64,000 nt of DNA, taken from assembly GCA_019635875.1 (NCBI GenBank), contig JAHBYP010000008.1, forward strand, positions 108,455 to 172,454, written 5' to 3'. Both the position numbers and the translations under genes were made by a program. The notes under the pieces are model-generated. The model made no database searches and was not told the origin of the DNA. It saw only the letters and a list, made by a program, of their open reading frames with translations. The DNA comes from Alphaproteobacteria bacterium. Lineage in GTDB: Bacteria > Pseudomonadota > Alphaproteobacteria > Reyranellales > Reyranellaceae. Positions 1 to 64,000 of this stretch are shown here, piece by piece (the first letter of the stretch is position 1; each line of letters starts with the position of its first letter).

Positions 1-198
1 CATGTCGAGGTGCTGGGTCATCGACAGCAGGCTGGCGTCGGGCACGCCATAGGCCGCCGACAGCTCGAAGCCGCTGGCCCAGATCGCGTGGAAGCCGGCG
101 CGCTCGGCCAGCCTCGCCGACAGCGGGTTGTGCGCGGCCATCGCGTGCGCCAGTCCCTCGCGCGCGATGGCCTGCTTCAGGGTCTGAGAGGCGGTCAT
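1..198 (-). CDS. Isocitrate lyase/PEP mutase family protein (PEP mutase or phosphonopyruvate hydrolase-like). Only the N-terminal 66 aa are present; the gene runs off the left edge.
   Basis: Reverse translation from the ATG at 198 gives MTASQTLKQAIAREGLAHAMAAHNPLSARLAERAGFHAIWASGFELSAAYGVPDASLLSMTQHLDM. The AHNxLSA..AGF.AIW.SGFELSA..G.PD pattern is the conserved N-terminus of the ICL/PEPM superfamily. This ORF is not in the ORF track because it is truncated by the window edge. Confidence 0.6.
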   Translation of the reverse strand, partial: MTASQTLKQAIAREGLAHAMAAHNPLSARLAERAGFHAIWASGFELSAAYGVPDASLLSMTQHLDM

Positions 199-206
199 GC
201 GTTCAC

Positions 207-363
207 CGTCATTGCGAGCGTCAGCGCGGAATCTCCCGCCAGCGAGGGCCCCGCTTCAAGGAGATTCCGCGCTCCGCCCGGAACGACGGACCAATACCTG
301 TCATTCCGAGCGTAGCAAGGGATCCAGGGTTGCGCCTGGATTCCTCGCTACGCTCGGAATGAC
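207..363. repeat. Two tandem REP-like palindromic hairpin elements (family B, GTCAT(T/C)CCGAGCG..GGGATC core)
   Basis: Element 1 pairs 208-236 (cgtcattgcgagcgtcagcgcggaatctcc) with 260-289 (ggagattccgcgctccgcccggaacgacgg). Element 2 pairs 300-316 (gtcattccgagcgtagc) with 347-363 (gctacgctcggaatgac). A related copy lies at 7728-7794. Confidence 0.7.
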
Positions 364-386
364 GGTCAGAGCGGGACGGTGAGGGC

Positions 387-1517
387 TCAGCCCACCAGCT
401 TCTGGCCGATCACCCGGCGCTTGCGGTTGATCTCGCGCAGGTACTCGATGCCCTCGGCGGCGACGGCGTCGCCGATCATCGAGTCGCCCTCGCCGGCCAG
501 CTCGTCCATGTCGAGCCACGGGCTGTACACGTGCCGGGTGCGCTCGGTGATGATGCCGGCCTTCAGGAGAGTCTTCACCAGCACGCGGAAGATGTTGGTG
601 CTTTCCTTCATCGAGTTCTTGCGGCTGTTGCTGCCGAAGCGCTCGCGGATCGCCTCGCGCACCCATTGCGGATCGAGCCCGAACTCCTCGTAGATATACG
701 GGCGCTGGCTGATGCTGGTGAGGTTGAACAGCAGCGACTCGAAGACGTGCGCCGCCCAGTCCTCGACCTTGTCGTGCTCCTTCGGCGTCAGGTTGGGCAG
801 CGTGCGGTCGGCCCAGATCTTGCCGAACTTGTGGTGGAAGGCCTCGTCGGTCATCACCAGTTGCACCAGCCGCTTCAGAAGCGGATCGCGCGTATAGGCG
901 TGCGTGTCGGCGAAGGCGCCCATGGCGAGGCCCTCGAGCATGATCTGCATGCCGACCAGCTTCTTGTAGACGATCGGGCTGAGCACGATCTCGTTGAGGA
1001 ACTTCGCCAGCTCCGGGCTGCAGGGATAGGGCGTGCCCCAGCGCGCCTTGATGTAGCGGCCGAAGCCGGCGACGTGGCGGGCTTCCTCGCGCGCCTGGTT
1101 GGCGGCGTATTCCTGCGCGCCGGGATCCAGCAGGATGTCGCACAGCGACGCCGACAGCGACAGCGCGCCCTGTTCGCCGTGCAGGATGCCGGACATGCGG
1201 AAGCGCGTGATGTTGTTGGCCAGGCGGATCTTCTGGCCCTCGTCCAGCCTGTCGCCCACCGCGCTCTGCAGCTCCGGCACGCGCTCGGGCGGCATGATAT
1301 ATTCCTTCGTCACGTCGAAGGGCGTGGCGTAGTCGAGATAGGCCGGGTTGAACGGATCCCAGAAATGATCGTGCGTCGCGCCGATGATGCCGTCGAAGGC
1401 ATCCGAGCGCGTATCGTAGCGATCGACCTCGATCATCGCCGGGAAATCGTCGGGGGCCACCACCCGGTAGGCCGGGTCGCGCGTGATGTGCTGGTCGTCT
1501 CGGAACGAGCCGCTCAT
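387..1517 (-). CDS. Ferritin-like diiron oxygenase family protein (AurF-like fold)
   Basis: Two E...ExxH diiron motifs are present (HGEQGA ... REEARHVAGF and MLEGLA ... TDEAFHHKFG), and the protein looks all-helical. The start is set at MSGSF (1517) because GGAGGAAG lies 2-3 nt upstream. The track start at 1529 is itself part of that RBS. Confidence 0.75.
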   Translation of the reverse strand: MSGSFRDDQHITRDPAYRVVAPDDFPAMIEVDRYDTRSDAFDGIIGATHDHFWDPFNPAYLDYATPFDVTKEYIMPPERVPELQSAVGDRLDEGQKIRLANNITRFRMSGILHGEQGALSLSASLCDILLDPGAQEYAANQAREEARHVAGFGRYIKARWGTPYPCSPELAKFLNEIVLSPIVYKKLVGMQIMLEGLAMGAFADTHAYTRDPLLKRLVQLVMTDEAFHHKFGKIWADRTLPNLTPKEHDKVEDWAAHVFESLLFNLTSISQRPYIYEEFGLDPQWVREAIRERFGSNSRKNSMKESTNIFRVLVKTLLKAGIITERTRHVYSPWLDMDELAGEGDSMIGDAVAAEGIEYLREINRKRRVIGQKLVG

Positions 1518-1574
1518 CGCTTCCTCCATGGGTACGCGCCGCTCTCCCGGCGGCTGATGCGGGCAGACTAGACT

Positions 1575-1595
1575 CGTTTGACGTTAACGTAAACG
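1575..1595. promoter_or_regulatory. AT-rich imperfect palindrome, candidate operator in a divergent promoter region
   Basis: The sequence is CGTTTgACGTTAACGTAAACG. The core ACGTTAACGT is a perfect 10-bp palindrome flanked by complementary CGTTT/AAACG arms. An AACGTAAACGTAAA direct repeat overlaps it. It is a conspicuous AT island 58 nt upstream of the diiron gene start. Confidence 0.3.
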
Positions 1596-1736
1596 TAAAT
1601 CTCACGCCGAAACCAGGACGCCGACAACAGCGCCCCCGCGCACATCCCGCACCGGCTGCAGGCACGCCCTCTTTTTGGTCACGCGACTTCGGAGGTTCCG
1701 GCGCTCAAGTATTCTGCGTTGGCAACGGAGATCCCC

Positions 1737-2009
1737 ATGACCAGGCCTCGCGATCAGGTTGAAGCCCGCCGTCGCTTCCTCGCCAGCTGCGGCAGGTTTG
1801 CATTGATCACCCCGCCGGCGATGACCGTCCTGCTCTCGAGCACCGCCCAGAACTACGCGGCCGCGCAATCCGGCGGTGCCGGCGGCTCGCTGCCCAGGCA
1901 GCAGGGCAACAACGGCTGGGGCAACGGCGGATCCGACGGCGTCCCGGGCAAGTCCGGCAGCAATCCCGGCCCGCAGCAGCCCAGCATGAAGTCCGACACG
2001 CAGCGCTGA
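1737..2009 (+). CDS. Small Tat-signal protein with a Gly/Asn/Ser/Pro-rich mature region (hypothetical)
   Basis: The ORF reads MTRPRDQVEARRRFLASCGRFALITPPAMTVLLSSTAQNYAAAQ / SGGAGGSLPRQQGNNGWGNGGSDGVPGKSGSNPGPQQPSMKSDTQR. It has a twin-arginine motif (RRRFL), a hydrophobic stretch and an AxA-like site. GGAG lies 6 nt upstream of the ATG at 1737. The track start at 1719 is TTG. Confidence 0.5.
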   Translation: MTRPRDQVEARRRFLASCGRFALITPPAMTVLLSSTAQNYAAAQSGGAGGSLPRQQGNNGWGNGGSDGVPGKSGSNPGPQQPSMKSDTQR

Positions 2010-3155
2010 TCAGGCAAGCCGGCGCAGGCGCGCGAGCCCGGCTCCCGCGCCTTTCTTGCCGAGGAAGCGCGCCAGGTGACGGCAGCGCCAGCCGAAGGCG
2101 CTGCCGCTTGATCCATGAAGCGCGCGCATGCGATGCCAGGCGAGCGGACCGCTCAGATTGCCCCATGTCACGCCGATCCAGTCGAGCACGGGCGATGCCG
2201 CCTGCAGCTCGCAACGCAGGCCATGCAGCCGGCTTCGCAGACCGGGTCTTCGCGACAGCGGCCACGACGGTCCGAACAGCCTGGTGGCGGCCAGCACATA
2301 GGCACGCAGCGCAGCGCCCAGCCGATGCGCCTCGAGCCGCGCCTCGATGAACTTCCAGTCGATCGAACCGCCAAAGCTCCGCGCCAGCATCGAGAATTCG
2401 TGGAGCTGGGAAACCGGCATCTCCCCGCGATAGTAGTGGCCAAGATGATGAATCTGCGCGTGGAGAAAATTATGCACCACGCGATCCGTCGGCGATGGAA
2501 CGAAGAAGCGCACGCCGTCCGCTTCGTGCGGCGTTGCCCGCTCGCGCACCTCGGCGGCCCGCAGCAGGTGTCGCGGATCGACCAGCTCGAGGTGCAGGTC
2601 GACCGCGGCGGGACTGCCTGACCGGGCGAAATCGCCGAAAGCGTGATGCTCCTCGCCGTAGCCGCGCGCCAGGATGTAGCCCTTGCGGTTCAGCACGGCG
2701 ATCGCAGTGTCGCGGGCGGCGGCCGGCACCAGCAGGTCGATGTCGCGCATCATGCGCGCGCCGATGTCGGGATAGGGTCCGGCGAACAGGGTCAGCGCCC
2801 CCTTGAGAAGCATGGGCTCGATCGCAGCTTCGTTCAGGGCTCCGACCAGCTCGACGATCTGCGCTCGAATCACGTGGTTGCGCTCCCCGTTCAGGCGATG
2901 CAGCACCTGCAGGTAGTCCACGACCTCCGGGGGCATGTTCGAGCGCAGCGGCGAGGCATCGAGTGCCGTCCACAGCGCCGGCGTCAGCAGATGTTGATTG
3001 GCGAGCCCGAGCAACGGCGTCCAGTCGGCGGGAAGCGCCTGGCCGCGAAGCGCCGAAGCCAGGGCGCGCACCGTGCCGGCCTGCGCCCTTACCGGCACAG
3101 CTGACGCACCTCGGCGACCGCGGCGTCGAGCGAAGACAGCGGCAGCTCGTAGCAC
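2010..3155 (-). CDS. Uncharacterised nucleotidyltransferase (NTP_transf_5-like)
   Basis: It carries the MMRDIDLLVPAAARD nucleotidyltransferase signature and is about 350-380 aa long. The track start overlaps the upstream gene by 67 nt. An in-frame GTG at 3071 would instead leave a 17-nt gap. Confidence 0.75.
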   Translation of the reverse strand: MLRAAAVFARRRGRRGASAVPVRAQAGTVRALASALRGQALPADWTPLLGLANQHLLTPALWTALDASPLRSNMPPEVVDYLQVLHRLNGERNHVIRAQIVELVGALNEAAIEPMLLKGALTLFAGPYPDIGARMMRDIDLLVPAAARDTAIAVLNRKGYILARGYGEEHHAFGDFARSGSPAAVDLHLELVDPRHLLRAAEVRERATPHEADGVRFFVPSPTDRVVHNFLHAQIHHLGHYYRGEMPVSQLHEFSMLARSFGGSIDWKFIEARLEAHRLGAALRAYVLAATRLFGPSWPLSRRPGLRSRLHGLRCELQAASPVLDWIGVTWGNLSGPLAWHRMRALHGSSGSAFGWRCRHLARFLGKKGAGAGLARLRRLA

Positions 3156-4423
3156 TCGACCCGACCGATCCAGGCAATCAGCGCATCGAGATTGGCGGCA
3201 TCGAGCGTGCCGGAGAGGCAGTAGACTTCCGGCAGCAGACGCTCGAGCGCCCGGGCGCGGGACAGCGGAACGAGTCGCGTCTCATGGGCGGGATGGTAGT
3301 GGGGAAAGACGAGCCATCGAACCGGGACGATGGGCTCGTCGGCGGCCCACGGCACATCGCGGCCGGGCCTCAGATACTTGGCGACCACGCCATCGGGGCG
3401 CGACCATTCCGGCAGCGCCGCAAGCATCGGAAAGCGTGACGCCAGCACGGCATAGGAACCGCGCTTGACGCAAAGCCCGGTCGGCAGGGCCGCCACCCCC
3501 GGCGGATCGCCCGTCAGCAGCGTCGTGTCGTCGCTCATCATGTCGAAGCCGCTGGCCGCGAGGCCTGCGGACAGCGTGCTCTTGCCGCTCCCGGCATGTC
3601 CCGGCAGCAGCAGGGCGCCGCCGGCGACGGCGAGTGCGCCGGCGTGGACGACGCACAGGCCGCCGCAGTGCTCGACCGCAAGCTGGGTCAGCACGGCTCG
3701 CAAGGCGACCGCCGCCTGGGCCGCGCTCGGCGCGCCGCCGATCACGTGGCCAGCCACGACGATTTTCACGCCCTGCGCGCGTTCGACCATCGCGATGTCG
3801 ATGGCGGGTCCGGGTGCCGTGGCCCAGTTCGACAGCAGGGGTTGCACACTTTCCCTCAGGGCGGCCGAAGCGAAGGCAACGCGAAATCTCACGTCGCGTA
3901 ACGAATAGTGCTCTCGAACGGCTGAAGAGAGCGCAGGCGCAGCTTCTACCCGAACGGAAGAAATCGCCGCTGCCGTCGCAGGCCGGCGGGTTCGCCATTG
4001 CCGGAACACCTCGCCGACAAGGCGCGTGGCCTCCTCGCTTGAAAGGCCGTGCTCGGCACGGAGCCGATGCTTGACGGAGCCCAGGGAACTTTCCTCTTCC
4101 AGCAAGCTCCAGACCAGGGCGGCACCGGCATTGAGGCGGTACAGGCGCCGGGCGTCCGGGTCGAGCAGCAGGCCTTCACCCTCGACAAAATGCAGGCTGG
4201 GTCGAGCACCAGCGAAGGCTGGCCGGTCTCGTTCGTCAGCCGCGGCTTCGAAGCCCGTCGTGCAAGCCATGCCCAAGGCTGTCGCGAAAACGGGCGGCGG
4301 CACCAGCGACAAAAATGAGGCAATTGCGCTTCGCCAGCCAGCCGCTACAGTCGCGCGGACGGGCGCGTGACGCCTCAACAAGGCGCCGGGGGAGAAGCCA
4401 GGAGTGGCGACAGTCGCGATCAA
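3089..4423 (-). CDS. PqqD/RRE-like domain fused to an HprK-related P-loop kinase
   Basis: The N-terminal part has a PqqD-family pattern: SLHFVEGEGLLLDPDARRLYRLNAGAALVWSLLEE..LSSEEATRLVGEVFRQW. The C-terminal part has an HprK-type core: VHAGALAVAGGALLLPGHAGSGKSTLSAGLAASGFDMMSDDTTLL. An alternative ATG at 4270 would remove the 20-nt head-to-head overlap with the divergent gene. Confidence 0.8.
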   Translation of the reverse strand: MIATVATPGFSPGALLRRHAPVRATVAAGWRSAIASFLSLVPPPVFATALGMACTTGFEAAADERDRPAFAGARPSLHFVEGEGLLLDPDARRLYRLNAGAALVWSLLEEESSLGSVKHRLRAEHGLSSEEATRLVGEVFRQWRTRRPATAAAISSVRVEAAPALSSAVREHYSLRDVRFRVAFASAALRESVQPLLSNWATAPGPAIDIAMVERAQGVKIVVAGHVIGGAPSAAQAAVALRAVLTQLAVEHCGGLCVVHAGALAVAGGALLLPGHAGSGKSTLSAGLAASGFDMMSDDTTLLTGDPPGVAALPTGLCVKRGSYAVLASRFPMLAALPEWSRPDGVVAKYLRPGRDVPWAADEPIVPVRWLVFPHYHPAHETRLVPLSRARALERLLPEVYCLSGTLDAANLDALIAWIGRVECYELPLSSLDAAVAEVRQLCR

Positions 4424-6854
4424 GGACGTCCCGGCTGCGCGTCTCTTTCCCCTGTTTCTCGTCTGCCTGGCCTCGATCGCCTACGAGATCTCGCTCACCC
4501 GCTTCTTCGCCATCGCCAGCTGGTCGGAGTACGGCTACTGGGTGATCTCCATGACCATGGCCGGGCTGGCGGCCAGCGGCGTGGTCGCCTCGCTGTTCTC
4601 GCGCCTGCTGGTGCGCTCGCTGCCGATCCTGCTGCCGGCGCTGCCGATCCTGATGCTGCTGGCGGCGTCGCTGGGCTGGGTCTGGGTCACCATCGTGCCG
4701 TTCAACCCGCTGGAGCTGCAGAACAAGCAGCTATGGTACGACCAGCTCTTGAACATCGCGCAGTACTACGCCGCGATCTTCCCGTTCTTCTTCATGGTCG
4801 GGCTCTACGTCTCGGCCTATTTCGTGCTCTATAACTACCGCATCGGCCGGGTCTACGCCTTCGACCTGGCCGGCGCCGGGCTGGGCGCGGCGCTCCTGCT
4901 GGCGCTGATGTTCGTGGTGCATCCGTTCTGGCTGGTGCCCTGCCTGCTGCCGGTTCTGGCGCTCGCCGCCTGGCTCGAGATCTCGCCGCTCTGGCCGCGA
5001 GGAAGAGTACGACTCGCCGCGCTCGCCGCGTTGGCGGTTTCGCTGGCCGCGACCGCGCTGCTGGGCCAGCCGCGCATCAACGAATACAAGGAAGTCTTCG
5101 CGCCCATGAACACCCAGGGCGCGCGCGTGCTGGCCACGGTGACCTCGCCCAAGGGCCTGTACCAGCTGCTCGACAATTTCACCGAGCGTCTCGACACCGA
5201 CATCTCCAACAACCCCGACGTCATGGCCGGCGCCACCATGCCGCGCGCCTATGGCCTGTACTCCGACGGCAACCGCCTGGCCGCGCTGCCGCGCACCAGC
5301 GAGGTCGACACGCGCTACTTCGTCGCCGCGCTCGACTCCCTGCCCTACCGCCTGCGCCCGCCCGAAAAGACGCTGCTGCTGGGCGCCGCCGGCGGCTTTC
5401 GCATCCACGAGGCGCTGCGCGCCGGCGCCCGGCGCATCGTGACATTGGAGCCCGACGCGGCGTTGCGCGGCGCGCTCGAACGCGGCATCGGTCCGGCACC
5501 GCCGTTTCCGGTCGACGAGCGGGTGATCATCCGCGACACCAGCCCGCTGGCGACGCGAGTGGTGGCGCGCGACGGCCCGTTCGACGTCATCGACGTCACG
5601 CGCGAGTTCCTCGCGCAGTCCGACACCAACCGCGCCGCGCTGTCGGTCGAGGTGCTCGGCGACTATGTCGGCATGCTCGGACCCGGCGGCACGGTGTCGA
5701 TCCCGGTGTCGATCCGGGAGTTCACGGTCTATGCCGTGAAGATGTTCGCCACCGCGCGCGGGGCCCTGCGTCGCGCCGGCATCGCCGAGCCCGACCGGCA
5801 CATCGTCATCTATCGCTCGGCGTGGAACGTGCGCATCCTGCTCAGCGCCACGCCATGGACGGCGGATGCGATCGCGGCGGTCGAGATATTCTGCGACGAG
5901 CGCTCCTTCGACGTCGTCTTTCCGCCGGCGCGCGAGGGCGTGAAGCGCACCATCTTCAACGAGCTGCCGGTCGTGTCGTTCGACGTCACCCGGGCGCAGC
6001 CCGCCGGTTCGGATCCGCTGAGCGAGGAGGCCGGCGCGGCGGTCGCCGGCCAGGCCTCGCCCTATCACGCCTTCTTCAAGCTGACGCCGCCCAGCCTCGA
6101 TCGGCCCTACTTCAACGCCGTCCTGCCGCTGACCGAGGTGTCGACCATCCTCGACCGCATCGAGCTCGTGCCACGCGAGGAGCTGGTCTACCTGATCAAT
6201 CTCGCGGTGCTGGCGCAGGCCCTGGTGATCGCCGCGCTGGTGCTGCTGATGCCGCTGCTGACGCGGCGCGGCGACGCGCTGCCGATCGGCCGCTTCGCCA
6301 AGTCGGCGGTCTATTTCGCCGGGCTGGGCCTGGGTTTCCTGACCCTCGAGATCTACCTGATCGAGAAGGCCTCGCAGTACCTGCACGACCGCGTCTTCGC
6401 CTTCGGCCTGGTGCTGGCCATGATGCTGGTCTGCTCCGGCGCGGGCAGCCTGCTGGCCGAGCGCGTGCGCGCCAGGCCGCGCACCTGGCTGGGCATCGCC
6501 GTCATGACCGTGCTGGTGTGGTGCGAGGTCGCCTTCGTCTGGCTCGACCCGCTGCTGATCGCCACCGCCACCGAGCCGATGGCGGTCAGGATCGCCATCC
6601 TGGTGGCGATCGCCCTGCCGGTTTCGGTCGCGCTGGGCATGCCGATGGCGCTGGGGCTGAGCCAGTTCTACGGCAACCGCCTGGCCTTCCTGCCGTGGGC
6701 CTGGGCGGTCAACGGCGCCTGCTCGATCATCTCGACGCCGCTGGCCAATCTCCTGGCGATCTCGATCGGGCTCAAGGCGCTGCTGCTGCTCGGCGCCTTC
6801 CTCTATTCGGTTGTCGTCTTCACCCTCCCGGCCGACCGCATCCCGGCCAGGTAG
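4404..6854 (+). CDS. Polytopic membrane protein with a central spermidine-synthase-like (SAM-fold) domain
   Basis: Multi-TM bundles at both the N- and C-terminus share a similar motif (YEISLTRFFAIASW... and FLTLEIYLIEKASQY...). The central soluble part has LLLGAAGGFRIHEALRAGARRIVTLEPD and FDVIDVT, typical of spermidine synthase/methyltransferase folds. The start is GTG. Confidence 0.8.
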   Translation: MATVAIKDVPAARLFPLFLVCLASIAYEISLTRFFAIASWSEYGYWVISMTMAGLAASGVVASLFSRLLVRSLPILLPALPILMLLAASLGWVWVTIVPFNPLELQNKQLWYDQLLNIAQYYAAIFPFFFMVGLYVSAYFVLYNYRIGRVYAFDLAGAGLGAALLLALMFVVHPFWLVPCLLPVLALAAWLEISPLWPRGRVRLAALAALAVSLAATALLGQPRINEYKEVFAPMNTQGARVLATVTSPKGLYQLLDNFTERLDTDISNNPDVMAGATMPRAYGLYSDGNRLAALPRTSEVDTRYFVAALDSLPYRLRPPEKTLLLGAAGGFRIHEALRAGARRIVTLEPDAALRGALERGIGPAPPFPVDERVIIRDTSPLATRVVARDGPFDVIDVTREFLAQSDTNRAALSVEVLGDYVGMLGPGGTVSIPVSIREFTVYAVKMFATARGALRRAGIAEPDRHIVIYRSAWNVRILLSATPWTADAIAAVEIFCDERSFDVVFPPAREGVKRTIFNELPVVSFDVTRAQPAGSDPLSEEAGAAVAGQASPYHAFFKLTPPSLDRPYFNAVLPLTEVSTILDRIELVPREELVYLINLAVLAQALVIAALVLLMPLLTRRGDALPIGRFAKSAVYFAGLGLGFLTLEIYLIEKASQYLHDRVFAFGLVLAMMLVCSGAGSLLAERVRARPRTWLGIAVMTVLVWCEVAFVWLDPLLIATATEPMAVRIAILVAIALPVSVALGMPMALGLSQFYGNRLAFLPWAWAVNGACSIISTPLANLLAISIGLKALLLLGAFLYSVVVFTLPADRIPAR

Positions 6855-6869
6855 CCCGGAGCCTCCCCG

Positions 6870-7721
6870 ATGGTCCCGCTGACCCGCCGCACGCTGATCG
6901 CCCAGGGCGCCGCCGCGGCCCTGGCCGCGCCGGCCCTGGCGCAGCCCTTCGGCGGCGGCTGGCACTACGATCGCTATGTCGCGGCGATGCGCGCCAGCGA
7001 GCGGCGCATCGGCATGAACAAGCCGACCTTCGACGGCGTCATGCGGCGGCGCGACCAGGCGTTGCGCATCGTCGAGAGCTACCTGCGCGGCAAGTTCGGC
7101 GCGGCCGATCCGCACTCCTTGCGCGCCTATGCCGAGGTGCCGCGCGAGTACTTCCACTACAACTACGCCGGCCCTTTCGATTTCGGCCACGCCGCCTACG
7201 AGGCCAACGCCCATCCCTGGGCGATCGGCTACGGCTCGGCGCTGTCGGACTATCTCGGCCAGATGTACATGACCCAGCTGTCGAGGCCGCTGCCGGGCGA
7301 GAGCGCGCTCGAGATCGGTACCGGCTCGGGCTACCAGATCTCCATCCTCTCGCGAATCTGCGCCAAGGCCCGCTCGATCGAGATCATCGAGCCGCTGGGC
7401 CGCGCGGTGTCGAAGATCTTCAAGCCGCTGGGCTTCGACAACGTCGCCACCAGGGTGGGCGACGGCTACTTCGGCTGGCCGGAGGAGAAGGACGGCTTCG
7501 ACATTATCATGGTGACCTGCGTGGCGCAGCACGTGCCGCCGCCGTTGCTCGCCCAGCTCAAGCCCGGCACCGGCCGGCTGATCATCCCGGTAGGCCAGCC
7601 CTTCCGCCGCCACCAGGTGCTCTACGTCTACACCAAGGACCGCGATGGCAAGATCCACAGCAGGCGCGACGTCGGCGTGTATTTCATTCCGATGACCGGC
7701 CGCATCTCGCAGGGGCGTTAG
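6870..7721 (+). CDS. Protein-L-isoaspartate O-methyltransferase (PIMT) family protein with Tat-type signal peptide, paralog 1
   Basis: The N-terminus is MVPLTRRTLIAQGAAAALAAPALAQP. The PIMT core shows EVPREYF, SALSDY..MYMTQL, SAM motif LEIGTGSGYQ, GDGYFGWPEEKDGFDIIMVT and GRLIIPVG. Confidence 0.85.
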   Translation: MVPLTRRTLIAQGAAAALAAPALAQPFGGGWHYDRYVAAMRASERRIGMNKPTFDGVMRRRDQALRIVESYLRGKFGAADPHSLRAYAEVPREYFHYNYAGPFDFGHAAYEANAHPWAIGYGSALSDYLGQMYMTQLSRPLPGESALEIGTGSGYQISILSRICAKARSIEIIEPLGRAVSKIFKPLGFDNVATRVGDGYFGWPEEKDGFDIIMVTCVAQHVPPPLLAQLKPGTGRLIIPVGQPFRRHQVLYVYTKDRDGKIHSRRDVGVYFIPMTGRISQGR

Positions 7722-7727
7722 CGCCTT

Positions 7728-7794
7728 CTGTCATCCCGAGCAGAGCGAGGGATCCAGGCAGCCCGTAGATCCCTCGCTGCGCTCGGGATGACAG
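7728..7794. repeat. REP-like palindromic hairpin (family B)
   Basis: ctgtcatcccgagcagagcgagggatc (7728-7754) pairs with gatccctcgctgcgctcgggatgacag (7768-7794). It sits between the two PIMT paralogs. A partial extra arm, cgggatgacgg, lies at 7801-7811. Confidence 0.7.
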
Positions 7795-7893
7795 AACGTG
7801 CGGGATGACGGCGCGATCGTGCCCTAGGAATCGCACGCGTGAAGCCTTACCCTGACGTCGAATTCTGACCTTCCGGAAGGGGAGACCGGACCG

Positions 7894-8769
7894 ATGACTC
7901 TGACCCGACGGCGCGCGTTGGTGACAGCCGCCGGAGCCACCCTGGCGGCGCCGGCGATCGTGCACGCCCAACCCACACCCTGGACCTATGCCGCCTTTGT
8001 CGCCGCGATGAAAGCCAGCGGCCGCAACGTCAAGATCTCGGCCGAGGACTGGCAGGTGATGCAGAAGCGCCGGCCCGGCGCGCTCAACACCATCGCCAGC
8101 GTGCTGCACCACCATTTCGGCGCCGCCGATCCGGAGATCGTGCGCGCCTTTCGCGAGGTGCCGCGCGAGTACTACCACTACGACTATGCCGCCAACGCCG
8201 ATTTCGCCGCCGTCGCCTACGAGGCGGAGTCCAAGCCCTGGCGCATCGGCCTGGGCTCGGCGCTGTCGGATTATCGCGGCCAGGCCTACATGACCCAGCT
8301 GTGCAGGCCGACCGCCGACAGCGTCGCGCTGGAGATCGGCACCGGCTCTGGCTTCCAGATCTCGATCCTCTCGCGCATCGTCCGCAAGGCCTGCTCGATC
8401 GAGATCATCGAGCCGCTGGGCAAGGCGGTGGCGCGCATCTTCGCGCCTTTGGGCTTCGACAAGAACCTCGAGACACGCATCGGCGACGGCTTCTACGGCT
8501 GGCCCGAGGAGAAGGACGGCTTCGATCTGATCATGGTCACCTGCGTGGCGCAGTACGTGCCGCCGCCGCTGCTCAAGCAGCTCAAGCCCGGCGGCAGGCT
8601 GGTGATCCCGATCGGCCAGCCTTTCAAGCGCGAGCAGTTCCTCTACGTCTTCAGCAAGGACGCCGACGGCAAGGTGCATTCCAAGAAGGATCTCGGCGTC
8701 TACTTCATCCCGATGACCGGCGCGATGCAGAAGGAGCCGCCGCCGCCGCCCGAGCCGGCGAAGAAGTAG
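7894..8769 (+). CDS. Protein-L-isoaspartate O-methyltransferase (PIMT) family protein with Tat-type signal peptide, paralog 2
   Basis: The N-terminus is MTLTRRRALVTAAGATLAAPAIVHAQP. The core motifs match paralog 1 (EVPREYY, LEIGTGSGFQ, GDGFYGWPEEKDGFDLIMVT, GRLVIPIG). By eye it is about two-thirds identical to paralog 1. It has a Pro-rich C-terminal tail, KEPPPPPEPAKK. Confidence 0.85.
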   Translation: MTLTRRRALVTAAGATLAAPAIVHAQPTPWTYAAFVAAMKASGRNVKISAEDWQVMQKRRPGALNTIASVLHHHFGAADPEIVRAFREVPREYYHYDYAANADFAAVAYEAESKPWRIGLGSALSDYRGQAYMTQLCRPTADSVALEIGTGSGFQISILSRIVRKACSIEIIEPLGKAVARIFAPLGFDKNLETRIGDGFYGWPEEKDGFDLIMVTCVAQYVPPPLLKQLKPGGRLVIPIGQPFKREQFLYVFSKDADGKVHSKKDLGVYFIPMTGAMQKEPPPPPEPAKK

Positions 8770-8772
8770 CGC

Positions 8773-10290
8773 ATGCGCCTGGTCCTGCGGCTCGTCGCGG
8801 CGGCGCTGCTGGCGACGCTGGCGCTGTCGGCGCGGGCCGGTGAGACGCGCATCTCGCTGGTGCTGATCTGCGACATCTACAACATGAACGAGGATGCCGG
8901 CCGCGGCGGCATGGCCCGCGTCGCGGCGGTGGTGAAGGCCGAAAAGGCGCGCGCGCCGCACGTGCTGGTGGCGCACGCCGGGGACACCTTCTCGCCGTCG
9001 CTGATGTCGGGCTTCGACAAGGGCGCCCACATGGTCGACCTGCTCAACATGATGCCGATCGACGTCTTCGTGCCGGGCAACCACGAGTTCGATTTCGGCC
9101 CCGACGTCTTCCTCGAGCGCCTGCGCGAGGCACGCTTCCCGGTCTACGCCGCCAATCTGCGCGAGGCCGACGGCTCGGTCATCCCCGGCATCGTCGATTC
9201 GCGCATCCACACCTATGGCGAGGTGAAGGTCGGCGTCATCGGGCTGACGGCGGAGGACTCCCACAGGAAGTCGCAACCCGGCCGGCTGAAGATCGCCGGG
9301 ATGCTGGACACCGCGAGCGAGCAGGCCGCGAAGCTGCGCCGCGAGGGCGCCGACATCATCGTGCTGGTCTCGCACTCCAACCGCGAGATCGACGGGGCCC
9401 TGGTCGATGCCGGCATCGCCGACGTGATCCTGTCGGGCGACGACCACGATCTCTACCTGCGCTACAACGGCCAGACGGCGATCGTCGAGGCGGCGATGGA
9501 CGGCATCTTCGTCGCCGTCGTCGACCTCCAGGTGAGGATCGACACCGCCGCGGGCGGCCGGCGCAAGGTCGCGTGGTGGCCGCGCTTCCGCATCATCGAC
9601 ACCGCCGACGTGGCGCCCGACCCCGATGTCGCGGCGCGCGTCGCGGTCTACGAATCGCGGCTCTCGAAGTCGCTCGACATCGCCATCGGCCGCACCGCCA
9701 CCGAGCTCGACAGCCGCAACGCCGCGGTACGCGGCGGCGAGGCCGCCATCGGCAACCTGTTCACCGACGCGCTGCGCGCCGCCACCGGCGCCGATGCGGC
9801 GCTGCTCAACGGCGGCGGCTTCCGCGGCAACCGCGTCTATCCGGCGGACAGCCAGATCACCGAACGCCACATCCTGGCCGAGCTGCCGTTCCTCAACCGC
9901 GCGCTGGTCCTGGAGGTCAGCGGCAAGGCGCTGCGCGCGGCGCTCGAGGCCGGGCTCGCCGGCGCCGAGAACGAGGTCGGCCGCTTCCCGCAGGTCTCCG
10001 GCATGACCATCCGCGCCGACCTGACGCGGCCCGACGGCGATCGCATCGTCGCCCTGCTGGTCGGCGGCGCGCCGGTCGAGCCTGACAGGCTCTACAGGCT
10101 GGTGACCAACGACTTCCTGGCGCGCGGCGGCGACGGCTACACGGCGCTGGTCGGCGCGCGCATGCTGGTCGGGCCCAACGACGCGCTGCTGGTTTCAAGG
10201 CACGTCGTCGAGCACATCCGCAGGCTGGGCACGGTGTCGGCGAAGCTCGAGGGCCGCGTGATCGTCGCCCGCGGGCGCGCGCCGCGCTGA
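8773..10290 (+). CDS. Secreted bifunctional metallophosphatase/5'-nucleotidase (UshA family)
   Basis: It has a signal peptide (MRLVLRLVAAALLATLALSARAGE) and the metallophosphatase motifs GDTFSPS and GNHEFDFG. A C-terminal 5'-nucleotidase domain is present. The start lies 3 nt after the PIMT2 stop. Confidence 0.85.
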   Translation: MRLVLRLVAAALLATLALSARAGETRISLVLICDIYNMNEDAGRGGMARVAAVVKAEKARAPHVLVAHAGDTFSPSLMSGFDKGAHMVDLLNMMPIDVFVPGNHEFDFGPDVFLERLREARFPVYAANLREADGSVIPGIVDSRIHTYGEVKVGVIGLTAEDSHRKSQPGRLKIAGMLDTASEQAAKLRREGADIIVLVSHSNREIDGALVDAGIADVILSGDDHDLYLRYNGQTAIVEAAMDGIFVAVVDLQVRIDTAAGGRRKVAWWPRFRIIDTADVAPDPDVAARVAVYESRLSKSLDIAIGRTATELDSRNAAVRGGEAAIGNLFTDALRAATGADAALLNGGGFRGNRVYPADSQITERHILAELPFLNRALVLEVSGKALRAALEAGLAGAENEVGRFPQVSGMTIRADLTRPDGDRIVALLVGGAPVEPDRLYRLVTNDFLARGGDGYTALVGARMLVGPNDALLVSRHVVEHIRRLGTVSAKLEGRVIVARGRAPR

Positions 10291-10306
10291 CGAAGCGCCA
10301 ACGAAA

Positions 10307-10331
10307 AACCCCGGGCGATCGGCCCGGGGTT
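10307..10331 (-). terminator. Rho-independent terminator downstream of rpsD, shared with the convergent nucleotidase gene
   Basis: A perfect 10-bp GC-rich stem, aaccccgggc/gcccggggtt, encloses a 5-nt loop. On the minus strand it is followed by TTTTT. Confidence 0.6.
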
Positions 10332-10357
10332 CGCGCGTCCTGCCATGGACGGAAAGA

Positions 10358-10972
10358 TCAGCGGCTGTAGAACTCGACCACCATCGACGGTTCCATCTGC
10401 ACCGGGTACGGCACGTCGGAGAGCTTGGGGGCACGCAGATAGGTGCCCTTCATCTCCTTGTGGTCGACCTGCATGTACTCCGGCACGTCGCGCTCGGCGA
10501 GCTGGGCGGCCTCCATGACGACGGCGAGGTCCTTGGCCTTGCTGCCGAGCGAGATCACGTCATTGTCGCGCACCTGGTAGGAAGCGATGTTGACGCGCCT
10601 GCCGTTGACGCGGACATGGCCGTGGCTCACCAGCTGGCGCGAGGCGAACACCGTGGCGGCGAACTTCATGCGGTAGACGACGGCGTCGAGACGGCGCTCC
10701 AGAAGCGCGATCAGGTTCTCGCCGGTGTCGCCGCGGCGGCGCATCGCCTCGGCGTAGTAGCGGCGCATCTGGCGCTCGCTGACATTGCCGTAGTAACCCT
10801 TGATGCGCTGCTTGGCCATCAGCTGCGTGCCGAAATCGGTCGGCTTGGTGCGCTTGGCACCATGCTGGCCGGGGCGGCTCTCGCGCTTGTTGATCGGGCT
10901 CTTCGGACGGCCCCAGAGGTTGACGCCGAGGCGTCGGTCGATCTTGTACTTCGACGATTCGCGCTTGCTCAC
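10358..10972 (-). CDS. rpsD: 30S ribosomal protein S4
   Basis: The ORF starts [30 protein letters not shown]...GQHG and has a C-terminal S4 RNA-binding domain. Its length of 204 aa is typical. Confidence 0.97.
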
Positions 10973-11170
10973 GAACGGTTATCCTTCGTCACACGTTTGT
11001 CCGGATAGGCCTGGGTCGGGTGCGACGCACCCGGGCGGGATCGACGCCCAGGGGCACCGATCCGCATTCTCCGGAGGAAGGCGCGGACTATACGCATCGC
11101 GCGGCCCGAGTCAAACGGCGAAAGATAAAGGAAAATCAGCCATTTAGATCCCGGCCGAGCCAGTTGCCGC

Positions 11171-12514
11171 TCAGCGCTGGGCGCGGTTGCGCAGGAAAGT
11201 CTCGCGGTCGGCGGGCTTGTCGATGTGCCCGGCCAGCCGCTGCCACAGATCCTCGGCGCCGCTCGCCGCCGCCCGCTCGCGGCGCATCAGCAGGGTCGCG
11301 ATGGGCCCGATGTGGCGCGCCAGCTCGGCCTGGGCGCGATCGAGATCGGCCTGGGCGATGGAGGCTGTCGCTGCGCTGGGCTGCGGCGCGATCAGTGTCG
11401 AGGCGATCGTGCCCGAGACGCCGGCGCCGGTCCGCGACGCCTTGAGCGCGTCGCGCAGGAAGGCCTCGCGCTGCTCGGCCTTGTCGATGCTGGTGCTCAG
11501 GCTGCGGCAAAGCTCCTCGATCGAGCTGGTGCGACCGCTGGCGCTGCGCACGAGATAGCCGGCGATCGGCCCGACATAGGCCGCCAGCCTGCGCTCGATC
11601 TCCTGCAGGTGCGGGCCGATCACCGCCGCCGGCGACGGGGCGACCACCGTGGCGTCCGATGTCCCGGCCGCCGCCGGCGCCTGGCCGCGCAGGGCGTTGC
11701 TCAGCGCGGCGTTCATCGCGTCGGCCGACTCGAAGCGCCGCGCCGCATCGCGCGCCAGCGCCCTGGTCATGAAGGCGACGAGTGCCGCCGGCGCCGTCGG
11801 CAGATGCTTCGACAGCGGCGCCGGCTCGCCGTAGAGCAGCTGGTAGGTGACCTCGTGGAAGTTGCGCCCGGCGAAGGGCCGCACGCCGGTCAGCAGCTCA
11901 TAGAACACGGCGGCGGTCGAGAACAGATCGCTGCGCGCGTCGACCTCCTCGCCGCGGCACTGCTCGGGCGACATGTAGTTGGGCGTGCCGATCAGCGCGC
12001 CGGTCTGCGTCAGCGACGAGCCGCCGACGCGCGAGATGCCGAAATCGGTCACCTTCACCCGCCCGTCGCCCGTAAGCAGCACGTTGGCCGGCTTGATGTC
12101 GCGATGCACGACGCCCTGGCCGTGGGCGCAGGCCAGCGCGTCGAGCATCTGGCGCGCGATCATCGCCGAGGCGTCGATCGGCAGGCGCGCGCCGCCGTCG
12201 ATCACTTGCGCCAGGCTGCGCCCGGCGACGAACTCCATGGCGATGTAGGGATCGTTGCCGTGCAGCGCGAAATCGTAGATCGCCACGATGTTGCCGTGGG
12301 AGCAGCGGCCGGCCGCCTGCGCCTCGCGCTGGAAGCGCTCGACGAACGCGGCGCGGTCGTCGCCCTCGAGCAGGTCGGTGTTCACCAGCTTCAGCGCCAC
12401 CGGGCGGTTGATCATGGGATCGTGGGCGAGATAGATCACGCCCATGGCACCCTTGCCGATGGTCGATTCGATGACGTAGCGGCCGATCTTCTGCGGCGCC
12501 GAAGACGGTGACAT
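11171..12514 (-). CDS. Hanks-type serine/threonine protein kinase, soluble, with two C-terminal repeats of about 60 aa
   Basis: Kinase motifs present are GKGAMGVIYLA, ALK, HRDIKPANVLL, DFGIS and SPEQ. No TM segment is seen. The C-terminus repeats the pattern L..Y(V/I)GPIA..L.R........E.L...L...IDK...RE.FLR twice. Confidence 0.9.
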   Translation of the reverse strand: MSPSSAPQKIGRYVIESTIGKGAMGVIYLAHDPMINRPVALKLVNTDLLEGDDRAAFVERFQREAQAAGRCSHGNIVAIYDFALHGNDPYIAMEFVAGRSLAQVIDGGARLPIDASAMIARQMLDALACAHGQGVVHRDIKPANVLLTGDGRVKVTDFGISRVGGSSLTQTGALIGTPNYMSPEQCRGEEVDARSDLFSTAAVFYELLTGVRPFAGRNFHEVTYQLLYGEPAPLSKHLPTAPAALVAFMTRALARDAARRFESADAMNAALSNALRGQAPAAAGTSDATVVAPSPAAVIGPHLQEIERRLAAYVGPIAGYLVRSASGRTSSIEELCRSLSTSIDKAEQREAFLRDALKASRTGAGVSGTIASTLIAPQPSAATASIAQADLDRAQAELARHIGPIATLLMRRERAAASGAEDLWQRLAGHIDKPADRETFLRNRAQR

Positions 12515-12519
12515 CGCTC

Positions 12520-13392
12520 TTAGCTACCCAGCATCTTCATCGCATTGGCGAGGCTGCGCCGCATGCGGTTGAACGATTCGGCGAGCGAGGCGATCTCGTC
12601 GCGGCCCGTCACCTCGACCTCCGGCGCATCCATGTTGCCCAGGCTGACATCGTTGGCGGCCGCCGACATCTGCCGCACCGGCTTGACGACGATGTAGTGC
12701 AGCATGACGTTGAGCAGCGCGATCACCACGGCGAACACGGCGGCCAGCGCGCCGACATAGAGCATCAGCATCCGGTCGGCCTGCTTGTCGACGACGGCCA
12801 TCGGCACCGAGGCGACCTGCGCGCCGATGGTCTCGTTGAGCTTCCAGCCGAAGCCGTTGTTGGGCCCGTAGAGGTCGACCATGGTCTGCGGCGCCTCCTT
12901 CGCCGTGGTGTGGCAGATCAGGCAGGCCGGATTGGTGATGCGCAGCGGCTTGGCCAGCACGAGCACCTGTCCGGTGGGCGTGTCGCGCGTCGTGACGACT
13001 TCCGTCAGCTTGGGATCGTTGCGGAACCTTTCGATGATGTCGGCTTCCCAATCGACGGCACGATCCGCCGGATTGGTCGGATTGAGCGCGGCTTCCTTGT
13101 AGGCATAGTCAGGGAACTGCTTCTGCATGCTGCGCCACACGGTCTGCGCCGACCAGCTCGGCACCGAGTGCGGCAGGAAGCGCGCCTTCATCTGCTCGCG
13201 CAGCAGCGGCTCGACCTCGGTCGCGGTGTAGCCGCGCACGGCCTGTGCCTGGGCCATGATCATGCTGGCGTCGCGCAGCACCTGCTGGCGGCCGCTGTCG
13301 CGCAACGCCTGGTTGGCGAGGAAGGCCGCCAGCCCCAGCCCGACCAGGAAGGCCACGGCCATCACGATGTTGAACTTGGCCTTGAGTCCCAT
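12520..13392 (-). CDS. Membrane transducer: periplasmic DUF3365/Tll0287-like c-type heme domain plus HAMP, with no output domain
   Basis: The order is N-terminal TM, periplasmic domain with the heme-c motif CLICH (nt 12910-12924), second TM, then a HAMP-like segment (VVKPVRQMSAAANDVSLGNMD...DEIASLAESFNRM). The protein ends right after HAMP. Its stop lies 5 nt from the kinase start. Confidence 0.8.
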   Translation of the reverse strand: MGLKAKFNIVMAVAFLVGLGLAAFLANQALRDSGRQQVLRDASMIMAQAQAVRGYTATEVEPLLREQMKARFLPHSVPSWSAQTVWRSMQKQFPDYAYKEAALNPTNPADRAVDWEADIIERFRNDPKLTEVVTTRDTPTGQVLVLAKPLRITNPACLICHTTAKEAPQTMVDLYGPNNGFGWKLNETIGAQVASVPMAVVDKQADRMLMLYVGALAAVFAVVIALLNVMLHYIVVKPVRQMSAAANDVSLGNMDAPEVEVTGRDEIASLAESFNRMRRSLANAMKMLGS

Positions 13393-13410
13393 GACGAAGC
13401 GCTCCCCCGA

Positions 13411-14478
13411 CTAGCGGACGGTTGCCAGGCGACTGGCCTGTTGCGGCGTCAGCCGGCCCGTGGGCTCGGCCATGACCTGCATCTGGAAGCGGCGGATCGC
13501 CGCCCGCGTCTCGGGCCCGAACACGCCGTCCAGCTGCCCATTGTAGTACCCCAGCAGTTTCAGCGCCTCCTGCATGCGCCGGCGATGCTCGAGCGTCATC
13601 AGGTCTTCTTCAGGCATGGTCAATTCGGGCGCGGGCGGCGTCGCGACGGGCGGCGTCGCGACGGGCGGCGTGGCGACGGGCGGCGTCGGCGGTGTGGGCG
13701 GTGTCGCCACCACAGGCGGCGCCACCGGCGCGAAGGGGCGGCCGACGATCAGCCCGGCGGTCTTGGGCTGGCGCACCACGGCGATGGCGCTGGCCGAGGT
13801 CGAGCCGAGCCGCTCCTGCAGCGCGCTCACGAAGGCGCCGTTCTCGATCATGGTCGCGCTGCCCAGCGTCGCGACCAGCGCCGCCGACATCGGCGTGCCG
13901 GCCGGTCCGGGAGAGGCCTCGAACACGGTGATGGCGGCCAGCCCGTCCGACGCCGCGCTCTTCGCCACGGTGTCGAAGCCGGTCGGCCTGGGCCCCGAAG
14001 GCGGCATGACATCGAGCGCCACCACCGAGGGGCCGGCCTTGCTGCGCGACAGCGCGTCGTAGACCGCCTTGACCAGAATGCCCTGGGTGAACAGGTCGGT
14101 GGGCCGTTCCAGCGTCGCCGAGACCGGCAGCAGGAAGGCCCGGTCGTTGAGGCTGGCGCCGCGCCCGCAGATGTAGACGAAGGCGCCGGCGCCCGGCGCC
14201 TTGGTCAGGCGGCCGCTGAAATCGGCCAGCGCCGCGTCGAAGCCGCCGCCGCTGACGTCGTTGCGGTCGACGACGTCATAGCCCGCCGCGCGCAGCCGGT
14301 CGGCCACCGCCCGCGCGGCCGGGGGACAGGCCGGCACCGCCGGCTGCACGGTGTAGCCGCCATTGCCCATCACGAGGGCGACCCGCTGCGGGCCCTGGGC
14401 GGCGGACGGCTGGATCGCGACCAGCGAGGCCACGACAACCAACGCACCTGCGGTGAGATTGCGGACAGCCAGCGTCAT
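13411..14478 (-). CDS. Secreted caspase-fold (peptidase C14-like) protein lacking the catalytic dyad, fused to a PG_binding_1 domain
   Basis: The signal peptide is MTLAVRNLTAGALVVVASLVAIQPSAAQG. The caspase-like core starts RVALVMGNGGY. The expected YxGHG box reads YICGRG and the expected LDACR box reads LDVMPP. A PVATP repeat linker follows. The C-terminus, LKLLGYYNGQLDGVFGPETRAAIRRFQ, is a peptidoglycan-binding domain. The start is set at 14478 to avoid overlap with the upstream gene. Confidence 0.8.
   Translation of the reverse strand: MTLAVRNLTAGALVVVASLVAIQPSAAQGPQRVALVMGNGGYTVQPAVPACPPAARAVADRLRAAGYDVVDRNDVSGGGFDAALADFSGRLTKAPGAGAFVYICGRGASLNDRAFLLPVSATLERPTDLFTQGILVKAVYDALSRSKAGPSVVALDVMPPSGPRPTGFDTVAKSAASDGLAAITVFEASPGPAGTPMSAALVATLGSATMIENGAFVSALQERLGSTSASAIAVVRQPKTAGLIVGRPFAPVAPPVVATPPTPPTPPVATPPVATPPVATPPAPELTMPEEDLMTLEHRRRMQEALKLLGYYNGQLDGVFGPETRAAIRRFQMQVMAEPTGRLTPQQASRLATVR
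13633..13692 (-). repeat. In-frame 15-bp tandem repeat encoding (PVATP)n
   Basis: gggcggcgtcgcgac occurs three times (the third with one mismatch), followed by a degenerate fourth unit. It lies inside the linker of the caspase-fold protein. Confidence 0.8.
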
Positions 14479-14518
14479 GGCGTGAGCCCCTTGAACGATT
14501 TCGATTCTCGGCATGTCA

Positions 14519-15364
14519 CTATGCCTCGTCGACCACGGCATTGCGCAGCGTGCCGACGCCGGAAACCTCGACCTCGATCACGTCGCCCGCCTTCATCCAC
14601 AACGGCGGCGTACGGCCGGCGCCGACGCCATGCGGCGTGCCGGTGGCGATGACGTCGCCCGGTTCCAGCGGCGTGATGGTCGAGAGGTACTGGATCAGGG
14701 TCGGGATCGAATAGATCAATTGATCGACGGTATCGCGCTGCACTTCGGCGCCATTGAGGCGCGTCACGAGGGTGAGCGTCGCCGGGTCGGCAATCTCGTC
14801 GGCCGTCGTCATCCACGGCCCGAGCGGGCCGCTGCGCGGGAAGTTCTTGCCGGCGGTGACGGAATGCTTCTGGAAGTCGCGCACCGAGCCGTCGAGGAAG
14901 CAGCTGTAGCCGGCCACGTGCTTCAGCGCGTCCTCGGCGCGGATGTGGCGTCCGCCGTTGCCGATGATCACGGCCAGCTCGCCCTCGAAGTCGAGCTGGG
15001 TCGAGGCGCGCGGCCGCAGCAGCGTGTCGCCGTGCCCGACCAGGGTGTTGTGCAGGCGGGAGAAGACGCTGGGATGAGCCGGCAGCTCGCGCGCCATCTC
15101 GGCGGCGTGGCTGCGGTAGTTCAGGCCGACGCACAGGATCTTGTCCGGTGCCGTGATCACCGGGTCGAAGGCGATGTCCTTGAGCGCGTAGTCCGGCGAC
15201 GCACCGCGGGCGATGCGATCGAGTTCCCGCAGGGCGCCGCCGGACAGCGCCGCGCGCAGGGTCGGGAATCGGTCGCCCACCCTGTTGGCCAGATCGACCA
15301 CGCCCTCGCCGGCGACGGCGCCGTACAGCGCGCGGCCCTCGGCCCGGAAGCTCAGCAGTTTCAT
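14519..15364 (-). CDS. Fumarylacetoacetate hydrolase (FAH) family protein
   Basis: The N-terminus is MKLLSFRAEGRALYGAV. The FAH core shows KILCVGLNY..H, FEGELAVIIG and GDVIATGTPHGVG. Confidence 0.85.
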   Translation of the reverse strand: MKLLSFRAEGRALYGAVAGEGVVDLANRVGDRFPTLRAALSGGALRELDRIARGASPDYALKDIAFDPVITAPDKILCVGLNYRSHAAEMARELPAHPSVFSRLHNTLVGHGDTLLRPRASTQLDFEGELAVIIGNGGRHIRAEDALKHVAGYSCFLDGSVRDFQKHSVTAGKNFPRSGPLGPWMTTADEIADPATLTLVTRLNGAEVQRDTVDQLIYSIPTLIQYLSTITPLEPGDVIATGTPHGVGAGRTPPLWMKAGDVIEVEVSGVGTLRNAVVDEA

Positions 15365-15508
15365 GTCGCCCTCTTTAGCGCGAACGCCACAGGCCGGGCT
15401 GTTCCCTGCGGCACGCCCGGCCGGAGCACATGTGGATCATGCGATTACATTACCATTTTCCCCTCGCCACTGCTGTCTTCTCCCGCCTTCGCGTGGGGCG
15501 CGGGGACC

Positions 15509-16282
15509 CTAACGCGGCGTCCTGCGCCGCCGCTTGCCGACGAGCTCGCTGACGATGCCGTGCAGCGTGCGGATCTCCTGGTCGGTGGCTTCGGCCCGGG
15601 AGAACAGCGCACGAATGTTCAGCATCATGCGCGGCTTCTTCTCGGCCACCTTGAAGAAGCCGGCCGCGTCGAGCTCGCCCTCGAGCCGCCGCACGAACTC
15701 CTCCAGCTCGGCACGGCTGGCGACGGTCGAATCGTTCGTCGCCAGCCGCGTCTTGCCGGCCGCGCGCACGGCTTGCGACCATTCATAGGCGACCAGCAGC
15801 ACCGCCTGCGCGAGATTGAGCGAGGAGAAGGCCGGATTGAGCGGGATGGTGACGACCGTGTCGGCGTGCGCCAGGTCCTCGTTGTCCAGCCCGGTGCGTT
15901 CCGGCCCGAACATCAGGCCGACCCGCCTGCCCACCGCGACGGCTCGCGCCATGTCGGCGGCGGCGTCGCGCGGCGGCGCGATGCGCTGCGTCAGCTCGCG
16001 GCTGCGCGCCGAGGTGGCGTAGACGCGGTGAAGGTCGGCGACCGCGGCAGCGACGTCGTCGAACACCCGCGCGCCCTTCAGCACCTCGTCAGCGCCCGAC
16101 GCCGCGCGCTCGGCCCTGGCGTTGGGCCATTCGTCGCGCGGCGCCACGAGGCGCAACTCGCCCAGCCCGCAATTGAGCATGGCGCGCGCCGCCATGCCGA
16201 TGTTCTCGCCGAGCTGCGGGCGCACCAGGATCACGACGGGCGCGGCGCCGGCCGGCCGCGACGCCTTCGACGGCCGTCCCAT
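15509..16282 (-). CDS. trmJ: SpoU/TrmJ-type tRNA/rRNA 2'-O-methyltransferase
   Basis: Motifs present are VVILVRPQLGENIGMAARAMLNCG, MFGPERTGL and IPLNPAFSSLNLAQAV. The track ORF (410 aa) is over-extended. The ATG at 16282 overlaps the stop of the upstream MFS gene (ATGA). Confidence 0.8.
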   Translation of the reverse strand: MGRPSKASRPAGAAPVVILVRPQLGENIGMAARAMLNCGLGELRLVAPRDEWPNARAERAASGADEVLKGARVFDDVAAAVADLHRVYATSARSRELTQRIAPPRDAAADMARAVAVGRRVGLMFGPERTGLDNEDLAHADTVVTIPLNPAFSSLNLAQAVLLVAYEWSQAVRAAGKTRLATNDSTVASRAELEEFVRRLEGELDAAGFFKVAEKKPRMMLNIRALFSRAEATDQEIRTLHGIVSELVGKRRRRTPR

Positions 16283-17775
16283 CAGGCACGCATGCCCGGC
16301 ACCGGCGGCGGGCGGCGCAGCAGGAGCAGGAGCGGCACGGTGGCGAGCATGAACCACGCCATGGCGCGGAAGTCGTTGAGGTAGGCGATCAGGGTCGCCT
16401 GCCTGGTCAGCTCCGCGTCCCACATGGCCAGCGTCGACACGCCGGCCGGCGCGAAGGTGAGGTTGGGATTGAACGGGCTGATGTGGCCGGCGAGCTCGGA
16501 GCGGTTCATCTGGATGTTCTGCGACACCATCGCCACCAGCACGGCGATTCCGAGGCTGCCGCCGAGATTGCGCAGGAGCGCGTTGATCGCCGCCGCCTCG
16601 GTGCGCAGGGCCGGCGCGATGGTCGCGAACATCAGCACGCTGATCGGCACGAAGACGAAGCCCAGGCCGAAGCCCTGGCCGACGCCGGTCCAGATCACGT
16701 CCCAGATGTCGATGTCCATGGTGAAGCCGGTCATCACCCACAGCGAGCCGGCGCCGATCAGAAGGCCCAGCGCCATGATGATGCGCGGATCATACCGCCG
16801 CGTCAGCCGTCCGACGATGAGCATGGAGAACATCATGCCGATTCCGCGCGGCGCCATCACCAGGCCGATGGTGATCGCCGGATAGCCGCCGAGATAGGCG
16901 AGGAAGGGCGGCATCAGCGCCGCCGAGGCGATGAGCGCCATGCCCGACGTCGCGGTGAACAGCAGGCTGACCGAGAAGTTCGGATCCTCGAACAATCGCA
17001 GGTCGAAGAACGGGTAGTCGGCGGTCATGACATGGATCACGAACATGGCGAAGCAGACGCCGGCAACCACCGTCTCGATGACGATCTCGGTCGAGGTGAA
17101 CCAGTCGAGCAGCTCGCCGCGGTCGAGCACGAGCTGCAGGCAGGCGATGGAGATGCCCAGCAGCGCGAAGCCGGTGAAGTCGAACGGTCGTCGCCGCGAT
17201 TCCTCGGCCGGCATGAGCGTCGCGATCCCCAGGCACGCCAGGATGCCGACCGGCACGTTGATGTAGAACACCCAGCGCCAGGTGAACTCCTCGGTCAGCC
17301 AGCCGCCGAGCGTCGGGCCCATGATCGGTCCGACCATCACGCCCACGCCCCAGAAGCCCATCACCGAGCTGTGCTGCTCCGGCGGATAGATGTCGAGCAG
17401 GGTCGATTGCGACAGCGGCACCAGCGCCGCGCCGAAGGCACCCTGCAGGGCGCGGAAGAGCACGATCTGATCCAGCGTCATCGCCGCGCCGCACAGCATC
17501 GAGGCCAGGGTGAAGCCGACCACCGCCCAGAAGAAGACGTAGCGGCGGCCGAAGCGGCCGGCCAGGAAGCCGGTCAGCGGCGTCATGATCGCCGAAGCGA
17601 CGATGTAGGACGTCAGCACCCAGGATATCTGGTTGTGCGTCGCCGACAGCGTGCCCTGCATGTGCGGCAGCGCGACGTTGGCGATGGTGGCGTCGAGCGC
17701 GTGCATGATGGTGGCCGCCATCATCGCCAGCGCCAGCAGACCGCGATGTCTGACCTCGACCGCCGCCGCGGTCAT
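16282..17775 (-). CDS. MFS multidrug efflux transporter, EmrB/QacA (14-TM) family
   Basis: The protein reads LDATIANVALPHMQGTLSA..NQISWVLTSYIVASAIMTPLTGFLAGRFGRR and has many TM segments. The start at 17775 overlaps the HlyD-family gene stop (ATGA). The track ORF of 622 aa is over-extended. Confidence 0.85.
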   Translation of the reverse strand: MTAAAVEVRHRGLLALAMMAATIMHALDATIANVALPHMQGTLSATHNQISWVLTSYIVASAIMTPLTGFLAGRFGRRYVFFWAVVGFTLASMLCGAAMTLDQIVLFRALQGAFGAALVPLSQSTLLDIYPPEQHSSVMGFWGVGVMVGPIMGPTLGGWLTEEFTWRWVFYINVPVGILACLGIATLMPAEESRRRPFDFTGFALLGISIACLQLVLDRGELLDWFTSTEIVIETVVAGVCFAMFVIHVMTADYPFFDLRLFEDPNFSVSLLFTATSGMALIASAALMPPFLAYLGGYPAITIGLVMAPRGIGMMFSMLIVGRLTRRYDPRIIMALGLLIGAGSLWVMTGFTMDIDIWDVIWTGVGQGFGLGFVFVPISVLMFATIAPALRTEAAAINALLRNLGGSLGIAVLVAMVSQNIQMNRSELAGHISPFNPNLTFAPAGVSTLAMWDAELTRQATLIAYLNDFRAMAWFMLATVPLLLLLRRPPPVPGMRA

Positions 17776-18935
17776 TTGCTGCGGGCGGCGCCCGTCTGGG
17801 CGTTGGCACCGCCCAGTCCGAAGAGGCGCTCGACGCTGGCCACCAGGTCGCCGAACGAGCGCCGGTAGCCGGTGTCGATGTCGACCGAGGCGCTCATGCC
17901 GACGCGCAGCGGCGGATCGCTGTCGGTGGTGCGCACCTCGATGCGCACCGGGATGCGCTGCACCACCTTCACCCAGTTGCCCGAGGCGTTCTGCGGCGGC
18001 AGCACGGCGAACTCCGCGCCGGTCGCCTGGCTGATGCTGGTGACGACGCCGTGCCAGGTCCGGCCGGGATAGGTGTCGACATGCAGCGTCACGCGCTGGC
18101 CAGGCCGCACACGCGCCAGATCGGTTTCCTTGTAGTTGGCCTCGATCCACAGGCCGGCGTCGGCGACCACGGCCATCATCGCCGTGCCGACCGAGGCATA
18201 GGCGCCGACCGTCGGCTTGCGCGCGGCGATGCCGGCGATCGGCGCCTCGATGCGGGTGCGCTTGAGATCGAGGATCGCCTTGTCGCGCATGGCGCGCATC
18301 TGGCGCACCTTGGGATGATCCTCGGCCTTGATCTTTGGGTCGCCGGCCAGCTGCGCCTCGATGCGCAGCATCTCCTCCTGCAGCATGGCGATGCGCTGGC
18401 GCGCCACGTCGAGGTCGCGCCGCGCCTCGTCCATGCGCATGCCCAGCCCGATCCTGCGCTGGGCCAGGTCGCTCTGCCGCTCGAACTCCTGCTGGGCGAA
18501 ATGCTCCTGGCTGCGCGACAGCTTCACCTCCTCGCGCTTCTGCCGCCAGCTCGCCCGCAAGCCCTGGATTTCCGCCCGCGCGCTTTCCAGCTCGGCCTCG
18601 GCTCTGGTCAGCGCCAGCCTGTAGGGCGAGTCGTCGAGGCGGAACAGCAACTGGCCCCTGGTCACCGGCTGGTTCTCCTGCACCAGCACCTCGACCACGA
18701 TGCCGGCGATTTCCGGCGCGATCAGAACCCGGTCACCCTTCACATAGGCGTTATCGGTCCCGACGTACCGACCCGACGCGAGATAGCCCCAGATGCCGAT
18801 GGCGACGGCGGCGACGGGCAGCAGCCACATCACGGCACGCGCCAGCGACCGCCGGGAACGCCGACGCGGCATGGGCGCCGGGGCGGGTTGCTGCTCGCTC
18901 ATGATGCTACCAACTGAACCCTCGGGATCGGACAT
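17772..18935 (-). CDS. HlyD/EmrA family membrane fusion (periplasmic adaptor) protein
   Basis: It has an N-terminal TM, then TDNAYVKGDRVLIAPEIAGIVVEV, a coiled-coil region and a beta-barrel C-terminus. This is the typical EmrA architecture. Confidence 0.85.
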   Translation of the reverse strand: MSDPEGSVGSIMSEQQPAPAPMPRRRSRRSLARAVMWLLPVAAVAIGIWGYLASGRYVGTDNAYVKGDRVLIAPEIAGIVVEVLVQENQPVTRGQLLFRLDDSPYRLALTRAEAELESARAEIQGLRASWRQKREEVKLSRSQEHFAQQEFERQSDLAQRRIGLGMRMDEARRDLDVARQRIAMLQEEMLRIEAQLAGDPKIKAEDHPKVRQMRAMRDKAILDLKRTRIEAPIAGIAARKPTVGAYASVGTAMMAVVADAGLWIEANYKETDLARVRPGQRVTLHVDTYPGRTWHGVVTSISQATGAEFAVLPPQNASGNWVKVVQRIPVRIEVRTTDSDPPLRVGMSASVDIDTGYRRSFGDLVASVERLFGLGGANAQTGAARSK

Positions 18936-19181
18936 GGCCCCTCCCGAGGACCATGTGGACCTCTCTCTATACCACGCCGATACCCGCCCCGCCCGGCCGC
19001 GTCAGCCTACTGACCGGCATGGCAGCCTGCGCCTTTTCGCCGGTCCGGTTGCCCTATTCCGTCAGGCGGCCATCCCCGCGTGTGATTGATGGCGTTTGAG
19101 AGCGCATTGTAGACGGCGAGGCATCGTTGCCGAGCTGGCATCCGCAGGATTAGGTTTATCGTTGGCACTCGCGGAGGGCCA

Positions 19182-20966
19182 TTGACGGGTGATCAACGCA
19201 GGCTGGCGGCGATTCTTGCCGCTGACGTGGTCGGCTACTCGCGGCTCATGGGTCGCGACGAGAGCGGCACGCTTTCGCGCCTGCGCACGCACCGATCGCA
19301 GCAGTTGGAGCCCGCCGTGAAGCGGCGCCGCGGGCGGATCGTCAAGTTGACCGGCGATGGTGCGCTTGTGGAGTTTTCGAGCGCCGTCGAGGCCGTGTCG
19401 GCGGCCATCGAGATTCAGCAGGAAATGGCTGATGCGAACTGCGACGAAGCGGCGGAGCAGGCCATCGCGTTCCGCATCGGCGTGCATCTGGGCGACCTGA
19501 TCGTCGATGGCGATGACCTGTACGGCGACGGCGTGAATGTGGCGGCACGGCTGGAAGGCGAAGCGCCCGCCGGCGGCATTGTCATATCGGGCGATGTCCA
19601 TAACGCCGTCGCGGGCCGGCTGCAGGCCACGTTCGACGATTTGGGCGATCTGGCGCTCAAGAACATCGTACGGCCCCTACGGGCGTATCGCGTCCGGTGG
19701 TCAGCCGCCGATTGGCCTGCGCACGTCAGGGCGACGCCGGCACCTGACCCACCGACGACCGCGCCTGATAAGCCGTCGATAGCAGTGCTGCCCTTTACTA
19801 ACATGAGCGGGAATCCGGAGCAGGAGTATTTCGCCGACGGCGTCACGGAAGACATCATCACGGAACTCGCTCGCTTCCGGTCCCTGCTGGTCATCGCGCG
19901 CAACAGCACGTTCACCTACAAAGGCAAAGCGGTCGACGTGCGGACCGTCGGGCGCGACCTGGGTGTTCGCTATGTGCTCGAGGGCAGTGTGCGCCGCTAT
20001 GGCGATAAAGTGCGAACGACGGCGCAGCTCACCGACGCGACGACCGGTGGTCACATCTGGGCAGAGCGCTACGATCGACCAATGGCCGACGTGTTCGCGC
20101 TGCAGGACGAGATGACCAGTCGCATCGTAGCGCAAATCCAGCCTGCACTGACAACGACCGAGATCGAGCGTTCAAGGAAGAAGCCTGCGCGAGACCTAAC
20201 CGCGTGGGACTTGTACCTGCAGGCGCTGCCGCTCGGCCGCAGCTACGAGCGAAGCCGCGTCGAGGAGGCCGAGAGCCTGCTGAAGCGCGCGATCGACGCG
20301 AAGCCGGATTTCGCGGCCGCCTACGCGAAACTGTCCTCGTGTCGGCTCAAGGCTTGCTACAGGGGATGGATGGATCGGGCGACGGCGGAACGGGAGGCGT
20401 TTGAACTAGCTGAACGCGCCATTCAGCTCGATGAGGAAGAGGGGCTAGCCCATGACGCGCTGGCATCCGCAGAAATGAGCGTCGGAAGCGTCGTCGAGGC
20501 AATATCGACAGCGCGGCGAGCGATCGAACTCTGTCCGGTCCTGATGGCCGCCCACGGTACATTGGTCAGCGCGCTTGCTTTCGCCGGGCGATGCGAAGAG
20601 GCCATCGCGGCGTATCACGAAAGCGAGTTTCTTAGTCCGCGCGATCCTGACCGGTCGGGGAGGCTGATGGGCCTCATGCTGGCTCACTTCTTCTCCGGCA
20701 ACTATCCAGAGGCGGCGCGCCTGGCACGCGAGCACGCGCGTCTGCAGCCGTACTGGCATGCCAACCAAGCCTACCTCGCGGCTGCGCTCGCCCATATGGG
20801 CCGCCTCGAAGAGGCCCGTGACGCAATGCGCCGAGTACTCGAGATCATGCCCAGCTACTCTTTGTCTACCATCAAGGCATCATCCGGACAACGCAGCATG
20901 ATCAAGCGTGAGGAAGACAAGGAGCGATTTCGAGCCGGACTACGGCTAGCCGGCGTGCCGGAGTGA
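19182..20966 (+). CDS. Class III adenylate/guanylate cyclase fused to a TolB-N-like domain and TPR repeats
   Basis: The cyclase domain shows RRLAAILAADVVGYSRLM..KLTGDGALVEF...GDLYGDGVNVAARLE. It is followed by IAVLPFTNMSGNPEQEYFADGVTEDIIT and C-terminal TPR-like helices. The start is TTG. Confidence 0.85.
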   Translation: MTGDQRRLAAILAADVVGYSRLMGRDESGTLSRLRTHRSQQLEPAVKRRRGRIVKLTGDGALVEFSSAVEAVSAAIEIQQEMADANCDEAAEQAIAFRIGVHLGDLIVDGDDLYGDGVNVAARLEGEAPAGGIVISGDVHNAVAGRLQATFDDLGDLALKNIVRPLRAYRVRWSAADWPAHVRATPAPDPPTTAPDKPSIAVLPFTNMSGNPEQEYFADGVTEDIITELARFRSLLVIARNSTFTYKGKAVDVRTVGRDLGVRYVLEGSVRRYGDKVRTTAQLTDATTGGHIWAERYDRPMADVFALQDEMTSRIVAQIQPALTTTEIERSRKKPARDLTAWDLYLQALPLGRSYERSRVEEAESLLKRAIDAKPDFAAAYAKLSSCRLKACYRGWMDRATAEREAFELAERAIQLDEEEGLAHDALASAEMSVGSVVEAISTARRAIELCPVLMAAHGTLVSALAFAGRCEEAIAAYHESEFLSPRDPDRSGRLMGLMLAHFFSGNYPEAARLAREHARLQPYWHANQAYLAAALAHMGRLEEARDAMRRVLEIMPSYSLSTIKASSGQRSMIKREEDKERFRAGLRLAGVPE

Positions 20967-21574
20967 TCCCCATGGGTACCATCGACTACTGGTTCTCCGT
21001 AGGCTCGACGTACAATTTCCTGTCGTTAATGCGCCTCGACGAAATTGAGAAGAAGTACGGCGTGCAGTTTCGCTGGCGGCCCTTCAGCATGTGGAAGATC
21101 CTTCACGAAATGGGCCACGTTCCGTTCGCCGACAAGCCAGCGAAGTTGGCCTATATGTGGCGCGACATCGCCAGGAGGGCAGAGGCTCGCGGCATTAAGG
21201 CTAAGCTGCCCGCGCCCTATCCAGCGAAGCGCATCGCCTTCGGCATCCAAGTCGCCTTCCTCGGCATGCGTGAGGGTTGGGGCAAGGAGTTTGTCAAGAA
21301 CAGCTACACCCGATTGTATTTTCACGGCGAGGAGCCGTACGAGGATCCCGGACTCTCCGACACGCTGAACAGATTGGGACAGGACGTCGCCCGCGTCCTA
21401 CAGACAGCGGATGGCGAAGACAACCTCCGGCTGCTCGAAGAGGAAACGAACGAAGCACGACGGCTCGGGCTGTTCGGCTCGCCAAGCTTCGTGGTCGACG
21501 GCGAAGTGTTTTGGGGAGACGATCGTCTCGAGGACGCGATCGCCTGGCGGCAACACGGAACATTGAAGCGATAG
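20963..21574 (+). CDS. 2-hydroxychromene-2-carboxylate isomerase / DsbA-like family protein
   Basis: The protein shows IDYWFSVGSTYNFLS ... FGSPSFVVDGEVFWGDDRLEDAI. The GTG at 20963 overlaps the cyclase stop (GTGA). An ATG at 20972 is an alternative start. Confidence 0.8.
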   Translation: MIPMGTIDYWFSVGSTYNFLSLMRLDEIEKKYGVQFRWRPFSMWKILHEMGHVPFADKPAKLAYMWRDIARRAEARGIKAKLPAPYPAKRIAFGIQVAFLGMREGWGKEFVKNSYTRLYFHGEEPYEDPGLSDTLNRLGQDVARVLQTADGEDNLRLLEEETNEARRLGLFGSPSFVVDGEVFWGDDRLEDAIAWRQHGTLKR

Positions 21575-21597
21575 CCGATGTTCCTGCTGGAGATGGC

Positions 21598-23199
21598 TCA
21601 GGCCGCCACCGTCGCGCCGTCGCGAAACAGCTTGTAGGTGATGGCGTCGTAGAGCGCGTTGTAGGCGGCGTCGATGATGTTGGGCGACACGCCGATGGTG
21701 GTCCAGCGACGGTCCTCGCCGTCCTCGCTCTCGATCATCACGCGCGTCACCGCCGCGGTGCCGCCGGCGGAGTCGAGGATACGCACCTTGAAGTCCACCA
21801 GCGCCATGTCGCCGAGCTCGGCATAGTGCGGCAGCAGCGCCTTGCGCAGCGCCTGGTCGAGCGCGTTGACCGGGCCATTGCCTTCGCCGACCTCCATGAG
21901 GTGCCGGCCGGCGACGTCGAGCTTCACCGTCGCCTCGGAGAGTGTGATCAGCTCGCCACGTGCGTTCCAGCGCCGCTCGGCCAGCACGCGGAAGCTCTGC
22001 AGCGCGAAATAGTCCGGCACCGTGTGCAGCTCGCGCCGTGCCAGCAGCTCGAAGGAGGCGTCGGCGCCGTCATAGGCGTAGCCGTTGGCTTCGCGCTCCT
22101 TGACGATCTCCAGCAGCCTGGAGACATCGGGGCTCTTCGGATCGATCTCCAGCCCGATCTGGCGGAAGCGCGCGACGACATTGGAGCGGCCGGCCTGGTC
22201 GGAGACGACGATGATGCGCTGGTTGCCGACGATCTCCGGATCGATGTGCTCGTAGGTGCGCGGATCCTTCTCGACCGCCGAGACGTGCAGGCCGCCCTTG
22301 TGCGCGAAGGCGCGCGTGCCGACATAGGCCGCGCTGCGGTTGGGCGCGATGTTGAGCCGCTCGTCGAGCAGGCGCGAGAGGTGCGTGAGCGTGGCGATCT
22401 TCTCGCCGTTCATGCCGACGTCGAAGCCCATCTTCAGCGCCAGGTTCGGAATGAGCGCGATCATGTTGGCATTGCCGCAGCGCTCTCCCAGCCCGTTGAT
22501 CGTGCCCTGCACCTGGCGCACGCCCGCGTTGACCGCGGCCAGCGTGTTGGCCACCGCGTTCTCGGTGTCGTTGTGGGTGTGGATGCCCAGCGACGTGCCG
22601 GGAATCTCGCGGGTGACCTCGCCGACGATGCGCTCGATCTCGTGCGGCAGCGTGCCGCCGTTGGTGTCGCAGAGCACGACCCAGCGCGCGCCGGCGGCGT
22701 GCGCCTCGCGCACGCAGGTCAGCGCGTAGTCGCGATTGGCCTTGAAGCCGTCGAAGAAATGCTCGGCGTCGAACATCACCTCCTCGGTGCGGCTCTTCGC
22801 GAAGGCCACCGAGTCGGCGATCATCTCGACGTATTCGGTGCGGCCCAGCTCGAGCGCGACGTCGACGTGGAAGTCCCAGGTCTTGCCGACCATGCACACA
22901 GTACGTGCCTTGGTGCCGACCAGGGCGTTGAGCCCGGGATCGTTCGAGGCGCTGCGCCCGGCACGCCGCGTCATGCCGAAGGCGACGAACTTCGAGCGCC
23001 TGAAGTTGGGAGGTGCGGCGAAGAAGCGATCGTCGGTCGGGTTGGCGCCCGGCCAGCCGCCCTCGATGTAGTCGATGCCGATCTCGTCCAGCGCGCGGGC
23101 AATGGCGACCTTGTCGGCCACCGAGAAATCGACACCCTGCGTCTGCGCGCCGTCGCGCAACGTGGTGTCGAACAGATAGACGCGCTTGTCGTCGGCCAC
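21598..23199 (-). CDS. Citramalate synthase / 2-isopropylmalate synthase family (CimA-like, about 533 aa)
   Basis: The protein shows VYLFDTTLRDGAQTQGVDFSVADKVAIARALDEIGIDYIEGGWPGANP and H.HNDTENAVANTLAAV, with a C-terminal LeuA-dimer-like domain. The start is re-set to the GTG at 23199. The extra N-terminus in the track is translated from a REP element. Confidence 0.85.
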   Translation of the reverse strand: MADDKRVYLFDTTLRDGAQTQGVDFSVADKVAIARALDEIGIDYIEGGWPGANPTDDRFFAAPPNFRRSKFVAFGMTRRAGRSASNDPGLNALVGTKARTVCMVGKTWDFHVDVALELGRTEYVEMIADSVAFAKSRTEEVMFDAEHFFDGFKANRDYALTCVREAHAAGARWVVLCDTNGGTLPHEIERIVGEVTREIPGTSLGIHTHNDTENAVANTLAAVNAGVRQVQGTINGLGERCGNANMIALIPNLALKMGFDVGMNGEKIATLTHLSRLLDERLNIAPNRSAAYVGTRAFAHKGGLHVSAVEKDPRTYEHIDPEIVGNQRIIVVSDQAGRSNVVARFRQIGLEIDPKSPDVSRLLEIVKEREANGYAYDGADASFELLARRELHTVPDYFALQSFRVLAERRWNARGELITLSEATVKLDVAGRHLMEVGEGNGPVNALDQALRKALLPHYAELGDMALVDFKVRILDSAGGTAAVTRVMIESEDGEDRRWTTIGVSPNIIDAAYNALYDAITYKLFRDGATVAA

Positions 23200-23218
23200 G
23201 TGTCCCGCCCTCCCATTG

Positions 23219-23380
23219 CCTTCTCCCCGCGAAGGCGGGGAGAAGGTGCCCGAAGGGCGGAAGGGCGGATGAGGGGCCTCTCGGCGTCTCACCAACGGCA
23301 AGCGTTGTCGCTACGTGAGAAAGCCCCTCATCCGCCTCGCTTTCGCTCGGCACCTTCTCCCCGCCTGCGCGGGGAGAAGG
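23219..23380. repeat. Nested palindromic intergenic element (family A)
   Basis: Arm 1 is ccttctccccgcgaaggcggggagaaggtgcc...ggcggatgaggggc. Arm 2 is gcccctcatccgcc...ggcaccttctccccgcctgcgcggggagaagg. Each arm also contains its own small hairpin, cttctccccgc-N4-gcggggagaag. A second copy lies at 39862-40013. Confidence 0.75.
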
Positions 23381-23440
23381 GGTCGTATCGCACCGCCTCA
23401 GGGCATCGTCAACGAAGCCCGACCATGCCACCCTGCGGCG

Positions 23441-24382
23441 ATGCGCACCGCCTCCTACATCCTGCCGGCCGACGACGACTACGCCCTGCATGTCCATCGC
23501 TGGCTGCCGGACGGCGAGCCCCGGGCCGTGGTGCAGATCGCCCATGGGCTGGGCGAGCATGCCGGCCGCTACGCCCGCTTCGCCCAGGCGCTGACCGACG
23601 CCGGCTGGGCGGTGCACGCCAACGACCATCGCGGGCACGGCCTGACCGCGCCCACGGCTGACGATCTGGGCTTCTTCGCCGAGCACGATGGCTGGCGCCG
23701 CGTGCTCGCCGACATGGCGCTGCTGCGCAAGCGCGTCGCGGCCGACCATCCGGGCCTGCCGGTGGCGATCTTCGGCCATTCCATGGGCTCGTTCCTGACT
23801 CAGTGGACGATCGCCGAGCGCGGCGCAGACTATGCCGGCGCGGTGCTCTGCGGCTCCAACGGCAAGCCCCCGCCGATCGCCACCCTGGGCAAGCTGATCG
23901 CCCGCTTCGAGCGCTGGCGGCTGGGCCCGCGCGGGCGCAGCTCGCTGCTGCTCACGCTGTCCTTCGCCGACTTCAACAAGCGCTTCCGGCCCAACCGCAC
24001 CGACGCCGACTGGCTGTCGCGCGATACGGCCGAGGTCGACGCCTATGTCGCCGACAGGCTGTGCGGCTTCGTGCCCACCGGCCAGCTCTGGATCGACTTG
24101 ATCGGCGGCGTCGCGCGACAGACCGACCCGGCGCTGGTCGGCCGGATCCCCAAGGAGCTGCCGATCCTCGTCATCGCCGGCACTGCCGACCCGGTGAGCG
24201 ATGGCGCGAAAGGCCTGCCGTCACTGCTGATCGCCTATCGCGACGCTGGCCTGCGCAACGTCACGCACCGCTTCTACGACGACGCCCGCCACGAGCTGCT
24301 CAACGAGACCAACCGCGACGAGATCACCGCCGATACCCTGCGGTGGCTGCGCGACGTCCTCACGCCAGCACCGCGCGGTTGA
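23441..24382 (+). CDS. Alpha/beta hydrolase (lysophospholipase / monoacylglycerol-lipase-like)
   Basis: The protein shows AHGLGEHAGRY, a nucleophile elbow FGHSMGSF, and a C-terminal D/H region (GTADPV ... ARHELLNE). The start is re-set to the ATG at 23441. The upstream part of the track ORF is REP-derived. Confidence 0.8.
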   Translation: MRTASYILPADDDYALHVHRWLPDGEPRAVVQIAHGLGEHAGRYARFAQALTDAGWAVHANDHRGHGLTAPTADDLGFFAEHDGWRRVLADMALLRKRVAADHPGLPVAIFGHSMGSFLTQWTIAERGADYAGAVLCGSNGKPPPIATLGKLIARFERWRLGPRGRSSLLLTLSFADFNKRFRPNRTDADWLSRDTAEVDAYVADRLCGFVPTGQLWIDLIGGVARQTDPALVGRIPKELPILVIAGTADPVSDGAKGLPSLLIAYRDAGLRNVTHRFYDDARHELLNETNRDEITADTLRWLRDVLTPAPRG

Positions 24383-25322
24383 CGCACAGCGCCGGATCGA
24401 CCGGCTTGCCGTCGAGCACGCGCAGCAGGTTCTCGGCCGCCGTCGCCGATACCGCGTCGGTGGCGTAGCCGGTATGGGCACCGATATGCGGGCTCAGCAC
24501 GACATTGGGCAGCCCCAGCAGCGCACAGTCGGGAGCCGGCGGCTCGTCGCGGAAGGTGTCGAGGCCGGCGCCCAGCAGATGGCCGGCGCGCAAGGCCGCC
24601 ACCAGGGCGCCCTCGTCGACCACCGGGCCACGCGCGGCGTTGAGCAGGACCGCACCCCTGGGCAGCGCGGCGAGCTGCGCGGCGCCGATCATGCCCTCGG
24701 TCTCCTCCGTCAGCGGGCAGTGCAGGCTGAGCACCTCGGCGCGCGCCAGCAGATCGCCAAGCGAGGCCACGCGCTCGACACCTTCGATCACGGCGTTGAT
24801 GTAGGGATCGTAGGCCATCACCTTCAGGCCCAGCCCCGCCGCAGCCCGGGCCACGCGCTTGCCGACGGCACCCAGCCCGACGATGCCCATGGTACGACCG
24901 CCGAGCTGCACGCCCGCCGGTCCCTTGATCCACCGTGCGCCACGCAGGTTGGCATCGTGCGTCGGAATGGCGCGCGCCACGGCGATCATCAGGCCGATCG
25001 TCAGCTCGGCGACCGACTGGGCGTTGACGCCGGCGGCGACCAACACCGGGATCCGCTTCGCCGTCGCGGCGGGAATGTCGACGCTGTTGTAGCCGGCGCC
25101 GTGGCGCGAGATGCAGCGGATCGAATCGCCGGCGCGGATGACATTGCCCGACACGCCGTGCCGCGCGAGGATGCCGTCGATCGTCTCCTTGCGCACCAGG
25201 GCCAAGAGCTCAGCATCGCTGCTGTTGTCGGCGACGAAATGCACGCGACAGCCGGCGGCGTTCAGCACGTCGAGGCCGGGCTTGGCCAGATCAGGTCCGG
25301 TGATGGCGATGGTCCAGGGCAT
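24360..25322 (-). CDS. D-isomer-specific 2-hydroxyacid dehydrogenase (PGDH-like)
   Basis: It has the NAD motif GIVGLGAVGKRVA and the catalytic region NAARG...D and SPHIG. The ATG at 25322 overlaps the stop of the cupin gene (ATGA). Confidence 0.85.
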   Translation of the reverse strand: MPWTIAITGPDLAKPGLDVLNAAGCRVHFVADNSSDAELLALVRKETIDGILARHGVSGNVIRAGDSIRCISRHGAGYNSVDIPAATAKRIPVLVAAGVNAQSVAELTIGLMIAVARAIPTHDANLRGARWIKGPAGVQLGGRTMGIVGLGAVGKRVARAAAGLGLKVMAYDPYINAVIEGVERVASLGDLLARAEVLSLHCPLTEETEGMIGAAQLAALPRGAVLLNAARGPVVDEGALVAALRAGHLLGAGLDTFRDEPPAPDCALLGLPNVVLSPHIGAHTGYATDAVSATAAENLLRVLDGKPVDPALCVNRAVLA

Positions 25323-25807
25323 CAGTACGGCCGCCCGTCCTTGTGGGTGAACTGCCATTTGCCGTCAGCGCCCAGCACCGCCTGGATGTCGTCACGCGGA
25401 TAGCTGCCCTCGTCGCCGGGCGTGCGGTCGCCGACCTCGAGGATGAAGACATCGTCGCTGGTACGATTGACCAGCTGATGCGCCATGCCCTTGGCCGGGA
25501 AGCCGGCGCACATGCCGGGCTCGAGCTGCGTCTCGCCCTTTTCCGTCACCAGGGTCGGCTGGCCCTGCAGGATGTAGATGAACTCGTCCTGCTTGCTGTG
25601 GGTGTGCAGCAGCGCCGACTCGCCGCCCGGCGCCAGGCGCGTGAGGTTGACGCCGAAGTTCTTCAGCCCGAACACGTCGCCCAGCTGACGCTTCTCGCGT
25701 CGGGCCATGCGGCTGAAGAACGGCTCGGGATAGTTCGAAGGCTTGGTGCGTGGCGCGACCGACGCGGCAATGACGGCGGTCGGTGCTGGCTTCGTGCTGT
25801 CGTTCAT
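25322..25807 (-). CDS. Cupin domain protein
   Basis: The cupin motifs are GGESALLHTHSKQDEFIYILQG ... G.PAKGMAHQLVN. The protein is 161 aa long. Confidence 0.75.
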   Translation of the reverse strand: MNDSTKPAPTAVIAASVAPRTKPSNYPEPFFSRMARREKRQLGDVFGLKNFGVNLTRLAPGGESALLHTHSKQDEFIYILQGQPTLVTEKGETQLEPGMCAGFPAKGMAHQLVNRTSDDVFILEVGDRTPGDEGSYPRDDIQAVLGADGKWQFTHKDGRPY

Positions 25808-25962
25808 GGCGTGCGTGCTCCCGGCGGTCGGCGCTCATTCTGCGAAGCATTCGCCGCCTCCGCCAGACGGCGTCTGCCCCGCCGTCGCCATTTTCCTGCC
25901 TCGGCGCCGACGTGCGGGTGGTGTAGGGTAATCAGGTTCGCATCAGGGGAGCTTTGGGGCGG

Positions 25963-26421
25963 ATGCTGGCTCGAGGGGGAGTTCGCCGACAGGCCTGGAC
26001 GGTGGCGTTCGCGCTGTCCGTCCTCGTGGCAGCCATCCCGACCGCGCCGGCGAACGCGGAGCTGCTGGCCCAGCGCGGCCGGGTGGTCACCGAGCCGGAG
26101 CCGGCCGATCCCCGCGCCGCCCCGCCGCCACAGCGTCGGCCTGCGCCGCCCGTCAACACTCCGTCGCCACCTTCGCAACCACCGCAGCGCCAGCCGACCA
26201 AGCTGGTGACCGAGCCCGAGCCGGCGGGGCCCGGCGGCGGACCGGCATCGCCTGCCCCTTCCTGGGCACCGCCACCCCAGGCTCAGCCGCAGCCCCAGCC
26301 CCAGCCCCAGCCTGCCCCGCAACCGGCGCCGAGGCCGTCGCCGGCCAGTGATCCCAGTCCCCGGCCTGACATCAATCCGCCGTCGTCGGAAGCCTGCCGA
26401 CGGTTCCCCAATCTGTGCTGA
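25963..26421 (+). CDS. Secreted proline-rich low-complexity protein (hypothetical)
   Basis: The signal peptide is MLARGGVRRQAWTVAFALSVLVAAIPTAPANA. The unit VTEPEPA(D/G)P occurs twice. A (PQ)n run is encoded by the cagccc hexamer repeats. The C-terminus is CRRFPNLC. It lies immediately upstream of a zincin gene. Confidence 0.55.
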   Translation: MLARGGVRRQAWTVAFALSVLVAAIPTAPANAELLAQRGRVVTEPEPADPRAAPPPQRRPAPPVNTPSPPSQPPQRQPTKLVTEPEPAGPGGGPASPAPSWAPPPQAQPQPQPQPQPAPQPAPRPSPASDPSPRPDINPPSSEACRRFPNLC

Positions 26422-26436
26422 TCCCGGGAGCGAACC

Positions 26437-27204
26437 ATGTGGACGCGCCGTGAGACGATCTTCGGTGGAGCGTTGAGCATCCTGTGGGGCGTCGGCGCGA
26501 CCTGCGCGCACGCCAGGATCGGCGGCCATGAGGTGACTGGATGCATGCTGCCTGACCCGGCGGCCAACATCCTGCTCAACCGCAGCGCTCCGCCCTGGCT
26601 GTCGCTCAGCGGCAACGAGGAGATGTTCCCGAAATCGGGCGACGCGCAGTTCGACTACGCCCTGGCGCACACCCTGTCGGCGATGTCCGAGCTGCTGCAC
26701 GTGCTGCCCGGCTTCTGCTACTTCGACGATTCGGAGGCCATGAACGCCTATGCCACCAACCGCGTCAGGCTCAACCGCGGCGACGGCACGGTGCTGTTCG
26801 GCCAGCGCCTGCTGCGCCGGCTGATGGGCCAGAAGGAGCATCCCGACGTCAGCGTCGCCGCCGTCTGCGCCCATGAGTTCGGCCATATCCTGCAGTACAA
26901 GCGCGGCCTGACCGCCATCGTCGGCGCCGGCCAGCCGACGGTGAAGCGCGTCGAGCTGCAGGCCGATTTCTTCGCCGGCTACTTCGCCGGCGTGCGCAAG
27001 CTCTCGCGTCCACAATATCCGGCCGCCGTCTACGCGCTCACGCAGTACAATTTCGGCGACAACATGGTGAACTCGCCCAAGCATCACGGCCGGCCCGACG
27101 AGCGCGCCGCCGCCATCGTGCAGGGCTTCGAGACCGGCTTCCGGCAGCGCCGCGGCCTCGACGAAGCGATCGGCATCAGCATCAACTACGTCAAGCAGCT
27201 TTGA
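26437..27204 (+). CDS. Putative secreted zinc metallopeptidase (HExxH zincin), Tat-like signal
   Basis: The N-terminus is MWTRRETIFGGALSILWGVGATCAHA. The HEFGH motif lies at nt 26872-26886, followed by LQADFFAGY. Confidence 0.7.
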   Translation: MWTRRETIFGGALSILWGVGATCAHARIGGHEVTGCMLPDPAANILLNRSAPPWLSLSGNEEMFPKSGDAQFDYALAHTLSAMSELLHVLPGFCYFDDSEAMNAYATNRVRLNRGDGTVLFGQRLLRRLMGQKEHPDVSVAAVCAHEFGHILQYKRGLTAIVGAGQPTVKRVELQADFFAGYFAGVRKLSRPQYPAAVYALTQYNFGDNMVNSPKHHGRPDERAAAIVQGFETGFRQRRGLDEAIGISINYVKQL

Positions 27205-28322
27205 TGCCATCGGCGACGACCATCGCCGCGCTGCGCACGAGCCTGCTGCAGGTGCCCTTCGTCGGCGCGCCGCCGGCCAATGGCATCATGCCGCCGACGC
27301 ACCGCGAACTCCTGGTGCTGGAGATCGAGACGGCCGGCGGCATCACCGGCACGGGCTACCTGCAGCCGCTGTCGGGCGGGCTGCTCACGCTGGATGCCTG
27401 CCTCAGGGAGATGATCGCGCCCAAGGTACTGGGCCGCGACGCCACCGAGATCGAGGGCATCTGGACCACGTTGTGGAAGAGCACCTACTGGCTGGGCCGC
27501 GGCGGCATCGCCACCTTCTGCCAGTCGGCCGTCGACATCGCGCTGTGGGACATTCTGGGCAAGAAGGCCGGACTGCCGCTGCATCGCCTGTGGGGCAACG
27601 CGCGCGACAGGGTGCCGGCCTATGGCTCGGGTTGCTGGCGCGGGCTGGGCCGCGACGGCATGATCGAACGCGCCAGGTACTTCACCGGAATGGGCCTGAC
27701 GGCGATCAAGATGCAGGTGGCGCACATCAGGCCGTGGCGCGAAGACGTGAAGAACGTCCACGCCATGCGCGAGGCGCTGGGGCCCGACATCGAGATCATG
27801 ATCGACGTCAACATGGGCTGGAGTGCCGACACCGCGATCCAGGCCGGCCACCACATCGACGAGGCCGATCCCTACTGGCTCGAGGAGCCGGTGGTCTGCG
27901 AGGATTTCGAGGGCTACAAGCGCGTCGCCCAGGCGCTGAAGACTCGCGTGGTCGGCGGCGAGAGCCACTTCACGCGCTACGATTTGCGGCCGTTCTTCGT
28001 CAGCCCGCCCAGCACGCCGATCCTGCAGCCCGACCCGATGCGCGGCGGGCTCACCGAACTGCGCAAGATCGCCGCCGTCGCCGAGACCTGGGGCATCGCC
28101 ATCGCGCCGCATCTCTTCCACGAGCTGACGGTGCACCTGATGGCCTCGATCCCCAACGCCAACTACCTCGAGTACATGGACTGGAACGACGACCTGTGGG
28201 TCGAGCCGGCGATCCCGGTCGACGGCTTCCTGGTGCCGCCCGAAGCGCCCGGACACGGTCTGCGCTTCAGGCCCGAGATCCTCAGGGACTGCCGGGTCGG
28301 TGGTTTCGAGATCAAGACCTGA
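27204..28322 (+). CDS. Enolase-superfamily enzyme (mandelate racemase / muconate lactonizing family)
   Basis: The N-terminal capping domain reads LVLEIETAGGITGTGY, followed by DIALWDILGKKAGLPLHRLWG and barrel metal-ligand regions (IMIDVN, LEEP, GGES). The ATG at 27204 overlaps the upstream stop (TGATG). Confidence 0.85.
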   Translation: MPSATTIAALRTSLLQVPFVGAPPANGIMPPTHRELLVLEIETAGGITGTGYLQPLSGGLLTLDACLREMIAPKVLGRDATEIEGIWTTLWKSTYWLGRGGIATFCQSAVDIALWDILGKKAGLPLHRLWGNARDRVPAYGSGCWRGLGRDGMIERARYFTGMGLTAIKMQVAHIRPWREDVKNVHAMREALGPDIEIMIDVNMGWSADTAIQAGHHIDEADPYWLEEPVVCEDFEGYKRVAQALKTRVVGGESHFTRYDLRPFFVSPPSTPILQPDPMRGGLTELRKIAAVAETWGIAIAPHLFHELTVHLMASIPNANYLEYMDWNDDLWVEPAIPVDGFLVPPEAPGHGLRFRPEILRDCRVGGFEIKT

Positions 28323-28403
28323 TGCACAACGCGGCGTTCGCCGACAGGTGATGGACATGCGTGTCCGATCGCTCGAGTTCGAGTCATCGGCGCGCACCCC
28401 GTT

Positions 28404-29675
28404 TCAGGTCCGCAGGGCGATGGCCTCGAGGCCGGAGCTGTGGCGCTCGGTCAGGCGCATGCGCACCACCAGCGGCTTCACGCCGAACAGCTCGCCGAAG
28501 GCGGCGATCCAGTCCGGCTCCTCGGCCGCGGTAACGCCGATCACCCAGACGGAGCGGCGCCGCCGCAGCGTGCCCAGCCCGTCGGCGCCCAGCTTGCGGT
28601 CCTCGGCGAAGCGCTCGCAGAACTCCTCGAGGGTGATGTAGTCGCGTTCGCCCAGCCCGGGACGGATGTCGTCGATGATCACCAGCTGGGCGCGGCGCCA
28701 CTGCCAGTAGAGGATGTTCGGCGGGCCGGCATCGGCGGCATCGATCGCCTGCACGCGCTCGATCGGCCCGGCATAGGGGCCGCGCCCATGCGTGGCCCGC
28801 TGCGCCAGCGCCGACTGGGCGAGCTTGCTGAACGGCACGTAGCGCACCTTGGCGCCGGCGAAGGCGGCCTCGGTGCCGATCGCCGCGGCGAGGTCGGTCT
28901 TGCCGACGCCCAGCGGGCCCAGCAGCAGCAGGGGCCGCTCGGTCGTGCCGCCGTCGACCTTGCTCGCCCCGGCGATGTAGGCCTCGATGGTCGGGCCGGG
29001 GTCATCGGACACCGGGGGCGCGGCCGGCGCGAAGGCCACCTCGACGCGCGACAGGCGCGACAGGTAGGGCAGCGCCGCCTTCTGCCAGACGATCTTCTGG
29101 CGCAGCCACCACCACGCGCCGCTCAGCGCCAAGGCGCCGATCGCCACGACGATCGCGGTGCGCACCAGCATCGCCGGCGAGATGGCGATGTCGATGCCCA
29201 GGATGGTCCAGGTCCACGGCGCCAGCGCCGAGACCAAAGGCAACGGCATTGCCACGACGACACCGATCAGCAGGCCGGCCAGCATGTACAGCGTGGCCGT
29301 GGTCGCGTTGCGGATCAGCAGCTTGCGATCTACGGCGAAGTAGCGATTGGCGCCGACGTTGAACTTGTGGAAGTCCTTGACCTCCTTGAGCGCCGGGATG
29401 GCGCCGAGCAGCGCCGCGGCGACCAGCCAGTGCCACCACACCGAAAGCGCGCCGAAGATCGAGACCAGCGCCCCGGCGACGGCGGCGATCAGCAGGCCGA
29501 TGCCGATATGGCCCATCTGGTCAGCCATCCAGAGATAGGAATAGGTCGCCGCGCTCTGGACCTCCTTGTCGATCAGGTCGACCTTGATCTGATGGCGGAT
29601 GTCGGCCGCCTCGATCACCGGTGGCCCAGGCGTCTCGTCCCGTTCCAGGACGTCGCAGGTGGCGTTGTTGGCCAT
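28404..29675 (-). CDS. Membrane-anchored P-loop NTPase (hypothetical): N-terminal multi-TM domain plus C-terminal AAA/DnaC-like ATPase
   Basis: About 4-5 hydrophobic helices occupy aa 55-200. Walker A is LLLLGPLGVGKTDLAAAIG and Walker B-like is QLVIIDDI. I do not recognise a named family. Confidence 0.7.
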   Translation of the reverse strand: MANNATCDVLERDETPGPPVIEAADIRHQIKVDLIDKEVQSAATYSYLWMADQMGHIGIGLLIAAVAGALVSIFGALSVWWHWLVAAALLGAIPALKEVKDFHKFNVGANRYFAVDRKLLIRNATTATLYMLAGLLIGVVVAMPLPLVSALAPWTWTILGIDIAISPAMLVRTAIVVAIGALALSGAWWWLRQKIVWQKAALPYLSRLSRVEVAFAPAAPPVSDDPGPTIEAYIAGASKVDGGTTERPLLLLGPLGVGKTDLAAAIGTEAAFAGAKVRYVPFSKLAQSALAQRATHGRGPYAGPIERVQAIDAADAGPPNILYWQWRRAQLVIIDDIRPGLGERDYITLEEFCERFAEDRKLGADGLGTLRRRRSVWVIGVTAAEEPDWIAAFGELFGVKPLVVRMRLTERHSSGLEAIALRT

Positions 29676-29732
29676 GACATCCCCCCCGCCGCGACCGCGG
29701 CGGTTGAGTATGTCATGGCTTGGTAGCGCGAC

Positions 29733-30149
29733 CTACTTCTTGATCGGCGCGCCCAGCGACCAGACATGGCCGAAGGGATCGCGCAGCTTGGCGTAGCGGT
29801 CGCCCCAGAACATGTCCTCGGGCGTCATCAGGCCGGTGGCGCCGGCATCGATCGCCTGCCTGTAGGTCTTGTCGACATCGGGCGCATAGAGATGGATGGT
29901 CACGGTGCTCTTGCCCAGCGCCTTCGGATTGCTGGTGCCGCCCATCTCGGCATACTCGGGGAAGCTGTCATGCAGCATGATCACGCCATCGCCGATCCTG
30001 ATCGATGCGTGCATCAGCCGCTTGCCGTCCTGGGCCGGCATGCGGACCATCTCCACGGCGTCGAACGCCTTCTTGTAGAAGTCGAGCGCCGCAGCAGCGC
30101 CATCGACGTCGAGATGCGGCATGACGTGGGGCTGGGGTGCGTCGGCCAT
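29733..30149 (-). CDS. VOC (glyoxalase/bleomycin-resistance, PhnB-like) family protein
   Basis: The protein shows MPHLDVDGAAAALDFYKKAF ... FWGDRYAKLRDPFGHVWSL. It is 138 aa long. Confidence 0.8.
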   Translation of the reverse strand: MADAPQPHVMPHLDVDGAAAALDFYKKAFDAVEMVRMPAQDGKRLMHASIRIGDGVIMLHDSFPEYAEMGGTSNPKALGKSTVTIHLYAPDVDKTYRQAIDAGATGLMTPEDMFWGDRYAKLRDPFGHVWSLGAPIKK

Positions 30150-30161
30150 GGTCGTTGTCTC

Positions 30162-30815
30162 CTAGGAAGCGGCCGCGGAAGCCGTGTGCGCGGCCATGAT
30201 CTCGCGCAGCGCGGGCATGGGATCGGTGGCGCGCACGCTGGCGCGCCCGCCCATGTCGCGCGCCCAGCGCACGATCGAGGGATGGCTGCGGTCGGCGATG
30301 GCGGCCAGCTCGGGCGCTTCGGGCACGTAGAACATGATCGGCACCAGGAAGAAATCGGCCAGCGAAGGCTGATCGCCGACGAGATACCGGTTGGCGGCGA
30401 GCTCGGCCTCGATCGGCCGCCACAGCTCCGCCACCTGCGCGAGGCTGGCGCGCACGCTCTCTTCCGGCGCCGGACGCAGGCCGAAGCGCGGCAGCAGGAT
30501 ACCGCGCGAGATCGTGCCGTAGAGGTAGTCGCACACCACGCTGATCCACTGGTACATGCGCGCGCGCTTCAGGGGATCGGCCGGGATCAGCGCGGGGCCG
30601 CTGCCGATGGCGTCAAACCAGGTGGTGATCGCCAGGGTCTCGTAGACCACCGTGGCCCCCAGGCGCGCCACGGGCATTCGGCGGTAGGGATGTGCCGCCG
30701 CGCCGGCCTCCTCCGGCGGCAGCAGGTCGTAGTCCAGGCCCTTCTCGTGCGCCACCAGGCGCGTGGCGCGCACGAAAGTGCTCGGTGCGAAGCCGTGGAT
30801 CTTGAGCTCGGCCAT
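30162..30815 (-). CDS. Glutathione S-transferase family protein
   Basis: The N-terminus MAELKIHGFAPSTFVRATRLVAHEKGLDYDL is thioredoxin-like, followed by a helical C-domain. The start at 30815 is preceded by GAGGAGGA. Confidence 0.8.
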   Translation of the reverse strand: MAELKIHGFAPSTFVRATRLVAHEKGLDYDLLPPEEAGAAAHPYRRMPVARLGATVVYETLAITTWFDAIGSGPALIPADPLKRARMYQWISVVCDYLYGTISRGILLPRFGLRPAPEESVRASLAQVAELWRPIEAELAANRYLVGDQPSLADFFLVPIMFYVPEAPELAAIADRSHPSIVRWARDMGGRASVRATDPMPALREIMAAHTASAAAS

Positions 30816-30826
30816 GCTTGTCCTCC

Positions 30827-31306
30827 TCAGGCGGTCTTCGGCTCTTGTCCGGCCAGCAGGCGGTCGAGGCACTCAAAACCGCTGTCCCAGCCCTCGGTGT
30901 GACTCCTGGTGCCCTCCTCGTCGCGGAACAGGCCCTGAGTGAAGACCATGTCGGTCTCCTCGCCGCGATCGACCAGCTCGACGCTGACGATCGTCTCGTG
31001 CTCGCGCGGCGCTGCGGGATCGCCGGACTCGTGCCACGCCCAGGTGAACTCCAGGGTCGAGGGACGCTTCACCTTGAGGAACCGGCCGCTGACCGAATGC
31101 ATGCGCTGCGGCCCTTTCATGGTCGCCGACCAGGCGCCGCCCTCGCGCACGTCGAGCGCGCAGCGCGTGGTGCGGTAATGATCCGGGCCGAACCACCGGG
31201 CGAACGTCGCGCCGTCGGTCCACGCATTGAACACCATCTCGCGCGGCGCCTTGAAGCGCCTGACGATGCGCAATCGCCTGGTGTCAAGCTCGGTGACGCC
31301 GTCCAT
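30827..31306 (-). CDS. SRPBCC / AHSA1 (Aha1-like) domain protein
   Basis: The protein shows LRIVRRFKAPREMVFNAWTD...ARWFGP ... GWDSGFECLDRLL. The ATG at 31306 is preceded by GGAAGAGG. The track start at 31327 is GTG. Confidence 0.8.
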   Translation of the reverse strand: MDGVTELDTRRLRIVRRFKAPREMVFNAWTDGATFARWFGPDHYRTTRCALDVREGGAWSATMKGPQRMHSVSGRFLKVKRPSTLEFTWAWHESGDPAAPREHETIVSVELVDRGEETDMVFTQGLFRDEEGTRSHTEGWDSGFECLDRLLAGQEPKTA

Positions 31307-31340
31307 GATCGACCTCTTCCGCGACACGCGGTATGCTGTT

Positions 31341-31358
31341 ATTAACTCCTCGGTTAAG
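31341..31358. promoter_or_regulatory. Short AT-rich inverted repeat in a divergent promoter region
   Basis: The repeat is TTAAC-N6-GTTAA within gttattaactcctcggttaagtaaacg. It lies between the SRPBCC operon start (31306) and the DUF899 gene start (31405). Confidence 0.2.
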
Positions 31359-31404
31359 TAAACGTCTCCCTGTCCCGAGTCAAGCGGCCACGTATGGAGG
31401 ACTC

Positions 31405-32109
31405 ATGACCAGGACCGTCGATCGCGGCGATTGGCTCGACGCCCGCCGCGCGCTGCTGCGCAAGGAGAAGGACCTCACCCGCCTGCGCGACGAGGTCGCG
31501 GCGCTGCGTCGCGCCCTGCCGCGCGTGCGCATCGACAAGGACTACGTGTTCGCCGGACCGTCCGGCCCGGTGAGCCTGGGCGCGCTCTTCGCCGGTCGCA
31601 GCCAGCTCATCGTCTATCACTTCATGCTCGGGCCGGACTGGAACGAGCCGTGCAAGAGCTGCTCGTTCTGGGCCGAGCATCACGACGCCACGCGCGTGCA
31701 TCTGGCGCATCGCGATGTCGAGCTGGCCGCGGTGTCGCGTGCGCCTGTCGAGAAGATCGAGCGGTTCAAGCAGCGCTTCGGCTGGCGCTTCCCCTGGGTG
31801 TCGTCGCTGGGCAGCGACTTCAACTTCGACTTCGCCGTGTCGTTCCCGCCCGACGACGGCAGGCCGCGCCAGCCCAACTACAATTTCGGCACTCAGACCT
31901 TCGGCGGCGGCGAGGCGCCGGGGCTCAGCGTGTTCATGCGCGATGCCGACGGCGCGATCTTCCACACCTACTCGACCTATTCACGCGGCCTGGACGCGCT
32001 CAACGGCACCTACCAGCTGCTCGATCTGGTGCCCAAGGGCCGCGACGAAGAAGGGCTGGACTTTCCGATGGCCTGGGTGCGCCTGAAGGATCGCTACGAC
32101 CCGACGTGA
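31405..32109 (+). CDS. DUF899 thioredoxin-like family protein
   Basis: The protein shows WLDARRALLRKEKDLTRLRDEVAALRRALP...YVF..PSGPVSLGALF..SQLIVYHFM..W..PCKSCSFW. The ATG at 31405 follows GGAGGA. Confidence 0.8.
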   Translation: MTRTVDRGDWLDARRALLRKEKDLTRLRDEVAALRRALPRVRIDKDYVFAGPSGPVSLGALFAGRSQLIVYHFMLGPDWNEPCKSCSFWAEHHDATRVHLAHRDVELAAVSRAPVEKIERFKQRFGWRFPWVSSLGSDFNFDFAVSFPPDDGRPRQPNYNFGTQTFGGGEAPGLSVFMRDADGAIFHTYSTYSRGLDALNGTYQLLDLVPKGRDEEGLDFPMAWVRLKDRYDPT

Positions 32110-32717
32110 GCGGAGGCTGCCACCGCGCGCCGCGCGACGACGAAGTCGAGGATGTCCGGCACCGCGTGATCGATGGTGAGCTCGGCCGGCTTGTGGCTGC
32201 TGGCGCGCAGGCTCGTGCCAAGCCCGTCGCTTTCGGCGCGCCAGCCGGATGCCTGCCACGACAGCCACGGCACGAAGGTGGCGCGGCCGCGCACCGCCGG
32301 CTTGCGCCGCGCATTGCCGGTGTTGAACGGCGCCACCGCTGCGCGCACGGCGTGACGCGCCAGCAGCGCCCCGGCGTCGATCGTCAGCACGATCTGCGCC
32401 GTGCGCCGGCAGGCGTGCAGGTGCCGCGCGACGCGCTCCTCGTCGAACCAGAAGAAGACCTTGCCGTTGAGCAGCGCGTACCACTGAGTCGGCGTCACGC
32501 CGCGCAGGCAGGGCTTCAACGCCGCCGGCGGCATCGGCGACTGATCGCGGATCACCGTGCCGTCGCTCAGCACGGCGCGCACCGGGCGATGCTGCTCGAC
32601 CGCCGCACGATCCTCCGGCCGCGCACCGGCACGCTCGAACAACGCGCGCGCCGACAGCAGGCCATCGCGCTCGATCGACGGCCAGTTGTCAGCCTCGGCG
32701 ATGTGATAGACGCGCAT
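32094..32717 (-). CDS. Hypothetical protein with a DarT/DUF4433-like ADP-ribosyltransferase-fold N-terminal signature
   Basis: MRVYHIAEADNWPSIERDGLLSA resembles the YH..........G.L start of ART-fold enzymes of the DarT clade. A candidate catalytic Glu sits in KPAELTIDHAVP near the C-terminus. The start is re-set to 32717. The upstream part of the track ORF is REP-derived. Confidence 0.6.
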   Translation of the reverse strand: MRVYHIAEADNWPSIERDGLLSARALFERAGARPEDRAAVEQHRPVRAVLSDGTVIRDQSPMPPAALKPCLRGVTPTQWYALLNGKVFFWFDEERVARHLHACRRTAQIVLTIDAGALLARHAVRAAVAPFNTGNARRKPAVRGRATFVPWLSWQASGWRAESDGLGTSLRASSHKPAELTIDHAVPDILDFVVARRAVAASAHVGS

Positions 32718-32723
32718 CAAACT

Positions 32724-32847
32724 ACCTTCCCCCGGAGGGGGAAGCCGGCGCGGAGCGACGGAAGGGGGATGTTGAAGACGAACGCGGGAGTCCGTCTTTG
32801 ACATCCCCCATCCACCCTTCGGGCACCTTCCCCCTCCGGGGGAAGGT
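32724..32847. repeat. Nested palindromic intergenic element (family A variant, CCTTCCCCC..GGGGGAAGG arms)
   Basis: accttcccccggagggggaag...gggggatgt pairs with acatcccccatcc...caccttccccctccgggggaaggt. A second copy lies at 42792-42912. Confidence 0.75.
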
Positions 32848-32855
32848 ATCAAAGG

Positions 32856-34187
32856 TCAGCCCCGCTTCCACACCGTGCCTTTCGGGCCGTCCTCGAGCAC
32901 CACGCCCTTCGCCGCGAGATCGTCGCGGATGCGGTCGGCCTCGGCGAAGTTCCTCGCCTTGCGCGCCGCCTGCCGCGCGGCGATCGCCGTGTCGATCTCG
33001 GCCTCGGTCGGCCCGCTGGTGCCCGCGGGCGTCCAGCGGAACCAGGCCTCGGGATCCTGCTGCAGCACGCCGAGCGCCAGCGCGCCGGCCCGCAGCCGGG
33101 CGGAATCGTCGAGCTGGTGGATCGCGCTGATCGCCAGCGGCGTGTTGAGGTCGTCCGACAATGCGTCCTCGACCGAGGACGGCACCGCGTCGAGCACCGC
33201 CACCGGCTTGCCGCGCAGCTGACCGTACCAGCGATCGAGCGTCGCCTTGGCCTGCACCAGCCCCTCATGCGTGAAGTCGAGCGGCTGGCGGTAGTGGGCC
33301 GACAGCAGCAGCAGGCGGATCGCCTCGCCGGGATACTGCTCGAGCAGCTCGTGCACGGTGAAGAAGTTGCCCAGCGACTTGCTCATCTTCTCGCCCGAGA
33401 TGTTGAGGAAGCCGTTGTGCATCCAGTACTTCGCCATCAGGCCGTGGCCGAAGGCGCAGCGGCTCTGGGCGATCTCGTTCTCGTGGTGCGGGAAGATCAG
33501 GTCGAGGCCGCCGGCATGGATGTCGAAGGTCTCGCCCAGATGCTCGGCGCTCATCGCCGAGCACTCGATGTGCCAGCCCGGGCGGCCGCGGCCCCAGGGG
33601 CTGGCCCAGCCCGGCTGGTCCGGCGTCGAGGGCTTCCACAGCACGAAGTCGGCGGGATCCTTCTTGTAGGGCGCGACCTCGACGCGCGCACCGGCCACCA
33701 GCTCGTCGCGCGTTCGCCGCGAGAGGCGGCCGTAGTCGTGCATCGAGGGCACGCTGAACAGCACGTGGCCCTCGGCGGCGTAGGCGTGGCCCTTGGCGAC
33801 CAGGCGCTCGATGATGCCGACCATCTGCGCCACGAACTCGGTGGCGCGCGGCTCGAAGTCCGGCGGCAGCGCGCCGAGCCGCTTCATGTCACCCTGGTAG
33901 GCGTCGGCGGTGCGCGTGGTCAGCGCCTCGATGCTCTCGCCGTTGTCGGCGGCGCGCGTCATGATGCGGTCGTCGATGTCGGTGATGTTGCGCACGTAGG
34001 TGACGCGTGGATAGCGCCGCCTCAGCAGGCGGTAGAGCACGTCGAAGGCGACGACCGGCCGCGCGTTGCCGATATGCACGTAGTCGTAGACGGTCGGGCC
34101 GCAGACATACATGCGCACATGCGAGGGATCGAGCGGCGCGAACGGTTCCTTCTCGCGCGTCAGCGTGTTGTGGATGAGCAGCGACAC
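32856..34187 (-). CDS. cysS: Cysteine--tRNA ligase
   Basis: The protein shows [19 protein letters not shown] (HIGH motif), the KMSKS motif [10 protein letters not shown] and a DALR-like C-terminus. The start is GTG. Confidence 0.95.
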
Positions 34188-34293
34188 GGGAAACTCCGGG
34201 ATTCAAGACGGCAGGACGCGCGCGGCGACGTGATCGCCCGCGTTGATCGAACCCCTCAGGCGGGGCCGCCCTCCCTACATCGCCGTCCGAACG

Positions 34294-35637
34294 TCACGAG
34301 ACGTCTCCTCGAAGCCTGGACAGCACCTTAGCACGGCCGATCAGGGGAAGCATCCCCGCCATTTCCGGGCCCTGCTCGCGGCCCGTCAGCGCCAGCCGCA
34401 GCGGGTGGAACAGTGCCCGGCCCTTCTTGCCGGCGGCCGCGCCGACGGCGGCACTCCAGGCTTTCCAGGTGCCGCCGTTCCACGGCTCGGGCGGCAGCGA
34501 CCGGGCCGCGGCGGCCAGCAGCGGCGCGTCCTCGAGCACGGGCGTGATGGGCCCGCGCACGACGTCCGCCCAGATGCGCGCGTCGAAGACGGTGGCGATG
34601 TTGCCGCGCACCGCCAGCCAGAAGGCCTCGCCGAAATCGGCGTCCAGCGCCTGCAGCCGCGGCCGCACCGCGTCGTAGGGCAGGCCGTGCACGGTGCGCG
34701 CCGAGAGCGTGCGCAGCTCGTCGAGGGAGAAGCGCGCGGCGGCGCGGCCGACATGGCCGAGATCGACGGTCTCGATCAGCGGCGTCAGCGCGCTCACCGG
34801 CTCGATGGCGTGGCTGGTGCCCAGCCGCGCCAGCAGCGCGGCGATCGCCAGCGCCTCGATGCCCTGCTCGCGCAACTCCTGCACCGCAAGCGAGCCAGCG
34901 CGCTTGGAGAGGCCGCCGCCTTGCGCATCGGTCAGCAGCGGGAAGTGGCCGAAGGCGGGCGGCGTGGCGCCAAGCGCGGTGAAGAGCTGGATCTGCGTGC
35001 CGGTGTTGGTGACGTGATCCTCGCCGCGGATCACGTGGCTGACGGCGAAGTCGATGTCGTCGACCACCGAGGGCAGCGTGTAGAGATAGGTCCCGTCGGC
35101 GCGGATCAGCACCGGATCGCTCTGGCTCGATTCGTCGATGTGCTGCTCGCCGCGCACCATGTCGGTCCAGCGCACGTCGCCGGGCTCGAGCCTGAAGCGC
35201 CAATGCGGCGCGCGGCCCTCGGCCTGCAGGCGGGCGCGATCGGCATCGGTGAGCCGCAACGCGGCGCGGTCGTAGACCGGCGGCCTGCCCTGCGCCATCT
35301 GGCGCTTGCGCTTGAACTCCAGCTCCTGCGGGGTCTCGTAGCAGGCGTAAAGCCGGCCGGCGGCGATCAGCAGGTCGCGGGCGCGGTCGTAGCGGGCGAA
35401 GCGGGCCGACTGGTGTTCCAGCCGGTCCCAGCCCAGCCCCAGCCAGACGAGGTCATCGGCGATACCCTCGGCGAACTCCCGGGTCGAGCGCTCGCGGTCG
35501 GTGTCGTCCAGGCGCAGGATGAAGCACCCGTCATGCCTGCGCGCGAACAGCCAGTTGAGCAGCGCGGCGCGCACGTTGCCGACATGCAGTCGGCCCGTGG
35601 GGCTGGGCGCGAAACGGACGATCGGGGCGCTGGCCAT
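34294..35637 (-). CDS. gltX: Glutamate--tRNA ligase (short alphaproteobacterial type)
   Basis: The protein shows RFAPSPTGRLHVGNVRAAL and ILRLDDTDRERS, with LSKR in place of KMSKS. The start is re-set to the ATG at 35637. Confidence 0.92.
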   Translation of the reverse strand: MASAPIVRFAPSPTGRLHVGNVRAALLNWLFARRHDGCFILRLDDTDRERSTREFAEGIADDLVWLGLGWDRLEHQSARFARYDRARDLLIAAGRLYACYETPQELEFKRKRQMAQGRPPVYDRAALRLTDADRARLQAEGRAPHWRFRLEPGDVRWTDMVRGEQHIDESSQSDPVLIRADGTYLYTLPSVVDDIDFAVSHVIRGEDHVTNTGTQIQLFTALGATPPAFGHFPLLTDAQGGGLSKRAGSLAVQELREQGIEALAIAALLARLGTSHAIEPVSALTPLIETVDLGHVGRAAARFSLDELRTLSARTVHGLPYDAVRPRLQALDADFGEAFWLAVRGNIATVFDARIWADVVRGPITPVLEDAPLLAAAARSLPPEPWNGGTWKAWSAAVGAAAGKKGRALFHPLRLALTGREQGPEMAGMLPLIGRAKVLSRLRGDVS

Positions 35638-35799
35638 GGCGGGCGTGGTTGTGAGCGCTGGCTTGCGAGCGGTCAAGCGCCGCTGACGAGACGGCACGCC
35701 GGCAGTCGGGCCGCGCCGCGCCAGCGATGCCCATGATGCGTCGCCGGCGCGACGCGGCCCGAACGGCGCGGAGAACGTCCCGGAGACGGCGAGACTGAG

Positions 35800-36411
35800 T
35801 CAGCTCTTGGGCTGCGGTCCCCAGAGCTGCTCGAGCCTTCGGTCGCGGCCGCAGTTCCAGCGGTAATATGAGTACTTCAGGCTGTTCTTCTTGTAGTAGT
35901 CCTGGTGGTAGTCCTCCGCGTCGTAGAACGGCGCCGCCGGCAGGATCTCGGTGACCACCTTGCCGGGCAGCGTGCCGGATTTCTCCAGCGCCGCCTTCGA
36001 TGCCTCGGCTGCCGTGCGCTGCGCCTCGTCAACCGGGAAGATCGCCGAGCGGTACATCGGGCCCTTGTCGCAGAACTGGCCGCGGGCATCGAGCGGATCG
36101 ATGTTGCGCCAGAACACCTGCAGCAAGGTTTCGTACGTCACCTTGGCCGGATCGTAGTCGATGCGCACCGCTTCGTAGTGGCCGGTGCGGCCCGAGGTGA
36201 CCTCCTCGTAGCGCGGATTGGCCTTGGTGCCGCCGGTGTAGCCCGAAGTGGTCGCCACCACGCCCTCGAGCTTGTCGTAGGGCGGCTCCATGCACCAGAA
36301 GCAGCCGCCAGCGAAGATCGCCACGGCGAGGCCGGGCTTCGGGGTCGGCGCCTGCGCCAGCGCCGGCAGGGCGAGCAGCGACATTGTCAGCGCGATCAAC
36401 CAGCGGCGCAT
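35800..36411 (-). CDS. msrA: Peptide-methionine (S)-S-oxide reductase MsrA with Sec-type signal peptide
   Basis: The signal peptide is MRRWLIALTMSLLALPALAQA, followed by the active site AIFAGGCFWCMEP. The track ORF (330 aa) is over-extended upstream. Confidence 0.92.
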   Translation of the reverse strand: MRRWLIALTMSLLALPALAQAPTPKPGLAVAIFAGGCFWCMEPPYDKLEGVVATTSGYTGGTKANPRYEEVTSGRTGHYEAVRIDYDPAKVTYETLLQVFWRNIDPLDARGQFCDKGPMYRSAIFPVDEAQRTAAEASKAALEKSGTLPGKVVTEILPAAPFYDAEDYHQDYYKKNSLKYSYYRWNCGRDRRLEQLWGPQPKS

Positions 36412-36422
36412 GGGCGGGACCC

Positions 36423-36917
36423 TCAGGCGGCGGACGGGCGGAACTGCAGCGCCACGCCGTTGATGCAGTAGCGCAGGCCGGTGGGCTTGGGGCCGTCGTC
36501 GAAGACATGGCCCTGATGGCCGCCGCAGCGCGCGCAATGCACCTCGGTCTGGCGCCCGAATATCGACCATTCGGGCTTGGTGCCGATGGCGGAGGGCTCG
36601 ATCGGCTGCCAGAAGCTTGGCCAGCCGGTCCGGCTGTCGTACTTGTGCGCCGAGGAGAACAGGGGCTTCTCGCACCCCGCGCAGTGATAGACGCCGGCGC
36701 GCTTCTCGCGATCGAGCGGCGAGGTGTAGGCGCGCTCGGTACCGGCCTTGCGCAGCACCCGGTACTGCTCCGGCGTCAGCCGCTTGCGCCATTCCTCGTC
36801 CGAGTGGACGACCTCGAACGGTCCCGGCTCCCTGGCCGAACCCGTGCGCCCGGCCACGCCGCCGATCGCCAGCGCGCCCACGCCCAGAACCCAGTGCCGT
36901 CTGCTCAGTTCCGCCAT
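36423..36917 (-). CDS. msrB: Peptide-methionine (R)-S-oxide reductase MsrB with Tat-like signal peptide
   Basis: The N-terminus is MAELSRRHWVLGVGALAIGGVAGRTGSA. Zinc motifs are CAGCEKPL and CARCGGHQGHVF. The catalytic region is GLRYCINGVAL. Confidence 0.92.
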   Translation of the reverse strand: MAELSRRHWVLGVGALAIGGVAGRTGSAREPGPFEVVHSDEEWRKRLTPEQYRVLRKAGTERAYTSPLDREKRAGVYHCAGCEKPLFSSAHKYDSRTGWPSFWQPIEPSAIGTKPEWSIFGRQTEVHCARCGGHQGHVFDDGPKPTGLRYCINGVALQFRPSAA

Positions 36918-36968
36918 GCCATCAGAATAGGCAAGTCGGCCGATCACCGCCGTTCACGATGTCGTCGG

Positions 36969-37168
36969 GGTGCCGTTTGGACGTTCAGTGCCGTTCTGGA
37001 CGTTCGTTTGCCTCTTCCCCCTCCCTCTTCTCTGAAAGAAGGGGTGTCGTTTGGACGTCCAGTGCCGTTTTGGACGTTTGTTTGCCTCTTCCTCCCCCTT
37101 TCTCTGAAAGAGGAGAAGGGGAGAGGGCAGATAACGGCACAAACGTCCAAAACGGCACTGACGGCACT
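36969..37168. repeat. Iteron-like array: two direct units of about 75 bp plus an inverted partial unit
   Basis: A 16-17 bp motif, GTGCCGTT(T/C)TGGACGTT, appears four times direct (36969, 36988, about 37045, 37063) and once inverted (caaacgtccaaaacggcac, about 37139-37157). Each unit also carries a ctcttcc..tctctgaaagag..gaagggg hairpin. It lies between the msrB start and the nadE stop. Confidence 0.75.
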
Positions 37169-37182
37169 GATCCGGTGCCGGG

Positions 37183-38841
37183 TCAGCCCCGGAAGGCGTT
37201 GGTAATCGGATACCGCCGGTCCCTGGAGATCGAGCGGGTGGTGATCTTCACCCCCGGCGGCGCCTGGCGACGCTTGTACTCGGCGTTCTCGAGCATGCGC
37301 CAGACGCGGGCCACGGTAGCCGCGTCATGGCCCTCGGCGACCAGCTCCTCGGTGGCGAGGTCGCGCTCGATCAGGCCCTCGAGGATGCGGTCGAGCTGGT
37401 CGTAGGGCGGCAGCGTGTCCTGGTCCTTCTGGTCGGGCTTGAGCTCGGCCGAGGGCGGCTTGGTGATGATGCGCTCGGGGATCACGCGTCCCTCGGGCCC
37501 CAGCGCGCCCTCGGGGCGGTGCTGGTTGCGCCAGTGGCAGAGCTGGAAGACGGTCGTCTTGTAGACGTCCTTCAACGCGTTGTAGCCGCCGCACATGTCG
37601 CCGTAGAGCGTCGAGTAGCCGACCGCCATCTCCGACTTGTTGCCGGTGGTCACCACCATGCCGCCGAACTTGTTGGAAATCGCCATCAGGGTGAGCCCGC
37701 GGGCGCGCGCCTGGATGTTCTCCTCGGTGACGTCGGCGTTCTTCCCGGCGAAGATCGGCGCCAGCATCGCGCCGAAGGCCTTCATCGCCGGCTCGATCGA
37801 GACGATGTCGTAGCGGATGCCCAGCATGTCGGCGCATTGCTGCGCGTCCTCCAGGCTGTCCTTGCTGGTGTAGGGCGAGGGCATCATCACCGTACGCACG
37901 CGGTCGGCCCCCAGCGCGTCGGCGGCGACGGCGGCGGTGATCGCCGAGTCGATGCCGCCGGACAGGCCGATTACCACGCCGGGGAACTTGTTCTTGTTCA
38001 CGTAGTCGCGCAGGCCCAGCACCATGGCCTCGTAGATCGATTCCAGCCGCGAGGGCGTGGGCGCGATCGGGCCGGGCTGGCAGTCCCAGCCGCCATCGGC
38101 GGTGCGCAGCCATTTCGTGGTCACGACGGCTTCGCGGAAGCTTGGCAGCACGGTGCGCATCTTGCGATCGGCGCCGATGACGAAGGAGCCGCCGTCGAAG
38201 ATCAGCTCGTCCTGGCCGCCGACCTGGTTGACGTAGCAGAACGGCAGGCCGCTTTCGACGACGCGCGCGACGCCCAGCTGCAGGCGCATCTCCGGCTTGT
38301 TGACGTCGAAGGGCGAGCCGTTGGGCACCAGGATGATCTCGCCGCCGGTCTCGGTGATGCATTCGACGACGTCGGCGGTCCACACGTCCTCGCAGATCGG
38401 CACGCCGATGCGTACGCCCCTGAAGACGATCGGGCCGGGCATCGGGCCGGGTGCGAAGACGCGCTTCTCGTCGAACACGCCGTAGTTCGGCAGGTCGACC
38501 TTGAAGCGCTTGCCGATGATCTCGCCGCGGTCGAGCGCGATGATGGCATTGTAGAGCTTGTCGTCCTCGCGCCACGGCGTGGTCACCAGCAGGGCCGGGC
38601 CGCCGTCGGCGGTGTCGGCGCGCAATTCCTCGACGGCCTGGTGCAGGCGGCGCTGGAAGGCCGGCTTCAGCACCAGGTCCTCCGGCGGATAGCCCGACAG
38701 CACCAGCTCGGCGAAGATCACGATGTCGGCGCCCTGCCTGGCCGCCTCGGCGCGCGCGGCGCGTACCTTGGCGGTGTTGCCGGCGACGTCGCCGACGATC
38801 GGATTGAGCTGGGCGATGGCGATGGAAAGCTGATCGGTCAT
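37183..38841 (-). CDS. nadE: Glutamine-dependent NAD+ synthetase
   Basis: The N-terminal nitrilase-like (CN hydrolase) domain starts LSIAIAQLNPIVGD. The C-terminal NAD synthetase domain has the SGGIDS P-loop. The protein is 552 aa long. Confidence 0.93.
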   Translation of the reverse strand: MTDQLSIAIAQLNPIVGDVAGNTAKVRAARAEAARQGADIVIFAELVLSGYPPEDLVLKPAFQRRLHQAVEELRADTADGGPALLVTTPWREDDKLYNAIIALDRGEIIGKRFKVDLPNYGVFDEKRVFAPGPMPGPIVFRGVRIGVPICEDVWTADVVECITETGGEIILVPNGSPFDVNKPEMRLQLGVARVVESGLPFCYVNQVGGQDELIFDGGSFVIGADRKMRTVLPSFREAVVTTKWLRTADGGWDCQPGPIAPTPSRLESIYEAMVLGLRDYVNKNKFPGVVIGLSGGIDSAITAAVAADALGADRVRTVMMPSPYTSKDSLEDAQQCADMLGIRYDIVSIEPAMKAFGAMLAPIFAGKNADVTEENIQARARGLTLMAISNKFGGMVVTTGNKSEMAVGYSTLYGDMCGGYNALKDVYKTTVFQLCHWRNQHRPEGALGPEGRVIPERIITKPPSAELKPDQKDQDTLPPYDQLDRILEGLIERDLATEELVAEGHDAATVARVWRMLENAEYKRRQAPPGVKITTRSISRDRRYPITNAFRG

Positions 38842-39851
38842 GTCACCACTCTAGAGGCGCCCCGCCGCACGGCAAGCCGCGGCGGGCACGTCGCGATCGC
38901 TTCGGCGATCGTCTCGGCCTCGACCTCGACGACCGTGTCGCCGCCGCCCAGGCCGGTGGCGCGCCGGCCGGCCTCGGTGACGAGATCGAGCGCGATCAGC
39001 ATCTCCTCGTCCTTGCGGAAGTTCTGCCGGTAGCCGATCAGGCGCGCGCGCTCGAGCATGTCGCCATTGCCGTAGGGCGACCACAGATCGCGGATGTTGT
39101 CGGAGCCGGAGAACACCTCGACGCCGGCCGCGCGCAGCGCCTTCACCGGCGGCATCGGGGCGGCGCCCGGCGCATGGGTCATGATCGCCACGCCGGCTCT
39201 CGCGAGATCGTCGGCCACGCGCTTCAGCGCATCGGGCCTGGCGTCACCCAGCGCGAAGGCGTGGCTGATCGCGACCCTGCCGCCCAGCCCGTGCGCCGCC
39301 GTGCGCGCGGCGATGTCCTCGATCTGCGCCAGGCCGCCGTCGCCACCGTCGTGCAGGTGGATGTCGACGCCCTTGCCGTGGCGCGAGGCGACGGCGAAGA
39401 CGACGTCGAGATGACCCTTCGGATCGCGGTCGATCCCGACAGGATCAAGGCCGCCCACCAGATCGGCACCTTCCTTCAACGCGGCGTCAAGCAGATCGGC
39501 AACGCCGGGATCGCGCAGGATGCCGGATTGCGGGAAGGCGACGATCTGCATGTCGACACGATCGCGGTTCTGCTCGCGCAATTCGAGGATCGCGTGCAGG
39601 TCGTCGAGCTTGCGCGCCGTGTCGATGTCGACATGGGTGCGCAGCGCGGTGGTACCGCAGGCGATCATCTGCTCCAGCAGCGCGCGGCCGCGCTCGATGG
39701 TCGGCACCGGCAATGAACCACGCACCGCCCGCTCGGCCTCGATGCGTTCGGCCACGGTGGCGCCGGCGGCATGCGGCCGCCAGGGCATGCCCCACAGCGT
39801 CTTGTCGAGATGGCAGTGGCCGTCGACGAAACCCGGCAGCGCGAGCGTCAT
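38838..39851 (-). CDS. Metal-dependent amidohydrolase, cytosine-deaminase (CodA)-like
   Basis: The protein shows GFVDGHCHLDKT (HxH), THVD, DIHLHD, ISHAF and GSDNIRDLWSPYGNGDML. Its stop overlaps the nadE start (ATGA). The start is re-set to 39851. The upstream part of the track ORF is REP-derived. Confidence 0.8.
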   Translation of the reverse strand: MTLALPGFVDGHCHLDKTLWGMPWRPHAAGATVAERIEAERAVRGSLPVPTIERGRALLEQMIACGTTALRTHVDIDTARKLDDLHAILELREQNRDRVDMQIVAFPQSGILRDPGVADLLDAALKEGADLVGGLDPVGIDRDPKGHLDVVFAVASRHGKGVDIHLHDGGDGGLAQIEDIAARTAAHGLGGRVAISHAFALGDARPDALKRVADDLARAGVAIMTHAPGAAPMPPVKALRAAGVEVFSGSDNIRDLWSPYGNGDMLERARLIGYRQNFRKDEEMLIALDLVTEAGRRATGLGGGDTVVEVEAETIAEAIATCPPRLAVRRGASRVVT

Positions 39852-39861
39852 GACGTCTTTG

Positions 39862-40013
39862 CTTCTCCCCGCGGAGGCGGGGAGAAGGTGCCGAGCGTCA
39901 GCGAGGCGGATGAGGGGCTTCCTCGCGCAACGACGAACGCTGTCATTGTGGAGACTCCGCGAAGCCCTCATCCGCCCTTCGGGCACCTTCTCCCCGCATT
40001 CGCGGGGAGAAGG
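39862..40013. repeat. Nested palindromic intergenic element (family A)
   Basis: cttctccccgcggaggcggggagaaggtgccgagcg..gaggcggatgaggggcttc pairs with gaagccctcatccgcccttcgggcaccttctccccgcattcgcggggagaagg. Confidence 0.75.
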
Positions 40014-40051
40014 GAAGTGGGCCAAGCCGATTTGCGATAACCCTCGTCATA

Positions 40052-41200
40052 TCAGGGCTGCTTCAGCTCTCCGTTGCCGGCGCGGCGGCGATGGAGGAAC
40101 TCGCGGCCGACCTTCACGCGCGGCGTGCCGTCGTACTCGACGATGTCGGCGGTGGCGTAGGTCTCGGTCCAGTTGGCCGGCAGGAACGAGCCCGAGCCGA
40201 CCACGTCGATCGGCGCGCCGGCCTCGGCCATGACGCGGCACTTGGCCGGGCCGAAGCCCGAGGAGGCGACGATCTTCACCCTGGGGAAGCCGGCGGCATC
40301 GAGGTTCTCGCGCAGATGGAAGATCGCCGCCGCCGACACGCCGGTGCCGATCAGGTGGCGCAGCTCCTCCTCGGAGCGATAGCCGCGCGTCGCCTCGCGC
40401 GCGTGCTTCTCCATCACCGCGTAGGAGCGCGCCGGATCGAGGCCCTCGATGTAGCGGCCGCCGGTCGTATCGAGGCGCAGCGAGAGGTTGCCGGCGGCGG
40501 CCAGCTCGGGAAAGCCGCGGCAGACCGCGAGCGAATCGGTGACCTCGTGCGCGAAGTAGTCGACCAGCACGGTCATCGGCTCGCCCGGGAAGGTCGCGGC
40601 GAACATCTGCGCGGCGCGCAGGGTCGAGCCGGCATAGCCGATCAGGGCGTGCGGCATGGTGCCCAGCCCCTGCTCGCGGCCGAAGAAATGCGCCGTGGCG
40701 TGCGTGGCGTTGCCGATGAAGCCGACGGCGCCGTCCTTGCGCTGGGCGCGCCTGGAGCCGACCGAGGCGGCGTAGGCCATCATCTCGGCCATCTCGGTGC
40801 CGGCGCAGTGGCGCGCGTCCATGGCGAGGAAGGCCGTCTTGGGCATCTCCGCGCACATGGTGTAGGCGTTGTAGGCGGCGACGCAGGCGGGACCGAGCTT
40901 CTGCAGGAAGATCGTCTCGAGGTCGACGAGATGGAAGAACGAGCCGGTGATGTACAGCATCGGCTCGCCGGCGCCGACCCACTTGCCCTCGGGGTAGCGC
41001 AAATCGATCTCGATCTGCGTGCCGCGCGTGGCCATCAGCTCGCGCAGCCAGTCGAGCGCCAGCTTGGGCGCGCAGATCACCGGGCGGCGCATGAAAATCG
41101 CGTAGGTCACCCGGCTGTCGCCGAACCTGCCGATCACCGCCTTGGTGCGGTTGAAGTAATGGTCGGTGAACCGGGCGATATCGTTGTCGACCGGATGCAT
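40052..41200 (-). CDS. Nicotinate phosphoribosyltransferase family protein (short archaeal-like type)
   Basis: The N-terminus is FTDHYFNRTKAVI. The type II PRTase barrel region shows GNATHATAHFFG and SLRLDTTGG. It is adjacent to nadE. The assignment is from family resemblance only. Confidence 0.7.
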   Translation of the reverse strand: MHPVDNDIARFTDHYFNRTKAVIGRFGDSRVTYAIFMRRPVICAPKLALDWLRELMATRGTQIEIDLRYPEGKWVGAGEPMLYITGSFFHLVDLETIFLQKLGPACVAAYNAYTMCAEMPKTAFLAMDARHCAGTEMAEMMAYAASVGSRRAQRKDGAVGFIGNATHATAHFFGREQGLGTMPHALIGYAGSTLRAAQMFAATFPGEPMTVLVDYFAHEVTDSLAVCRGFPELAAAGNLSLRLDTTGGRYIEGLDPARSYAVMEKHAREATRGYRSEEELRHLIGTGVSAAAIFHLRENLDAAGFPRVKIVASSGFGPAKCRVMAEAGAPIDVVGSGSFLPANWTETYATADIVEYDGTPRVKVGREFLHRRRAGNGELKQP

Positions 41201-41255
41201 GGGGTCCCCCTCGCCTTTTTCCGCCGCCTCGCGGCGGCGGAAAGCGGACGATCGT

Positions 41256-42698
41256 TTACTTGCCGGAAGCGGCGGGCCGCTCGCGCGTCAGCCTCTCGGA
41301 CTTGAGCTGCTCGGCGAGCAGGAAGGCGAGCTCGAGCGCCTGGCTGGCGTTGAGCCTGGGATCGCACTGCGTCTCGTAGCGCGCGGTCAGGCCCTCGACG
41401 GTGATGTCGACGGCGCCGCCGACGCATTCCGTGACCTCCTGGCCGGTCATCTCGAAATGCACGCCGCCGGGATGCGTGCCCTCGGCGCGGTGGATGGCGA
41501 AGAACTCCCGCACTTCCTGCAGCACGGCGCTGACATGCCGGGTCTTCAGCCCGTTGGCCGCCTTCACCGTGTTGCCGTGCATGGGATCGCACGACCAGAC
41601 GATCGAGCGGCCCTCGCGCTTGGCGGCGCGGATCAGCGCCGGCAGGTGGTCGCCCACTTTGCCGGCGCCCATGCGGGCGATGACGGTGATGCGGCCCGCG
41701 GTGTTGCGCGGGTTCAGCGAATCGAGCAGGCGCAGGAAGTCGTCGGGCCTGGTCGTCGGGCCGGCCTTGAAGCCCAGAGGGTTCTTCACGCCGCGCAGGA
41801 ACTCGACATGCGCGCCGTCGGGCTGACGCGTGCGATCGCCGATCCACAGCATGTGGGCCGAGCAGTCATACCAGTCGCCCGAGGTCGAATCGACGCGGGT
41901 CAGCGCCTGCTCGTACTGCAGCAGCAGCGCCTCGTGGCTGGTGAAGAAATCGGTCTCGGCGATCTGCGGCGTGGTCGACGAGGTCAGACCGCACGCCGCC
42001 ATGAAGGTCAGCGTCTCGTCCAGCCGCTTGGCGAGATCCTCGTACTGCGCCGAGGCCGGCGAGTTCGACACGAAGTCGAGATTCCAGCGATGGACCTCGT
42101 GCAGGTCGGCATAACCGCCCTGCGCGAAGGCGCGCAATAGGTTCAAGGTGGCGGCCGACTGGTTGTAGGCCTGCACCATGCGCTCGGGATCGGGCCGGCG
42201 CGCCTGGGGCGTGAACTCGAAGCCGTTGACGTTGTCGCCGCGATAGCTCGGCAGCGTCACGCCGTCGATCTCCTCGACGTCCGAGGAGCGCGGCTTGGCG
42301 AACTGGCCGGCCATGCGGCCGACCTTCACCACGGGCACGCCGGCGCCGTAGGTCAGCACCACCGCCATCTGCAGGAGCACGCGGAACGTGTCGCGAATAG
42401 TGTTGGCGGTGAAGTCCTGGAAGCTTTCGGCACAATCGCCGCCCTGCAGCAGGAAGGCCTTGCCCTCCGCCACGTTGGCCAGCGCCGCGGTCAGCTTGCG
42501 CGCCTCGCCGGCGAAGACCAGCGGCGGGTAGCGGCGCAGGCGCGCCTCGGCGCTCTCCAGAGAGACCTTGTCCTCGTAGACCGGCATCTGCTGGGCGGGA
42601 AAGGAGCGCCACGATTCGGGGGACCAGGGAAACGAAGCCGCGCCCGCCGCCCCGAGGGTGGTCGGTTTGCGCTGCGTCGCAGCCTGGATCGCGTTCAT
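41256..42698 (-). CDS. Class II 3-deoxy-7-phosphoheptulonate (DAHP) synthase
   Basis: The protein shows [19 protein letters not shown] ... [11 protein letters not shown] ... [12 protein letters not shown] ... DPMHGN. The start is set at MNAIQ (42698) because GGAGGAAG lies immediately upstream. Confidence 0.9.
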
Positions 42699-42791
42699 GA
42701 CTTCCTCCATGCATCCGCCGGTCGCGGCGGGCGCAAGGTTCTACGATTTTTCCACAGACGCCGCCAGCGTTGGGGGAGCGCGGCCATTTTT

Positions 42792-42912
42792 CCTTCCCCC
42801 AAGAGGGGGAAGGTGGCGCGAAGCGACGGATGGGGGATGTCTCAACGACACCGCTGTCCGTCTTCGACATCCCCCATCCGCCCTGCGGGCACCTTCCCCT
42901 CCGGGGGAAGGT
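42792..42912. repeat. Nested palindromic intergenic element (family A variant)
   Basis: ccttcccccaagagggggaagg..gatgggggatgt pairs with acatcccccatccgcc..caccttcccctccgggggaaggt. It lies between the DAHP synthase start and the gor stop. Confidence 0.75.
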
Positions 42913-42934
42913 ATCGGTATTTCAGTGGCTTAAC

Positions 42935-44317
42935 CTACTCCGCCGCCTTCGCCGCCGGCTTCGGGTCGGGCCGCCTGGTGCGCATGGTGACAAACTCCTC
43001 GCCGGCCGTGGGGTGGATGCCCACGGTGGCGTCGAACATCGCCTTGGTCGCCCTGGCCTTCACCGCAATGCCGATGCCCTGGATCAGCTCGGCCGCGTCG
43101 TCGCCCACCATGTGTGCACCGACCACCCGGTCGCTCTCGGCGTCGACCAGCAGCTTCATGAAGGTCTTGCCCTTGCGGCCGGTCAGCGTGTGCTTCATCG
43201 GCGTGAAGCTCGAGGCGTAGACGTCGAGCCGGGGATAGACCCGCCGCGCCTGCTCCTCGGTCAGGCCCACCGTCGCCATCTGCGGCTGGCTGAACACCGC
43301 CGACGGCACATCCTGGTGGTCGGCCTTGCGCGGCTTCTTGCCGAACACGGTGTCGGCGAAGGCGTGGCCTTCCATCAGCGCCACCGGCGTGAGGTTGATG
43401 CGGTCGGTCAGGTCGCCGACGGCGTAGATGTTGGGCACCGTGGAGGCCGACCACTCGTCGACCGCGACGGCGCCGGCCTTGTTGAGCGTGACGCCGACCT
43501 TGTCCAGGCCCAGCCCGGCGGTGTTTGGCACGCGGCCGGTGGCGTACATCACGCAATCGGTCTCGATCGCCTGGCCGCTCGTCGTGGTCGCGACCAACGC
43601 TCCGCCGCGCCGCTCGATCCTCGCCAGCTCGGTCTCGGTCCTGAAGCGCACGCCCTTGTCGGCCATGCCGCTCTGCACGACCTTGCGGCATTCCTCATCG
43701 AAGCCGCGCAGCACCAGCTCGCGGCGCGGCACCAGCGTCACCTCGGAGCCCAGCCCGTTGAAGATGCCGGCGAACTCCACCGCGATATAGCCGCCGCCGA
43801 CGATCAGGATGCGCTTGGGCAGGCTGGGCAGGTGGAAGGCGTCGTCGGAGACGATCGCCAGCTCGGCGCCCGGGATCGAGGGCCGCCACGGCCGCGCGCC
43901 GGTCGCCAACAGGATCCTGTCGGCGGTGATCATCTTCTCGCCGACGGCGACGGTATGGGCGTCCATCAGCCGGCCGCGGCCGACCACCAGCTCGACGCCG
44001 GCGTTCTTCAGCAGGTTCTTGTAGATGCCGTTGAGCCGCATGACCTCCTTCTGCACGTTGTCGCGCAACGTGGCCCAGTCGAAGCTCGGCGCGGGGATGG
44101 TCCAGCCATAGGCGGCCGCGTCCTCGACCTCCTCATGCACGTGGCTGCCGTAGACGAGCAGCTTCTTCGGCACGCATCCGCGGATGACACAGGTGCCGCC
44201 CACCAGGTCGTCCTCGCAGATGCCCACCCGCGCGCCGTGGCCGGCGGCGACGCGGCTGGCGCGCACCCCGCCGGAACCGGCGCCGATGACGAACAGGTCG
44301 TAGTCATACGCGCTCAT
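42935..44317 (-). CDS. gor: Glutathione-disulfide reductase
   Basis: The protein shows DLFVIGAGSGGVRASR and the redox-active GGTCVIRGCVPKK, with a second NAD(P) fold (IVGGGYIAVEFAG) and a C-terminal dimerisation domain ending in the HPT motif. Confidence 0.92.
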   Translation of the reverse strand: MSAYDYDLFVIGAGSGGVRASRVAAGHGARVGICEDDLVGGTCVIRGCVPKKLLVYGSHVHEEVEDAAAYGWTIPAPSFDWATLRDNVQKEVMRLNGIYKNLLKNAGVELVVGRGRLMDAHTVAVGEKMITADRILLATGARPWRPSIPGAELAIVSDDAFHLPSLPKRILIVGGGYIAVEFAGIFNGLGSEVTLVPRRELVLRGFDEECRKVVQSGMADKGVRFRTETELARIERRGGALVATTTSGQAIETDCVMYATGRVPNTAGLGLDKVGVTLNKAGAVAVDEWSASTVPNIYAVGDLTDRINLTPVALMEGHAFADTVFGKKPRKADHQDVPSAVFSQPQMATVGLTEEQARRVYPRLDVYASSFTPMKHTLTGRKGKTFMKLLVDAESDRVVGAHMVGDDAAELIQGIGIAVKARATKAMFDATVGIHPTAGEEFVTMRTRRPDPKPAAKAAE

Positions 44318-44503
44318 GCGACTTCCTCTGTAACGCTTCGCCGCGTTTCCGCCGCGAAACCGTCTCCAACCCGCCTTCGGAAGCCGACTATATCGGTTTC
44401 GCCGGCCCGGTTTGAAGTCTGCGGGGATGAATTGCTCTCACGCATCGTAAGGGTCGAAGGAAGGGCGGAGATTGCAACCGCCTTGAACAGGAGTCCCACC
44501 GAC

Positions 44504-44920
44504 ATGTCCACGATCCGTATCGCCGCCGCCGCCCTGGTCGCCGGCCTCATGGCCCTGCCCGCGCTGGCCCAGGCCGCGCCACCCCCCGCCGATACAGGTG
44601 CTCGTCAGGGCCGCGCCCAGGCGGCGTTCGACCGTCTCGACGCCAACAAGGACGGCTTCGTCGACCTCGCCGAGATGCGCGCCAGTCGCGCCGCCCTGTT
44701 CGACCGCCTCGACACCAACAAGGACGGCCAGCTCACGACCGAGGAGATGCGCGCCGGCCGTCCGAGCCGGAGTCAGCGCGCCGCCAACGCCCAGCGCACC
44801 ATCAGCCGCGACGAGTTCGTCGCCCGTGCCGAGAAGTCGCTGGCGCGCCGCGACACCGACAAGGACGGCAAGCTCAGCTTCGCCGAGTTCAGCCAGCGCA
44901 AGGCACGCAAGGCCCGCTGA
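44504..44920 (+). CDS. Secreted EF-hand calcium-binding protein (small, about 4 loops)
   Basis: The signal peptide is MSTIRIAAAALVAGLMALPALAQA. EF loops are DANKDGFVDLAE, DTNKDGQLTTEE and DTDKDGKLSFAE. It is only the 3' end of the 716-aa track ORF. Confidence 0.75.
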   Translation: MSTIRIAAAALVAGLMALPALAQAAPPPADTGARQGRAQAAFDRLDANKDGFVDLAEMRASRAALFDRLDTNKDGQLTTEEMRAGRPSRSQRAANAQRTISRDEFVARAEKSLARRDTDKDGKLSFAEFSQRKARKAR

Positions 44921-44980
44921 CCCTTGGGCAGTCGGGCTGCCAGCCCATGATCCGCTTCAAGGGCACCCCGGCCAAATGAA

Positions 44981-45009
44981 GGGGCCGCCGGCTCGGCGCC
45001 GGCGGCCCC
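44981..45009 (-). terminator. GC-rich hairpin, probable terminator of the ABC-transporter operon (also downstream of the convergent EF-hand gene)
   Basis: The stem is ggggccgccggc/gccggcggcccc with a 5-nt loop. On the minus strand it is followed by TTCATTT. Confidence 0.45.
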
Positions 45010-45037
45010 CATCGCCCAGCGGATGCAGGCGTGCGAC

Positions 45038-46267
45038 TCAGGTGCTCTCGGCCGACAGGATGTCGCCGAACAGCTCCCAGGTCTCGCCCTTGAAGCGCTG
45101 CAGGCGCACCGCCTGCACCGGGTAGAAGTCGGTCGGGCTGGTGCTGAGCGTGATGCCCGGCAGCAAGAGCGGCACGCGCAGCTTCTTGTGGTTGGCGGCC
45201 TGCCTCATCAGGTTGGCGCGGGTCAGGTCGTCGCCGCACTTCTTCAGCGTCTCGTGCATGGTGAACGAGACGGCGTAGGCGTAGCAGTAGTTGACGTCCT
45301 GCACGTTGCCCTGCGGGTTGTACTTGGCCATCCACTCGCGCCACGTCTTCATCTCGGCGTGGTCGGCCCACTGCTTGTCGGTGGGATCCATCAGCCAGGC
45401 CGCGGTGATGACGCCCTGCACGTTGTCGAAGCCGGCCGGCTTCATCGTCGTCGAGACCTGGCCCGAGACGTTGTTGAGGTACTGCACCGGCTTCCAGCCG
45501 ATCTCAGCCGCCTTGCGCATCGACTGAGCGGCGAATTTCGGGATCGAGATGTTGAAGAAGACGTTGGCGCCGGAATCCTTCATCTGGATGGTCTGCGAGT
45601 CGACCGTCGGATCGGTGACCTCGTAGGTCACGTGCTTGACCACCTTGTTGGCGTCCTTGCCGAGTCCCTCCTTGAAGCCTTCCCAGTAGTCCTTGCCGTA
45701 GTCGTCGTTCTGCATCAGCACGGCGATCTTCGGATCCTTGACATTGGCCAGGATGTGCTTGGCGTAGATCACCGCCTCGGTGTGGTAGTCGGGCTGGAAG
45801 CCCATGGTCCACGGGAAGTCCTTGGGCTTGCCCCACTTCGAGGCGCCGGTGGCCAGGAAGAGGTGCGGCACCTTCTTCTGGTTCATGTAGCGGTGAATCG
45901 CGGTGTTGGTCGGCGTGCCCAGCGTGTTGAACAGCGCGAGAACCTTCTCCTGCTCGACCAGCTGTCGCACCATCTCGACGGTCTTCGGCGGGCTGTAGCC
46001 GTCATCGAGGGTCACGAACCTGACCTTGCGGCCGTTGATGCCGCCGTTGTCGTTGACCATCTTCCAGTACGACTCGATGGCCTTGCCGATCACGCCGTAC
46101 GACGAGGCCGGACCCGAATACGGATTGGTATGACCGATCTTGATCTCGCTGTCGGTCGCGCCGTCATCGTATTTCGCCCCGGCCTTCTGCGCGAATGCGG
46201 GTCCAAGGACATAGAGCGCGGGCATGGCCGCCGCGCCGCCCATGAGTAGGCGTCTACTGGTCTTCAC
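45038..46267 (-). CDS. ABC transporter substrate-binding protein, LivK/branched-chain amino acid family, paralog 1
   Basis: It has a signal peptide, then YDDGATDSEIKIGHTNPYSGPASSYG and GGINGRKV.FVTLDDGYSPPKTVE. It ends FKGETWELFGDILSAEST. Confidence 0.88.
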   Translation of the reverse strand: MKTSRRLLMGGAAAMPALYVLGPAFAQKAGAKYDDGATDSEIKIGHTNPYSGPASSYGVIGKAIESYWKMVNDNGGINGRKVRFVTLDDGYSPPKTVEMVRQLVEQEKVLALFNTLGTPTNTAIHRYMNQKKVPHLFLATGASKWGKPKDFPWTMGFQPDYHTEAVIYAKHILANVKDPKIAVLMQNDDYGKDYWEGFKEGLGKDANKVVKHVTYEVTDPTVDSQTIQMKDSGANVFFNISIPKFAAQSMRKAAEIGWKPVQYLNNVSGQVSTTMKPAGFDNVQGVITAAWLMDPTDKQWADHAEMKTWREWMAKYNPQGNVQDVNYCYAYAVSFTMHETLKKCGDDLTRANLMRQAANHKKLRVPLLLPGITLSTSPTDFYPVQAVRLQRFKGETWELFGDILSAEST

Positions 46268-46359
46268 GATATCCTCCCTGAATGCCGAAACTTAACGCTC
46301 GGTCACCCGGGAAGAATGGGCCAATCGCCTGCCGGAGTCGAATCCCGGAGTCGTGAAAA

Positions 46360-46384
46360 CGCCGCCGGACGGAGCCCGGCGGCG
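46360..46384 (-). terminator. Intercistronic hairpin plus T-run (attenuator or terminator-like) between binding-protein paralogs 2 and 1
   Basis: The stem is cgccgccgg/ccggcggcg with a 7-nt loop. On the minus strand it is followed by TTTT. Confidence 0.45.
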
Positions 46385-46417
46385 TCGATCTGCGAAATTG
46401 CGGTGCGAGGCCCGGGC

Positions 46418-47638
46418 TCAGGTGCTCTCGGCCGACAGCACGTCGCCGAACAGCTCCCAGGTCTCGCCCTTGAAGCGGGCCAGCCGGATCGCCTGCACGG
46501 GGTAGAAATCCGTCGGGCTGGTGCTGACGTTGATGCCCGGCAGGATCAGCGGCACGCGCAGCTTCTGATGGTTGGCGGCCTGCTTCATCACGTTCGCGCG
46601 CGTGAGCGTGTCGCCGGCCTTCTTCAGCGTCTCGCGCATCAGCGAGGAGACGGCGTAGGCGTAGATGTAGTTGCCGTCCTCGGTGTTGGCGCCGGGCATG
46701 TACTTGGCCATCCACTCGCGCCAGGCCTTCATCTCGGGGTGGTCGTTCCACTGCTTGTCGGTGGGATCCATCAGCCATAGCCCGGTGATGATGCCCTGGC
46801 TGTTGTCGTAGCCCGCCGGCTTGAGCGTCGAGGCGACCGAGGACGAGACGTTGTTGAGGTAGTGGATCGGCTTCCAGCCGAGATCGGCCGCCTTGCGGAT
46901 CGCCTGGGCGGCGAACTTCGGGATGGCGATGTTGAAGAATACGTTGGCGCCCGAGTCCTTGAGCTGGATGATCTGCGAGTCGACCGTGGGATCGGTGACC
47001 TCGTAGGTCACGTGCTTGACCACCTTGCCGGTCTCCTTGCCGAGGCCGTCCTTGAAGCCTTCCCAGTAGTCCTTGCCGTAGTCGTCATTCTGCATCAGCA
47101 CGCCGATCTTGGCGTCCTTGACGTTGGCCAGGATATGCTTGGCGTAGATTGCGCCCTCGGTGTGGTAGTCGGGCTGGAAGCCCATGGTCCAGGGGAAGTC
47201 CTTCGGCTTGCCCCACTTCGAGGCACCTGTGGCGACGAAGAGGTGCGGGACCTTCTTCTGGTTCATGTAGCGGTGGATCGCCGTGTTGGTCGGCGTGCCC
47301 AGCGTGTTGAACACGCACAGCACCTTCTCCTGCTCGACCAGCTGACGCACCATCTCCACGGTCTTTGGCGGACTGTAGCCATCGTCGAGGGTCACGAACT
47401 TGACCTTGCGGCCGTTGATGCCGCCCTGGTCGTTGACCATCTTCCAGTAGCCTTCGATGCCCTTGCCGATCACGCCGTAGGATGACGCGGGGCCGGAATA
47501 CGGGTTGGTATGGCCGATCTTGATCTCGGTGTCGGTCGCACCGTCGTCGTACTTCTTCTGCGCGAACGCGACGCCACTCGACAGCAACACTGTCGCCGCC
47601 GTGCCACCACCCACAAAGCTACGCCTAGTCGTTCCCAT
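46418..47638 (-). CDS. ABC transporter substrate-binding protein, LivK family, paralog 2
   Basis: The N-terminus MGTTRRSFVGGGTAATVLLSSGVAFAQ is a Tat-like signal. It is highly similar to paralogs 1 and 3. The ATG at 47638 is preceded by GGAGGA. Confidence 0.88.
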   Translation of the reverse strand: MGTTRRSFVGGGTAATVLLSSGVAFAQKKYDDGATDTEIKIGHTNPYSGPASSYGVIGKGIEGYWKMVNDQGGINGRKVKFVTLDDGYSPPKTVEMVRQLVEQEKVLCVFNTLGTPTNTAIHRYMNQKKVPHLFVATGASKWGKPKDFPWTMGFQPDYHTEGAIYAKHILANVKDAKIGVLMQNDDYGKDYWEGFKDGLGKETGKVVKHVTYEVTDPTVDSQIIQLKDSGANVFFNIAIPKFAAQAIRKAADLGWKPIHYLNNVSSSVASTLKPAGYDNSQGIITGLWLMDPTDKQWNDHPEMKAWREWMAKYMPGANTEDGNYIYAYAVSSLMRETLKKAGDTLTRANVMKQAANHQKLRVPLILPGINVSTSPTDFYPVQAIRLARFKGETWELFGDVLSAEST

Positions 47639-47832
47639 CAGGATCCTCCGATTTCCAGGCGGTGTTCTGTGATCCGCCATGGATGGGAGAATGCGCTGCC
47701 GGCTTGGGTTTTTCACTCCCCCCGGACCTGCGACCATTCCGCACCGCGGCTGAAATCGCAGATGCGCGGGCGCGCCGGGGCGGTCGCTGGCGTCTTGCCG
47801 GCGACCGCCCGAAAAACAGGCAGGTCAGTCGC

Positions 47833-49059
47833 TCAGGTACTTTCGGCCGACAGCACGTCGCCGAACAGCTCCCACGTCTCACCCTTGAAGCGTGACAGCC
47901 GCACTGCCTGGATCGGATAGTAGTCCGTCGGGCTGGTGCTGACGGTGATGCCGGGCTGCAGCAGCGGCACCGCCAGCTTCTTGTGGTTGGCCGCCTGCTT
48001 CATGACGTTGGCCCGGGTCAGCTCGTCGCCGCACTTCTTCAGCGTCTCGTGCATCAGGAACGAGACGGCGAAGGCGAAGATGTAGTTGGCGTCCGACGTG
48101 TTGGCGCCGGGCATGTACTTGGCCATGAACTCGCGCCAGGCCTTCATGTCGGGCGCCTCGTCCCACTGCTTGTCGGTGGGATCCTTTAGGTACTGTGCGG
48201 TGATGATGTCCTGGCTGTTGTCGAAACCCGCCGGCTTGAGCACCGCGCCGACCGACGCCGAGACGTTGTTGAGATAGTGCGCCGGTTTCCAGCCGAGGTC
48301 GGCCGCCTTGCGGATCGCCTGCGCCGCGGCCCTGGGCGTGGCGATGTTGAAGAAGACGTTGGCGCCCGAATCCTTGAGCTGGATGACCTGCGAATCGACA
48401 GTCGGGTCCGTGACTTCGAAGGTCACGTGCTTGACCACCTTGCCGGTCTCCTTGCCGAGACCGTCCTTGAAACCCTCCCAGTAGTCCTTGCCGTAGTCGT
48501 CGTTCTGCATCAGCACGCCGATCCTGGCATCCTTGACGGACTCCAGCACGTGCCTGGCGTAGATCGCGCCCTCGGTGTGGTAGTCGGGCTGGAAGCCCAT
48601 GGTCCACGGGAAGTCCTTCGGCTTGCCCCACTTCGAGGCGCCGGTGGCGACGAAGAGGTGCGGCACCTTGCGCTGGTTCATGTAGCGATGGATCGCCGTG
48701 TTTGTCGGCGTGCCCAGCGTGTTGAAGGTGCACAGCACCTTCTCCTGCTCGACCAGCTGGCGCACCATCTCGACCATCTTGGGCGGGCTGTAGCCGTCGT
48801 CGAGGGTGACGAACTTCACCTTGCGGCCGTTGATGCCGCCCTGGTCGTTCACCATCCTCCAATAGGCTTCGATCGCCTTGCCGATCACGCCGTAGGCCGA
48901 CGCCGGCCCGCTGTACGGCCCGGTGTGGCCGATCCTGATCTCGCCGTCGCTCGCGCCATCGTCGTACTTCTTCTGCGCGAACGCGACGCCACTGCCCAAC
49001 AACGCCGCGGCGGCCGACGCGCCGCCGACAAAGCTACGCCTACTCGTACGCATACGCAC
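47833..49059 (-). CDS. ABC transporter substrate-binding protein, LivK family, paralog 3
   Basis: The N-terminus is MRMRTSRRSFVGGASAAAALLGSGVAFAQ. It has the same conserved blocks and the same C-terminal FKGETWELFGDVLSAEST. Confidence 0.88.
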   Translation of the reverse strand: MRMRTSRRSFVGGASAAAALLGSGVAFAQKKYDDGASDGEIRIGHTGPYSGPASAYGVIGKAIEAYWRMVNDQGGINGRKVKFVTLDDGYSPPKMVEMVRQLVEQEKVLCTFNTLGTPTNTAIHRYMNQRKVPHLFVATGASKWGKPKDFPWTMGFQPDYHTEGAIYARHVLESVKDARIGVLMQNDDYGKDYWEGFKDGLGKETGKVVKHVTFEVTDPTVDSQVIQLKDSGANVFFNIATPRAAAQAIRKAADLGWKPAHYLNNVSASVGAVLKPAGFDNSQDIITAQYLKDPTDKQWDEAPDMKAWREFMAKYMPGANTSDANYIFAFAVSFLMHETLKKCGDELTRANVMKQAANHKKLAVPLLQPGITVSTSPTDYYPIQAVRLSRFKGETWELFGDVLSAEST

Positions 49060-49117
49060 TCACTCCTCCACCAGGACGCACCTCCGTCAGGTGCGCGAAC
49101 TCAACGCGTGCTCGGGC

Positions 49118-50188
49118 TCAGCGCTTCAGCCGCCGCCAGGCCATGACGATGCCGCCGGCGATGCCCAGCGGCATGACGTACATCAGGATCAGCAGCAGGA
49201 TGCCGTAGACGGCGTAGGCCGACAGGTCGAACGGCAGGCCAAGGTCGTTCTTCACGAAGTTCGACAGCGCCTGCGCCGAGTTCTGCACGATCACCGTGAA
49301 GACGCCGCCGATGATCGAGCCGGCGAGCGATGCAACGCCGCCGACCACCAGGCCGATCAGCAGCGAGATCGACAGGAAGAAGCCGAAGCTGTCGGGCGCC
49401 ACGAAGGCGATGGTCGAGGCCGAAAGCGCGCCGGCGATGCCGGTATAGGCCGCGCTGATGCCGAAGGTCACCGTCTTGTACTGGGCGCTGTTGATGCCCA
49501 TCGTGTCGGCGGCCATGTGGTGGTCGCGGATCGCCATCATCGCGCGCCCGTTGCGGCCGCGCAGGATGTTGAAGGCGATGAAGTACAGCGCCACCATGAT
49601 GACGAGGATGTAGTAGTAGAGCCACTGATCCTCGCTCAGCGGCAATCCGAAGGGCGGCTCGGGCTTGAGCAGCACGATGCCCTGCACGCCGCCGGTCATG
49701 CCTTCGAGCCATCGGTATTTCAGCAGCTGCGGCACGGCGAGCGCCAGCGCGAACGTCGCCAGGGCGAGGTAGTGGCCCTCCAGCCTGAGCGCCGGCAGTC
49801 CGAACAGGTAGCCGACGATGAAGCACATCACCGCCGCCGCCGGGATGGTCAGGAAGTAGAAGTCCGGCATCCACGAGATCTTGTCGAGCAGGACGGCCGC
49901 GGTGTAGGCGCCGACGGCGTAGAACGCGCCGTGGCCGAGCGAGATCTGGCCGTTGAAGCCGGTCAGCAGGTTGAGGCCGAGAACCGCGATCGCGGCGATC
50001 ATCATCGTGCTGATGACGAACAGCCGGTAATCGGAGATCACGTTGGGAACGACGAACTTCAGCAGCGGCAGCACGAAGGCCACGGCGACGACGATCCAGA
50101 CCCAGGGCTTTACCGCGGCAGGAGCCGCCGGCGGCGCCGGGACGGCCACTTCCTGCGGTGCCGCGTCGGCAGTCTCGGTGCTGGCCAT
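49118..50188 (-). CDS. livM: Branched-chain amino acid ABC transporter permease (LivM-like)
   Basis: It is polytopic and shows GQISLGHGAFYAVGAYTAA and the typical LivM pattern. Confidence 0.88.
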   Translation of the reverse strand: MASTETADAAPQEVAVPAPPAAPAAVKPWVWIVVAVAFVLPLLKFVVPNVISDYRLFVISTMMIAAIAVLGLNLLTGFNGQISLGHGAFYAVGAYTAAVLLDKISWMPDFYFLTIPAAAVMCFIVGYLFGLPALRLEGHYLALATFALALAVPQLLKYRWLEGMTGGVQGIVLLKPEPPFGLPLSEDQWLYYYILVIMVALYFIAFNILRGRNGRAMMAIRDHHMAADTMGINSAQYKTVTFGISAAYTGIAGALSASTIAFVAPDSFGFFLSISLLIGLVVGGVASLAGSIIGGVFTVIVQNSAQALSNFVKNDLGLPFDLSAYAVYGILLLILMYVMPLGIAGGIVMAWRRLKR

Positions 50189-50190
50189 GG

Positions 50191-51096
50191 CTACACCCTC
50201 TTCACTTCGTGTCGGCCGAACAGACCGCTCGGCTTCAGGGTCAGCACGGCGATGACGATGATCAGCGCCACCGTCAGCTTCTCACCATTGCCGATGATGT
50301 AGACGCCGCTGACCTTCTCGATCAGGTTGCCGAAGAAGGCCACGAGGTTCTCGAGCACGCCGACAATGAAGCCGCCGACGACGGCGCCGCCCGGGCTGGA
50401 GATGCCGCCCAGCAGCGCCCCCGCGAAGGCGTACAGCAGAATGCCGCCCATCATGTTGGGGTCGAGATAGACGATGTGCGCGACCATGGTGCCGGCCACG
50501 GCGCCGACAGCGGCGGCCAGTCCCCAGCCCAGCGCCAGCATCCAGTCAACGCGCACACCCGCGAGACGCGCGGAGACCGGGTTCTGCGCCGCGGCGCGCA
50601 TCGCGAGCCCCAGCGGCGTGAAGCGGAAGAACAGGAACAGCAGCGTCAGCACCCCGACCGTGACCAGGACCACGCCGAACTGGTGGGCGCCGATCAGGCC
50701 CGACAGGCCGAACTGCTCCTTCGGGAACGGCGAGGGAAACTCCTTGATCAGGTAGCTCCAGATCGTTCCGGCGACCGAGTTGCAGATCGCCAGCAGGCCG
50801 ATGAAGACCACGACGATCGACAGGATCGGCGCGGAGTGCAGCGACCGCAGCACCGTGCGTTCGATCGCCAGGCCGGCGACGAAGGATACGACGATGGCGG
50901 CGAAGAAGGCGGGCCAGAAGCCCAGGCCCCACTGCATCAGCTGCCACGCGATGTAGGTCGAGAACATCGCCATCTCGCCCTGGGCGAAATTGATGCGGTC
51001 GGTGGAGACGAAGATCATCACCAGCGCCAGCGCGACACAGGCGTAGATCGCGCCGTTGGCGAGGCCTGAGACGACCTGCTGCAGCAGCTGTTCCAT
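50191..51096 (-). CDS. livH: Branched-chain amino acid ABC transporter permease (LivH-like)
   Basis: The N-terminus is MEQLLQQVVSGLANGAIYACVALALVMIF..INFAQGE. It is polytopic. Confidence 0.9.
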   Translation of the reverse strand: MEQLLQQVVSGLANGAIYACVALALVMIFVSTDRINFAQGEMAMFSTYIAWQLMQWGLGFWPAFFAAIVVSFVAGLAIERTVLRSLHSAPILSIVVVFIGLLAICNSVAGTIWSYLIKEFPSPFPKEQFGLSGLIGAHQFGVVLVTVGVLTLLFLFFRFTPLGLAMRAAAQNPVSARLAGVRVDWMLALGWGLAAAVGAVAGTMVAHIVYLDPNMMGGILLYAFAGALLGGISSPGGAVVGGFIVGVLENLVAFFGNLIEKVSGVYIIGNGEKLTVALIIVIAVLTLKPSGLFGRHEVKRV

Positions 51097-51106
51097 GGCG
51101 CGGCCC

Positions 51107-51820
<714 letters not shown>

Positions 51821-51821
51821 C

Positions 51822-52667
51822 TCACGAAGTCCCCAGATAGGCGCGGATCACCTCGGGATCGCGCTGCACTTCCGCCGGCGTGCCGTCGGCGATCTTCTTG
51901 CCGAAATCGATGGCCACGACCTTGTCGGACACCGACATCACCAGGCTCATGTGATGCTCGACCAGCAGGACGGTGACGTGCTGCAGGTCGCGCACGCGGC
52001 GGATCTGCTCCTTCAGCACCTCGATCTCGTCGTGGTTCAGGCCAGCGGCGGGCTCGTCGAGCAGCAGCAGCTTGGGGCTGGCCGCCAGCGCACGCGCCAG
52101 CTCGACGCGCTTGCGGATCGGGAACGGCAGCGGGCCGGCCGGCATGCTGGTGAACGGCTTGAGATCCATGAACTCGATCAGCTCGTGCGCCCGCTCGGTG
52201 ATACGCCGCTCCTCCTCGCGCACCGAAGGCAGGCGCAGCGCGTTGGCGAAGAAGCTGGCGCTTGTCTGGCTGTGGCAGCCGACCTTGACGTTGTCGATCA
52301 CCGTCATCTTGTCGAACAGCGCCACGTTCTGGAACGTGCGCCCCAGCCCGATGACCGGGATGTCGTGACGCTGCGAGCCGAGGATCGAGCGGCCCTCGAA
52401 CAGGATGTCGCCGCTGCTCGGCTGGTAGAGCCGGCTGAGGCAGTTGAACAGCGTGGTCTTGCCGGCGCCGTTGGGCCCGATCAGGCCGGCGATCTGACCG
52501 GAGAAGACCTCGAAGCTCACGCCATCGAGCGCGACGATGCCGCCGAAACGAACGGACACGCCTTGGACACTCAATAGTGGGTCGCCGGACGATGGCCGCA
52601 GGTCGCGGCTGTTCTCTGCAATGGCCATCATGAGCGTCCGGTTGTCTCCTTCGCGGCTTGTCCCCAA
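51822..52667 (-). CDS. livG: ABC transporter ATP-binding protein (LivG-like)
   Basis: Walker A is GPNGAGKTT, Walker B is LLLDEPAAGL, and a LivG-type C-terminal extension is present. The true start may be the internal MMAIAEN (about 52631). Confidence 0.9.
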   Translation of the reverse strand: MGTSREGDNRTLMMAIAENSRDLRPSSGDPLLSVQGVSVRFGGIVALDGVSFEVFSGQIAGLIGPNGAGKTTLFNCLSRLYQPSSGDILFEGRSILGSQRHDIPVIGLGRTFQNVALFDKMTVIDNVKVGCHSQTSASFFANALRLPSVREEERRITERAHELIEFMDLKPFTSMPAGPLPFPIRKRVELARALAASPKLLLLDEPAAGLNHDEIEVLKEQIRRVRDLQHVTVLLVEHHMSLVMSVSDKVVAIDFGKKIADGTPAEVQRDPEVIRAYLGTS

Positions 52668-52922
52668 CCCCCGCCGGCACGGCTTGTCGCCCGATGGCGT
52701 CGCCGTCCCGGTTCACCGAGCGCACGGCGGAGCCGTCGCGTCGCGGATGCTGGAAACGTTCACCGCTCCCTGCCGGTGCGGGCGTGTGCCGCCCGTCGTG
52801 GCGGCGCACCTTGTACGATTCGATCTGGCCTTTCAATAGCGGCACCCCGACGCAGCATCGTCCTCGCAATGCGATTCCGCTGAGCGGACACGCCTCAATG
52901 GCGACTCAATGCCCCCGCAGGG

Positions 52923-52952
52923 TTGACAGGCGCCGGCACAGGGACCGATATC
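52923..52952 (+). promoter_or_regulatory. Candidate sigma-70 promoter for the EF-hand gene
   Basis: A perfect TTGACA sits at 52923-52928. It is followed by an 18-nt spacer and then a weak -10, GATATC. The site is about 60 nt upstream of the ATG at 53015. Confidence 0.25.
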
Positions 52953-53014
52953 TCGCCGCCGCGGGGTGCACGCGGTACGGGACCGCCGCGCTCGATGCAT
53001 GGCGGGGTGACGGG

Positions 53015-54088
53015 ATGATGAAATTTGTGGCGATCAGCCTGACCGCGGCGCTGACCCTCGTGCCGCCGCTGAGCGCCCTCGCCCAGCAGACGCCACCCGG
53101 CCCGCCACGTATCGCCCCCGCGCCTCCAGCGGCGAAACCACCCGGTCCTGCGCCCGCTCCGGCGCCTGCTGCGGCATCCACCGCGCCGCGCGCAGCTCAG
53201 CTGCCTGACTGGTTCAAGGAGATCGACACAGCCAACACTGGCGTCGTCACTCGCGAGCAATTCATCGCCCACCGCATGAAGCTCTTCGACCAGCTCGACG
53301 CCAACAAGGATGGCGTGCTGGCCAAGGAGGAGTTCCTCAAGCTGGCGGAGCCGCCGTTCACCCCGGAGGGGCCGAATCTCCCGCCGCTGGACCAGCGCAA
53401 GTCGGTCTTCGAGAAGCAGTTCGAAGCCATCGACACCGACGCCGACGGCAAGCTGACGCGCGCCGAGGTGCAGGCCTATATCGCGCTGGGCTTTCGCGAG
53501 TTCGACATCGATATGGACGGGCGCGCGACGCGCGAGGAGGTCTTGCTGGTGGTCCGCCAGGCGCAGCAGCGACAGGACGAGATCGACAGGGCCATCGCCG
53601 AGCGCAACCGGAACAACCCCGACCGCAATGGCGACGGCGTGATCGATCCGGACGAATTCGTCGCGTTCGAGACCGCTCGCATGCTGGAACTCGACACCAA
53701 CAAGGACGGCAAGATCAACCTGCAGGAGTGGCTGGTGCTCGCCGGCGCGGCGAACCAGAACCCGCCGGGGCAGCCGACCTACCAGCAGCGCCGCGAAGCG
53801 CTCACCAGGCGCTTCCAGGAGATCGACACCAACAAGGACGGGCAGCTCGACCAGACCGAGATCCGCGCCATGGCGCTGGCGCTGTTCAAGCGTATCGATC
53901 TCGACGGTAACGGCAAGATCACGCCGCAGGAATGGCAGACCGCCAATACGCCGCAGCCGCCTGCGGCAGCGCCGAAGGCGGCACCCAGGCCCGCGCCCGC
54001 CGCCCAGCCGCGCCCGGCGCCGGCACCGCGTCCCGCGCCGGCACCCGGCCCGGGCGGGTTGCAGCCTGGCGTGCCGCTGGGCCGCTGA
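53015..54088 (+). CDS. Secreted multi-EF-hand calcium-binding protein (about 8 loops) with Pro-rich N- and C-terminal tails, paralog 1
   Basis: The signal peptide is MMKFVAISLTAALTLVPPLSALAQQ. Repeated D.(N/D).(D/N)G.....E loops include DANKDGVLAKEE, DTDADGKLTRAE, DIDMDGRATREE, DTNKDGKINLQE, DTNKDGQLDQTE and DLDGNGKITPQE. The tail is Pro/Ala-rich. Confidence 0.8.
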   Translation: MMKFVAISLTAALTLVPPLSALAQQTPPGPPRIAPAPPAAKPPGPAPAPAPAAASTAPRAAQLPDWFKEIDTANTGVVTREQFIAHRMKLFDQLDANKDGVLAKEEFLKLAEPPFTPEGPNLPPLDQRKSVFEKQFEAIDTDADGKLTRAEVQAYIALGFREFDIDMDGRATREEVLLVVRQAQQRQDEIDRAIAERNRNNPDRNGDGVIDPDEFVAFETARMLELDTNKDGKINLQEWLVLAGAANQNPPGQPTYQQRREALTRRFQEIDTNKDGQLDQTEIRAMALALFKRIDLDGNGKITPQEWQTANTPQPPAAAPKAAPRPAPAAQPRPAPAPRPAPAPGPGGLQPGVPLGR

Positions 54089-54158
54089 ACCACCAGGGAG
54101 GACGCAGCTGATCGGACCTACGACGAGGCTTCTGACGGCGATCGCCGCGGCGCTGCCA

Positions 54159-55124
54159 TTGCTGCAATCGCCGGCATCCGGGCAGCAGCCGGCGGAGCAG
54201 CGGCGTGCGGTGCAACTGCCGCCCTGGTTCTCGGAGATCGATACCGCCAACGCGGGCGTCGTCTCCCGCGAGCAGTTCATCGCCCATAGACTGAAGGTCT
54301 TCGAGCAGCTCGATGTGGACAAGGACGGCCAGCTGAGCCGGTTGGAGTTCATCAAGCTGGCCGAGCCGCCCTTCGCTCCGGCGCCGCCGGACGCCGAAAC
54401 CCTGGTCGGCCTTCGCGCCGTCTACGATCGGCAGTTCAGCGCCATCGACACCAACGACGACGGCAAGGTGAGCAAGGCGGAGTTCCAGGTCTCCGCGGCG
54501 CTGAGCTTCCGCGAAGTCGACCTCGATGGCGACGGCCGGGCCACGCGCGAGGAAGTGATGCTGGTCGAGCGCCTCGCCGAGGATGCGCGGAAGAAGGCGC
54601 GGGACGCGCATTGCCGCACGAACGTCGACTGCAACGGCGACGGCGTGATCGATCTCGAGGAGTTCGTCGGCTACGAGACCGCCCGTCTCATGGAGCGGCT
54701 CGATCAGGACAATGACGGCAGGATCACCCTGCAATCATTCCTCGCGCTCGCCGGATCGCCGGCCAACGTCCCGGGTCAGCCGACCTACCAGCAGCGGCGC
54801 GAGCAGGTGACCCAGCGCTTCAACGAAATCGATGCCGACAAGAACGGCGTGATCGACGCCGGCGAGATCCGCGCCTGGGCAACCGCCGTCTTCAAGCGCC
54901 TGGATCTGGATGGCGACGGCAAGCTCAACCCGTCGGAATGGCTGATCGCCAACACGCCGCAGAGCGAGACGCCGCCGCCGCCGAAGCCGCCGGCGACGAC
55001 TCCCAAGCAGCCGCCCACCGCGGGCAAGCCGCAAGCCAAGCCCGCCCCTGGACCGGTCAGGGCGCCGCCGCCCCCGCCACCACCACCACGTGGCGGCCTG
55101 CAACCGGGCACGCCGCTGAAATAG
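54159..55124 (+). CDS. Secreted multi-EF-hand calcium-binding protein, paralog 2 (true start probably upstream)
   Basis: It has the same loop organisation as paralog 1 (DVDKDGQLSRLE, DTNDDGKVSKAE, DLDGDGRATREE, DQDNDGRITLQS, DADKNGVIDAGE, DLDGDGKLNPSE) and a poly-Pro tail. The in-frame upstream codons encode a signal-peptide-like LIGPTTRLLTAIAAALPLL. Confidence 0.75.
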   Translation: MLQSPASGQQPAEQRRAVQLPPWFSEIDTANAGVVSREQFIAHRLKVFEQLDVDKDGQLSRLEFIKLAEPPFAPAPPDAETLVGLRAVYDRQFSAIDTNDDGKVSKAEFQVSAALSFREVDLDGDGRATREEVMLVERLAEDARKKARDAHCRTNVDCNGDGVIDLEEFVGYETARLMERLDQDNDGRITLQSFLALAGSPANVPGQPTYQQRREQVTQRFNEIDADKNGVIDAGEIRAWATAVFKRLDLDGDGKLNPSEWLIANTPQSETPPPPKPPATTPKQPPTAGKPQAKPAPGPVRAPPPPPPPPRGGLQPGTPLK

Positions 55125-55157
55125 GCCGGCGGCGATCCTGCCGCGGCCGGCCGGCCA

Positions 55158-55952
55158 TCACGTCGCCGATCGTCGGCCGGGCGCTGGGTGGATCCGGAGC
55201 CGGGCGCCCAGCTTCACGTTTGCGCGAGCCTCCAGCCCGAGCCATGCCTGCAGCTGCGGCGAGAGCCCGGCGAGCGTTTCCGGCGACAGGCTGACGTTCC
55301 AGTTCTGCTGCTGGCGAACGAACGAGCGCGAATAGTAGCCGAACAGCAACGCGCGCTCGCGCGAGCTGGAGACGTTGGCGCCCGAGGTGTGCCAGACACG
55401 GCCGTCCATGACGACGATCGACCCCGCCGGCGCCTCGAACGCTACGGTCCTCTCGGCGGCGTTCTCCGGAAGCTCCGACACCGTGCGGATCCGGTGGCTG
55501 CCCGGGATGTAGCGCGTGGCGCCGTTTTCCTCGTCGACGTCGTTGAGGCACCAGATGACGTTGACGCTCCAGGGCTGCAGCCATGGCTCCGGCACGACAA
55601 TGCCCTGGTCGGAGTGCAGCTCCATCGACTTGCTTCCGGGCAGCGCGATATTCGCGGTGAAGTTGGAGATCAGGAAGTCGCTGGTCAGCAGCGCGGTGAC
55701 GAGCTCGATGGCCGTCGGATGCTGGATGAGCTCGCGGAAGATCGCGTCGCGCTCGAGCAGGTAGAAGACGCGCACATTGTGCTCGTTGGGATCCAGCCCG
55801 ATCTGGCGCGTCGGCACGCCAAGCCGCTCGCTTTCCTCCGCCGCCTGCCACAGTCTTTCGCGGACCAGATCCGTCTCGGTTGGCGAGAGGACGCCAGGCA
55901 CGACGCAGAATCCGTTGTCGAGCAGCTCACGCTTCTTGGCTTCGAGGTCCAT
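55158..55952 (-). CDS. Phytanoyl-CoA dioxygenase (PhyH) family Fe(II)/2-oxoglutarate oxygenase
   Basis: The protein shows LLDNGFCVVPGVL, then the facial triad region MELHSDQG ... GSIVVMDGRVWHTSGAN. The ATG at 55952 is preceded by GGAGGG. Confidence 0.8.
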   Translation of the reverse strand: MDLEAKKRELLDNGFCVVPGVLSPTETDLVRERLWQAAEESERLGVPTRQIGLDPNEHNVRVFYLLERDAIFRELIQHPTAIELVTALLTSDFLISNFTANIALPGSKSMELHSDQGIVVPEPWLQPWSVNVIWCLNDVDEENGATRYIPGSHRIRTVSELPENAAERTVAFEAPAGSIVVMDGRVWHTSGANVSSSRERALLFGYYSRSFVRQQQNWNVSLSPETLAGLSPQLQAWLGLEARANVKLGARLRIHPAPGRRSAT

Positions 55953-55966
55953 GTCACCCTCCAAGG

Positions 55967-57790
55967 CTACTCGACCGTGACGCTCTTGGCGAGGTTGCGC
56001 GGCTGGTCGATGTCGGTGCCCTTGGCCAGCGCCGTGTAGTACGCCAGCAACTGCACGGCGACGCTATAGAGGATCGGCGCCACGATCGGATCGATGTCGG
56101 GCACGGCGATCGAGGTCTCGGCCTTGGCGCCCAGCCGCGCGACGCCCCGGGCGTCGCTCAGCAGCACCAGCTTGCCGCCGCGCGCGCGCACCTGCTCGAA
56201 ATTCGAGGCGATCTTGTCGAAGATCGAGTCGCTGGGCGCCACGACCACGACCGGCACGGCATCGTCGATCAGCGCGATCGGCCCGTGCTTCATCTCGCCG
56301 CCGGCATAACCCTCGGCGTGGATGTAGCTGAGCTCCTTGAGCTTCAGCGCGCCCTCGAGCGCGACGGGGAAGGACGAGCCGCGGCCGAGATAGAGCACGT
56401 CGCGCGCCGCGGCGAGGGTGTTCTCGGCGATGCGGCGGTAGTCGGCCTCCATGTTGAGCGTCTCGTTGATGCGCGCCGGCAGCTCGATCATCGCCAGGGC
56501 GAGCTTCTCCTCCTGCTCGCGGTCGAGCCTGCCGCGCGCGCGACCGGCGGCGATCGCGGCGCCGAGCAGCACGACGAGCTGCGTCGTGAAGGCCTTGGTC
56601 GAGGCGACGCCGATCTCCGGCCCGGCGAGCGTCGGCAGCACGGCGTGCGAGAGCCGCGCGATGGCGCTTTCCGGCACGTTCACGACCGACAGCAGGATCT
56701 GCTTCTGCGATCTGGCGTAGCGCAGCGCCTCGAGCGTGTCGATGGTCTCGCCCGACTGCGAGACGGCGATGCACACGCCGCCCTCCGGCAGCGGCGGCTC
56801 GCGATAGCGGAACTCCGAGGCGACCTCGATCTCGACCGGCAGGCGGGCCAGCTTCTCGAACCAGTACTTGGCGATCATGCAGGCGTAGAACGCCGTGCCG
56901 CAGGCCGTCATGGTCACGCGACTGACCTTGGTCCAGTCGAGCGGCATCGCCGGCGCGCGCACGGAGCGCGTCGCCGGGTCGAGGTAGGATTGCAGCGTGT
57001 CACCGACCACCGCCGGCTGCTCGTAGATCTCCTTCAGCATGAAGTGCTGATGGTTGCCCTTGCCGATCAGCGCCCCCGACAACCCGCTCTTCTTCTCCGG
57101 TCGCTCGACCGGCGTCGCGCCCTGGTAGACCGTGCAGCCGGTCGCGTTCAGCACCACCCAGTCGTCGTCCTCAAGATACGTCACGCGGCTGGTGAAGGGT
57201 GCCAGCGCCAGGGCGTCGGTGCCGACATACATTTCGCCGTCGCCGTGGCCGACCGCCAGCGAGCTGCCGCGCCGCGCGCCCATCAGGATGTCGTGGCGGC
57301 CGCTGAACATGGCGACCAGCGCGAAGGCTCCCTTGAGGCGCTCCATCGCCTTGCCCATCGCCGCCTCGGGCGACATCTGGCGCTCGAGATAGGATGTCAG
57401 CAGCTGCGCCACCGCCTCGGTGTCGGTGTCGGTGTCGAAGCGGCGGCCTTCGGCCACCAGCTCGTCCTTGAGCTCCTGGAAGTTCTCGATGATGCCGTTG
57501 TGCACGATGGCGACGCGATCGGTGGCGATCGGGTGCGCGTTGCGCTCCGAGGGCTTGCCGTGCGTCGCCCAGCGTGTGTGGCCGATGCCGATCGTGCCGG
57601 GCAGCGGCTCGGCCTTCAGCCGCGCCTCGAGGTTCACCAGCTTGCCCTCGGCGCGGCGGCGATCGATGTGGCCGTTGATCAGGGTGGCGACGCCGGCCGA
57701 GTCGTAGCCGCGATACTCGAGGCGCTTGAGCGCGTCGAGAAGCAGGGGCGTGACCGGTGCCTTGCCGATGATGCCGATGATGCCGCACAT
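55967..57790 (-). CDS. glmS: Glutamine--fructose-6-phosphate aminotransferase (isomerising)
   Basis: The N-terminus is MCGIIGIIG with the Ntn Cys. Two SIS domains follow and the protein ends LAKSVTVE. It is 607 aa long. The track ORF (692 aa) is over-extended. Confidence 0.96.
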   Translation of the reverse strand: MCGIIGIIGKAPVTPLLLDALKRLEYRGYDSAGVATLINGHIDRRRAEGKLVNLEARLKAEPLPGTIGIGHTRWATHGKPSERNAHPIATDRVAIVHNGIIENFQELKDELVAEGRRFDTDTDTEAVAQLLTSYLERQMSPEAAMGKAMERLKGAFALVAMFSGRHDILMGARRGSSLAVGHGDGEMYVGTDALALAPFTSRVTYLEDDDWVVLNATGCTVYQGATPVERPEKKSGLSGALIGKGNHQHFMLKEIYEQPAVVGDTLQSYLDPATRSVRAPAMPLDWTKVSRVTMTACGTAFYACMIAKYWFEKLARLPVEIEVASEFRYREPPLPEGGVCIAVSQSGETIDTLEALRYARSQKQILLSVVNVPESAIARLSHAVLPTLAGPEIGVASTKAFTTQLVVLLGAAIAAGRARGRLDREQEEKLALAMIELPARINETLNMEADYRRIAENTLAAARDVLYLGRGSSFPVALEGALKLKELSYIHAEGYAGGEMKHGPIALIDDAVPVVVVAPSDSIFDKIASNFEQVRARGGKLVLLSDARGVARLGAKAETSIAVPDIDPIVAPILYSVAVQLLAYYTALAKGTDIDQPRNLAKSVTVE

Positions 57791-57804
57791 CGTGAGGGGT
57801 CCTT

Positions 57805-59166
57805 TCAGGCCTTGCGGTTCTTCATCGCCGGGTCGGCGGCGCGTGCCTTGAGCTTGGCGCGCATGACCGGGGCGGTGCCCGGCTTGTCGTCCTGGCGTGC
57901 ACGGCCGAAGGCCACCGTGTCGTCGGCGACGTCGCTCGTGATCACGCTGCCGGCGGCGACGTTGGCGCGATCGCCGACGCGCACGGGCGCGACCAGCGCG
58001 GCGTTCGAGCCGACGAAGGCATCGGCGCCGACCACCGTGCGCCACTTGCCGAAGCCGTCGTAGTTCACGCAGATCACGCCGGCGCCGATATTGCTGCGCG
58101 CGCCGATGTCGGCGTCGCCGAGATAGGCGAGATGGTTGGCCTTCACGCCCTCGCCCAGGGTGGCGTTCTTGACCTCGACGAAATTGCCGATATGCGCGGC
58201 GCGGCCGATCCGGCTGCCCGGCCGCACGCGCGCGTAGGGCCCGACGATGGCGTCGTCGCCGATCTCGGCGCCCTCGATATGGCAGAACGCCTTGATCTCC
58301 ACCCGATCGCCGACGCGCACGCCCGGGCCGAACACGGCGTTGGGCTCGATGCGCACGTCGCGGCCCAGCACCGTATCGGCGCTCAGCCAGACCGACGACG
58401 GGTCGATCATCGTCACGCCGCCCTCCATCGCCCGCCGGCGCAGGCGGTCCTGCATCGCCGCCTCGACTGCCGCCAGCTCGGCGCGCGAGTTGACGCCCAG
58501 GACCTCGACCTCCGGCGCCTCGACTGCCACGCAGCGCCTGCCATCGGCGCGGGCGTGCTCGATCAGGTCGGTGACGTAGTACTCGCCCTGCGCATTGGTC
58601 GGCCGCAGCCGCTCCAGCAGGCCGGGCAGCGACGCGCCGTCGAAGGCCATCACGCCGGAATTCACCAGGTCGATCTCCAGCTGCTCCGGCGTGCAGTCGC
58701 GCGCCTCGACGATCTTCAGCGGCTCACCGGCCGCGTCGCAGACCAGACGTCCGTAAGGTGCCGGATCGGCCGCCCGGAAACCCAGGACGGCGACGGCGGC
58801 ATTGGCCGCGCGGCGCGCCTCGGCCAGCCGACGCGTCGTGTCGGCGCTCAGCAACGGCGTATCGCCGAGCACCACCAGCACCTCGCCACCGGCGGGCAGC
58901 GCCGGCAGGGCCGTCATCACCGCATGGCCGGTGCCCTTGGGCGGATCCTGCACGACGGTCGGGCACGGCGCGACGGCACGGCCGACCGCCTCGTGCCCGG
59001 CGCCGACCACGACCACGATGGTCGAGGGCTCCAGGGCGCGCACCGCGGCGACCACGTGATTGATCATCGGCACGCCCGCGACGCGGTGCAGCACCTTGGG
59101 CAGGTCCGAGTTCATCCGCTTGCCGGCGCCCGCCGCCAGCACGACGACAGAGAGGGTCAGGGGCAT
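57805..59166 (-). CDS. glmU: Bifunctional UDP-N-acetylglucosamine pyrophosphorylase / glucosamine-1-phosphate N-acetyltransferase
   Basis: The N-terminus is LSVVVLAAGAGKRMNSDLPKVLH. The C-terminus has left-handed beta-helix hexapeptide repeats. The start is re-set to 59166. Confidence 0.94.
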   Translation of the reverse strand: MPLTLSVVVLAAGAGKRMNSDLPKVLHRVAGVPMINHVVAAVRALEPSTIVVVVGAGHEAVGRAVAPCPTVVQDPPKGTGHAVMTALPALPAGGEVLVVLGDTPLLSADTTRRLAEARRAANAAVAVLGFRAADPAPYGRLVCDAAGEPLKIVEARDCTPEQLEIDLVNSGVMAFDGASLPGLLERLRPTNAQGEYYVTDLIEHARADGRRCVAVEAPEVEVLGVNSRAELAAVEAAMQDRLRRRAMEGGVTMIDPSSVWLSADTVLGRDVRIEPNAVFGPGVRVGDRVEIKAFCHIEGAEIGDDAIVGPYARVRPGSRIGRAAHIGNFVEVKNATLGEGVKANHLAYLGDADIGARSNIGAGVICVNYDGFGKWRTVVGADAFVGSNAALVAPVRVGDRANVAAGSVITSDVADDTVAFGRARQDDKPGTAPVMRAKLKARAADPAMKNRKA

Positions 59167-59266
59167 CGATCCCGTGTTGGTTGGCCCGCCGCGGCGGGCG
59201 GCGCCCAGACTAGCATGCAGGCGCCCCCTTGCCATCGATCATCCCCTGCCGCAAGAGAAGCGGCGC

Positions 59267-59965
59267 ATGCCGCTGGACCTCGCCACCTTTCCCTTCCGCA
59301 CCATCGTCTTCGACCTCGACGGCACCCTGATCGACAGCGCCCGCGACGTCGGCGACGCGGTCAATCGCGTGCTGGCCGAGCATGGTCTGGAGCCGCTCGA
59401 CGAGGCGACCATGCGCTCGCTGATGGGCGAAGGCGGCCGGGTCCGCACCCGCAAGGCTTTCGCGCTGCGCGGCGTGAGCCTCGACGACGCCGCGCTGTCG
59501 GCGCGGGTGCGCGACTTCGTGCGCCACTATGGCGAGAGGCCGGTGGTGCATACCCGCGTCTATGACGGGGTCGCCGAAACCCTGGATGCGCTGGCGGCAT
59601 CCGGCGTCCGCCTGGCGGTGTGCACCAACAAGTACGAGGATTCGGCCCGCGACGTGCTGCGCCGCCTCGGGCTGATGGCGGCGATCAGCGACGTCGCGGG
59701 CGCCGACACCTTCGACGTGCGCAAGCCCGACCCCGGCCATATCCTGCAGCTGCTGGCCCGCATGGGCGCCGATCGGGCGGATGCGGCCATGGTCGGCGAC
59801 TCGGCGCACGACGTGCATGCCGGGCGGCGCGCCGGCCTGCCGACCGTGGCGGTGTCGTGGGGCTACACCGAGACGCCGGCGCATCTTCTGGGCGCCGACG
59901 CCGTCGTCGAGCACTTCACCGACATCCCGGCCGCCCTGGCCCGCCTGCGGCCGCCGAAGCCCTAG
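59267..59965 (+). CDS. gph: HAD-family phosphoglycolate phosphatase-like hydrolase
   Basis: The protein shows IVFDLDGTLIDS (DxDGT), VCTNK and MVGDSAHDVHAGRRAG. The start is re-set to the ATG at 59267. Confidence 0.8.
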   Translation: MPLDLATFPFRTIVFDLDGTLIDSARDVGDAVNRVLAEHGLEPLDEATMRSLMGEGGRVRTRKAFALRGVSLDDAALSARVRDFVRHYGERPVVHTRVYDGVAETLDALAASGVRLAVCTNKYEDSARDVLRRLGLMAAISDVAGADTFDVRKPDPGHILQLLARMGADRADAAMVGDSAHDVHAGRRAGLPTVAVSWGYTETPAHLLGADAVVEHFTDIPAALARLRPPKP

Positions 59966-60002
59966 ACAGCGGCCGCCGGGCACCCTATACCGCGCCTCCA
60001 TC

Positions 60003-60077
60003 GGGCGCGTAGCTCAGCGGGAGAGCACACCCTTCACACGGGTGGGGTCGTAGGTTCAATCCCTACCGCGCCCACCA
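60003..60077 (+). tRNA. tRNA-Val (anticodon CAC)
   Basis: It folds by hand into a perfect cloverleaf. The acceptor stem is gggcgcg/cgcgccc and the D stem is gctc/gagc. The anticodon stem is caccc/gggtg with loop ttCACac. The T stem is gtagg/cctac with loop ttcaatc. The discriminator is A and CCA is encoded. Confidence 0.93.
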
Positions 60078-60111
60078 TTGCCCGGCGCCTCACAGCCTAC
60101 CGAATCGTGCC

Positions 60112-60507
60112 TTGCCCATCACCCTGACCGTGTCGCATTCCGAACGCATCGTGATCGCCACCGGCACGGGCGAGGTCACGCTCGCCGACCTGATCGGTTT
60201 CGCCAAGGACATCTTCCAGGCCGGCGTCCTGTCCTATCCGCGGATCATCGACCTCTCGCACGCCACGTTGTCGCTGAAGGCCACCGAGATCCGCAACATC
60301 GCACAGGGCGTCTCGGCCGCAACCTCGAACGGCACGCTGGGCCAGATCGGCGCGGTCGCCTTTATCGCCAGGTCGGATGAGGTACGCGAGATGACGCTGC
60401 TGTTCGCCGACCGGACGGCTCAGTCCGACCGTCCGCTCCGGGTCTGCGCCAGCATGGCGGAGGCGCGCGACTGGATCGCCAGCCTGGAACGCGACAAAGC
60501 GTCGTAG
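60112..60507 (+). CDS. Hypothetical protein (131 aa; possibly STAS/SpoIIAA-like, unverified)
   Basis: Strong GC3 bias throughout supports coding. It has a TTG start and no clear RBS. No diagnostic motif was recognised. Confidence 0.55.
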   Translation: MPITLTVSHSERIVIATGTGEVTLADLIGFAKDIFQAGVLSYPRIIDLSHATLSLKATEIRNIAQGVSAATSNGTLGQIGAVAFIARSDEVREMTLLFADRTAQSDRPLRVCASMAEARDWIASLERDKAS

Positions 60508-60508
60508 T

Positions 60509-60745
60509 CTAACGCACGACATTCACCTCGCCAGGCACGCGGCTGCCGGTGAAGGGGTTGGCGTTGCGGGCGAAGTCGGCCGAACTGGACGGCAGGCCGA
60601 TGTCATCCTGCTGCTTGCTCGTGACGGGATAGCTGGGCGCGTCCTTGTAGCGCGAGCCGGCCGGCATGGTCTGGTTGAGCAGCCAGGTGGAGTCGCCCTG
60701 GAGCGCGTACGTTCCGGCGAACGCCACGCCTTCCCTGGAACGCAA
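60509..60745 (-). CDS. Small hypothetical ORF or gene remnant
   Basis: It shows good GC3 codon bias and a diverse composition (W, Y, K, N, F). However, it has a TTG start, no signal peptide, no RBS and no recognisable family. Confidence 0.3.
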   Translation of the reverse strand: MRSREGVAFAGTYALQGDSTWLLNQTMPAGSRYKDAPSYPVTSKQQDDIGLPSSSADFARNANPFTGSRVPGEVNVVR

Positions 60746-60822
60746 AGACCCGCCTTGCCGGTCAGGACCGGCGCGGCGGGTCGGAACGGGACGCTACTCG
60801 ACTGCGCTTGCTGATCCGCTTC

Positions 60823-60845
60823 GGCGGCGACATCGGCTCGCCGCC
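60823..60845 (-). terminator. Hairpin immediately downstream of the flp pilin gene
   Basis: The stem is ggcggcga/tcgccgcc with a 7-nt loop. It lies 8 nt beyond the stop. There is no clear U-tract. Confidence 0.35.
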
Positions 60846-60852
60846 GGATGGG

Positions 60853-61017
60853 CTAGTTCAGGCTGTTGGCGGTGTTGCTCATCATCTCGCTGAGCTTGGT
60901 GCCGACCGTCGAGAAGGCGGTGATGGCGGCGACCGAGATCAGCGCGGCGATCAGGCCGTACTCGATGGCGGTGGCGCCGGACTCGTCCTTGATGATCTTG
61001 CGAATGACCGAAAACAT
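60853..61017 (-). CDS. flp: Flp/Fap family type IVb pilin
   Basis: The protein reads MFSVIRKIIKDESGATAIEYGLIAALISVAAITAFSTVG. The G/ATAIEYGLI processing motif plus a hydrophobic helix is diagnostic. It is 54 aa long. AGGAG lies upstream of the ATG at 61017. Confidence 0.8.
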   Translation of the reverse strand: MFSVIRKIIKDESGATAIEYGLIAALISVAAITAFSTVGTKLSEMMSNTANSLN

Positions 61018-61165
61018 GAGCTTGGCTCCTATCTGCGTGGCGACAAATGCGAACGGTACGCCGGGACTTGAAACAGCCCGGCTTGCGATCCGGGACGGGC
61101 GCATTTGACACGCAGGTAGGTGCAGAGGGAATCACAGAACGGTCCGAGTTGAACCGATCGCGGCC

Positions 61166-62668
61166 TCAATTCGGAAAGGGCGAGGCGACGTCGTCGAGCG
61201 GCCATACCGGCCGGCGCAGCCTGGTATACTTGAACCGCCGCACATCGGGCGAGCACAGCGCACCGGAGTCCACCACCATGATCTCGCCGGCGATGGGCGC
61301 GAAGGCTGCGCGGAAGTGCTGCACGCTCTTGACCACCAGAACGCGGCAGCGCGCCGGATCGATGCCCTGGCTCAGGAATACCTGGCGGTCGATGGTCTGC
61401 ACGCGGTTGGAGATGGCGATCACGTCGATGCCGCCGATGCGCAGCACGGCCGTCGGCCCCATCGAGGTGAAGACACCCTGCTGCATCGGCCCGTCATTGA
61501 CGAACGCGCCGTTCGACAGCAGGCGCACGGTCGCCGTCACCCGGATCGGCGCACCGAAATCCGCATCGTGGTGGCCCCCGAGATCGACAGTGACGCTGTT
61601 GCCGACGCCGGCCGCCATCGCCGCCTGCACGGCCGCCGGGTCGAAGATCGTGCCCACCGCCGCGCCCTGCGCATCGGCGTCGATCAGCGCCTTCAGCACC
61701 CGTGTGGCGTCGCCATAGGCGCCCCCGCCAGGGTTGTCGGTGCCGTCGGCGATCACCAGGGGTCCCGGGGCGTCGCCGCGCGACTTCAGCCGCGCCATGG
61801 CCTCCTCCATGCTGGCCATGCCGACGGTCTTCTCCGCCTTGCGATCCCAGATCTCCTGGCAGAGCTGGCGGGCGATATCGCGAGCGCGGCCCTCGTGACC
61901 CGGCTCGTAGCTCACCGCGATCGACGGGCCGACATTGGGGATGTCGGAAGGCCCGAAGCCGGCCTGCACGCTGACCACGTTGATGCCCGGCTCCGTCTCG
62001 AAGGCGTCGGCCCTGGCCAGCAGATCGAGCATCGGGCCGGGTTGCGTGGTTCGCCCGCCATCGGCGCCGGAGATCGTCGCCGGCTGCAACGCCAGGCAGC
62101 GCGGTCGCTTGCGGCCCTCCATCGCCGCCTGCACCAGTGCCGCACCCTGCTGCGCGCGCTCGTACTGATCGACATGCGGATAGGTGCGGTAGCTGATCAG
62201 CGCGCTGCTGAGCGCCGCCATGCGCTCAGTGACGTTGGCGTGCAGGTCGAGCGTCATGCTGATCGGCACGTCGGGGCCGACGATGGCGCGCAGCCCCTCG
62301 AGCAGCTCGCCCTCGGGATCGTCGGAGGTCTCGGCGACCGCCGCGCCGTGGCAGGCGAGGCAGATGCCGTCGATCCTGCCGGCCTGGCGCGCGCCCTCGA
62401 CGATTCCGTCGCGAATATGTGCCCAGGTCTCGGCCGTCACCTTGCCCGAAGGCGTGGCGTTGGCGGCGATGGACGGCACCAGGTCCCAGCCATACTGCGC
62501 CGCCCAGTCGAGCAGCCCGCCGATCTCGGTCCTGGTGCCCCTGAATCTCTCGGCCAGTTCCGACCCTGGCACCAGCCAGCGTCGGCGGTAGTCGTCCAGC
62601 GTGGTCGGCAGCTTCGAGAATGTGTTGGTCTCGTGCATGAACTGCGCGATCAGAACGCGATACGCCAT
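61166..62668 (-). CDS. M81 family metallopeptidase (MlrC-like)
   Basis: The N-terminus is YRVLIAQFMHETNTFS (DUF1485-type), with a C-terminal MlrC domain. The start is re-set to the ATG at 62668. Confidence 0.8.
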   Translation of the reverse strand: MAYRVLIAQFMHETNTFSKLPTTLDDYRRRWLVPGSELAERFRGTRTEIGGLLDWAAQYGWDLVPSIAANATPSGKVTAETWAHIRDGIVEGARQAGRIDGICLACHGAAVAETSDDPEGELLEGLRAIVGPDVPISMTLDLHANVTERMAALSSALISYRTYPHVDQYERAQQGAALVQAAMEGRKRPRCLALQPATISGADGGRTTQPGPMLDLLARADAFETEPGINVVSVQAGFGPSDIPNVGPSIAVSYEPGHEGRARDIARQLCQEIWDRKAEKTVGMASMEEAMARLKSRGDAPGPLVIADGTDNPGGGAYGDATRVLKALIDADAQGAAVGTIFDPAAVQAAMAAGVGNSVTVDLGGHHDADFGAPIRVTATVRLLSNGAFVNDGPMQQGVFTSMGPTAVLRIGGIDVIAISNRVQTIDRQVFLSQGIDPARCRVLVVKSVQHFRAAFAPIAGEIMVVDSGALCSPDVRRFKYTRLRRPVWPLDDVASPFPN

Positions 62669-62734
62669 GACATCACTCCGCCGGCTTTCGAGCGGGCGGA
62701 GCATCGCCCGCGCCGGCGCGCAGGGTCAACGCGG

Positions 62735-63388
62735 CTATCGCTTCAGGAAGGGATTGAGCAGGCGGCCGAAGAGGCCGGTCAGCACCACCGGTGCCTCGGC
62801 GACCACCAGGCAGATGCAGGGCTGATCGGCGTCGGCCACCGGCCTGTGCTCGACCGATGGGTCGGCAACGCAGATGTCGCCGCGGTCGAAGCGGTCGCGG
62901 CCATCGGCGAAACCGCCGGCCAGCACCAGCGTGTACTCGCTGCCGGCGTGGCGATGCACCGGCAGGCCGCGGCCGGCGCCGATGCGCATCAGGGTGGCGC
63001 GGTAGCTCTTGTCGCCGAGCGGCAGCTCGATCTCCTCGATGCCGCCCAGCGCCGGCCGCCAACGCGCGTCATCGGGCAGATAGCGCCTCAGGGCAGACGG
63101 GATCGCCGCGCCGACGACCCGCCGGGCGGCGTCCTGCGGCTTGGCCGCGGGCGCCGGCGTCGGAGCCTGCTCGATACGCGCCAGGGTGCGGGCCAGCGCG
63201 TCCTCGTCGAGCGCCTCGGCCGGCATCGATGCGAGCATCTCGCCGGCCGCCGCCTCGAGCACGGCGACATCGGCGCGCGCCTGCCCGCTATAGGCGAGAT
63301 GCGTCGCGACCAGCAGCGCCGGGCCTTCGGCCAGGCTGCCGCTGGCGTAGTCGAGCAGCAGCTCGGTGGGTGCGGGATGGCGGATCAT
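62735..63388 (-). CDS. chrR: ChrR-family anti-sigma factor (N-terminal anti-sigma domain plus C-terminal cupin)
   Basis: The N-terminus is HPAPTELLLDYASGSLAEGPALLVATHLAY. The cupin metal site is VHRHAGSEYTLVLAGGF...VEHRP. It is translationally coupled to the sigma gene (ATGA at 63385-63388). Confidence 0.8.
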   Translation of the reverse strand: MIRHPAPTELLLDYASGSLAEGPALLVATHLAYSGQARADVAVLEAAAGEMLASMPAEALDEDALARTLARIEQAPTPAPAAKPQDAARRVVGAAIPSALRRYLPDDARWRPALGGIEEIELPLGDKSYRATLMRIGAGRGLPVHRHAGSEYTLVLAGGFADGRDRFDRGDICVADPSVEHRPVADADQPCICLVVAEAPVVLTGLFGRLLNPFLKR

Positions 63389-63984
63389 GGCACGTCGCCC
63401 TGCAGCGCTTCGCGCAGGCGCGACAGCGCCAGGCGGATCCGCGACTTCACGGTGCCCAGCGGCAGCTTCATCTCGCGGGCGATGACGGAATGCGACTTGT
63501 CCTGGAAGAAGGCCATGCGCAGCACGTCGATCTGATCCGGTGCGAGATGCTGCATCACCGCGGCGATGCGCTCGCGCACCTGGCGGCCGATCGCGGCGCT
63601 GTCGGCGCTCTCCGGCGCCTCGGTGGAGAACAGCACGTAATCGTCCGGATCGAAGCCGGCATGGGTGGCGCGACGCAGCAGGTCGATGCGCTTGTTGCGC
63701 GCGATGGTGAAGATCCAGGTGGCGGCCCCGGCGCGGGACCGGTCGAAGGTCTCGGCCCGGCGCCAGACCAGCACCATGGTCTCCTGTGCGACTTCCTGGG
63801 CGGTGTCCGGGTCGGCGCCGGACCGCATGACGAACGCCTTCACCCGCGGCGCGAAGCGGCGGAACAGCTCGGCGAAAGCAGCGCGATCCCGGTGCCGGGC
63901 CACGGCCTCGATGAGGTCGGCTGAGTCATCGGCGCCCGGCGCCGGGGCGGAGACGGCGAGCCGCTCGCTCACGGTCGCCGCCAC
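63385..63984 (-). CDS. rpoE: ECF-type RNA polymerase sigma factor (RpoE-like)
   Basis: Region 2 reads FAELFRRFAPRVKAF....DPDTAQEVAQETMVLVWRRAETFD. Region 4 reads SHSVIAREMKLPLGTVKSRIRLALSRLR. The start is GTG. Confidence 0.88.
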   Translation of the reverse strand: MAATVSERLAVSAPAPGADDSADLIEAVARHRDRAAFAELFRRFAPRVKAFVMRSGADPDTAQEVAQETMVLVWRRAETFDRSRAGAATWIFTIARNKRIDLLRRATHAGFDPDDYVLFSTEAPESADSAAIGRQVRERIAAVMQHLAPDQIDVLRMAFFQDKSHSVIAREMKLPLGTVKSRIRLALSRLREALQGDVP

Positions 63985-64000
63985 GGGGCCCCGGCGCGCG

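Follow-up and report, generated by a model that had tools for sequence, protein, structure and literature searches.

Positions 1737-4270 of the window, the whole 64,000-nucleotide stretch of alphaproteobacterial DNA that was analysed, appear to hold a self-contained three-gene cassette for RiPP-type peptide modification, made up of a precursor gene, an RRE-fused HprK-like kinase and a nucleotidyltransferase (NTase). We give this reading a probability of about 65%, a figure that covers the joint pathway of RRE binding, kinase, NTase and signal-type export. On the evidence of its sequence and conservation, the adjoining 90-aa peptide is probably the substrate of the kinase and NTase pair. The three-gene system spans about 2.5 kb, and its features are as follows.

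1530..1736, no strand: intergenic, presumed precursor promoter, upstream of the precursor gene, which is divergent from an AurF-like gene
1737..2009, plus strand: candidate precursor gene, 90 aa (NCBI "hypothetical protein", P0061), convergent with the NTase gene
1767..1865, plus strand: leader or Tat-signal-like region, residues 11-43 (RRRFL...TPP...AAA)
1866..2006, plus strand: predicted core, 47 aa, type A (x-S-G...GNNGWGNGG.DGVPG...)
2010..3098, minus strand: NTP_transf_5 nucleotidyltransferase, 362 aa (PF14907), with a start that agrees with NCBI protein P0313
3089..4270, minus strand: RRE-HprK-like kinase fusion gene, 393 aa (NCBI "PqqD family peptide modification chaperone", P0001)
3092..3919, minus strand: kinase body, residues 118-393 (alpha/beta middle domain and P-loop domain)
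3986..4198, minus strand: RRE (PqqD-like winged-helix) domain, residues 25-95 of the 393-aa protein (from Pfam, AlphaFold fold, TbiB1 superposition and profile matches)
4271..4403, no strand: intergenic, presumed promoter region of the kinase operon, 133 nt

The fusion protein is confirmed as a PqqD/RRE domain joined to an HprK/P-type kinase. The longest ORF of this gene (3089..4423, minus strand) encodes 444 aa, and an earlier note on this DNA had picked out a PqqD/RRE-like segment and an HprK-type P-loop core in it; both assignments stand. Pfam PqqD (PF05402) matches residues 84-146 of the ORF (nt ~3986-4174) with 31.3 bits against a gathering score of 23.4 (E 2.5e-7). In the AlphaFold model of the 393-aa protein (pLDDT 86.4, pTM 0.81), the RRE domain is predicted to have the three-strand/three-helix fold, with strands at residues 25-29, 32-37 and 42-46 followed by helices at 48-59, 63-74 and 78-95. 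This model superposes on leader-bound TbiB1 (5v1u_B) with an rmsd of 2.2 A over 71 columns (TM 0.67), and the orthologue profile of the protein matches TfuB1 (6e-7) and TbiB1 (3e-6) by sequence. The kinase domain carries the Walker A motif GHAGSGKST at nt 3575-3601, the very position that the earlier note had given, and, about 20 residues past it, an invariant D247-D248 pair as in HprK/P; G227, G229, K230, S231 and T232 are also invariant in the orthologues. Its best NCBIfam match is TIGR04352 (HprK_rel_A; residues 246-442 of the 444-aa ORF, E 1.4e-28), although the 99.8 bits are under the 200-bit equivalog cut-off; TIGR04355 and the HPr(Ser) kinase model match more weakly. TIGR04353 does not match the protein, and the only NCBIfam match of the PqqD part, a weak one, is lasso_PqqD_Strm. 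Foldseek comparison of the kinase model found PEPCK (E 1e-6) and HprK/P (1kkl, E 3.5e-3), and HprK structure 3tqf is matched by profile at 9e-4.

The neighbouring gene had been described as NTP_transf_5-like with a DIDLLV signature, and this is correct. PF14907 matches its product with 150.5 bits (E 8e-44), and the catalytic motifs are LKG and RDIDLLV, the latter with D119 and D121. Residues K99, G100, R115, D119, D121, H169 and H213 are invariant across 39 homologues. The longest ORF is 2010..3155 (minus strand), and translation starts at GTG 3098, giving a 10-nt overlap with the kinase stop (TAA 3091-3089). The nearest folds to the AlphaFold model (pLDDT 93.9) are MenT1, ANT(2'')-Ia, LnuA and FKRP. 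MenT1 is the top Foldseek match (E 2.9e-4, target-normalised TM 0.66), which could suggest that the NTase and kinase form a MenT-type toxin-antitoxin or defence pair, with the NTase toxin controlled by phosphorylation; the GC3 of the module, below that of its surroundings, hints at horizontal acquisition. We find this scarcely credible, as MenT1 and the NTase are alike only in the minimal core that they share, with 15% identity, PADLOC has no match for any of the three module proteins, and such a pair has no place for the RRE fusion, the MNIO fusions of some relatives or a conserved secreted peptide.

GC3 is 0.78 in the kinase gene, 0.81 in the NTase gene and 0.87 in the peptide gene, compared with 0.92-0.96 in neighbouring genes. 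The A/T-ending codons reported earlier for the 5' half of the kinase gene are present (GC3 0.65-0.70 in the first 120 codons), but lowered GC3 is a property of the whole module and not only of that part. Alignment of orthologues and the NCBI call (P0001) settle the kinase start at ATG 4270. The start architecture had been left open in the earlier note on account of a head-to-head overlap with the divergent membrane-protein gene at 4404; this overlap was an artefact of the longest ORF, and ATG 4270 leaves 133 nt between the two genes. No sigma-70-like consensus was found in 4271..4403 and no consensus promoter in 1530..1736, where the promoter role is presumed from position. In the window the precursor gene runs towards the enzyme genes and is not co-transcribed with them, a point against the cassette reading.

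Fusion of an RRE to a kinase implies a specific peptide client, and this part of the earlier reasoning is well founded. The same note had seen no obvious precursor gene and no annotated substrate. That view is now superseded, since the small-ORF conservation check that it had itself suggested for positions 1600-2010 was positive, with ORF 1737-2009 beside the pair at every orthologous locus examined. The encoded peptide P0061 has the layout MTRPRDQVEA-RRRFLASCGRFALITPPAMTVLLSSTAQNYAAA-QSGGAGGSLPRQQGNNGWGNGGSDGVPGKSGSNPGPQQPSMKSDTQR. It belongs to a family of at least 297 members for which profile searches found no Pfam or NCBIfam model. The gene is under purifying selection, with mostly third-position changes and a synonymous to non-synonymous ratio of about 2:1.

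The N-terminal region is strictly conserved in the peptide family. Its pattern is RRxFLxxCGxFAxITPPxxxxLLxSxxQNxAxA, in which R11, R12, F14, L15, G19, F21, A22, T25, P26, P27, L32, L33, N39, A41 and A43 are invariant, and in 117 of 118 family members the stretch from RR to AxA measures 33 residues. The leaders of type A peptides are 91% identical to one another, and those of type A are 67% identical to those of type B; the kinases, by comparison, are only about 50% identical. On inspection, the leader has RRxFL, a moderately hydrophobic stretch and AxA at a set distance, and from these motifs it looks like a Tat signal. The TAT_signal profile has no match in the leader at E<=10, and it likewise leaves the obvious Tat signals of the window's two PCMT paralogues unmatched at E<=0.01. 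The [Y/W]xxP motif that is bound by lasso and LPP RREs is absent from the leader.

Core sequences begin with x-S-G in all 118 peptides that could be split, and one of two conserved tails comes after. Types A and B share only the leader and an x-S-G..G.SL segment. Ser45 (nt 1869-1871), the second core residue, is the sole Ser/Thr invariant across core types A, B and C, and by analogy with LPP it is the likely phosphorylation site. The core types show good conservation where hypervariability might have been seen, and they could represent small proteins that fold and are secreted, as opposed to RiPP cores of the classical kind.

The small ORF adjoins the enzyme pair in 10 of 10 distinct orthologous loci with readable DNA, and the flanking genes differ at each locus. 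In the reverse search, starting from the peptide, P0133 and P0080 both directly adjoin the pair, and the same layout is retained around the 39%-identical relative P0170 and at L031. Two loci (L003 and L009) each have one type A and one type B gene beside a single enzyme pair, which suggests that one pair can serve both. At the distant loci of Acidobacteria, Desulfuromonadales and Bacteroidota too, the kinase gene has short ORFs beside it whose N-terminus is RRxFL- or signal-like; no obvious signal-like small ORF was seen at the Bacteroidota loci L014-L017. The adjacent NTase is missing at two loci (that of P0010, and L012).

The fused RRE-kinase architecture is widespread. At E<=1e-30 there are 1,077 matching representatives, most of which are 380-430 aa long and match over their full length, and the RRE is fused to the kinase in most of the best 150 representatives. 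At 50% identity the RRE-kinase family amounts to about 1,000 clusters. Some relatives are NTase-RRE-kinase fusions and others are MNIO (PF05114)-RRE-kinase fusions; MNIO PF05114 is a RiPP-modifying enzyme family.

The features of the leader and core also bear on whether a natural product is made at all. The RRE-kinase might act mainly as a signal-peptide chaperone or gatekeeper (cf. TorD and DmsD), with phosphorylation or nucleotidylation serving as a checkpoint or regulatory mark on secreted proteins that are small and, in some loci, large. The invariant RRxFL of the leader is consistent with this, as is its layout, which is the same as that of the ordinary Tat signals borne by the two PCMT paralogues in the window. 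Likewise, a 415-aa protein with a conventional Tat signal is encoded directly upstream of the NTase-RRE-kinase fusion at L030, and the core types are conserved as small proteins are. We nevertheless regard a chaperone role as unlikely, given that the catalytic residues of both kinase and NTase are invariant and that fusions to an MNIO RiPP enzyme point to covalent maturation. To our knowledge, the known Tat proofreading chaperones have neither an RRE fold nor enzymatic domains.

HprK-like kinases and NTases are tailoring enzymes in paeninodin- and pseudomycoidin-type lasso peptide clusters, as the earlier note had stated and as the literature documents. In these systems (paeninodin PadeK; pseudomycoidin PsmK and PsmN), a homologue of HPr kinase puts a phosphate on a Ser in the linear precursor, to which an NTase-like enzyme then adds a hexose. 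The module resembles them in its HprK-type kinase and NTase-like enzyme. The two enzymes could be orphans, left over from a lasso-type pathway or satellite to one, with their client encoded elsewhere and the small ORF unrelated, and one genome has an orphan copy of the peptide gene away from the pair (L027), so action in trans is possible. Such an origin is very unlikely in our judgement. The Asn-synthetase-like cyclase and transglutaminase-like B2 protease of lasso pathways were found neither among the scanned window genes nor at any orthologous locus, and the small ORF stays beside the pair despite the change in flanking genes. Lasso kinases target a C-terminal Ser, whereas the precursors here end in Arg, Pro, His or Gln. 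The lasso RRE is a discrete B1 protein that serves the protease and cyclase, and the architecture described here is a widespread stand-alone module. Nor does the pair look like a leftover of a lasso cluster: it forms a self-contained cassette of three to four genes and occurs in unrelated genomic contexts.

The 26 window genes scanned against Pfam include no lasso cyclase, lasso protease, radical-SAM enzyme, YcaO or ABC exporter, in line with the earlier statement that core RiPP enzymes are missing; the sole PP-loop motif found among them is that of NadE. No SipW-like (archaeal-type) signal peptidase I was found beside the module in the window or at orthologous loci, and no MsbA-like export pump in the window or the orthologous neighbourhood tables. 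Within the window, the closest transporter gene is 12 kb away and encodes an MFS protein. PTS/HPr carbon-regulation genes, linkage to which the earlier note had named as evidence against a peptide client, are present neither among the scanned window genes nor in any orthologous neighbourhood. A signal-like leader would hand cleavage and export to general secretion, and the module would then need no protease or exporter of its own. Plausibly, their absence need not be a gap.

The linear polyphosphorylated peptide (LPP) pathway of Bacillota, with LppA, LppK, LppB, LppS, LppD and LppN, is the closest characterised system (Popov et al., Nat Commun 2026, PMC13381572). LppK, with the RRE protein LppB, polyphosphorylates Ser3 of the 45-aa linear LPP core, and a signal peptidase I-type enzyme removes the leader (PMC13381572). 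LppN, the NTase, was inactive in a heterologous host (PMC13381572), and PsmN is the only experimental model for the NTase step. In both LPP and the module an HprK-like kinase, an RRE and an NTP transferase are encoded with a linear precursor, and neither has a macrolactam cyclase. The precursors are similar in size, with a 27-aa leader and 45-aa core in LPP and a 43-aa N-terminal region (the last 33 residues being the conserved leader) and 47-aa core here. Both have a Ser close to the leader-core junction: Ser3 in LPP, where phosphorylation is demonstrated, and Ser2 of the core here, where it is predicted. Leader removal by a signal peptidase I-type enzyme would be a further likeness.

There are also clear differences from LPP. 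The RRE is discrete in LPP (LppB) and fused to the kinase here, the dedicated SipW-like peptidase and MsbA-like exporter of LPP have no counterpart in the module, and the LPP leader (YxxPxVLxHQxIxFETxxS) differs from the Tat-like RRxFL...TPP...AxA. LPP is described by its authors as restricted to Bacillota (PMC13381572), whereas the hosts here are Gram-negative (Alphaproteobacteria, with relatives in Acidobacteria, Desulfuromonadales and Bacteroidota) and some relatives are MNIO-fused. By analogy, the cassette is probably a compact Gram-negative cousin of the LPP-type peptide-phosphorylation pathway.

LPP and paeninodin clusters sit inside capsular polysaccharide loci, which raises the question of whether the pair acts on a non-peptide or cell-envelope target, such as phospho-sugar or polysaccharide decoration, with the small secreted protein as a co-regulated partner and not the substrate. 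A GT4 glycosyltransferase gene adjoins the fusion gene at L030, and the NTase is similar in fold to O-nucleotidylyltransferases that act on small molecules and to FKRP, a ribitol-phosphate transferase. An envelope target nonetheless seems highly improbable, as the RRE is a peptide-binding domain fused straight to the kinase and, in the window as in most orthologous loci, the module has no polysaccharide genes beside it.

The gene sets called HPr-rel-A offer another comparison. The earlier note had referred to HPr-rel-A/B models, and the HprK-related A and B models do exist. We take the HPr-rel-A system to consist of HprK-related kinase A (TIGR04352) and a PqqD family protein (TIGR04353), and we know of no substrate assigned to it. 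The module follows the same idea of combining PqqD, kinase and NTase, and its kinase domain matches TIGR04352 best; it differs in that this match reaches half of the cut-off, and in that PqqD is fused and does not match TIGR04353.

Bufferins, ChrA, DybA and MelA are MNIO RiPPs whose precursors bear Sec, SPase I or SPase II signal peptides. Bufferins can be modified without their signal peptide, and therefore a signal peptide need not double as a leader. Like these systems, the module would rely on general secretion by way of a signal peptide and do without an exporter and protease of its own, and some relatives of its RRE-kinase are fused to MNIO domains. MNIO chemistry acts on Cys in those systems, whereas phosphoryl or nucleotidyl transfer is expected here, and the module has a bona fide RRE and a Tat-looking signal.

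For the three-gene cassette we propose the following pathway. The RRE domain would bind the strictly conserved N-terminal region of the 90-aa precursor, and the tethered P-loop kinase would phosphorylate a core Ser, perhaps repeatedly, most likely at the invariant Ser two residues past AxA. The NTP_transf_5 enzyme may then extend the modification by nucleotidyl transfer or by adding a sugar onto the phosphate. Finally, the N-terminal region, with its Tat/Sec signal layout, would route the modified peptide to general secretion, where signal peptidase I would remove that region. More tentatively, and with the odds against it, the N-terminal region may be both a true Tat signal and an RRE-binding leader, which the RRE-kinase holds until phosphorylation and nucleotidylation or glycosylation are complete and then releases to Tat and signal peptidase I. 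On that view the peptides would form a widespread class of phosphopeptides in Gram-negative bacteria, either periplasmic or secreted.

What had looked like an orphan enzyme pair can now be read as a complete, minimal system of three genes for which a candidate substrate can be named. The analysis also identifies an annotation gap, as the peptide family has no model at present, and the NTase-RRE-kinase and MNIO-RRE-kinase fusions provide a route into NTP_transf_5 chemistry. If the cassette reading is true, peptide polyphosphorylation, so far known in Bacillota only (LPP and lasso tailoring), would reach a large Gram-negative family, and an RRE would read a signal-peptide-like leader, tying RiPP maturation to general secretion in a manner unlike bufferins. 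Should the N-terminal region indeed serve as both signal and leader, this would be the first RiPP class exported by Tat and would provide a substrate for the gene sets of the PqqD-HprK-NTase ("HPr-rel-A-like") kind, which have gone for years without characterisation.

The earlier note singled out a PqqD/RRE-HprK kinase fusion beside a nucleotidyltransferase (NTase). That observation is confirmed, and the pair is adjoined by a small ORF that is a candidate precursor gene.

1737-2009, plus strand: small ORF (candidate precursor), 90 aa, convergent with the NTase gene
3098-2010, minus strand: NTase, 362 aa
3089..4423, minus strand: longest ORF, RRE-kinase, overlapping the second minus-strand ORF (NTase); annotated gene 4270-3089, 393 aa

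Both domains proposed for the kinase are matched by profiles. Pfam PqqD covers residues 84-146 of ORF 3089..4423 (31.3 bits; gathering score 23.4), and NCBIfam TIGR04352 ("HprK-related kinase A") aligns with the C-terminal half (E 1.4e-28). The TIGR04352 score (99.8 bits) is under the 200-bit equivalog cut-off. The genuine HPr(Ser) kinase model and TIGR04355 match more weakly. At nt 3575-3601, exactly where it had been read, is the P-loop GHAGSGKST. In the NCBI annotation, the kinase (protein P0001; 393 aa) is a "PqqD family peptide modification chaperone" starting at ATG 4270, and the NTase (P0313; 362 aa) a "nucleotidyltransferase family protein" starting at GTG 3098. With these starts fixed, the head-to-head overlap once seen with the divergent gene at 4404 disappears and a 133-nt spacer remains. 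There is a 10-nt overlap between the NTase start and the kinase stop. A promoter/terminator scan gave no signal above background.

AlphaFold models the fusion protein with confidence (pLDDT 86.4, pTM 0.81). Residues 25-95 adopt the expected RRE fold, three strands and then three helices, and superpose on leader-bound TbiB1 (5v1u_B) with an rmsd of 2.2 Å over 71 columns (TM 0.67). Lasso RREs are also found by sequence with the orthologue profile (TfuB1, 6e-7; TbiB1, 3e-6). A disordered linker separates the RRE from residues 118-393, which resemble ATP-dependent PEP carboxykinase (E 1e-6) and HprK/P (E 3.5e-3). In an alignment of 31 orthologues, the conserved part starts about 25 residues into the 393-aa protein; Walker A and a DD pair about 20 residues further on are invariant, consistent with an active kinase. 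A role of this kinase in carbon regulation is excluded because HPr/PTS genes are absent from all neighbourhoods examined; such linkage of orthologues had been named as evidence against a peptide-tailoring role.

The ORF 3' of the kinase gene matches PF14907 NTP_transf_5 (150.5 bits), and its DIDLLV signature is present as RDIDLLV. The AlphaFold model (pLDDT 93.9) has a minimal NTase core with helical domains on its flanks, and K99, G100, D119, D121, and H169 are invariant among homologues. A sequence search of solved structures found no match. The NTase cluster P0402 bears the name Vineibacter terrae as a source. The nearest solved folds are MenT1 and the O-nucleotidylyltransferases ANT(2'')-Ia (aminoglycoside) and LnuA (lincosamide), with FKRP (ribitol-phosphate transferase) a more distant match. 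GC3 of the three-gene module (1737-4270) is 0.78-0.87, compared to 0.85-0.96 for almost all other window genes, while its overall GC content equals that of its surroundings; possible causes are horizontal acquisition and weak codon adaptation. The MenT1 fold and the low GC3 have suggested a toxin-antitoxin or defence pair, but PADLOC was negative, and such a pair would leave the RRE, the fusions to MbnB/TglH/ChrH (MNIO) enzymes, and the secreted peptide unexplained.

The substrate gene that the earlier note reported missing has a candidate directly adjacent to the pair. The interpretation as a peptide-tailoring pair and the statements about its families hold; the supposed absence of a substrate does not. 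The stop codons of the candidate precursor and NTase genes abut without spacer (2007-2012: TGA then TCA), so the convergent transcripts must overlap or terminate inside the opposite gene. At other loci the spacer between these two genes is 43-85 nt. Among the first three orthologous neighbourhoods, one (a locus without DNA) lacked the NTase; the other two had a small ORF of unannotated family facing the NTase gene in convergent orientation. In one of these, a further small ORF immediately precedes the kinase gene. With a profile made from four such ORFs, a copy was found at most about 100 nt from the pair in every close orthologous locus (several Reyranella MAGs, one Rhodospirillales MAG, and two further Alphaproteobacteria MAGs), so that ORF 1737-2009 was positive when small ORFs in 1600-2010 were checked for conservation. 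The order kinase, NTase, convergent ORF is kept even where the kinase is 39% identical to that of the window (ORF of 89 aa), and also in L031, another related locus. The flanking genes differ at every locus, indicating that the conserved unit is a cassette of three to four genes. Codon-position analysis indicates that the small ORF is under purifying selection.

A reverse search with the peptide alignment retrieved at least 297 proteins, all "hypothetical" and none with a Pfam domain. Two of the peptides are encoded on long contigs right beside genes for PqqD and NTP_transf_5 proteins; a third, an additional orphan copy, comes from a genome with the pair on another contig. This copy (P0161, 100 aa; L027/L028 6001-6303, Reyranella MAG GCA_050250475.1) has an AraC-type regulator on one side and a beta-lactamase-fold gene on the other; the pair of the same genome is locus L001, and the precursor could be supplied in trans. 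In L009 (Alphaproteobacteria MAG), the PqqD-kinase gene (1725-2817) is in two reading frames (profile matches 1725-1871 and 1873-2817). This split may stem from a frameshift or an assembly error, or the gene may be a pseudogene; the NTase gene and the two peptide genes are intact.

Several neighbouring genes of the window were weighed as possible members of the system. Those for the 816-aa membrane protein, both PCMTs, and the 5'-nucleotidase were rejected, as was the AurF-like gene, because none is conserved beside the module elsewhere.

387-1529, minus strand: AurF-like/aldehyde-deformylating-oxygenase-like di-iron protein (23.5 bits, below the 29.6-bit cut-off)
4404-6854, plus strand: polytopic membrane protein with central soluble domain, 816 aa, divergent from the kinase operon
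6870-7721 and 7894-8769, plus strand: tandem paralogues of protein-L-isoaspartate O-methyltransferase (PCMT)
8773-10290, plus strand: signal-bearing 5'-nucleotidase/metallophosphoesterase, 3' of the PCMT pair
11171-14541, minus strand: three-gene row, Ser/Thr protein kinase; Tll0287-like plus HAMP; caspase-like (Peptidase_C14) plus peptidoglycan-binding

Pfam, NCBIfam, and PADLOC gave no match for the membrane protein; inspection by eye shows a GxGxG stretch (GAAGGFRIHEAL...LEPD) of methyltransferase or spermidine-synthase type. Periplasmic PCMTs are unusual, and PCMT homologues tailor RiPPs in other systems. Both paralogues carry clear Tat-type signals (RRTLIAQG...ALAQ and RRRALVTA...VHAQ), and the trio that they form with the 5'-nucleotidase is not kept beside the module at other loci. 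The AurF-like gene, divergent from the precursor gene, is likewise not conserved there. The row at 11171-14541 may be a signalling module unrelated to the cassette.

The peptides share a leader in which many positions are invariant (RRxFL..G.FA..TPP....LL.....N.A.A), and exactly 33 residues separate the twin arginine from AxA in 117 of 118 members. Within type A, leaders are 91% identical, against only about 50% for the cognate kinases. All cores start x-S-G and are of three types.

Type A (including the window's copy): GNNG[WF]GNGG.DGVPG.SG.N..PQ.PS
Type B: TTY[FY]VPRDDG...GGVKPGDT[VI]C....C
Third type: that of locus L007

Loci L003 and L009 each have one type A and one type B gene beside a single enzyme pair, so recognition and modification should use shared parts, probably the leader and the x-S-G..G.SL segment common to A and B. 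The leader is laid out like a Tat signal (RRRFLA, a moderately hydrophobic stretch, AxA), as in the ordinary Tat signals of the window's two PCMT paralogues. The alphaproteobacterial peptides had no match to TAT_signal models or to any Pfam/NCBIfam model at E<=10, so it is by its motif that the N-terminal region looks like a Tat signal peptide. A fixed T15-P16 offset is not diagnostic as a recognition mark because the window's ordinary Tat signals also have Pro at 16.

An exhaustive profile search found 17,407 relatives with E<=1e-3, of which 1,077 reach E<=1e-30. Among the top 150, a length of 380-430 aa and a full-length match are the rule, indicating that the RRE-kinase fusion is a common architecture. 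Longer relatives include NTP_transf_5-PqqD-kinase fusions, which tie the NTase functionally to the kinase, and MNIO-PqqD-kinase fusions, which tie the kinase family to RiPP chemistry. The census of distant relatives covers few loci. L011 (293-4856, Acidobacteria MAG JADZCN010000026) has an NTP_transf_5 gene, two short RRxF-leader ORFs with Arg/Pro-rich tails (…AAQYSTATSEPRPRPRPRPRRRRR), and an 866-aa ORF with MNIO (PF05114) in frame with PqqD-kinase; as its cores are without Cys, the MNIO would need a non-Cys substrate. In a Desulfuromonadales locus, an ORF with an RREFLRK leader immediately precedes the fusion gene. A small convergent ORF whose N-terminus is signal-like occurs in one Bacteroidota locus; none was seen in four others. 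L030 (5-4926, JGI metagenome 3300080687) encodes an 822-aa NTase-PqqD-kinase triple fusion. Immediately upstream are genes for a GT4 glycosyltransferase and for a protein of 415 aa whose weak match is choice-of-anchor-R or lectin-like. This arrangement hints that some family members may act on full-size secreted proteins. The rival that we take most seriously makes the RRE-kinase a gatekeeper for Tat-targeted proteins and no natural-product enzyme; conservation of the cores agrees with it, as does the conventional Tat signal of the 415-aa protein before the triple fusion.

Among the papers found and read, none has an RRE-fused kinase together with a Tat-like leader. Searches by accession (PF14907, TIGR04352, and TIGR04353) gave nothing related, and a full-text search for "ScmC" (PF27840), which we take to stand for "SynChlorMet cassette protein C," gave nothing relevant. 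Neither kinases nor NTases are mentioned in an MNIO landscape paper or a structure-based RRE paper. There is precedent for RiPP precursors that rely on general secretion: bufferins have a Sec signal dispensable for modification, and the ChrA, MelA1, and DybA group has SPase I or SPase II signals. HPr-kinase homologues phosphorylate lasso precursors at the C-terminal Ser, and the NTase PsmN hexosylates that phosphate. Unlike lasso clusters, the window's cassette has no core lasso enzyme, and the sole PP-loop motif found in the search for a lasso cyclase in the window is that of NadE.

Linear polyphosphorylated peptides (LPP) were defined as a family in Bacillota in May 2026, and the pathway is held by its authors to be restricted to that phylum (Popov et al., 2026, PMC13381572). 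Its core genes encode LppK (HprK-like kinase), LppB (discrete RRE), LppN (NTP transferase), LppS (SipW-like signal peptidase), and LppD (MsbA-like pump). In the linear 45-aa core, Ser3 receives up to four phosphates from LppK; the 27-aa leader is cut off by LppS with help from the RRE, and LppN was inactive in the heterologous host (PMC13381572). As far as its genes tell, the window's cassette would work alike in outline, but it departs from several features that define the LPP family: its RRE is fused to the kinase, it has no dedicated peptidase or pump, and its leader motif is unrelated. We infer that the adjacent peptide is the substrate and Ser45 the phosphosite, and the NTase chemistry and the export route are put forward in the same conditional sense. 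The cassette is best explained as an LPP-type pathway for peptide phosphorylation in a minimal, Gram-negative variant with a signal-peptide-like leader.
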